Shown in pieces: positions 1 to 64,000 of a stretch of 64,000 nt of DNA. Position 1 is the first letter of the stretch; each line of letters starts with the position of its first letter. The translations under genes were made by a program, and so were the position numbers. This DNA is from Psilocybe cubensis (lineage: Eukaryota): the NCBI GenBank assembly GCA_017499595.2, contig CM039000.1, forward strand, positions 3,596,001-3,660,000, given 5' to 3'. The notes under the pieces are model-generated. The model saw nothing but the letters and a program-made list of their open reading frames with translations, was not told where the DNA came from and did not search any database.

Positions 1-1709
1 CAGGAGGTTCGAAATGAATCAACGTCCGCAGAACGTTAGAACATCTCCTGTATATCTCCTGCGCAACTAAGCGTTTTCTGGCATGGATGCGTGTGAAACA
101 GCCGCTACGAAATTACTCGAACGGCGGGAACGATCGTGCACTGGAGCTGGTTAGGATAGTTGAATCCAAAAGACCCCAGAATCCAAGATCATAGGTCCTA
201 AAGATATGGTATCTGAAGTATCAGGTATTCGTCCTGGATTTACAGCTGCGGCGCGAAAATACCTTCAGGCTTCGACTAAGGGGGCAGCTTGCATGCAAGG
301 AATTTGTCCCTCAGTCAGAAAGGTGTACCCCAAAGCAATCGACGCACGATGACCGCATTAAGATGAACCTCCGCTAGAAACGAGGATTAACTCGTGCCTG
401 TAGATTTCCAAAATACCGCAAAAAGGGAGGAGATTGCTGTACAGATTCAGGTGCGGCAAAAGAAGGCGGTCAAATATTGACCGGCGGGGCCAGCTTTGAC
501 AGAGAAAAAGGTCGATTTAAGATCTAGGGTATAAAATGTCTGCCTCAGACATTGAAGCATGTTCGGTGCTGACGGTGTTGTGACGACGTGTTGCGACTTC
601 TGACAATGGAGCATGCGCTCCTGCGCTCGGGTAACAAATCGGCTTCTTGGGGATGAGGCACGGTTGGACTAAGTAGCAACATCTTTTGACCCGGTTCGCA
701 TGCAGGGACGTTGGAATTTAAAGCCATAAGTGACTAAAGTGGAGAGAAATATCATACGCGAAGTTCCAGTCATATCTATTGCATGACAATCTGAGTTATG
801 GATGCATTGCAACTCGAATCAGAGACATGGTGGCACATTTCCAGAGAAATCACAGTGAGCAGTGCACGAGTCACAACACGAGCAAAAGATACCGGAAGTA
901 AGAGCATAGAGAAGGACCGAAAGACCGAAGAACAATCAATGTGTGCCATAGTTAATGGAGGATCATGCTGTAATCTGACAACCAGCAAGGTAGGAAATGG
1001 CAACTGCTGAGCATTTTCGTAAGTTGGAAATCGCTTGAAAAAGAGCACTTTGATAGAAGGACCTGACTGAGCTTACTTCCTGATGCATGATGTCAGGAAG
1101 AAAGCGAAATCCCGCCTTCCAAGCTACATGAGACACCATATGAGTTGACACGAGGCTGAATTTTGGCAAATTTGGAAAAAATTTCTCACAATAAGCGGGA
1201 AACGCAGTCAACAAAGAGCGCGATAAAGCAGCGCTGGGTAAAGGGTACTTCGTCGCAAGGCGTACACGAGGCACCTTCTTTTCTGAATGGAATATCCTTT
1301 ATCATTGGGGAGAATAATAATCGAGAGGAGAGATTTCAAAGGAAAGTATACTATATTCGTCAGTTCCAGCTGTTTAATCCGATTAAAAACTAAAACTACT
1401 TACAACTTAATACAAGGAATACGCGGAATGTTTGGCGCACTCCTTGATTATGCATTACCATTGGGGTTAGAACCAAAATGTCAGGCATCAGTAATACACA
1501 AAAATTTGCGGGTTTCACGGCTCGAAAAGAGCGACATTGATACAAAATTGAAGACACAGGCTCAATAGCGACAAAGCTCTAAGAAGAAAAGCGACAGTAG
1601 TAGACCATATATGATTGAGTGTTTCGACATCCATTGGGTCAGAAATCGTGAATGGTCATCATAATTTTGTGAAGTGTTAGCCCAGGGTCCTACACCTCAA
1701 AGTGGTTTG

Positions 1710-1890
1710 TGTTGTAAGTATAATGCGCAGTGGTGGTAAAAGATGTAGATTCACGACGTAGCTACACGGTTGTACCTACAGTAACTACGGAACCTATAGT
1801 AGAATAATCTAGAAAAAATATGATAAGATAAACTACAAGAGGAAGATAACGACTTAGCGACCAAGTCGCTCGCCGACTATCATTCCAACA
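1710..1890 (-). repeat. 3' LTR (181 bp)
   Basis: TGTTG...CAACA; identical to 6163-6343 by direct comparison. Confidence 0.97.
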
Positions 1891-1898
1891 CTCCCCCT
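1891..1898 (-). other. Polypurine tract
   Basis: Minus strand AGGGGGAG directly precedes the 3' LTR and overlaps the pol stop codon. Confidence 0.85.
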
Positions 1899-4800
1899 TA
1901 GTCGGCCAAAACTCCCAACTGCAACGTGAAACCATCGTGTGCAACGCGAGGTAAAGCCTTTGTGAAAACGTCTGCCAAATTGTTTGAAGTGTTGATGTAA
2001 ACCGTGTCGAGCGTCTTCTTCTCCACCAAGTCGCGTAGGAAATGAAATGCAATGTCAATGTGCTTCGTACGGGCATGGAATTCTGGATGATGCGCAATCG
2101 AAATGGCTGCCGTATTGTCGGTAAAGATGGTTGACGTTGATGGAATGTGGAAACCGAGCTCCGTGAAGAGTGAGCGGTGCCATAAGACTTGCTTCGCCGC
2201 ATGCGTTGTGGAAACGTATTCGGCTTCAGCGGTTGAAAGTGCGACCGTATTCTGTTTCTTCGAGCTCCATGCCACAGCGCCGCCTGCTATCGTAACCACG
2301 TATCCGCTAGTTGATTTCCGATCGTAGTTTTCAGCCCAATCGGCGTCGCAATAAACATTGAGATTTACGTCCAAAACTTGCGAATCGCCGCCGTAAGTAA
2401 GTTTGTGATTGCGCGTGCCCTTCAGATAACGAAATATACGTTTGACAGCGGTCCAATGAGTCGATTTCGGCTTGCTGGTGAATTGCGCGAGTTTGTATAC
2501 CGCAAACGCGATGTCTGGACGAGTTCCGAGTGCCAGATACATGAGCGAGCCGATGACCGTTGCATAACTGAATCCTAAACGCGAATTAACCTCCCCCTGA
2601 CCGTCTCCATCCTCCCGAACACCTTCATCCTTATCCAATCGCACGTTCGGGTCCATAGGCGTCGAAACGGGGTTCGCGTCTTGTAAACCAAACTTCTCGA
2701 GGAGTTTGTCGATGTAGTGTGCTTGCGAGAGCGAAATGTAATGGTCCTTTTGCTCGAGCTTGAATCCTAGCATCATCGAGGGCTGACCCATCGATTTAAC
2801 GTCGAATTTCGAGCCTAATTCTCGCTCCAGCTGGTCGTTGAGCGAGTCGTTTGTTGAGAAACTGATTATGTCGTCCACCCAGGTAACCAAAATCGTAAAA
2901 TCGCCGTTTTCAGCTCGACGGATGTAGCAGCAGTAATCGCTCTTGAGTTTCGTAAAACCGAATGAAGTGAGAGCGTTATCGAGTTCATGGTTCCATACGT
3001 TTCCTGCCTGCTTGAGACCGTAAAGCGAACGAATGAGACGGCATGCCTGACCAGTGCCATCGTCATAACCGGGTGGTTGGACCATATATATCTCCTCCGA
3101 GATGTAACCATGCAAATATGCACCCTTTATATCGAATTGACGCATCTTGAGATTGTGTACGGCCGAATATGCGAGTAGCGAGCGTAGCGTGTCGAATCGC
3201 ATGACTGGTGCGAATGTTCCGTCCTCGCTGTAGTCTGTACCAGGTCTCTGAGAGCATCCCTGAACGACTAGTCGGGCCTTGTACTTGATGACGTTCCCGT
3301 TTTCGTCCCGTTTCTTCGCGTAGACCCAACGGCATCCAACCAGTTTCCTTCCATCCGGAATCTTCATCATCTCCCAAGTACCCATCCGTAAAAGCGTCTC
3401 AATTTCTTCGTCCATAGCTGCCTTCCACGCAGCTGCCTCACAGCTTTCCAAAGCTTCTTCAAGTGTCCGAGGTACGTCCAATTCGCGCATGGCAAAGACA
3501 CGTTCCGAATCGTCTAAAATCGCGCCCCACAGCTGTTCTTTGACAATGTTTGCTTGCTCCGTTGCTGTAGACTTTGCGCTCGAGGTCTCGGTCGATTTTG
3601 TAGCGATTTGTGGTGCGTTTAGAGTCGTTTGGGATCGTGTAGTCGGTAAACGAGCATTCGGGTTGTTTGCCTTCTTGTAATCAACAAAATTGTGTTCACG
3701 AGCTGATCGACGTATGCTGGGCTGTGGAATCGATGCTGTAGACGAAATAGGTTCGTTCTTGACGGTTTCTGGCTCGTTTTCGCTGGATTTAACGTCTGTC
3801 GATTCGTTACGCTCCCCCTCAGACGATAATCCAGGAATTTCGACGTTCTGCGGCGTTTCGTTTTCGTTAAACGATACGTTTCGCGATGACTTCACTGTGC
3901 GCGATTTGGGATCGTAATAACGCACAGACTTCGAGCCTTCGTTAAAACCAACGAATACCATCTTCTTCGACCGTGGCTTGAGCTTCGAAAGCCCCTTCGT
4001 CTCGTCTAACACCCATACATCGCATCCGAACTCCCGAAGGTGAGAAACATCCGGTTTCTTGTTGTGCCAGCCTTCATATGGTGTCTTGTCGTCGAGTGCT
4101 CGAGTAGGCGCGCGGTTGCGTAAATAATTCGCGTAATTGACCGCCTCGTCCCAGAGAAAGAGAGGTAAATTCTTCGCAATAATCATCGCACGTGCTAGCT
4201 CCAACAGCGTACGATTGTAGCGCTCTGCGACGCCGTTCTGAGATGGGGAATATGGCGCCGTCGTCTCGATTTCAATGCCTCTCTCCGCCGCCCACTTCTT
4301 AATCCGCTCGTTCACGAGTTCCTTGCCATTGTCCATGCGAATGTACCTCGGATACTGCCCAAACCTCCTCTTCACTCGCTCCCCATGATTCTCAATCGCC
4401 TTCGCCGCCTCCTTCTTGTCCTTCAAGAAAACCACGCCGTTGTATCGCTTCGCGTCGTCCATAAACGTAATGTAGTAATAAAATCCATTTACCGAGCGTG
4501 TTCCGATAGGACCCCATACGTCGCTCATGGTTCGCTCTCCAGGAACCGTGGATCGATTTTCTGCTTCTCCAGGGAAAGGTTTATGCGTCTGCTTCGCTTG
4601 GATGCACGCCTCGCACGATGGGGATGGAATAGACGTTTCGTCCACGGAAAGACCGACGACAAGATCGTTCCGGACGAGTTTCTGCAACGACGACACTGAG
4701 ATATGGCCAAAACGACGATGCCATTGATCCCAGGTGAGTTTTGGCGAGACGTAGTTGACCTGTTCCCCTGAATTAAGCTGAGCGCGAGCGTGAAGAATAT

Positions 4801-6067
4801 ACATCTGACCGCGTTTCGACCCTTTTCCAATAACCTTATCCTTCGCATCCATCAAAAGAACCTTCCCATTCTTAAACGACGAGCTCCTCCCATCCCTCTC
4901 AAACCTTCCGAGCGACATCAAAGCATTTTCGGCTTCAGGGATGTGTAAAACGTCTTTCAAACGATGAGTAATCGTCTGCCCGTCGACATCGAAGTTGAGG
5001 ATGACTGTTCCGCGGCCTGCAATGATAGCTGGACTCTTTCCGACACCACGAACGGAGGAATTAACGAGTGGCGTATACTCGATGAAGGCTTCACGGACGG
5101 GACAAACGTGACTGGTGGTTGCAGAATCGTAAAGCCAGTCGTAACGAGAGAAGTTTGACGTCGAGTACGTGTGGTACGCAACCTCATCGTTGAGCGTAGT
5201 GTTGACGTCCTCCCGAGCCTGATTCGTCCGCCCTCTATTCTTCGTCTTCCGCCCCCTCGGACCCTTTCCTTCACGACCTCCGCCCTTCGCCCAGCAATCC
5301 TTCGAAATGTGCCCCATCTTGTGGCAATTATAGCACTCCTTCCCGCCGCTGCCATCCCTCGAACCATTACCCTTTCCATCCGACGACCCTTGACCTCCAC
5401 GAACTTGAAGCGTAGTCCCTCCGGCACCATCACCTCCACGCTCCTTCCGACGACGAGCTTCTTCAAGGAGAACACCAACGAGCTCTTGCGAAGTGAGCGT
5501 AGGACGATTCCCGCTCGAGCCCAAAAAGGATGACGCATAATTCTCCCAAGATTCCGGCAACGAGGTGAGCAAAATCATGACGAAATCTTCGTCCGATACA
5601 ATGCTGCCCATGATGTGCAGCTCCTCCTGGAATTGACGTAGCTTTGCGATATGCTCTGCCATGTCGCATCCCTCCTCTGCGGTTGCCCGGAAAAGTGCTC
5701 GTCGTGTCGCCAAAACACCGAGTCGTCCCTTGGATTCCTTCACTGTGCACAACTGCGTCCACATCTCGCGCGCCGTGCGCGCTCCCAGGACGTGTACCAT
5801 CTCCGCATCGCTTAACGCGAGTTCGATCCTGCATCGCGCTTTCGCATCTCCCTTATCCCACGCTGTCTGAGCTGCGATTTCTTCCGCCGTGGGTGCGTTC
5901 GGTTTCGCTGATCCTGGTCGAAGCGACGTGCCGTCCACGTATTTCTCCAGTCCGAGGTCCACCAGTACTGCTAGCATGCGCCGCTTCCACGGCATCCAAT
6001 TGTGGGCCTTCAGTGTGTCGATGCGATATCCGCCGATGTTGACTTCCGCGGTTGTCGAGTCAGCCAT
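1898..6067 (-). CDS. Copia Gag-Pol polyprotein, 1389 aa, uninterrupted
   Basis: Zinc knuckle CYNCHKMGHISKDC; protease WLYDSATTSH; integrase HHCC (WHRRFGH..CEAC) and DDE (SDVWGP, MDNGKE, NGVAERYNR); RT (KARLV, SLYGLKQ, WVDD); RNase H (YCDADWA, TAEAEY, TDN, LADVFTK). Confidence 0.97.
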   Translation of the reverse strand: MADSTTAEVNIGGYRIDTLKAHNWMPWKRRMLAVLVDLGLEKYVDGTSLRPGSAKPNAPTAEEIAAQTAWDKGDAKARCRIELALSDAEMVHVLGARTAREMWTQLCTVKESKGRLGVLATRRALFRATAEEGCDMAEHIAKLRQFQEELHIMGSIVSDEDFVMILLTSLPESWENYASSFLGSSGNRPTLTSQELVGVLLEEARRRKERGGDGAGGTTLQVRGGQGSSDGKGNGSRDGSGGKECYNCHKMGHISKDCWAKGGGREGKGPRGRKTKNRGRTNQAREDVNTTLNDEVAYHTYSTSNFSRYDWLYDSATTSHVCPVREAFIEYTPLVNSSVRGVGKSPAIIAGRGTVILNFDVDGQTITHRLKDVLHIPEAENALMSLGRFERDGRSSSFKNGKVLLMDAKDKVIGKGSKRGQMYILHARAQLNSGEQVNYVSPKLTWDQWHRRFGHISVSSLQKLVRNDLVVGLSVDETSIPSPSCEACIQAKQTHKPFPGEAENRSTVPGERTMSDVWGPIGTRSVNGFYYYITFMDDAKRYNGVVFLKDKKEAAKAIENHGERVKRRFGQYPRYIRMDNGKELVNERIKKWAAERGIEIETTAPYSPSQNGVAERYNRTLLELARAMIIAKNLPLFLWDEAVNYANYLRNRAPTRALDDKTPYEGWHNKKPDVSHLREFGCDVWVLDETKGLSKLKPRSKKMVFVGFNEGSKSVRYYDPKSRTVKSSRNVSFNENETPQNVEIPGLSSEGERNESTDVKSSENEPETVKNEPISSTASIPQPSIRRSAREHNFVDYKKANNPNARLPTTRSQTTLNAPQIATKSTETSSAKSTATEQANIVKEQLWGAILDDSERVFAMRELDVPRTLEEALESCEAAAWKAAMDEEIETLLRMGTWEMMKIPDGRKLVGCRWVYAKKRDENGNVIKYKARLVVQGCSQRPGTDYSEDGTFAPVMRFDTLRSLLAYSAVHNLKMRQFDIKGAYLHGYISEEIYMVQPPGYDDGTGQACRLIRSLYGLKQAGNVWNHELDNALTSFGFTKLKSDYCCYIRRAENGDFTILVTWVDDIISFSTNDSLNDQLERELGSKFDVKSMGQPSMMLGFKLEQKDHYISLSQAHYIDKLLEKFGLQDANPVSTPMDPNVRLDKDEGVREDGDGQGEVNSRLGFSYATVIGSLMYLALGTRPDIAFAVYKLAQFTSKPKSTHWTAVKRIFRYLKGTRNHKLTYGGDSQVLDVNLNVYCDADWAENYDRKSTSGYVVTIAGGAVAWSSKKQNTVALSTAEAEYVSTTHAAKQVLWHRSLFTELGFHIPSTSTIFTDNTAAISIAHHPEFHARTKHIDIAFHFLRDLVEKKTLDTVYINTSNNLADVFTKALPRVAHDGFTLQLGVLAD

Positions 6068-6150
6068 TTGACGTCGAGTACAAGTTTAGATATAGATCGA
6101 TAAGAATAGAACGAGTTTAGAACAAAGCGAGCTTTAGTTATGACCTCTCG

Positions 6151-6162
6151 GGGCCCATAACC
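6151..6162 (-). other. Primer binding site (initiator tRNA-Met anticodon-arm type)
   Basis: Minus strand GGTTATGGGCCC immediately follows the 5' LTR and is complementary to GGGCCCAUAACC, the eukaryotic tRNAi-Met anticodon stem-loop. Confidence 0.75.
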
Positions 6163-6343
6163 TGTTGTAAGTATAATGCGCAGTGGTGGTAAAAGATGTA
6201 GATTCACGACGTAGCTACACGGTTGTACCTACAGTAACTACGGAACCTATAGTAGAATAATCTAGAAAAAATATGATAAGATAAACTACAAGAGGAAGAT
6301 AACGACTTAGCGACCAAGTCGCTCGCCGACTATCATTCCAACA
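6163..6343 (-). repeat. 5' LTR (181 bp)
   Basis: Identical to 1710-1890. Confidence 0.97.
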
Positions 6344-7161
6344 GTTTGTCGCACAAGCCTCGAGAAGTAGGCGCCCATATCACGTCCGAACTCCGAATAA
6401 TCCGAATTCATGTAAACACCGAAAGCATGCCAGCACATCAGACAGAACTGACAACGCAAGCAAGAATTTCACCCCATGCACGGAATTTTTTCCCTGACGT
6501 TCCGAGGTGCGCAGTGGATGGAGGCAAGATCTACAACCAGTGTAGCACCCAGCTTATGCGAATCTCGGAGAAGTTCGGTGCGGTGAATACATCAAGGTGA
6601 ATTTCCTTCAAAAGGCACAAATAAACAGAATAAGAGGCGATGCTCTTCATGTGCGAACCAGGGATGAACCGAATGTCGAAGTTCGATACTATTGAAGCAG
6701 TTAAGAATGGCGTAAGACCCAATGCCACTATGTCAAAGCATTGAACCGAATGAAGCAAACTTCCCGAATAATTGATGAATCACTGGCGAGGAGCAAGTAG
6801 ATGTCAGCTAAATGAACATTGCAATAAGAGCAAGAGTACAAGGACGGGGATATGGTTCGAGTAAATACCACAACGGTGTCTTGACAGTGTCTGTTAGATT
6901 GATGTTGATATGCTCGGTTATTATCCCGGTTATCCCCGACCATATGTGTGATTTGCTTATCAAAACACGTGATCTGAACGCGTCGTGTCGAACGCGTTCA
7001 GACCTCCATCCGCCGCTTTGTCTCTTCAGAGACAAGTGCAACCCAAGCTTTGCTCCAAAGTCACAACAGCAAGCAACCTCAGATTCTAGCAATTCTAATC
7101 TAATAACCTGTTGCTTTCTGCATTTTTTATTATAAAATCATGGTTTTTAGTAAATCGCAAG

Positions 7162-8922
7162 TTACGCCGCTGTGCCAGAAATTGTTTCATGATCGCCATA
7201 AATGTATAAATCGCTGCACTCTTCTTCAAAAGGCTTGTAATAAGCATCCCTCAGATTTAGAATAAGTCGGGGACCAGCTATAGACGGCCAAAAAGAGAAA
7301 AAGATGAAGGAGACTTGATTATCAACAATCTTGGATGGAGACAGAGAAGACGGGGATCATTACATTACTAATGGACACTGAACCTGAAAATTGACGCACC
7401 GGTAAATGTGCCAAGGTGAGCATGTAGCTAACAATGACCATCAATGTACTGTTTGTTTCATAAAATGATTTAACGCAGATACTTGGACTTAGACGGATGA
7501 TGTGTCTACTTACACAAAAGGGAATGTTATGCTATCGCGAAACAAAACTTGAGTCAAAGTCGGTTGACCCCATGATAAGCCTGATATATTTCTCCGAGAG
7601 CGATAGTAGCCTATTCCTTTTGATAGCGCCATTGCTAGAAGCATCGATTCAAATAGAATCGGAGGAATGGCGTAAGCAAAAACCCAGTATTGATTTGGAA
7701 GTTTTGTGCAGACGTGAATTCCTTTCACAGGATCCGGTCTGTCTAGTAAAAAGAATATACAAATTAGCGACGTTTGGTGCCCAATAGCAACCGGTGCCCC
7801 AAAATTATACATACATTGGGCTGATTTATCAAGATAAACCTTTATTATTATCGACGATACCGTTTCCAAAATGCAGCCAACGGCCAGGAATCGAATAACT
7901 TTGCGACTATGGTAATACATGCTAGATATGCGACACATCATTATGCCTGTCAAACAAATCAGCGAGTGTTCATTGCATTCAATAAATTGTCGATACCTTG
8001 CATTGCAATGAAAGGAATTAACAAAAGGTATCCCGATATAAAATAAAATGGGTTATTTGAGCCTATTGATTGAATATTTCCATGCTCAGCAATATCATCA
8101 AATCGACCGGCCTCAGTGCTCTTTGCTTACATCTAAGTCAAGCCGCATAGTATGAATAAATATGCTACATGGAGAATTTTGTGAGCCGCGCACCTCTATT
8201 GATATCGTCAAGCAGGAAAGTATTGAATATAGGGAAATTTCAAGTTTTAATAAATTATTACATACCTTTCCGGTAGTGTTGTAGAGAAAATGTCCGGATA
8301 AAGCTGATTCTCGGTAAGACACAAGCTCCTCAACGCAATGAATAAGAGTGCGTACTATAGGCGGAATAACTGGATACTCCGTTGTATGATTATTTTTGAA
8401 GGTAATGGTAATCAGAAGTATAGATAAAACCCTACATTTGAGTTGCATACCCCAAATATCGAGTCTAATCCGCAGTGAAAGAATTTACTGTTAACTCCTA
8501 AACCTTCCTCGAGTCAAGCAGATGACTCACAAGGAAAAATAGCGATTTTACTAAAAACCTTCCAGGACATTTCTGAGATTTGTGTATTCAGAAGTGCGCT
8601 ACAAACTAGTCAAGAGAACAAACATACCCATATCAGCTCTATCTGGTGTATCATATAAGTTTGCGACTTGGTTGGTATCCCGCTGTGATAGTAGTGTGAC
8701 GGACCTCATCGCCCAATGTTGTAACTAAATCGGGTTAAACAATTGACACCGGGGCCATTGAGTCAAAGACAACTTACTGTGCTCGTATAAGAGGCAAGTG
8801 ACCGCCGAGACTGATTATTGCTTGAGTACGAAACGACCAGCTTCGCGGAATTGAATTTACAAACCAGAGGCAAATGCATGGATACGATCCCTCAGTAGCC
8901 ACTTTGCTATCTCATACACCAT
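7162..8922 (-). CDS. Multi-exon polytopic membrane protein, DUF6533-like paralog 1
   Basis: Spliced peptides MVYEIAKWLLRDR.., SAVTCLLYEH, TTLGDE, IELIW, ..RDSITFPF.., GPRLILNLRDAYYKPFEEEC are shared with three other copies in the window. Family name is from recollection. Confidence 0.75.
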
Positions 8923-9816
8923 ATGCTGCTATCTGGATGTCGTGTAGTGTCCTGTTATATGACTGCGCAGCTAACCGGGAAGGCGAGCTCGTCACGTAGG
9001 GTCAAGCAGCAGTCAGTAATGAGTTCGGGGAAACAAGAAGAGGCGAAGTTATTTAACTGCGCCAGACGTATTATATATACTTGCTGAGCTAAAATGCCTG
9101 CATGTCTTGTTAGTGGCTCTTGTACTGTGCACAGAAGCAGAGTTGACAGCTGGAGAAGCATCATCAGACAATGAGCCGACCACCTTTACGTTGTTGTCCT
9201 GTGTACGACAGATAAGCGACACCCAAAATCTGTACAAAACCAGTTTTCGAGAGAGCGCATCATTAATCCGTACCTAATGTAGTTAACGGCGATGTCCCTT
9301 GGTCACTGGTGCCATAGAGTTTAAAGTTTGTGTGAGAGATCAGGCAGAAACAAGCAGACAATGCAAAATCTTGAAGACGCCGTTGATTCCAATTCTAACT
9401 ACGAAATCTATGATGACTCAGTTTAAAACTAATTATAGAGATATATTTGGCTACCTACCAGATATAATTTGATTTCATTGCAAGCAGGTTAGAAGAGCTG
9501 GGAGTGTACATGAAGAGGACATACACGGCTGGCTGGAATCAGCAGCAGTAACTTGGCCCTATTGAAAACTAGAAGATTGGAAGGCCAGGGGCTTTGGGAA
9601 GACAATACAATCGCCCAATACTTCGGGTGTCCCAGACCGAACGCAGTATCTCGCGGCTTCCGTCAGGGACAGTAGAAGACATACAAATGTTTTATAAATA
9701 ACATATTGCTGTTAACAAATAACTGTTTCTGTTCATTTAGCCTTAGTAAGATGAGTTATGTACAACGAGAAAAGTCCTAACTTGACGCACTAAGTAAATA
9801 TTAAAATAAAGAGACT

Positions 9817-11557
9817 CTATTGAAACAATTCAACTGAACGTATATTCCCGAACTGTCCGATATCGTTGTGCACGACGTTGCATTCTTGCTCGAACGGCTG
9901 GTAGTAAGCCTCTCGTAGGTTTAGGATCAGCCTTGGTCCAGCTACACCCGGCCAGAATATAGATATGTCAAGCGTCAGTTGACCGAGAATAAACTGAGAA
10001 GCGTTGAATACCAATAGGACTTTAGAAAAGATGAGCTCACTTCAAAGCGCAGCAAGGCATAAAGATATATAACAAGTATTGTTAATGTGCTTCAGAATTC
10101 AGATAAAAAGGCCATGAGTCCGTTATAATTTGTCATCTTATAATTTGAAGAAACGCACATGAAAGGGAAAGTGATACTGTCTCGAAACAGTATTTTTATC
10201 AATGAACGGTGACCGAAGAAGCTCCACTTTATCTGAGTTTGGGACCTGTAGTAGTGTTGAATCCCTCTAGAAATAGATGTAATTAAAAGCAAAAGCTCAA
10301 AGATGGCAAAGGGAACAACGATGAGATACAGCCATTTCGCCTGCGGAGCTTTCAAACAGATGTGGATGCCAGGCACCGGATCCGGAATAGCTAGATCATA
10401 AATATTACTTGATGTAAGCATTTCTTCCAACCATAATCTTGCCCAAACTCACGGAGGGACATTCGATCAACGGCAATCTTCATCACTACAGCGGCGATAA
10501 CCTGTGCGGAAAAGCTCGCGGAAAGAAGTATTATGACTCTCTGGTTGTGATTCCACATGCTGGATATCCGACAGATCATGATTCCTATAAGCACATGTGT
10601 GTAAGGTGATGTGATATGGAATGAGGGCCTAACAGTATTACCTTGCATGGCAAAAAGCGGCACCATGACGAGGTAGCCCAGAACAAGGTAGACAGGATTA
10701 TCAGGACCTATCTGAGCATTAATTAATGGTAAGGATATGCGAAAGTAGACGTACAACTATTTGGCGCATTCAAGTTGAGTCAGACGTATGCACAGCAAGC
10801 AGAGCAAGTCGCAAACCTCTTTATGATTTGAGAGAGTCGGATAGTCAATCAACGGAGCGGGGAAGGACATTGTGGAAGGACTCTATACATCCGTACTATA
10901 CCTTGTCAGTGTTAAAAAGTAATTGTGCTACAGCAACTTCAATGTAGGCAGTCAATATTTCAGTGTCCGTAAAATGCCTGTAGAACATACCGTAGGCGGA
11001 ATAGCTTTTCTCAAGAGGGTTTTAGCTTTAAAGTATCATAACAGAAAAGGGACGCTTCACATCTGAGAGGCCGGCCCAACATAACGAGTCTGAACAAATG
11101 GGTAGTGAGTATTACTGGTCCGATATCACGACATGGTAACAAGATGGCTGCATACTATTAGAAAGAGAGCTTTGACAAAGTAATGGCCTGGGCGTTTCTG
11201 GGATGGAAATGAGAAAACTAAATTATTATATTACAAGTCAAACGCACCCAGATCAATTCCACCTAACGATAACAATGAGCATTTTCTGAGCTGCGATCGT
11301 CACCTTCACAACACATTCGTGGCACTGACCTCATCGGCAAAAGTTGTTACTAGACGAGGGGTAAATATGTTCATTATGCAGTTTCAAGCGTAGGAGAAAT
11401 AATGGTAACTTACAATGGTCAAATACAAGACAAGTTGCTGTCGCCACTACAGACTCCAGGTTCCGTACATGGTTCAACAAAGAAGCTTGAACCACGTACC
11501 TGTGACATAGGAATGAACCCGGTCTTCTAACAACCATTTCGCCCTATCATCTCCCAT
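9817..11557 (-). CDS. Multi-exon polytopic membrane protein, DUF6533-like paralog 2
   Basis: MGDDRAKWLLEDR.., VATATCLVFDH, IMICRISSMW, RDSITFPF, GPRLILNLREAYYQPFEQEC. Confidence 0.75.
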
Positions 11558-12910
11558 ATTCCACAGCGCGATACCGTCAAGACGGGCCCAGAAAAAGACT
11601 GTCAGAGACGTTTACGGTAGGTCGGGATTCGTAGTGATGTATCTGAGGTCAAGAAACAAACCCAAGCTTAGTGCACCTGCTATATAACCGGCTTATAAAC
11701 TGTGGTTGATATTCAGATGTCAAAGCGGAGTGTGTCAGGAGAGGTGGTTACTCACATCTGCAACACAACGTAACATGGAAGTTTGACCCTGACTATGACC
11801 AGCGTCTTCTTAGAATCCGCAAAATATCAGAGTAACGAAACTTTCCCGGTGCGTTGTGCTGTACCTGTAACTGGGTTCCGATGTAAGAAGACCATCACAG
11901 ATCCATAAGAGTAGGATATCTCAAGTACGTTGGTAGAAAGGCCCATAATAACTGGTTTGCAAGCCTTAGGGACGCATGAATTCTAAAAATTCAAAAAAAT
12001 AAAAATAGCATAAAATCAAAATTTTAGAAGATTATAAAAGCATAGGGTTCACTTGCCTGTGAAATAAGAACGCGGAAATGGTGTCTGGCAACTTTTTACC
12101 TCGCAGACGTGGGCTGATTGCGGTCGAACTGTTACAGAACGCGTAACCGGTGAAAAGTTGGGCAGTTTGTCGATCAGTTGCGTATGTTCCTGGCCCTAAT
12201 GCCCCATTGGATATACATAGGTCTGTAACGTTTTACGGCCTTCCCAAACGCCTCAATATCATTCAGAATCGGAGTATTACTCCATTCCATTCATTATCTC
12301 ACTCCGCCACGCTAATGAACCCACGTGAATAAGCCCTGTCGGCTTGCGTTTGTAAAAGGGTAGACATATTCATCAACAATCACTACAAATCTGAATGCGG
12401 TCGATAATGTTCGACATAGAGATCCCACAGTACAATGTCAGACAGAGGTGTGTTGAGGATGTGTGAAAGCCCTGCATTGGAATAGGAAACCTTCGGTATG
12501 CAACCAGGAAGAAACAAGATGTTTAGCAGTAGCCAGTCCATCAACGCGAAATGGAATCGGGCGGAATCAAGGAGGATGGATTTGATAGCATCTCGTGAGG
12601 TATATTCGGGGTGATTGGTTATTCCCCCTACGCGATTGAATATTGCAAGGTCCACCAAGTTGGTCGTAGTAAAGGAGCGACGAGGAAGCCAAATAAGACA
12701 AAAAACGTTTGGCCAAGGAGTGCAATGTATATTCCGCAGTCGAATGAATTATTTGACATGTCCTGAGATTACTTGAAATTCGTAAGAAGAAATGATAAAC
12801 GCAAACCACATAATTTGCTTTCCCCCACTAAGTAAACGCGAGGCGATAAGTGTCGCGAAGAAGGGGTCGCTTGAATCTATTGCTCATGCATAGCCTAGAA
12901 TACATCGCAT

Positions 12911-13209
12911 CTAGTGTAAAGACTCTTTGGCCAGCTCAGCAGCGTAAGGGTTGCGAGGGTCGTTGCGCCATTCCGCAGCTGAGGTCGAACCTGAGGTCAG
13001 TGTCTGGTAAGAGGCAAACGCTGTAACGACGCACATCTAATTCCCGAATCCTGAGCTTTGGAGACCAAGTACATGGTGATGGCTCCAGCAGTCATGAAAG
13101 GCCACAGAGTTTTGGCAACCTGCAAAATACGTCAGCCGAAGGGCATTCAACGCGTCGAGGAAAAATGACGGACGGGGGTTGGCCATTTACGAAGTCCAAA
13201 GAAGGCCAT
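12911..13209 (-). CDS. ATP18: Mitochondrial ATP synthase subunit i/j, 3 exons
   Basis: Spliced product MAFFGLRKWPTP|VAKTLWPFMTAGAITMYLVSKAQDSGIR|SAEWRNDPRNPYAAELAKESLH; the PTP..LWPF and NDPRNP motifs are characteristic. Missed by the ORF track. Confidence 0.9.
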
Positions 13210-13635
13210 TGCTTTTAGAGTATCTATATTGGCAGTTTACAGTCAGAATAAGCGGTTTCGTCCATGAAAAAGACGACGGACAAGTTCTTAAGCGTTGGTG
13301 GTGGTGGTTGAGTTGTCGGGCGGGACCGTTTGCACTGATGAGCTGGGATTTCTTGACCGTGAGATAATTCTTCCATTTTAGTGCTTCATACATCATGAAC
13401 GTCTGCACATTGCTGTAAAGTCTACTTTCAACCCTCACACATAATTCGCAGTCTTCTTCACTGCCTCCGCAGAACGCATTGACGTAGGCAGATTTTGGCG
13501 GCTTTGCAACCCCTAGTCACAAATACCACACCAGCCTTCAACCGTGATATAATCTGACAGGAACCGGTGAAGATACACGTGCGGCAAATTGGACGACATT
13601 TGCTTGTTGAGAAGACGGCCTTGTGCTTATGAATT

Positions 13636-16600
13636 ATGTCTTCAAACTTGGGGCTGCTAGCTGAAAAGGCGGCTAAACTTGCTGGTACACCTACGACTAC
13701 TGCAGCGCCAGCGGTATGTATTTACATTCTAACTATGTTCTCCCCACTGCGTCATCCGACTTTGAGTCGCATTTCCTCTAAATGTTTCTTTAAGAATTGG
13801 AAATATTGACCGACTCTTTCTGTAGTGGCGCCAGTTTCCGTTCTTTGACGCAGTGACCGTTAAAGATGTTCACGACTTGAGTAGCACTCCGGATATTTTC
13901 AAAGTATGTTGGCCAAGTTTGTTCCTCGGTTTTATTCTCTTACTTATGAGTCAAGCAAACAGTCCACACCCGAGATATCGACTGCTATCGCGTCATCAGC
14001 AGGGACGCTCGTTGCAGATATTCATGGGAGTATTCATCTCCTAAACCGAGATTTTGAATCCACAAATAGCTGGCTCGCTCATGTCGGAGGGAGAGTAACA
14101 CATATGGCGGAAAGAAGGGGCATTCTGGTGACTTTGGGTGTGAGTTCCTGTAATCTAGGGTTATCAGCATTCTAAGGTCTGACGTGTCAGTAGGAGGAAG
14201 ACGCCGTTCGATCCCCCTTACTCAAAGTATGGGATTTGCAAAACAAAGACAAGAAGACGGGCGTGCCTAATCTCCTTCGCTCGACCAAAGTACAATTAAA
14301 CAATCGTCCACACCCTGTGAGCTCTAAATATTTTGACTGTTTTGGAATACTTATAAAGTTCAATCGATACTATAAAAGGTCACAACCGTGGCCCTATCAG
14401 CTACTGTTGCCCATTTGGCCATTGGACTCGGAGATGGAACCGTTATTCTATTTCGCCACCTCGATCAGTCTCTTGCTACATCCACTTCTCTTACTGCACT
14501 TCCTAAGGCGCGTACTGTACACGAGTCACCTACAGAACCCATCACTGGGCTTGGCTTCCGTGAGCCGGTTCAGGATGACGAATCTCCCAACTCCTATCTT
14601 TTCATTGTCACGACAAACCGAGTACTGTGTTATCAAGCATCTGGGAAAGGCAGTGGTGGAAATGCAGTTGTTGTCGACGAAATTGGGTCGGGCCTTGGAT
14701 GTGCGACTATGGATAGGGATGGAAAAAGCATGATAGTGGCGAGAGATGAGGCTATTTATATGTGTGGGGTTGATGGTCGTGGAACATGTTATGCATATGA
14801 AGGTTCGTCATATGGCTATAAAGAAGTTTGACGGCCGCTCATGAGAGATTTTAGGCCACAAATCGTCCATACACACTCACCAGAATTACCTCGTCATCGT
14901 CTCGCCACCGTTCTTCCCTACCGCCTCATCTGCGTCAGCCACTGTCCGAAACCTAGTAGCTCGCTCACCTAATGCCACTGAAACCGATGTCACGAAGGTC
15001 ACTGTGTTCGATCTTCCCAACAAGATGGTAGCCTACTCGGACACCTTCAAACAAGGCGTCCGCGAAGTTTTCTCGCAATGGGGACATATTTACGTCCTTT
15101 CAACAGAGGGAAATGTTAGTTGCATCTATCGTGTCGGCGGCGTTTTGCTAACGATACGTTCTTCATCTTAGCTGGTGTGTTTAGAAGAGAAGCCTACCTC
15201 AGCAAAACTGGATATGCTGTACCGGAAGTCACTTTATGCTCAGGCTCTCAATATGGCTTATACTCAGAATCTGGATAAATCTACTGTTGCTGATATCCAA
15301 CGCCAATATGGAGACCATCTATACGGCAAAGGTGATTATGACGGAGCCATGCAGCAGTATGTGCAAACAATTGGCTACCTACAGCCAAGTTATGTCATTA
15401 GGAAGGTATGGGGATTAAATCATCAATCATGAGTGCACAATGTTCATATTGCAAAAGTACTTAGATGCTCAACGGATCCACAACCTGGTCACTTATCTCC
15501 AAGAATTACATTCGTTGGGACTGGCCAACGCTGACCACACCACGCTTCTTCTGAACACATATACCAAGCTAAAGGATGTTTCGCGGTTGGACAGCTTCAT
15601 CAAAACCGAATCCCGCCGTAACGCGAATGATAGTGACGAACTACCTTTTGATCTGACCACTGCGATCCGCGTCTGTAGACAAGCTGGATATTTTGAACAT
15701 GCCTCGTATCTGGCGAAAAAGTACGACAGACACGAGGATTATCTGAAGATACAAATCGAAGATGCTGGAAACTTTAGCGAAGCCTTAGCGTATTTACGGA
15801 AGTTGGGCCCTGAAGCAGTATGCATCTCACTACAATCTACCAAGCTCTATTTTAACCGTCTAATGCCAGGCTGAAAGTAATTTGGCCCGTTATGGCCGAG
15901 CTATGCTAGATAGCCTACCTGAAGAGACCACCCAGCTTCTAATCGACCTTTGCACTACAACGGGTCCTCTGACTCCTACAGAACCCACCGAGGCGTCAAT
16001 ATCGGCACCCAAACCCGCCGCACCTGTACCCTCCTATCTGTCATATCTCGCGCTCAATCGTGGCGCAACAGCTACGACCGTTGTCTCATCCGAAACCGCC
16101 ACCCCACCGTCACCTTCCATCAAAACCGCCAGAGCAGACACAGCATCGCGAAGAGATTCCGTACATGATGTTTCCTCGCCGACCACCCCTCCTCCTCCGA
16201 CAACGTCCTCCGTCATAACTTCACGCCAGCCGCCACAGTCTGCCGTGCCCGCACCACCCCCGGTGAAGCCCCTCTCGCCTCGAATATACTTCCCACATTT
16301 TGTCGATCACATGAGCCAGTTCGTCGTCTTCCTTGAAACTGTGGCGAAGAGGCGCTGGGGCCAGAGTGTTGACGACCAATCTCCTGGTTCAATCGAGTTG
16401 TATGGATCACAAAAAGATGATGCGGAAACTCCTGAGGTGGACGATGAATTGGTTGACAAGATGGACCAGGTTGCTGTGTGGAACACCCTTTTGGAGCTAT
16501 ATCTCACGCTACCGAATAACAAAGGCGGACCTGCCAACAAGAGTGCTCAACTATTCGAGGAGAGTACGATGAGGGATAAAGCCCTGCGCGTTCTGCGGAG

Positions 16601-17522
16601 CTCCAGTATACCATACGATGCAACACATGCTTTGATTCTTTGTTCTACATACCGCTTCACTGACGGTCTCGTACTACTTTGGGAGAAGATGGGTATGTAC
16701 GAAGATGTTTTGCGCTTCTGGATGGACAAGGACAAAGAAGGCAACACACCGAACGCGTCGCAGAAGGTTATCGAGCATCTCATGTACTATGGCAAGGACC
16801 ATCCTCATCTCTACCCGCTTGTTCTGAGGTTCTTGACCTCGACGCCGGAGCTGCTTAACCGGCATCAAACTGATTTGAAGGACATCCTGGAACATATCGA
16901 CGATGCGCAATTGATTCCCCCACTGGGCGTCATCCAGGTCTTGAGCCGAAATGGAGTGGCGAGTGTCGGTTTAGTGAAGGAATGGCTGATCAAGAGGATC
17001 AAGGAAAGTAGGAGTGAAATACAGAATGTAAGTTTCCCTTGTCAATATTTTTGCTTAATCTATTCAATATATTTCTTTAGGATCAAGCTCTCACGAAATC
17101 GTATCGTCTGGAGACTGCTGACAGGCTAAAGCAAGTTGCTGAATTGACAAACACAGAAGAGCCTCGGGTGTTCCATGTCACAAGGTGCTCCAGCTGCCTG
17201 GGCCAGCTCGACCTTCCCAGCGTGCACTTCATGTGCAACCACTCTTATCATCAACGGTATGTATTGCGTGTCTTTTCTTCTGAGCGTGTATTCATCTAAT
17301 CGCTATTCGCTTGCTTGTAGGTGCATTGCGGACAACGAAGCCGAATGTCCTGCGTGTGCGCGCGAACATGGCGTCATACGCGAAATCAAACTAAGCAATG
17401 ACAAGCTTGCCGATAGACATGATTTATTTCTTGCGGAGGTCGAGGAGAATGGATTCGAGGCTATCGCATCTGCGTTCGGGAGAGGTGTATTGAATGTGGC
17501 GAGACAAGAAGAAGTGTCATAG
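13636..17522 (+). CDS. VPS11: HOPS/CORVET core subunit Vps11 (multi-exon)
   Basis: N-terminal WRQFPFFD; YGDHLYGKGDYDGAMQQY; YLDAQRIHNL..YL; HTTLLLNTYTKLKD; C-terminal RING (CSSC..LDLPSVHFMCNHSYHQRC..CPAC). Confidence 0.93.
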
Positions 17523-17940
17523 GTTGGAATAGGCTCACACTTAATCATCATGGACATCTAGGAATGGTAACTGCTTTCGAAATTCAGGCTATCTGGCATA
17601 TCTGGCATGCATGTCTGCGTATGCTACTCGGATGGAAACATCTCGTGAGAGGCTGGAGCAGATAGGCCAATGAATCCGCCTGAACTATTGCTCATTGTGG
17701 AGTTCGATAAAGGTGCATATTCCACGGTAATGTATATGCTACTCAGAATGGTTATAGAACTGCCACAAGTCGTTCAATCAAAAGCCTAATGAACCACCGT
17801 ATGACCATCTGAACACAGGCGCATGTCCCAGGGTGGCGTACTAAGGACTCGGGGAGATCGGAGAACCCGTCAGATGTCAGTCTAATCAAAACTATAATCG
17901 ACCATCGTATGACCATGTAAACACCATTGCCATTTCATTT

Positions 17941-19359
17941 CTACCACCACCCTGTTACAGGACCCTTGCACCTGACGCTCGGTTCTATTCTGTTCTCTCG
18001 ATCGACGAGCACATCCATTGTGAATTTCATATAATTCCCGGAGACTAGGAGCGGGAACCGATCGAGCAAATTTTTCCTGTTTCGTTCGATAAAGAGAGGT
18101 TCTTCCTGGTATGAGAGATATCGGCCTGGTTGTATGCGGAAGCGGAATAGGAAGTGCACGCTCTGTAGTCCTGTCGATGTCGGCTCGATCTGTCCGGTGG
18201 AGGTAGAGCTGACATTGTTGCCTGTGAGGTGGGCATCGACGATGTCCCATGCATCCCATAGTCTCGCGTCCTCGCCGTCGTCGAAAAATATTTCTCGAAA
18301 GTTAACGTCGGTCTCTACAATCAGATGCTGCGTGCTGCCTAGTGACCTTACCGTGCCCGGTGCAGGTAGAAAGAAATAGCGCAATTTGGTCATGAACCCC
18401 ATCGTGCGCCGCATCCAGAAAATGTTTTGGATAATTCTGAGCGTGCATAAGGCTGGGAAGGCTGTGAGAGGAGTTGTATAATCGTCATCCTGGAGGGTGA
18501 GGGACGTTAAATTCGAAAATACGAGGGGGATCAGGGGGTCGGTTAATGAATTGGCGGGGGCCGAAGAGGGATGAAATGCATGAGCGATCTTTGCAAGCAA
18601 ATTCGACGATTTTGTCGTAGGTGAAAGACTGTGACGGACGTCTGCCAAAGTCATGGACTTCAGTCGTAATACATTGTCGTCGTTTTCGTCGAGTTCAGCA
18701 TCCGGGTCATTTTTGTCCTGGTCAGTGAACATGCACTGTTCAAGGTGTAATTCCTCCACGTTCGTTCCGCAGAGTTCCCGTAGACGCAGACCGACGTTTG
18801 TGAGATGCACAGTTGTCAATCTTTGTGAATGGCAAAGAGAATCAAGTGCGCTGCAAAGGATATTGTTCGACCCTTCGAAAAGATGGATTGGATAGGTTCG
18901 TCTGAAGGCGATTGGGGTCATTGGGAAATCAAGTATCTCTACATTGAGAGTTTTGATTCCGTGGTCGGGGCCATGGAGAGCATTCAATATTCCAGATAAT
19001 TGGGGTAGCTGGGATATGGCGATCATATCCCTTTTCTTCTCGAACACGAATGAAATTCGTACAGATCGAATGTGGTGGACCAGTGCAATGCCTGGGAAGG
19101 GCAATCCTCCCGCCAGTATTTCATGGAGGCTCGCCAGCTTCTTCTCGCAGACGGTGAGGGAGCTACGGTCTTTCTCTGCGTTGCTGCTCGATAGAACCAG
19201 GTGAAGTTCGTCGTAAAGGTAATAATAAGCGCGCGTGAGTAGCGCTACTGAGACAAGAGCCAATGCCCTAAGTCCATCGCGAGACGATTTCGTATGCGAC
19301 TCGGATCCTACATGATCCACAATAATGTCAATGATTTCGGAGGGTAAAGTTGGCTGCAT
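17941..19359 (-). CDS. F-box-like domain protein, 472 aa
   Basis: Single long ORF with N-terminal LPSEIIDIIVDHV..LRALALVS motif followed by LRR-like segments. Confidence 0.75.
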   Translation of the reverse strand: MQPTLPSEIIDIIVDHVGSESHTKSSRDGLRALALVSVALLTRAYYYLYDELHLVLSSSNAEKDRSSLTVCEKKLASLHEILAGGLPFPGIALVHHIRSVRISFVFEKKRDMIAISQLPQLSGILNALHGPDHGIKTLNVEILDFPMTPIAFRRTYPIHLFEGSNNILCSALDSLCHSQRLTTVHLTNVGLRLRELCGTNVEELHLEQCMFTDQDKNDPDAELDENDDNVLRLKSMTLADVRHSLSPTTKSSNLLAKIAHAFHPSSAPANSLTDPLIPLVFSNLTSLTLQDDDYTTPLTAFPALCTLRIIQNIFWMRRTMGFMTKLRYFFLPAPGTVRSLGSTQHLIVETDVNFREIFFDDGEDARLWDAWDIVDAHLTGNNVSSTSTGQIEPTSTGLQSVHFLFRFRIQPGRYLSYQEEPLFIERNRKNLLDRFPLLVSGNYMKFTMDVLVDRENRIEPSVRCKGPVTGWW

Positions 19360-21037
19360 GATTCTGTAAATGTCAGCTCGTAGTAGAGATGCAAGGAAGG
19401 AAACGTTTGGACCACACCTGATCGATGATAATTTATAGCGATTATTTCAGTAAAGAATTATGGGAACTGACGTCAATCACCAGCGGTCGGCGTTGACAGT
19501 ATACCTGTTGTCACCTTTTATTTGGCAGTCGGCGTCAACTCGGAGCTCGTGCGTACCTGTTTAACTTCAAGTCCCTTAATGATTTTATGTCTAAATTTAG
19601 ATCAGACCTTCTCGGCATTAGGCTATTCCCTAGCTGGTAGTGGGCACAATACGTACGGCATTATATCAACATACAGAGCAAGTCTTCTACATTCTGAGCG
19701 TCATTCAATACGTCAGTCTTCTCATACCACAAAATAACTTTGCTATGAACAACTTGCATCGTGCAATAAAAGCAAATCTAGGCCACCCCAGGCTGCCACC
19801 TCCGAGGTCCAATGTATCGTATTTTAACGTTTTGAAACGATTCACATACCGTACGTCTCGTGTTTCATTCAGTGCGTGCGGTTGACGTTATTTAGAGGAA
19901 CATGGTTCGGATCATGGATGCACTTCCGACTTGCAGGAAATTTTTTGCCACCACTAAAAAGTTTCAAGGTAGTGCACACTGCACAATGTATGTCTAATTC
20001 ATTTTCATTGTTATTGATGAGAATGAGACGCCAGACCACTTTCATCCTGCGATCAGACCATTTCTAAGGACCTTCAAGTTCAATAGCTCGTAGCCTCGTT
20101 CATCACATAGCTCGCTTCATCCTCTCTTTCGGCACCTCAGCCAACTTTCTCTCTGATGGTTCTAGACCAAGATGCTTTACGAAGAAAATCGTCCGACCTT
20201 TTAGTCCATTTTTTTGCCCGCCTATAAGCTTATATCTCGGGTGCGTTCGCCACCCGTCGTAGACACTGACCCGCCGCTGCTCTATTGCGTGAATACGATT
20301 GCTTATTGCCAAGGAGTGCGGCGTAATAATGAACATGGGCCTGCGTGAACTAAAACTAACAGAATAGCAATAGCAAGTGAATTGGTCGGTTGGCTTGACC
20401 GCCGCGCTCTCAAAACATCAGTGCGCCCGCCCTCCTTGTCATGTTTGCTGTGGTCATCGCACGGCAGTGGCGGTAATTTGGTCAAAGCAGTGGCAGGAGT
20501 ATTTAATCTCCGCTTTGCATCTGCCGACTGCCGAGTAATCAATCACATTCGCCCCAGAGAACCTTAAACTTGTTCGGGAGTCGGGGACGTTGATTACAAT
20601 CAACTAATGGTCTTGTGTGCCATGTGAAAGCATCTGTGAAGACCATGGTTGTGAGAAGGTAATGAAAAAGGTCAATGTTCTCATTCCTTGTCGTCGTAGG
20701 GGAGCTGTCGGAAACACCGTGAGAAGGGTAGGACAATATATCTTATCGGCATTCAACTAGTTACCACAATATCATTCAACTCGGTCCTGCAGGCACAAAG
20801 GTATTTCGACTATGTAAACCCATTATGCTAAACGTTAGATTCCTTTGACTTACCTTTGTGACTGTAATAATGAGATTGTCTTTCTTCTTGTTTTCCGTTT
20901 CTGTGTTTGTCTTTTGTCCCGGTGAGGAAACGCGTGACCTAATTGGAGATTTGACATTGGGATCGTCGCATGTACCGCTTACTCTGTCTGTTATATTCTG
21001 GTAATTGCTTTGGGCGAAATTCAAACCTCCAACCACC

Positions 21038-23275
21038 ATGAAAGGATCGCGCAGAAAGTACAAGATTCGCAGACGATGCTTCGTACGTCCGTCAACATTG
21101 AAGTTAACAGGCATGAATTAACTGTACCCACTATGACTGCCGGCATGCTTGATCTCATCACTTCATGACCAACAGCATTTCGATGAGCATAAACGACCAA
21201 TTCGGGGTGGCTGTAGACGCGGTGATAGCTGTAATTATGTACACCCAGATGACGACGAGTGGGACGATCTCACTCCTTCTTACCACCCTGACGGCCCAGT
21301 CAATCGTAGTCCACCGCGGTACAGGAAACGTTGGTCCTCTCGGTCACGGTCGAGGTCAAGGTCAAGGTCACAGACGCCTCGTGCCTGGGACGGAAGTGAA
21401 GAACGGACTGCGGGGCCGTCGTCTTCATCGCAAGTACCAACTTTAAGCTCTAGAATCACGGATCACCCCGCCCCTTCCTCGTCCAGAGCTCCTCCAACGC
21501 AACCACCACCCATCAGGACGGCATCTCTAGGCGGCATGAGCAGCGCATATTCACCGACATCAGCCCAATCTGGTTCGTCTAGAATCTTATCTGGCAACAT
21601 CGTGACGTCGCCAAACTCAGCTCCGACAGAACCTAAGGCTTTTCGTGCCTTCCAAAGCGCACACAAAAGCACAAATCCACAATCTAATTCACCGGCCACG
21701 CCAATCCAGATGCATCATGGAGAGGCATCGTCATCCTTGCAGCCCGCGCCTCCACCTCCGCCAAACCATTCCCCGCCGATGCAACCCCCGCAACCCTTAC
21801 CAGATGTACCCGATGTCATGATGGTACCGGCAGAATCACAGCCAGCCGACCGAAAGACAGAAGATAAGAAAGAATTTTGGGAAAAACGGACAGCGTGCGT
21901 GATTGTATTCTACCTGTACAGAAACAGTTTTAAGCCTGTGTACCATTCAAATTTACAGATCCATCGCTAAATCCACGCGGCTGCTTGAAAAAGTGAAGGA
22001 GCTCGATAAATCATGCAAAGACGCAGATCACGTATTGCAAAGTTCATTCTTTGCAGGTCTGCCGGAGCCTGAACGCGCACGTCTCAGAGAACAATACCAG
22101 TCACTTCTCACGGCGCGAAAGGACGCAGAGAAGGAGTATCATGCAATCAGACAAGAGCTTGCCAATGCCGACGCATGGCCCACGGGCCCATCAGCCACTT
22201 TTCAAGCGGAAGAAGACGTTCTCGCGAAACAGAAAGAGATCTCGACGTATCTCAAGGAGCTCGCGACAATGATGCAGGAAGTGCAAAAAGTATTTGGAGA
22301 GTTGCCAAAATACAACCCTCCTGCTTTGCTTTCGCAGGGTGCTGGAGCAGACGAAGATGGGACTGCTATGGATGTGGATGTTAAGCCTGAGTCGTCTCAG
22401 GCAGGTCGAAAGCGCCGCAGGATGGACGATGCAGGCAGAGCAGATGCAGATGGACCTTCAGCGGAGGAAATGCAGGAATTTATCACCACGCTAACGGACC
22501 TTGAGGAGAAAATATCGACCCTCAGGAATGACATGACCGCCCGTGATGCAGAAACAAGAGAAGATCTGGAAAATCTCATTTCGACGAGGATCGACGAAAA
22601 TAATTTCAAGAATGCCGAGATTGCGCGGGAGAGGGAAGAGAAGTTGCAGGAGGAAGAGAAGACTAGGAATAACCTTCTTGGTGCACTGACCACAGAGGTA
22701 CAGAAGGCGGGGGATGATATCGGTGAGATCGCTACGGCGGTTGGGGGCCTGGTTCTTCGTGTGGCCGATCTTGAGGTTGAACTTTCAAAGGAAAAGGAAG
22801 CCCATGAAACTGCGTTAAGCAGACTGGCTGTGGTATGTTTATCACTATCTTCATATATATATATCTTTATCACTCAACATTCAATTCACACTTTGTTTAG
22901 GTCGAAGAACGTCTATCACAATATGGCAAGTCCCAAGCGGAATACACGCGCAACATCGACACTCTCACGGCAGCCTTGGAGGCATACAAAACTTCTCCCC
23001 CTACTCCTCCAGTCACTCCACGCAACCCCTCCGCCGCGTATGTCATCTCCGTCATTGAAGAACGCATTCTCGCGGGTCTGCACTCGACAATGGTTCCCTT
23101 TGTTGAAGAGCTACGACGTGACATGGAAAATCTGTTGTCTGAAAAGAATCGTGAGGTTTATCGCGTGGTGTGGGACAAACTTGGCAAGACGATGAAGCTG
23201 ATCGAGAAAATCAAGGCGAGGGTTGACGCTGGCGTCAGCGGTGAAGGTGTCGCTCGAGGCCCGAACCAGGCGTAG
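21038..23275 (+). CDS. CCCH zinc-finger / RS-repeat / coiled-coil protein
   Basis: Spliced CF|HFDEHKRPIRGGCRRGDSCNYVHP (CCCH); SRSRSRSRS; Pro/Ser-rich middle; long coiled-coil exons at 21960-22832 and 22901-23275. Confidence 0.7.
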
Positions 23276-24713
23276 CCTTCTGGGTTGGCGCCCATGTTTT
23301 TTTTCGTTTGATTGTCATTTTCCTTCGTTCCTCTCACTCATGGTTACCGATGGAATCATGTCATTTCTTGACTTCGTGGTTGGTTATTGTAGTTATCCAC
23401 TTCTGTACCTAATATAGTATCTAGACATGCTTGTAACGACTGTATCTATACGACTAATTTCCTATCCTCTCTTTCTTGGGTCAAACCATACAGATAAAAG
23501 ACGATTTGAGCGCTAGTACCGCAACAGTCACGAAATTGAGAATCAAGGTCACGTGTGATGACTTGTCGCGTCACTACCGACGCGACCGAGACGCGACGCG
23601 AACTTAGGGGTTTAATACAAATCTTGGGGAAAGGCGCTGGCGGTCAGTATCATGCACACTCAAAAGCACTCACAATAGCAGCTCTATCAGTGTTCAAGAT
23701 AAGATCTATACGGCTAACATCAATATCATTCTTCATGACACCCGACTCGAATCGGACCCAGATTCAACTGAACTGCCTTTAAATCCAGAACCTTGAAGAG
23801 ATTGCGTCGTCAATCTTTCTATTTTGATTATGAGTTTCTCACAACATACCATCAAAACTCCGGAGGCAAACAACCCCAAACCATCCTGGTCTCTCGTGCA
23901 CAGTTTTGACACATGTTACGTGGAGATAAGCGTACAGGGTGAATTGGAAAAGGTACCCCTGGGTTGAAAGCTGACAGGATACTTACAACATGTGGACGGT
24001 CTATAGAAGTCGTTCTATTACAATGCTACTGTAATCCAAATTTAGATTGATAGATAATTGAATTGTCCTTGGAAAAGAATGTATTTACATGGGAGATGAC
24101 ATATGTTTTTATTTAACGGTAGGCTTACTGGCATGTACTAAGATTGCAAAAAGCTTTGCTTCTGAATAGATTCAGATGTCTATAACATATCAATTCAAGT
24201 GACATGAATTGCCCTTTGGCCAGAACAGTTTGAATGGCATCTACACGTGTTTTGCAGGGATACGCAAATGTCATGTCCTTCGGTGGACATTGCTCCTTTT
24301 CTAAATTGAACCCTTAGAAAACTGTGAAAGAATCTGCCCCACATTTAAATAGAAACATGTCTCAATGGTATACATGGACTCATTTTTCAATCATGAATCT
24401 ACCGACGTTTATGTTATCAATTCAATGTCTAGAGTTCCGTACCATGGATATGGTGCATGAGTTGCAAGCCTGCACTCTGTGTATTCAGTTACGAGGTCAG
24501 GAACAAAGTAAACAGAGTTCAAGTACTGGCAGCGCCTGGCAGATAGTTGGCCGCAGGGCCAGGTTGCAATCAGGTACAAATAACGCGTAAACAACCCAAA
24601 AAGGACTCGTGGTTTCTTTATAAACATCTCCGTCATCCATTAAACATCCACCGATCACCCATCTACCGGCCATCCTCAGCGGTCCCCAGAGTTCCGAGAT
24701 CTCTGAAACAGAG

Positions 24714-27169
24714 ATGTTTCTGTTTCTCTTTGAATATCTTTTACAAATATTCTTTCCTGCTAGCTTGCTTATCGTCCCCGAAATTTCGTCAGTCCCTACG
24801 GTCGGCCCTCAATCGACATTATATGTTACCAATGAGTACATCTCTCCAGACGGTTTCCGACGATCGTGATTATCCATAAATTCATAATATATATGCCAGT
24901 TTGATCTGACCGTGTCTTCCCCTTTTCTAGTGCTTCTCTGATTAATGGCGTGTTTCCAGCGCCAGTTATCGTTGCGACTAAGGTAGTGCTACCACCAAAG
25001 CCGTAGATCTCCGATTACAGGATAATCTTTGTTTAATAGGGCGACCATTTTAAATTGAACGTCTCCAACTTTCTCTCTGACAGCACCATGCTCAGGAGTA
25101 CAAGTATCGTAAGTAGTACGCACTCTAGCATCCGGAGAGGATGATGGTGACGCGTCTGACTATCCAACTAGCATTGGCATGGGATTCTTCAACGAGGCAC
25201 GAACTGGGCTGACGGACCTGTTGGCGTTAGTCAATGTCCGATATCACCTAATCATTCTTTTCTTTACGAATTCAACGCTATTGAAGCCGGGACATTCTGG
25301 TATCATTCTCATTATGGTAAAGAAGTGCTGTATTATGCCATTTCAGACACCTCTGACCTCATATCTATCACTTTAGGTACGCAGTACTGTGATGGAATGC
25401 GTGGTGCCTTGGTAGTATATGATCCTCAAGACCCTCAAAGAACGCTATATGACGGTATGCTTCAATCATACGGTGCTATCTAAAATCACTTATTAATTTT
25501 CACTTTCGCATAACTTTGTCAGTCGATGACGGTAATGAAGTGTTTGTTATTTAAGGTGGTACAGCATACTGAGTATGAATTTCTAGAAAATACAGTAGTA
25601 ACAATAGGTGATTGGTGAGGGATTTCGCCATGGCCTTGGACTGTTACTTCATTCTGACCTGACAAGGTATCATTATCCGTCTCCTTCTCTGGAGACTTTC
25701 CCGAAGGCAGATTCGACATTAATTAACGGGAAAGGGCGATATCCCAAAGGCAAACCAGCAGCTCTTTCAGTCGTCAATGTCGAGTATGGAAAACGCTATC
25801 GCTTGCGTCTTATATCCATCACATGTGATGGCTCCTATACCATTTTCATAGACAAGCATCCCTTTACTGTGATTGAAGCTGACGGTCAAAGTGTCGTCCC
25901 TGTCAGAGCTATCGACGCTTTGACGATCTTTGCAGGTGAGGCTCGCATCGATCTTTATCAGAAACTATTCAAACAAACAGGGTCCAAGGGCAGCGCTATT
26001 CTGTGGTCATTGTCGCTAACCAACCGATCGGTAATTACTGGATAAGAGCGCAGCGCGGCGTCGTTCAAGGCAACGTTGATCCTTTTGAGGGAGGACTTAA
26101 CTCTGCTATCTTGCGCTACAAGGGCGCTGAGGAGGTCGAACCTGTACCGATTCCATATATTCCACCCAACCGTGTTCTCCGTGAGACGGAGCTACACGCT
26201 CTAATTGATCCTGAAGCTCCTGGAAAACCAGAACAAGATGGTGGGGACGTAAACCTTCACTTCTCCATTACCTACGACGAGAAGACGAAGATGTTCCTTA
26301 CCAATGGTAAATATTTCCAGCCTCCAAAGGTACCTGTGTTACTCCAGCTTTTGTCTGGAACACCTCCGGAAGAGCTCCTCCCGGAAGGATCGATTTTTAC
26401 CCTTCCTCGGAACAAAACCATATCCATCTCAATGCTTCCTGGAGAATTTGATACGCCGGTATGCATTTTCTAGGATGAAGAAAAGTCTGAATACTGACCA
26501 TGAGATTGCAATTACATTCCCTTTTACTAGCATCCATTCCATTTACATGGGGTATGTTTAAAACCGTGTAAATTATCAGTCCAAAGTGTTGATACCAAGC
26601 CGTCGTGCAGCATACCTTCAGTGTTGTACGAAGTGCCAACACGACGGATGATCCTGCTCCTAAATACAACTATCGCGATCCCGTACGTAGGGATACCGTC
26701 AATCTTGGCAAGGTAGATTCAGGAAGCAATGTTACCATTCGCTTCAGAACCGATAACCCTGGACCTTGGATCTTTCACTGGTGAGTTTAGATCGTCTTCC
26801 TTATTCTCATAGCTAATGAGCTCGTACAATACCACTAGTCATGTTGATTGGCATCTTGAGAGGTAACTGGCTTGAGAATGATCATGTTCTTCCTATTTGT
26901 GCTAAATCCGTTGCAGAGGCATGGCGATCGTATTTGCCGAGGCTCCTGAAGAAGCGCGCAAGGAGATACACCCACCTGGTAAGAAAATGTTCCATCATGG
27001 TCGAATGTTCTGTACAGATTCTGATTTTCAACATATCTCAGAGGAATGGCATTATCTTTGCCCAGTCTTTGATAATCTTCCTGAATCCTTGACGTCGATA
27101 TCTACAGTAGCTATCCCACCTCCTACGGCAACAACCATCGAGCCAACTCCCTTCATAAACCTCCTTTAA
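24714..27169 (+). CDS. Laccase / multicopper oxidase (AA1), many introns
   Basis: All four copper-binding motifs are recovered after splicing: HWHG (25171), WYHSH (~25279), HPFHLHG (26531), [12 protein letters not shown] (~26776-26923). Also [18 protein letters not shown] and DNPGPW, plus a hydrophobic N-terminus. Confidence 0.93.
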
Positions 27170-27387
27170 ATCGTGCTATGACAACTTTGCGACACCTTGA
27201 TTTTGTATTTTCCTCAGTATGCAAGTTGTGTACGTGTACGATAAATACTGAAATATATTGATTGTATCTTAATACATATGAAGTGATATTATACAACGCA
27301 ACGGGATAGAACAGGTCGGTAAGTAATTTTCCATAAATTCATGAGTGTCAGTGGATGCTTGAGGTTTTCAGCTAGACATTGATTCTA

Positions 27388-41108: not shown

Positions 41109-42882
41109 ATGGAATCAATGTATACAGACAGCGAAACAGAAAAATGGCTCTTGACTGATCGTGGCTACTCATACATCATCCGTCAGTGTTTTTTAATTAG
41201 TTTGATGATTTTATCGATCGCTGATTTCCTGCGTCCTTTAGTTGCAAGTGCGGTTTGCGTTATTTATGATCATAGTAAGTGTTATGCATAGTGAAATTTC
41301 ATTTTTGGATCATTGACACTTAGTGGTACATTACAGTGCTAACGTTTCATGACGAAGTCAGTATTCAGTATCAGCCACAGTAAATGATTCGAATGTTGCT
41401 TACTGAATTCTTCAGGTGGAATACGTTTGGGTACATCCTGTTTGCTAAAATTCCTTGGGCATGGCTGATCCAAAACCGTGGTCGCCGTCTTTCAGAAGCG
41501 ACCAAAGCTTAGCGTGGTTCAAATCCTTTTCTTTATAGTGAATTGTGTTTTTGTATTATTCTTTGGGCTGCATGATAGAGAAACTAACTGCATCCAGAGT
41601 CGTTATGGTGGAGATGCACTACAGATGTAGACGTCTAGTTTTACTTTGAGCGTATCTATTCGGTCTGACCTTTACTCGTTTCAGATATCCTGCATACAGT
41701 ATGTAGATTCACTCGCCGATCAGAAGCAATCGAAATTGACCGTTTGCAGTAATTGTCCGCCATATTCTGGATGACACTGTTAAGGTACGCCTTTTATGAT
41801 ATGTTGCCATGTGTAGTCCATCCATTATTGGAAAATGTGACTCATACGAGTATGCAGGAGTTAGTGTACGGTCAATGAAGTTATCCATATATATTGACTC
41901 CCCCCTAGCTGTGAGTTTGCTTTCCGAGATTTCATCTGCCTCCTGAAATTGATGTTTTCTTTTAGGCAATTTTGTGCAAGTTTACATCGGATATCTCGGG
42001 ACTGTTATTCTATGCTCGACGCAAGGTATTTTTTCTCAAGGCCTACTCGATTCATATATTATTTGAACAGTTTTTAAATCTGATACAGGGATAATGATAT
42101 ACAGAGTGTCGTGCATGTACAGTCACAATCGGAAGATTATTATCATTCTGGCCACTGCCTTCATCAGTGAATTGACGTCCATGATCATCTCGCAGAGCAT
42201 AGCAAATAACATACACAACTGTAGGTACTTTTTTAACTTGATTAATCTTCGACATTAACGCTAATTCTGAATTTTTGCTCGTGGTTCCATGTCGTTCAGC
42301 TGTTCCAGACCCAGCTCCTGGCGTCCATATTTGCAAGCAAGATTCCTTTCCAACATGGGCATATTCTATCTGGATTCCAATTTTATTTCATGAGACCGTC
42401 CTTCTACTTCTGGCCACAGTAAAGGGCATCTCATACTACAAATCTGATACACGTGGGTTGTTGGATGACAACAATAACGACGGCTCTGCGGGTCATCACT
42501 CCCTCTTGTATATTCTTGTGCGAGATAGCATAACATTTCCCTTGATGTGAGTACGATTACTTCAAATCTAGTGGATCTCTCTGATATCATTGAATATCCA
42601 GTGGGCTTGTAGTTTGCATTCTCAACTTGATCTCATGGGCTGCTCTTCCTGTACGTAGATTGTCATTTTGTATCACTCACGTAAAACTAAGAAAGACCAT
42701 ACGGAATACAGTATCTGATTGCACAAATGACGTTCCCTTTTGCATTATTCATTCCTTGCATCCTAGGATCGCATTTAGTGATCAATTTGCGGGAGGCATA
42801 TTACCAACCATTCACCAAAGAGTGTGATATTCAATTTGTACATAATGAGAGTGGTGTTTCAATCGACTTCGATATGCCGTAA
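41109..42882 (+). CDS. Multi-exon polytopic membrane protein, DUF6533-like paralog 4
   Basis: KWLLTDR, SAVCVIYDH, LTFHDE, VEYVW, RDSITFPL, HLVINLREAYYQPFTKEC. Confidence 0.75.
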
Positions 42883-43069
42883 AAATGATTGTATTTACAT
42901 GTCATATAGAGAGCGTCAGACCAAAGTTGTTTTCTGATATAATTTTCTCCTCTTCGGATCGTTTAAGCTGGGCGTCTAAGACGCAACGACACCATCAGAG
43001 TCGTTGATCTATTTTTAGACCATCACAGTTAAAGACGCAGAGGACAGGTGGTTTGCGAAAAAAAATGGC

Positions 43070-43113
43070 GCGGACTGTCCGCCAGACTGTCCGCCGGACT
43101 GTCCGCCGGACTC
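43070..43113. repeat. Left subterminal array of 12-bp units C(G/A)GACTGTCCGC (3.5 copies)
   Basis: cggactgtccgc cagactgtccgc cggactgtccgc cggactc. Confidence 0.9.
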
Positions 43114-43445
43114 ATAGGCCTTTGGGTGGGCCTGTGTGACTTGGGTGAGTGACAGCCGTGCTCACTCTGCTCTACAGCGATCAGTGGCCTTCCCCGACAC
43201 ATTACCGCCCTCCGCCCCCCGCCCCCGACCTGGCCATGAGAATGCTAAGTGCCACTGGTTAATATTTTAATGGCACCCCGCCTCTCCTGTATTTTTCCGC
43301 CTTTTCCACCAGTTACTCCTGCGGTGTGCTACTTCCATAGACAAGGCCCGTTTAGGTAGTATTTATTGTAGCTGTTTTAGTAGACAATAGATGTAAAATG
43401 CTAATACAATTACATCGTTGAACAACTTCTAACCTTGCAACCATT

Positions 43446-45733
43446 ATGTCCTCTTCATCTAGTGCATATTCTTCATCTACTCTCCAATCAATCCTTCAAA
43501 TCCAAGCTAGTATTGCCAAATATTTGGACTTTGAAGGATGTTTGAAGTTCATTGAACTTATCCAACTCCTAAAGCCAACAATCTGTCTGTCACAACAACC
43601 AGGACTAGCAGAATCTGATGCGGGTGAAGACAAATGTCCAGCACGGTTGCGTCTGAACGTACACACTTTTCTCGCACAATCTTTAAGTGTCGATCATGAG
43701 GCTATGAAGATTATTTGGCGTGCAATGGCCAATATTGCGTGGAATTTTAGGGTTGATGAAAGCTGTGTTCATTCCTTTGGTCAACGTCATATTCAATGCT
43801 TTCTTGACTATGGAAGACAGAATGGCATAGGTGAGTTAGCATATATATCAAGCTAAAACCACTACTAATTCTAAAATCGGAGCCTTTTATCATCTAATGC
43901 CTCCTGTTCGTCATTGCCTTGATCCACGATGTGTTATCAAGCCCAAGACTTCTAAAAAGGATGAGCTCCATCGACGTCCACTGAAAGAAGCACATAGCCG
44001 TTCTGTTACTGTTTTTACACAATCATTTGGACCCATCCCGGGTATTTCTACTTCAATGTTTTGTTCGGGTATGTGTTTAGTATTGTTATTTTGTTGAAAC
44101 TCCCCCTTCTAACAATAATAAACGCAGGATGCCAAACTCGATACTACCCTAACTACTGGGTAGATAGAGCACAATCCACTCGGACATTTTACCGTATACA
44201 TCGCACCTTTCTGCATGTTACAGAAGGAATTTTTATGGACATTGCCACGTTGGAATTGTTTACGACAATGATGTTGACGTCTTGGTAGCTTCTTTCTTTT
44301 GTTGTGAATTTCTTCCATTAACTTGGAGTGTACAGGACTTCTGCTTCAAATTGTGCCCGCATCTATAATGAAGCAATAGCTTCAAAGTCCCTGTCATCCT
44401 CTCTTCCTGCAGCATATTCCAAAAGCATGGTGCTAGAACACAATGACGTATGGAATGGTCTTAGTCTCTTCTGGCTTCTTGAAGACTCGGAAGAAGAAGA
44501 TGAGGTCTTACAAATTGACCATGTAGCGCCTAGTCAAGCCATCCGCCTCAGAAAAGCCTTAAAGAGACGGAACCTTCGGATGGCAGGGACTGGTCAGGAA
44601 GCTTGGAACCATGTATGTGATTTATGCTGCTGGTATAATGATTTGCCCGATGGAACACAGAGTAAATTTTGAAAATTTATGATTCTAGTGATATATAACT
44701 CATGCTTGATTCTAGCTTTCCTTCGTTCTGTGGTTACTGATGGCATAACTATTGGACGGCCTACCTGCTCTATTCATGACTGCGATATTCCTTTGGATTC
44801 CGTCAAACATCGGTTCTGCCCTACACATAAAGATCAGAACCTTATCTGTGCGGTTACTAGCTGCTCAGCTCCCATTGATGAGGGCTATCAAACGTGCAGT
44901 CTGAAGGATCACCGAGCTCTTGAAGCATACAACGATATCCACAATAAAGCAATGTTTCAATTAAAACTTCGGCTTGCCCGTCTCAAAACCTCACAGCCCA
45001 CTGATGCCTTTTCCACTGATGATGGCCAGTCAACCATATTTGGCGATGAAGAGGTTTTGATTGACGCCAATGGTGTCTGTGACGAGAAGTCAGAGAAGGG
45101 TAATCAAACATTGCGAGCTCGGTTTGGAAGGCGACGCACTCATAATGAAGAGCTGTGTGTGGCATCGTGTGGTGTAATTCTTGGACGAGCAACATTCTAT
45201 GGTTCAGAGGCCCCAAACGGAGTACGGGTGCGTCATTTTTCTTGCTTCTAGAGAATTGTTGCTTATTTAATTTTCAGACATTTTGGAAGACTTTGTTTCC
45301 TACCCAAAAGTCTCTTCCAGGAGTTCTTTGGCACGACAATAACTGTCGAATTATGTTAATGCTTGAAAAGGAGAAAGACACGTACTTTTCCCACTCAGCA
45401 TTACCCGTTGACGTATTCCATTTCAAGTGTAAACATAAAGCTCAAGACGACAAATGTAATGCCAATTGTAACCCAGCAAAATGGCCCGAGCTTATGACGC
45501 CTGATGGGAAGTGGCGTTTTAACTCATCTGCAGCAGAACAAGCCAACGCTTGGCTAGGAGGGTATCAAGCCATTGTTCGTGAGATGCAGGCCGACAGATA
45601 TGAATTCTTTTTGGACGAGTTAATCAAGAGGCGAAATCGAAACATCATTAAGGATTTGGAGAAAAAAGGGAAAAATCCACATGAAATCCCAAGGGATTTT
45701 TTACTCAAGCCAGATACACCCAGAGTCGATTAG
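43446..45733 (+). CDS. KDZ-family transposase with CxC5 and CxC6 cysteine clusters, 6 exons
   Basis: CxC5-like PPVRHCLDPRC..TVFT..GPIP..SMFCS|GCQTRYYPNY; CxC6-like VVTDGITIGRPTCSIHDC..HRFCPTH..CAVTSC; catalytic-like HDNNC, LPVDVFHFKCKH, FNSSAAEQANAW. Confidence 0.85.
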
Positions 45734-46330
45734 TGATATGTAGGAAGTTGTAATAAAGAGCATTAGAAATCATGTTGGAACCTACATTAGTTGTTGTGAA
45801 CAAGCAGCAATCCGGGTTTAGTTGTTGCTCTGTGTCTTGAAAGCCTGCCGCTCGCACGATAACCCCGGCCCAGGGGTGATCCTTGGTGTTATCAAACAAG
45901 CGGCAGTTTTTCAAAACATGCATCCAGTATTGCCTCGCTACCCCACAACAATAAGCTGTAATAAGCTTTGCCACTGATGAAACTGAGAAACACATATGGG
46001 CACGGCGTCAACAAAGTGTGAAGTGTGAATGCCAGTTTATTGAAAGCTAGGGTGCTAACACTCGATCAATAACCAGACCCAGAACAAACGTGAATCAAAA
46101 ACATTGAAACTGAAGGCAGGAAATCGCATTAACATGCCGAAAACTCACCGCGTCATATATCAACCCATGCTGATCCCACACCTTGACTTGACTCGCAGCA
46201 CCTCCGCAACGCCCAACATCCTTCACACGCGCTGTTGTCACGCATGTCTACCACCTCATCCTCATCCTCCTTTCCTAAGTATTGATGCGCATACATGCTT
46301 CCGGGGTACATTGGCATTTCGTGTTCTACA

Positions 46331-47373
46331 TCACTCTGGCACACTGAGGTCGAGTTGAGAAACGTTCGTCCGGTTGATGAGAGAGATGAGGTTGTGGGGT
46401 TGTGGGCAGCATTGTGGAGACAATATTGAACGGGAGTCGCAAAAGGGAAGAGACCGATTCTGAATACCACTTTTGAGTTGTACAGAGAACAGGATTGCGC
46501 TGAGCTCTGAGTCCGTCGGCGTCCGCGTGAGCGCACCCATGACATCTGCGAGCTCGTTAATAAGTAGCCGCTTCTCCCCAATCCACCGAGTAACTCTGTC
46601 AGCGTCTATTAATTCCAACAGCTCAGGATCATCCTTCATTTGCTCGCGGGTCAGCATAATGCGATATGCAGCCTGTCCAGAATCCACCACATGATCCGTC
46701 GAACCAAGTTCCTTCAGCATTGCTGCTCGAGTGAGCGACTTGATACCATCGGCGGCTAATATGATATCAGCCTCGACTCGCACGGCTGGACCTACTAATG
46801 GCGTAGCCAAGAACGATGGCTTCCTGTCATCCCCGCCAAAATTCACTTCAGATACGGCAGTCGAGAAGTGAAAGGTAATGGCAGATTGTGCTTTGCAGCC
46901 TTCGTAAAGGCTCCCAGCGAGCGAGGCACGGTGTCCTACCATGTGAGCGTAGCCATATTTATCTTTGACGGAGTCGAACTCGACAAAGCCGAGCTCTTTG
47001 TCGGTTGTTCCCTCTGGGAAGATTTAAGCACATTGATTTACTATGTCAAGAACTGATATTACTTACGTCTGATGCTCGTGCTCTTGACTAAGACAGCCTC
47101 GGACTCGATCTTTTTCCAAACGCCGAGTTTATCGAGAATGCGTGCCATATTGGGGGCAAGTTGAATTCCTGCTCCTACAAAACCTAGGTTGGGCGCAGTT
47201 TCGTAGACATCGATATAGAGAAACCCTTCGTGTGCTAACGAGAGGGCACAAGTGAGGCCACCCATGCCTTGATACTAGCTATGAGTTCATCATGTGAGTC
47301 AACTAACCGGAGGAAGGAGCTCACCTGCTCCAAAGACCGCGACTCTCAACCGTCTGACGTCGTCGAAGGTCAT
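46331..47373 (-). pseudogene. Truncated FAD-dependent monooxygenase (salicylate hydroxylase-like), captured in the transposon
   Basis: VAVFGA|GMGGL Rossmann motif, GAGIQLAPN, HRA, ADIILAADGIKS. Recognisable similarity stops after RWIGEKR (~46568) and the GDAAH motif is absent. Confidence 0.8.
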
Positions 47374-48068
47374 CGTTATCAGACCTAGAGAAAGACACAA
47401 GACTCAGTGAACATGATGCATGAACGACTATGTTCCAATCTACCTAGAGAAAGACACGAGACTAGATAATAGTGTAGTTAGTGACTAGGCGAGAGGATGC
47501 TAAAGGGAGAGTGGAAACTTTACCTCAGTGAACATGATGCATGAACGACTGAGGGAAAGAGGGCCGATGGATTTATTGAGACGGAAGCTATGAGCGCAAT
47601 GAGCAGGTCATTCCTTGGGGAAGAGTGCTGTAGACATACCACAATTAAAAAACTCGCACTTGTTTCCGGCTACAAATACAAGCCAGAGCCCGTTGTCATC
47701 CAAAAAATTTCGATGGAGTGATTTGACGGACTTACAGCACGGATTTTGAGGTCGGGTCTTGCAGGGAGTCTTGACGTTGACGAGCGAGCTGTTCTACTCG
47801 CCTCTCAGTGACCGGGGGTTGTTGATGTGGTTTTGAGTATGTTGCCAGTGTATTTCCGTGCCCGAAAATTCCTGGTAACATACTCTCTGCCTCTTGGTTG
47901 GTGGAAACAGCGAACGGGTGTGTTGGGAGGTGTAAACGATGGATGTGCACACGGTCATGTGACTACACGCGCCCTCACGACTTCGTCAATTTCTGGGTCG
48001 TCGGATTGGCATTAACTGTAAATTTGTTCAATTGTAATATAAGTAATCGTTACAAAGTGCTACTGTAG

Positions 48069-50861
48069 CTACAGAGAATCAGGCTCTAAAGTCAAGTCAA
48101 TGATTTCCCAGGTACCAAAAGCAATGCCAGGATGAGCAGAAACATCCTGCTTGATAGGTTTTTGGCCTGGAGAATCCACGGTCAGGTCAATAATATCACC
48201 GCTGATAACAGCACGCTCTTTTCCTTTTGCAGAGCCAGTGAGGGTAATACTATCACTCTTCTCTTCTTTTATAGTAGGAGTAGATATTGCTGCATCCTTG
48301 GTGATAGCATGCTTGTCTTGCAAAAGTTGCATTACTTCTAGCATAGAAATCCGAAGATCTTCTTGAATGAGAAGTGTCACTGTTTCAGGAAAAAGCACCT
48401 CTTCAATAACTGAATCATAGGTGAGAGGCTGTAGAATTGACATATCTATGTCTTCTGAATCTTCAGGAAACATTTCTCTTAGCTCAGAAATAATAAGAGC
48501 TTGTATCTCTGGACCATAGCTTTGTAGAAGATACAAATTAGTAAATCTAGCCATCTAAGAGCAGTATAAAATTACTTACTAGGCAATGCAATCTAAAAGA
48601 AGTTGATTCTTTGATTTATCCGGAGTTTGACTGCAGCTAGCTTCAAAGGTTTTTCTGGAATTACAGAAAAACATGCTTTCTTCAGGGTCCATAAGAACGT
48701 AACAAAGTAATTCTTTATCACCCTGGATTTGATGACGGAGACTGGATATCTTTTCTTTGGTCAATAATCCACCATTGACATTAGACTGAGCTATATGAGG
48801 CAAGGAAATATGGGAAAGAGGGCTGACACGAGCACTAGGACTGATGTTTTCTGAAGAACTTGAGTCATCCAAGCTGTCTGAAGAGGAGGACTCAGAAAAG
48901 GTATCTGGAATATCCTGGGGGTTTTTTAAGGCAGCCTGTAATGACCTATATGTTGCCTGTTTCGAGTTGCCCATGTCCACAAAATAGCCAACAATATCTT
49001 TGTCATATGTTTTCCAATAAGATTTGTGTTCATAAAATGTGGATTTGTGAAAAGAAGCATCTGGAAAAGCAGCATAGAAAGCATCTTTGACACTTATACG
49101 AGATCTTGGACGAATAGATAATGCAGATTTCTTGGATGACTTCATATAAGGGTTGCTTCTAGAGGTTTGAGATTTGGATAGTGTTTCTTGCATTTGAAGA
49201 AATCCATTGTGAATTTGATAGACCTTGAAATCAAACGGCCACTGCTTTGTAGAGTTATGAGATTTCTTTAGAACCTTTGGTGGTGGTGGTAAGTTATGAG
49301 ATTTCTTTAGAACTTTTGGTGGTGGGGGTAAATCACTGTCTGATGAATTTGGGGTTCTATATCCATGTGGGCGCTTCTTCCTAGGAATATGGATATGATT
49401 TGATAAAATTGGACTAGCAGACCGATTTCTTGAGGTAGAATGTGTAATTGTTAGAGAAGATGCTTCCTGTATTGCAGATTGACGAATAGGCGACACTAAT
49501 GTGGTGTGTTGTTGGGCTAACAAAGCTTGTGATGTCTTTGGTTGTAGTTTGAGCTCATCTTCAATTCCAGGACAGTGCTCTAATGTTTCTCTAAGGCTTG
49601 GACGGATTTTTAAAATCAGTCTTTGGCCCTTTTCAACAGTAAGAACACTTTCCATGGTGAGAGTTACCCATTCTCCTTTCCAGTAATCCAGTTTGGTTGT
49701 TGGCTGAAGCTCCAAGTTTTTCATTAACTCAGCAGAGTCTGACAAGCGAAAATGGGGAAAGGATTGTATATAATATTCAAGCCTAATAGGAGGCTGTCCA
49801 TTCTAGAAGAATATTATTAACTGCTTGAATATAAACAAGAATATGAACTCACAGTGTGATATACAACCAAAATACATGTTCTTTTTCGTTGTTCATCCAT
49901 TTCATGTTGTTTAACTTTTAGAGATTTGAGGTTTCGGGTATGACTAAGTAATCCTGTTCGCTTTTGTGCCCATGTACCTCCTACAGGTTGAGCCAGGCCT
50001 CTTGGAATAACCTGTCCAAGTCCGAACTGAGTAGCAGGTGGTGTAGAAATAACCATATCCTGGTTTGGGGATTGATTTGGAGAGACCTGAGAAGCAGAAA
50101 TATTGAAAGGGCTCGGTGGTGGTGAGATAGAAATGTTTTGGGTAACAGATTGGGTAGAAAGAGGAGGAAGAGGAGGAGAATGAACTTGAGAGATTCTTTC
50201 TGGAGAAGCAGGAGTTGAAATATCAGGAGCATAAGGTACATTTTCGGGCTGGCGATGGGCATGACATGCCTTTCTAAAAGCTTGCTTAGAAATGGCATCT
50301 TTGCAAGCTTTGGTACAACAGGTCTTGCATTTATTTTCAATGCAAGTTCTACTCCCTTGAGTTCGGGTTCCTGACTTTGTAAAGCATGTAGAAACTGTGC
50401 AGAGTAGTTTATCTGATATTGGAATAGGAATAACACCAGTAGAGTTGGACTGAGCTCGTCTTTGTTGAGTCTGATTTGGCTGAGAAGAAGAATGATTGGC
50501 AGTGTTTGAAATGGAAATATAAGGTCTAAGAGTGCGAGGATAGCCCTGTGGATCATCAGGAAAATTAATTCGGTGCAAAAGACGTTGGGCATCCTCATAT
50601 ATATATGCAGGAGTATGATGATAGGTGTACAAACACCTATAATCAGAACACTAGACAATTAATTAGACTTGCACAATAAGCTAAGTTAATAACACATACA
50701 GTTTGACAGAGAGATCCTTTCAAATGCCTCTTGGAAGGAGATCCAGTAGCTTTGTATATAGCTATAGGTGGCATAGGTCTTCCACATGGGCGGTTGGATC
50801 TTCCTGGACAAAGACCAATAGGTGATATAGTAGGATCAGGAGGTAGGTTATCTGGGTTCAT
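48069..50861 (-). CDS. Transposon accessory protein: Cys clusters plus C-terminal RTC4-like domain, 4 exons
   Basis: Exons ~50861-50700, 50650-49853, 49802-48580 and 48522-48069 splice in frame. Contains C..C..CIENKCKTCC..C..CHAH, QWPFDF, and AY|YGPE...EEVLFPETVTLLIQEDL, which resembles RTC4 (GYYGP..VLVPE..LI.ED). Confidence 0.7.
49254..49331 (-). repeat. 39-bp in-frame tandem duplication (LPPPPKVLKKSHN x2)
   Basis: Two near-identical copies inside the accessory gene. Confidence 0.85.
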
Positions 50862-51255
50862 TGCTAAAACTATGCTCTAAAACTCAAGAACTTGTGCCAA
50901 ATTTATAGATTTTCGGTTGTCATATTACATATATCTCCCTATAGAGAGCTACATAGTATGTCAATGCAGAGATTTCTAGCTTTGGCGCTACAAAGCGCGT
51001 CTAAACACGAGTGGCTGCGTTGGGCCAGCCACAATATCCAAAAATGGAAAAGAAGCCGCAATAAGCCGGCCCAATTCTCACGTGTTTGGCAGTAGTGTCA
51101 AGTGGCAACAACAATGCGTGCGCCGTGTAGCGCATCAAGCGGCGGGGCATTGTTGGAAAGCATTGAGCTCGCTGCCTCGAACAGTGACCATGCAAGTGGG
51201 CCCCCGACGTGGCCCGGAGGTCACACTATGGTCACAAATACCCACGATACACCCA

Positions 51256-51287
51256 GAGTCCGGCGGACTGTCCGCCAGACTGTCCGC
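51256..51287. repeat. Right subterminal array of the same 12-bp unit
   Basis: gagtccgg cggactgtccgc cagactgtccgc. Confidence 0.9.
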
Positions 51288-51643
51288 GCGAAAAAAACTC
51301 GTGGACGAACCTTTCTGAAGACGCATTGCCAGCAATTACGTCAAGTGCTTTCATAGAATGAGTGAGGTTGTTTTCAAAGACCCTGGTTCACGATCAATTC
51401 AATAGGCAACAACGTGAGAAACTGAGTGAGTAAATAATGTGCATGTTCTTAGAGAAAGAGTCCTGATCATTGAGTACAAATACACCAGGTCGTCAAGACC
51501 TCAAAGAAGGAAAGAAAAGGAGATAAAAGAAAAAAACGAAAGTGGTTAGAATGTAGAAAGCCAACAAAAGAGTTCGAATAACAATGGAGTATAGGAAATT
51601 GGGTTGGAAAGAAGTAAAATTGGATTCCGGGAGGAAGTAGAGT

Positions 51644-64000: not shown

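Follow-up and report, generated by a model that had tools for sequence, protein, structure and literature searches.

We identify, with high confidence, the 8,278 bp at 43040-51317 of the analysed window (64,000 nucleotides of Psilocybe cubensis DNA) as a cut-and-paste DNA transposon that has moved recently, is probably autonomous and belongs to the CxC5/CxC6 lineage of mushroom-forming fungi. Its two ends, its 8-bp target-site duplication (TSD), an empty site, near-identical copies, a convergent gene layout and captured host DNA are all observed, and the 8.3-kb element is strain-variable, its site being filled in some strains and empty in others. With an RNase H-fold core carrying D, D and E, a TSD of fixed length and an empty site it has the hallmarks of DDE cut-and-paste elements. 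An earlier note on this DNA had proposed that the copy defines the ends, TSD and two-gene layout of a CxC5/CxC6 element, and related loci bear this out, sharing the ends, the 8-bp TSD and the convergent gene pair. The features are as follows.

43032-43039, + strand: left TSD copy, 8 bp, AAGACGCA (sequence; empty-site joint, eight letters fitting either side)
43040-51317, + strand: complete element, 8,278 bp, GAGGAC...TTTCTG (loose read ends, empty-site joint, ends of relatives)
43040-43113, + strand: left end, degenerate terminal 28 bp followed by an array of the 12-bp unit GGACTGTCCGCC at 43068-43113 (repeats, end comparison)
43446-45733, + strand: gene 1, predicted DDE transposase, 673 aa (translation, Pfam, fold, conserved triad); modelled exons 43446-43830, 43883-44068, 44128-44284, 44336-44661, 44716-45227, 45278-45733
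45734-48068, no strand: cargo, a patchwork of captured genomic pieces (read letters, loose ends, depth)
46560-47373, - strand: 5' portion of a host gene for an FAD-dependent monooxygenase (salicylate-hydroxylase-like), introns kept (99% to P0130)
48069-50861, - strand: gene 2, conserved partner, 877 aa (translation, stored protein, synteny in relatives); modelled exons 50861-50700, 50650-49853, 49802-48580, 48519-48069
51256-51317, + strand: right end, 12-bp unit array (51256-51289) followed by 28 bp ending TTTCTG (repeats, end comparison)
51318-51325, + strand: right TSD copy, 8 bp (sequence; empty-site joint)

Ends, target-site duplication and copies

The sequence AAGACGCA is found at 43032-43039 and again at 51318-51325. 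As an 8-mer it is not rare by itself (five window matches against 2.18 expected, a number reached by 9 of 100 shuffles), and a further copy lies at 42978. Raw reads join 43031 directly to 51318 in both runs (31 and 16 reads), which is the empty site that the earlier note had suggested looking for; these joint reads show the empty allele and are silent on a filled allele at the same site in X14 and X15. Loose read ends with mixed flanks accumulate before 43040 (184 and 158 reads in the two runs) and behind 51317 (127 and 108 reads), so that further copies end at identical places, as had been expected of them. The evidence for such copies consists of raw reads and stored proteins: the ratio of read depth between body and flank is 1.78 and 2.17, an identical transposase sequence is recorded on three P. 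cubensis contigs and a fourth contig differs by one residue. Read joints 43091-51120 and 43219-51292 reveal internally deleted derivatives of about 254 and 212 bp. The small shares of reads of X10 and X11 gave scattered low-depth pieces only.

Two readings of the duplication had been left side by side, an 8-bp TSD bounding an element at 43040-51317 and a 6-bp TSD (AAGACG) with CAGA...TCTG termini at 43038-51317. The latter would give the element Kyakuja-like CA..TG ends, such as those of Kyakuja-1_LB and Kyakuja-2_LB (Kojima 2025, PMC12730594; this and the other papers are cited from excerpts). By itself the empty site fits both readings, because eight letters match either side of the joint. 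The reads of further copies, however, stop before 43040 and not before 43038, and in six relatives the two bases preceding GAGG vary and sit inside an exact 8-bp repeat, so we regard the 6-bp reading as practically ruled out and the 8-bp reading as the one on which break points and relatives agree.

These six metagenomic relatives share the GAGG(A/G)C...TCTG ends, and each is flanked by an exact 8-bp TSD. Exact 8-bp pairs occurred seven times (the window and 6 of 80 loci) among 1,167 end pairs tested, with 0.02 expected and only four of the seven being fresh (L014, L025, L069, L078), because the end motif was picked after viewing the window and L058/L070; the related loci are moreover not independent, several forming near-identical pairs. 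No 7-bp pair was found among the same 1,167. L058 and L070 represent a single relative found at two sites; the copies are 98.7% alike, and each has its own, different exact 8-bp TSD. The ends of L014 and L069 resemble each other, and L011, whose two ends both show plausible motifs, has no matching TSD.

Inverted arms at 43068-43100 and 51257-51289 are set back 28 bp from the element ends, close to the 30 bp or so given for the end arrays in the earlier note, and the longest arm measures 33 bp. The 12-bp unit GGACTGTCCGCC is confined within the window to 43072-43107 and 51262-51276 (five matches, 0.19 expected, none of 100 shuffles), and the arrays are likely to be transposase binding sites. 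In the window and its relatives the element ends are degenerate inverted repeats whose mismatches are fixed, suggesting that the left and right ends are not equivalent.

Two convergent genes and the DNA between them

Both spliced models translate without stops and match annotated Psilocybe cubensis proteins letter for letter (gene 1, P0124; gene 2, P0121), in agreement with the two intact convergent genes described before; intron 1 of the gene 1 model needs an uncommon GAG acceptor. Gene 1 contains CxC5 (aa 128-256) and CxC6 (aa 358-422), both above Pfam cut-offs as the earlier note had anticipated, together with D360, D542 and E609, which in the family alignment are kept in 46, 46 and 47 of 47 members. 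Its predicted structure (pLDDT 84.5) is that of a DDE transposase with an RNase H-fold core, the top 34 structural matches all being DDE transposases or integrases, and we infer that gene 1 encodes the transposase of the element. The best match was ISCth4 (PDB 6xg8; Z 11.6, rmsd 6.2, 310 aligned), an IS256/Mutator-like transposase. A D/CxxH motif after the second Asp is a trait of that family, and D567xxH570 of gene 1 parallels it; identity to ISCth4 is however 7%, and ISCth4 is bacterial and lacks CxC clusters and a partner gene. At a threshold of E 0.001, Foldseek returned no match for the structure models of the two proteins, and profile A1 found no relative of solved structure. The transposase family, with 157 matches annotated as hypothetical protein, is widespread in mushroom-forming fungi.

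Gene 2 is probably an element-encoded helper, since its relative lies convergent with the transposase in 25 of the 26 loci having at least 3 kb of downstream DNA. With 1.5 kb downstream the count is 41 of 48, seven showing no gene 2 match, and a Gymnopilus contig carries the relative at a distance of two locus tags from its transposase. The transposases at these loci share 32-73% identity. The protein has two Cys/His clusters, a beta-grasp domain (aa 310-395), an RTC4-like domain (aa 695-796) and a tail with two IIDLT SIM-like motifs, the latter present in only 12 of 32 relatives. The beta-grasp assignment stands on matches of Z 5-7, a range that the tool calls common; among them is the DIX-like SOSEKI (Z 6.9, rmsd 3.0, 80 aligned), from which we claim no DIX-like polymer role. 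A whole-protein Atlas search with gene 2 gave unnamed basidiomycete clusters only. The protein evolves fast (mean column identity 21%), and it may be partly degenerate here, because its RTC4 region lacks the CxFCD/GWP segment that most relatives keep.

The 2.3 kb of cargo noted earlier between the genes corresponds to a 2,335-bp gap (45734-48068) holding captured DNA. Reads from other loci pile up on 45845-45893, 46033-46470, 47512-47559 and 47616-47790, and short duplications lie within 47383-47550. The monooxygenase fragment ends after about 235 codons, where the window diverges and P0130 continues; its introns are kept, as expected of capture at the DNA level. Among related loci the cargo varies, while gene 2 is kept. 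PIF/Harbinger, CACTA and Kolobok elements pair a transposase with a conserved accessory gene, and Pack-type elements capture host gene fragments with introns; their TSDs and ends differ from those found here, and Pfam gave no match to PIF/Harbinger, CACTA or Kolobok accessory domains in the proteins of this element.

Placement among fungal DDE transposons

The element had been called KDZ-type, which stands in part. CxC5 and CxC6 are KDZ-associated cysteine clusters and Pfam profiles find both in 47 of 47 family members; the Pfam KDZ profile PF18758, proposed as a further check, matches none of the 47 at E 1 or better, and the same library detects a CxC2-KDZ gene in L026 as a positive control. 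Judged by language-model (Atlas) features, its closest named neighbours are KDZ clusters (best 0.88), which is a lead only, and hhalign of A1 against a single CxC2-KDZ exon found nothing (probability 0.3). The motif order of the catalytic core resembles KDZ by eye. Because PF18758 is missed throughout, the label is limited to the Pfam names of CxC5/CxC6 and the language-model lead. The element would work like KDZ elements, yet it misses PF18758 as well as the Kyakuja rule of 7-bp TSDs and CA..TG ends (PMC12730594), having 8-bp TSDs in seven of seven bounded elements and GA..TG termini.

The earlier statement that fungal KDZ elements are known mainly by protein domains was too narrow, as complete elements with TSDs have been described (Kojima 2025, PMC12730594; Huang 2024, PMC11588098; Hiltunen 2021, PMC8290104). 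Like Kyakuja elements of Agaricomycetes, ours occurs in the same host group and has weak or absent terminal inverted repeats (TIRs) and subterminal repeats (PMC12730594, PMC8290104), and Kyakuja consensus sequences starting CAC, CAG, GAG or GAC resemble its GAG and CAG tips (PMC12730594). Unlike the TET+ Kyakuja families, described as 9-23 kb long with a TET/JBP gene, it measures 8.3 kb with an 8-bp TSD and GAGG..TCTG ends, and no TET/JBP dioxygenase match appeared among the scanned internal ORFs of the window or among 91 from its relatives, a scan that short exons could escape. In Cryptococcus deneoformans the Zisupton-type KDZx1 combines two ORFs with an 8-bp TSD, no TIR having been detected, and KDZ1-3 of C. 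neoformans fall in the Dileera clade, KDZ1 with a 236-bp TIR (PMC11588098). Like ours, these fungal DDE elements fall within 6-11 kb, make 8-bp TSDs and contain additional ORFs of uncharacterised role; as far as the excerpts go they carry PF18758 with CxC1, or CxC4 and SWIM (PMC11588098), whereas the present element has CxC5 and CxC6, short degenerate ends and an RTC4-like partner and gives no PF18758 or SWIM match. The 8-bp TSD is shared with Dileera and Zisupton, while the Dileera traits of a CxC1 domain and of TIRs some 100-250 bp long that begin with CACC or GACC are absent, and neither SWIM nor CxC4, as stated for KDZx1, is found in the 47 family members.

A 6,792-bp insert in MSH4 of a sporeless Pleurotus ostreatus strain (Lavrijssen 2020, PMC7641404) is likewise a recent insertion; the 7-kb segment is multi-copy, its CxC5/CxC6 ORF encodes 660-739 aa, and it has short direct repeats that overlap. 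In the excerpted text its authors do not treat that ORF as a transposase or report a TSD; we predict that the insert belongs to the same family.

Proposed mechanism and rival explanations

In our model the DDE core of gene 1 (D360, D542, E609) would cut both element ends, its protein binding the subterminal 12-bp arrays, and the cut ends would be joined to the target with an 8-nt stagger whose repair yields the 8-bp TSD. Gene 2 could contribute DNA or chromatin binding through its Cys clusters and protein contacts via the beta-grasp domain and SIM-like tail. The space between the 3' ends of the two genes would tolerate foreign DNA, acquired probably by template switching in gap repair, and the 254- and 212-bp derivatives may be moved by the same machinery. 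This leads us to speculate, tentatively and with clear reservations about the whole, that CxC5/CxC6 elements are a separate DDE lineage beside Kyakuja, Dileera and Zisupton, in which both components are obligatory and the ends are polarised (left GAGG(A/G)C, right CAGA(A/G)(A/G) on the other strand); that the helper links the transpososome with SUMO or chromatin by way of its beta-grasp and RTC4-like domains and SIM-like motifs; that such an element, not Copia, made the MSH4 allele; and that many multi-copy basidiomycete RTC4 genes are transposon genes.

For the Pleurotus insert, movement by or together with a Copia retrotransposon has been proposed, CxC5/CxC6 inserts there always lying less than 15 kb from an intact Copia (PMC7641404), and by that account the CxC5/CxC6 gene would not be a transposase. 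The window does hold an intact Copia ORF (1901-6085), and PF18758 finds no match. That Copia is however 37 kb away, and the DDE fold, conserved triad, retained introns and lack of LTRs, along with an 8-bp TSD against 5 bp in curated Marasmius Copia families, make the account very improbable. Somewhat more room is left, though we doubt it, for gene 1 moving the element alone, gene 2 being an old passenger or acting on host silencing outside the transposition reaction: its low column identity, the partial loss of its RTC4 region and the seven loci lacking it would fit, but its retention in the same place and orientation beside transposases so diverged, while the cargo varies, argues for a helper.

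The alternative we take most seriously, while leaning against it, is that the lineage is already catalogued, for instance among the Repbase fungal Zisupton families, and the element is one more member. The TSD length, the two-ORF, TIR-less KDZx1 and the Atlas neighbours are in its favour, and against it no GAGG-starting consensus occurs in the Kojima 2025 supplement (5' 400 bases, where a control word was found; PMC12730594; some Kyakuja consensus sequences there start GAG or GAC) or in the curated Marasmius library, and SWIM and PF18758 are absent from the family. The GAGG(A/G)C...TCTG ends were not found in the literature searched, Repbase, Dfam and Iyer 2014 lying outside the comparison, and among the matches listed only PMC7641404 and PMC12568894 use CxC5/CxC6 with the present meaning. 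This suggests that what is undescribed in that literature is the lineage with CxC5/CxC6 and not the ends of fungal KDZ elements at large; the kind is not new biology, since DDE transposons that have two genes, 8-bp TSDs and captured fragments are already known.

For annotators the ends, the 8-bp TSD and the convergent partner gene provide a structural definition, and an RTC4-like domain becomes linked to transposition. For the insertion that underlies commercial sporeless oyster mushrooms, linked to Copia by those who discovered it (PMC7641404), our reading also supplies a testable account. The intact strain-variable element and its 212-254 bp derivatives are candidates on which to build an Agaricales transposition assay or gene-tagging tool.

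Element boundaries and target site

The earlier note left two readings of the element's ends, an 8-bp target-site duplication (TSD) around 43040-51317 or a 6-bp TSD, AAGACG, with CAGA...TCTG termini (43038-51317). Four public sequencing runs (of 16 listed), two of raw reads and two of contigs, were mapped to 41500-53000, where the contig runs gave scattered pieces and nothing more. Both raw-read runs contain a joint 43031-51318 (31 and 16 reads) that skips 8,286 bases and in which 8 letters fit either side, so that the empty allele carries a single AAGACGCA, the rejoining anticipated for an empty site. Reads from other copies end at the two boundaries: 184 and 158 of them stop before 43040, 127 and 108 stop behind 51317, and their flanks are mixed (agreement 0.42-0.50). 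As these reads do not extend to 43038, the 6-bp TSD with CA..TG ends is ruled out. In the 8-bp register the mixed consensus outside the left and right ends agrees at 6/8 and 7/8 letters, a by-eye reading that gives weak support. The 8-bp reading thus holds from the read ends together with the exact 8-bp repeats of relatives described below. The element is real and exactly bounded.

Features of the element (window positions)
43032-43039 and 51318-51325: TSD copies, AAGACGCA
43068-43100 and 51257-51289: inverted arms, each starting 28 bp inside its boundary
47373-46560 (minus strand): FAD monooxygenase gene fragment (5' part, introns included), 99% to P0130, a protein encoded on another contig
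45845-45893, 46033-46470, 47512-47559 and 47616-47790: cargo blocks with reads from other loci

The AAGACGCA 8-mer alone is weak evidence, with 5 matches where 2.18 would be expected across the window. The 12-bp unit GGACTGTCCGCC is restricted to both element ends, with 5 matches against 0.19 expected. In the stretch 42973-43008 a third AAGACGCA (42978-42985) lies 54 bp left of the TSD, within a small palindrome and beside a short hairpin, possibly by chance or as an old footprint. At 43073-43106, 75-90 reads per run match the 12-bp array alone and then enter one other sequence (agreement 0.98-1.0), and a second repeat family seems to use this array.

Two host genes flank the insertion, each with its 3' end facing it. 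Element depth is 1.78 and 2.17 times that of the flanks. A joint at 43091-51120 (16 and 3 reads) implies a derivative of about 254 bp, and one at 43219-51292 (9 and 14 reads) a derivative of about 212 bp. These joints and the raised depth, together with the empty alleles, the perfect TSD and a transposase shared unchanged by three contigs, point to recent mobility.

A separate line of support comes from related elements in 80 metagenome loci. One 4.9-kb element (98.7% alike) occurs at two sites, L058 and L070, each copy reading GAGGAC...TTTCTG with its own exact 8-bp flanking repeat. Among 1,167 pairs of GAGG(A/G)(C/T) and TCTG surrounding transposases, a motif picked after three of the seven TSD-bearing elements were already known, exact 8-bp pairs numbered 7 (window, L014, L025, L058, L069, L070 and L078) against 0.02 expected, 6-bp pairs 1 against 0.28, and 7-bp pairs none. 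Locus L011 has plausible ends, and a matching TSD was not found there. In a tip-to-tip alignment the two ends form degenerate inverted repeats that share 11-22 of their first 28 bases, and the mismatches at positions 1 (G vs C), 4 (G vs A) and 6 (C vs A or G) are fixed in 7/7 elements. L078 (270-3492) holds a relative of 3.2 kb, bounded and flanked by an 8-bp TSD, whose transposase is shortened; this copy has probably lost internal sequence. L026 contains a CxC5/CxC6 element, and about 1.3 kb past its gene 2 homologue lies a CxC2-KDZ transposase gene (11629-13262).

The putative transposase and its convergent partner

The two convergent genes, earlier thought intact, indeed both give stop-free spliced models. 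Gene 1 (43446-45733, plus strand), a putative DDE transposase, has six exons encoding 673 aa identical to P0124, a protein recorded from three Psilocybe cubensis contigs; a fourth contig has P0001, which differs at one residue. Its predicted intron 1 acceptor is GAG, and homologues align across the junction in unchanged register. Both CxC5 and CxC6 scored above cut-off in 47/47 aligned members and the KDZ profile PF18758 in 0/47, so that of the proposed KDZ-type assignment the CxC5/CxC6 part was borne out by profile search and the KDZ profile part was not. An hhalign comparison with one CxC2-KDZ exon was negative; in an Atlas comparison the named clusters closest to it were KDZ, at 0.88, as a lead only. 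The predicted structure (pLDDT 84.5) has DDE transposases and integrases as all of its top 34 structural matches, the best being ISCth4 (Z 11.6, rmsd 6.2, 310 aligned), with RSV integrase at Z 10.0 (rmsd 3.5, 144 aligned); Foldseek on this model returned nothing significant. D360 and D542 are conserved in 46/47 members and D567, H570 and E609 in 47/47, with CxC6 inserted directly after the first Asp; conservation and position suggest that these residues are catalytic.

Gene 2 (50861-48069, minus strand) comprises four exons encoding 877 aa identical to database protein P0121, and has 342 relatives at E 0.001. An HMM built from 35 of them placed a convergent gene 2 downstream of the transposase in 25/26 loci with at least 3 kb there and in 41/48 with 1.5 kb, counts that include near-identical locus pairs, and matched once elsewhere in the loci. 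In Gymnopilus the two homologues lie two locus tags apart on a single 10.6-kb contig. This conservation suggests that gene 2 may be a helper. Its predicted model shows disordered linkers connecting ordered domains, of which residues 310-395 match beta-grasp folds (Z 5-7, a modest signal). The C-terminal end carries (V/I/F)IDLT, which we take to be a SUMO-interacting motif, in 12/32 members against 0.55 expected, and in 0/47 transposases. RTC4 matches occur in 25/32 aligned members, most preceded by CxFCD and GWP motifs that the window copy lacks. This copy also holds a 39-bp in-frame tandem duplication (49253-49330). According to PMC9370660, rust fungi have 15-45 RTC4 proteins, which that paper interprets as DNA-damage genes; these may be transposon genes resembling gene 2.

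Cargo and surroundings

The 2.3 kb between the genes, noted earlier as cargo, is a patchwork, as judged from its blocks of other-locus reads and short duplications. P0130 continues past the point where the window sequence diverges from it. At 46700 and 46759 about 40% of the reads differ from the window letter, which is what reads of the host FAD monooxygenase gene should give. Retention of introns places capture at the DNA level, probably by template switching during gap repair. The 48-bp piece at 47512-47559 (depth about 270-370) belongs to another multi-copy repeat. In relatives the gap is absent or different, the whole element measuring 4.9 kb in L058 and 10 kb in L014, and their 91 internal ORFs include pieces of a kynureninase (L014) and of an alpha-kinase (L025), single hits to RTC4 and DDE_3, and no TET/JBP. 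The alpha-kinase-like piece of L025 (3701-4144, minus strand) separates the transposase from gene 2 in this bounded element of 5.6 kb and may be cargo or a fused gene 2 tail. Ordinary host genes span 14194-37946 of the window.

Other features of the window
1901-6085 (minus strand): unbroken Copia-type gag-pol ORF, 1,395 aa (RVT_2, Retrotran_gag_2)
14194-17126: VPS11, host gene
25608-26470: multicopper oxidase, host gene
27391-29178: F-box, host gene
29499-30452: adenylosuccinate synthetase, host gene
37404-37946: cutinase, host gene

Relation to known transposons

Iyer 2014 reportedly defined the CxC/KDZ domains, and the CxC5/CxC6 lineage may already be named there or in Repbase. The element works like a KDZ transposon and likely belongs to the broad KDZ group. 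According to Kojima 2025 (PMC12730594), Kyakuja elements have 7-bp TSDs and CA..TG ends, and the TSDs of Zisupton and Dileera measure 8 bp; Hiltunen 2021 (PMC8290104) lists the same lengths, 7 bp for Kyakuja and 8 bp for Dileera. The 8-bp TSD is thus shared with Dileera and Zisupton, whereas Kyakuja differs from our element in both TSD and ends (GAGG..TCTG); by the descriptions in those papers, and with Huang 2024 below, the element lacks defining features of each of the three. No consensus starting GAGG was present in the supplement sequences searched of Kojima 2025 (control found), nor a GAGG(A/G)C-like start among the Hiltunen 2021 families searched, except a 9-bp-TSD MULE starting GAGGGT. 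CxC1 and CxC4/SWIM elements also have 8-bp TSDs in Huang 2024 (PMC11588098). Lavrijssen 2020 describes a multi-copy 6,792-bp CxC5/CxC6 insert in Pleurotus MSH4, near which a KDZ transposon was not seen and for which Copia was suggested (PMC7641404); the anatomy of our element predicts that this insert is a member of the CxC5/CxC6 element family.

Follow-up and report, generated by a model that had tools for sequence, protein, structure and literature searches.

The segment at positions 43040–51317 of the window (the whole stretch of 64,000 nucleotides of Psilocybe cubensis DNA analyzed here) is very probably a KDZ-type DNA transposon of 8.3 kb that moves by cut and paste and carries about 1 kb of host FAD monooxygenase DNA between its two own genes. 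Such an element would provide a clean and datable example, with parent gene, breakpoint, empty site, and copy number at hand, of mushroom KDZ-type transposons picking up and amplifying pieces of ordinary host genes. It is well known that transposons capture host genes, fungal hAT elements and Helitrons included, and passengers of KDZ elements are known as well; to our knowledge, the documented KDZ passengers have until now been TET/JBP genes. In the literature searched, whose scope left out the founding paper of Iyer et al., we found no report of a KDZ element with a fragment of a metabolic host gene.

The carrier element and its insertion site

Positions 42000–53000 of the window were compared with four public data sets, namely, X1 (contigs, possibly the source of the window), X9 (contigs with another organism label), X13 (raw Illumina DNA reads), and X15 (contigs of another strain, spliced and guessed to be RNA). 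The element and its parts are as follows.

43040..51317, no strand assigned: mobile element of 8,278 bp, probably a KDZ-type (CxC5/CxC6) DNA transposon (empty site, loose ends, depth)
43032..43039, no strand assigned: left target-site duplication AAGACGCA (read directly)
51318..51325, no strand assigned: right target-site duplication AAGACGCA (read directly)
43068..43113, no strand assigned: left subterminal repeats, the 12-bp unit CGGACTGTCCGC repeated 3.5 times, together with the left arm of a 33-nt inverted repeat
51256..51289, no strand assigned: right subterminal repeats of the CGGACTGTCCGC type, together with the right arm of this 33-nt repeat
43446..45733, plus strand: element gene 1, CxC5/CxC6 KDZ-associated, putative transposase, several introns (match to P0241)
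48069..50650, minus strand: element gene 2, weak RTC4-like C-terminal domain (Pfam)

A joint leading from 43031 directly to 51318, with 8286 bp skipped and 8 letters shared by both sides, is present in one 10,671-nt X9 contig (record 14), which spans both flanks, and in 31 X13 reads. Since AAGACGCA stands on both sides of the segment in the window, 43040–51317 represents an insertion that duplicated 8 bp of its target and for which empty alleles exist; the monooxygenase fragment, which had been placed inside a mobile element from the letters of the window, indeed lies within a mobile unit. At the element tips, 179 X13 reads have loose ends at 43040 (agreement 0.42) and 120 reads at 51317 (agreement 0.5), and this low agreement points to many different flanks. 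X13 also contains two derivatives retaining only the ends of the element, one joining 43091 to 51120 (15 reads, 4 filler letters) and the other joining 43219 to 51292 (nine reads, 6 filler letters). The arms of the 33-nt inverted repeat are 85% complementary and lie 28 nt inside the respective tips; the outermost 28 nt of the element show no such inverted correspondence between left and right.

Word depth, a rough guide only and not a copy number, is 39.3/38.6 inside the element vs. 10.2/8.9 in the flanks in X1; the raw-read depth in X13 is about 65–69 inside vs. about 37 in the flanks, and in X9 the depth inside is lower (about 6–9.5) than that of the flanks (12.5). Within the limits of such a rough guide, X1, X13, and X9 agree that the element is present in more than one copy and that its copy number is variable. 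The insertion is polymorphic, multicopy, and target-duplicating. As presence and copy number differ among the public Psilocybe data sets compared, the element may still be active, and it could serve as a strain marker.

Assignment to the KDZ elements

The sequence-only reading had placed the fragment between two genes of a KDZ element. Both genes are genuine: CxC6 is found in the window ORF 44673–45251 on the plus strand (E 3.6e-27, Pfam), and the second gene occupies 48069–50650 on the minus strand. The P. cubensis protein P0241 (673 aa, JR316_0005680) maps to 43446–43832, 43882–44070, 44124–45230, and 45269–45730, and contains both CxC5 (E 2.5e-30) and CxC6 (E 2.8e-26), a pair that Pfam describes as KDZ-transposase-associated. 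The gene 1 family is widespread in Agaricomycetes, with at least 120 homologues. Gene 2 matches the RTC4-like domain marginally (E 4.8e-5, 23.9 bits with a cut-off of 23.7); no further Pfam family was found in it, and Atlas gave one match of 0.85, to which no family is attached.

The KDZ transposase domain, PF18758, has no Pfam match with E up to 5 in the window ORFs or in P0241, and is present in 0 of 120 homologues among the matches listed. Two observations may serve as leads only: the Atlas structure comparison aligns residues 461–654 of P0241 with PF18758 (row 7), and among the Atlas feature matches of this protein are clusters in which 27% of the members carry PF18758. As for the other properties of KDZ elements, the CxCn motifs, the 8-bp duplication, and mobility, seen as filled and empty sites and differing flanks, are all observed. 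The KDZ assignment draws on CxC5/CxC6, the duplication, and the subterminal inverted and 12-bp repeats. According to PMC12730594, Kyakuja elements are characterized by a 7-bp duplication and CA..TG ends, so the 8-bp duplication fits Zisupton and Dileera and not Kyakuja.

The captured monooxygenase fragment

All features of the fragment are on the minus strand.

46559..47590, minus strand: piece captured from the host's FAD monooxygenase gene (one X1 unitig spans exactly 46559–47590)
47373, minus strand: start ATG of the fragment (read from the sequence)
47373..47325, minus strand: exon 1
47324..47268, minus strand: intron 1, retained, 57 nt, GT..AG (X15 joint 47266 to 47324, cut shifted by +1)
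47267..47067, minus strand: exon 2
47066..47014, minus strand: intron 2, retained, 53 nt, GT..AG (X15 joint 47013 to 47067)
47013 to the stop at 46333..46331, minus strand: exon 3 and tail
46331..46558, minus strand: closing part (tail) of the chimeric ORF, 76 codons and a stop codon (no homology beyond RWIGEKRLLI)

The captured piece comprises up to 217 bp of the 5' flank, exons 1 and 2, introns 1 and 2, and 455 nt of exon 3. Its product begins with MTFDDVRRLRVAVFGAGMGGL, which includes the GxGxxG motif, and loses homology at RWIGEKRLLI. The ATG at 47373, the two introns, the GxGxxG and DG motifs (GAGMGGL and AADGIKS, respectively), and the stop at 46331, all given by the sequence-only reading, can be read in the sequence, and the GD motif is absent. 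The Pfam family FAD_binding_3 matches at profile positions 13–183 of 349 in P0121, the NCBI protein model of this locus, vs. 2–348 of 349 in the parent protein P0001; thus, the GD half is missing, in agreement with the earlier reading, and a complete FAD_binding_3 domain with GxGxxG, DG, and GD is not found in the fragment (Pfam). The fragment encodes the N-terminal half of a salicylate-hydroxylase-like FAD monooxygenase of the group A type and is no functional member of that group.

The homology breaks in the middle of an exon, at 46559/46558, and no GT donor is present there. The frame switch lacking a splice donor had been correctly recognized before, but its place, set at about 46568 after RWIGEKR, has to be moved, as the true end follows RWIGEKRLLI. 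All three minus-strand frames are open across 46331–46558, so the openness of the tail reflects base composition and is no evidence of coding. The chimeric ORF has 309 codons, and the NCBI model P0121 (P. cubensis, 293 aa, “monooxygenase”) agrees with the exon-3 ORF at 100% identity and 100% coverage and confirms the intron-2 splice (SIRQ/GTTDKE); the chimeric ORF is therefore present in an independent annotation. It lacks the GD motif and the C-terminal half and in all likelihood is a by-product with no function.

The parent gene and capture at the DNA level

A full-length parent elsewhere, with identity ending near the breakpoint, had been predicted and was found. The top match of the fragment product (best 120 of 506 matches, longer proteins) is P0001 from P. 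cubensis (1259 aa), in which 233 out of 235 residues are identical up to Ile235; beyond this point, P0001 reads AYPIDNKRIY (residues 236–245), whereas the window reads NELADVMG. In full-length homologues other than P0001, the alignment with the fragment ends at the identical point. P0001 consists of a complete monooxygenase (residues 1–445) fused to a fungal transcription factor (Pfam). The earlier reading would have been contradicted by downstream exons restoring the enzyme, and a tblastn search of the 64-kb window yields no match for residues 236–1259 of P0001. Self-comparison of the window reveals no second copy of the element or the fragment within 64 kb.

P0001 is listed on a contig of 3,335,923 bases and P0121 on a contig of 3,675,134 bases, possibly from different assemblies. 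Going by these listed lengths, the parent probably lies on another contig than the fragment. The parent is known from the protein, from reads, and from RNA contigs. Judged by its relatives, it is an ordinary resident gene: its best full-length relative among the proteins fetched is P0080 from Psilocybe cf. subviscida (66% over 444 aa).

As some Dothideomycete matches of the parent ranked high, its horizontal transfer was also considered; it was rejected because the best full-length match is the Psilocybe protein, at 66%.

The mode of capture can be read from the X15 contigs, which carry parent-type letters and are spliced exactly at 47014–47066 and 47268–47324; hence, the introns are genuine in the parent gene. 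Both are kept in the element copy and removed in the parent RNA contigs, so the capture occurred at the DNA level, as had been argued from the retained introns before any RNA contig was compared. One X15 contig leaves the window sequence at 46559, and its continuation translates as AYPIDNKRIY, that is, residues 236–245 of P0001; since these contigs run on into parent exon sequence, the break lies within an exon. The RNA contigs matching the fragment carry parent-type letters and parent continuations only; none among them was traced to the chimeric ORF, which is no evidence that it is silent.

The X1 unitigs form a chain with no joints (43040–46488, 46459–46588, 46559–47590, 47561–47788, and 47759–51317). 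Unitig 46559–47590 (record 4) has a depth of 46.6 vs. 39.3/38.6 beside it, the excess being roughly one single-copy unit above the element depth. The fragment is present at the element copy number, and, its depth being that of the element plus about one copy, it appears to travel in all element copies. Parent-type letters are found in about one third of X13 reads (39 out of 93 at position 46700, 27 out of 82 at 46880, and 28 out of 77 at 46999), and in X9 window-type contigs (depth about 7.8) occur alongside parent-type contigs. No parent-type letters are found in X1, where the presence of the parent is suggested by the excess depth and the unitig breaks.

The short X1 unitig 46459–46588 has a depth of 51.6, which goes beyond a simple two-source model.

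Limits of the captured piece and its surroundings

The 3' break of the captured piece at 46559 is firm, and its 5' limit lies between 47378, where an X15 RNA contig of another strain diverges, and 47590, reached by the X1 unitig. Two further segments between the element genes deserve attention.

47383..47550, minus strand: duplicated 5'-leader segment (self-comparison)
46135..46452, minus strand: piece with a relative, P0361, at 77–78% on the protein level; possible second foreign segment

In the leader duplication, blocks of 27 and 20 nt occur twice, at 47550–47442 and 47429–47383. In the former copy, the blocks are split by a 62-nt GT..CTAAC..AG segment (47523–47462), and in the latter they abut, with exactly this segment absent, so that one leader copy looks as if it were a spliced form. 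P0361 (138 aa, no Pfam family) is the sole match of 46135–46452 among 1.84 billion representatives. The X13 depth is raised across 46037–47871, and single contigs diverge at 45895, 46021, and 47759–47832; depth and loose ends suggest that relatives of 46021–46558 and 47759–47832 exist elsewhere.

Such a pattern fits a region between the element genes composed of a mosaic of foreign pieces. The sequence-only reading had proposed further captured fragments on both sides of the monooxygenase piece, and this is supported only in part, by relatives of the neighboring pieces elsewhere (P0361 at 77–78%, depth, and loose ends). The tail and the neighboring ORF are at most putative coding sequence.

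Proposed course of the capture and alternative explanations

We propose that 43040–51317 is one copy of a KDZ-kind element, inserted with an 8-bp target duplication, into which about 1 kb of a salicylate-hydroxylase-like FAD monooxygenase gene was copied as DNA, between its two genes. The data show the capture, the mobility of the element, and the amplification of the fragment. The piece may have been acquired during the repair of a double-strand gap in an element copy on an ectopic template, the host DNA serving as filler, and would then have been amplified passively with the element. Ectopic gap repair has been put forward to explain how Pack-MULE and CACTA elements capture genes, and the filler-bearing internal deletions in the same element family are indirectly consistent with it.

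One alternative is a native monooxygenase locus broken by an insertion or rearrangement, with the 3' half lying beyond the window or deleted. The absence of this half from the 64-kb window and of parent-type letters from X1 could be taken in its favor, but it is contradicted by the empty-site joint of 43031 with 51318, as in the empty allele the fragment and both element genes are gone and a single copy of the 8-bp duplication is left. Moreover, the depth of the fragment is that of the element rather than of a single-copy sequence, the contigs listed for P0001 and P0121 differ in length, and X9 and X13 each contain letters of both the parent type and the window type, making this explanation extremely improbable. 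It is also unlikely, though less drastically so, that the fragment is a passenger of a passenger, brought in by a small non-autonomous element (about 45894–47665) nested in the KDZ element. A 21-nt inverted repeat with 81% identity between 45894–45914 and 47645–47665, one X1 contig diverging exactly at 45895, a variant joint of 47616 with 47695 at the other arm (X9 and eight X13 reads), and the mosaic-like intergenic region all agree with a nested element. However, no target-site duplication was found beside the arms, a 21-nt repeat with mismatches may arise by chance within 2.4 kb, no independent copies were seen, and the X1 unitig 43040–46488 runs unbroken through 45894 at element depth.

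Capture by the KDZ-kind element itself thus being the preferred explanation, the fragment could nevertheless have been put to use, its chimeric ORF or RNA yielding a truncated FAD-binding protein or an antisense or small RNA with a regulatory effect on the parent. Up to 217 bp of 5' leader or promoter sequence may be part of the captured piece, 76 codons follow the break before a stop is reached, the locus is annotated as a gene (P0121), and several identical copies exist. Yet the matching RNA contigs are of the parent type only, the tail is open in all three frames owing to base composition, and half of FAD_binding_3 is missing, so we consider such use very unlikely. A more elaborate scenario would have an active “Pack-KDZ” join the 5' ends of two to three host genes in one orientation, the candidate pieces being ATG..GTAAGT at about 47879–47735, the monooxygenase piece, and ATG..GTGAGT at about 46322–46150; the intron-less leader duplicate would then stem from an RNA or cDNA template used during repair, and transcripts of the copies would silence the parent monooxygenase. 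We regard this scenario as speculative and improbable.

Comparison with known systems

In plants, Pack-MULEs and Pack-CACTA elements capture pieces of host genes at the DNA level, keep their introns, are amplified with the element, and often give rise to chimeric ORFs. They are non-autonomous elements of the Mutator or CACTA superfamily that have no transposase and produce 9-bp or 3-bp duplications. The P. cubensis element resembles them in that a host piece lies between its ends, the parent is elsewhere, the introns are retained, and the piece is amplified, but differs in its KDZ kind, in the 8-bp duplication, and in keeping two genes, of which the 673-aa CxC5/CxC6 gene is apparently intact. 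The carrier thus behaves as a Pack element would, but by strict definition, with its own genes retained, it falls outside that class; accordingly, the label “Pack-type” used in the sequence-only reading is loose, being apt for the host fragment and its capture as DNA, and inapt for the carrier, which keeps its own two genes and does not belong to the non-autonomous Pack elements.

Among KDZ elements, KDZ1, KDZ2, KDZ3, and KDZx1 of Cryptococcus are 6.4–10.9 kb long, have 8-bp duplications, encode a CxCn-bearing KDZ protein, carry additional ORFs with no known domains, and are mobile within the species, as described in PMC11588098. The terminal inverted repeat of KDZ1 measures 236 bp, compared with subterminal inverted repeats of only 33 nt found in the P. 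cubensis element, and in that account no host parent is identified for the additional Cryptococcus ORFs, in contrast to the P. cubensis passenger, a dated piece of a host gene that can be identified (PMC11588098). The Kyakuja, Zisupton, and Dileera elements of fungi that carry TET/JBP are KDZ elements with passenger genes, those of Zisupton and Dileera having 8-bp duplications; their TET/JBP passenger is a complete and conserved gene for an enzyme that is believed to benefit the element (PMC12730594), whereas in P. cubensis a metabolic gene has recently been copied in truncated form. No TET/JBP domain was found in the P. cubensis element (Pfam).

Copying and amplification of host genes by fungal transposons is also represented by hAT transduplication in Pyrenophora tritici-repentis (PMC3538342, PMC6710886) and by the capture of host genes and fragments by Helitrons in Pleurotus ostreatus (PMC4289320). 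In the portions of these sources that were available, both systems belong to other superfamilies, the Helitron mechanism being a different one, and none is KDZ.

The present case also calls for caution in annotation: the fragment is publicly named “FAD-dependent monooxygenase OpS4,” yet it encodes only half of an enzyme and is part of a transposon. As a separate observation, the public annotation also fuses the parent monooxygenase with the adjoining transcription factor.

Transposon Ends, Short Derivatives, and Insertion Site

The KDZ-type element (43040-51317) is inserted between a plus-strand ORF set at 42067-42882 and an expressed minus-strand gene at 51443-53000. The former and its neighbor, another plus-strand ORF set at 39932-40537, encode similar hydrophobic proteins (…YRVS.MY.H.RKII.ILA…), and the two are probably a tandem pair from one membrane-protein family.

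Both in raw Illumina DNA reads (X13) and in a public contig set that may be the source of the window (X1), the depth at the element ends (43040-43113 and 51120-51317) is several-fold above that of the element body, e.g., 246 at position 43066 vs. 39 in the body for X1, and short joints linking one end to the other are present. Given these deep ends and short joints, MITE-like derivatives of the element's family appear to be numerous. One such derivative lies within a transcript-like contig (record 9) of X15, a set of contigs guessed to be RNA.

Sequences Around the Monooxygenase Fragment

The leader segment 5′ of the fragment's ATG (47383-47550, minus strand) comprises two copies, one with a 62-nt GT..CTAAC..AG intron-like segment (47523-47462) and the other lacking exactly this segment; this looks like a spliced version adjoining an unspliced one. 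Two further exon-like stretches, 47735-47879 and 46150-46322, share the minus-strand orientation of the monooxygenase fragment; each is an ATG-initiated ORF terminating at a GTAAGT or GTGAGT donor, and the two may represent first exons from other captured genes.

The public P. cubensis model of the parent protein, P0001, combines the monooxygenase with a fungal-specific transcription factor (Fungal_trans domain, residues 715-968) in one 1259-aa protein, a fusion that probably reflects two adjacent genes joined by annotation.

Copia-Type Retrotransposon

An apparently intact Copia-type LTR retrotransposon occupies positions 1710-6343, with the following coding region:

1901-6085, minus strand, gag-pol ORF, one 1395-codon frame with RVT_2, rve, and gag domains

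The element is bounded by a pair of identical 181-bp LTRs with TG..CA ends and flanked by a 5-bp duplication, GTTTG (1705-1709 and 6344-6348). The insertion appears to be recent.
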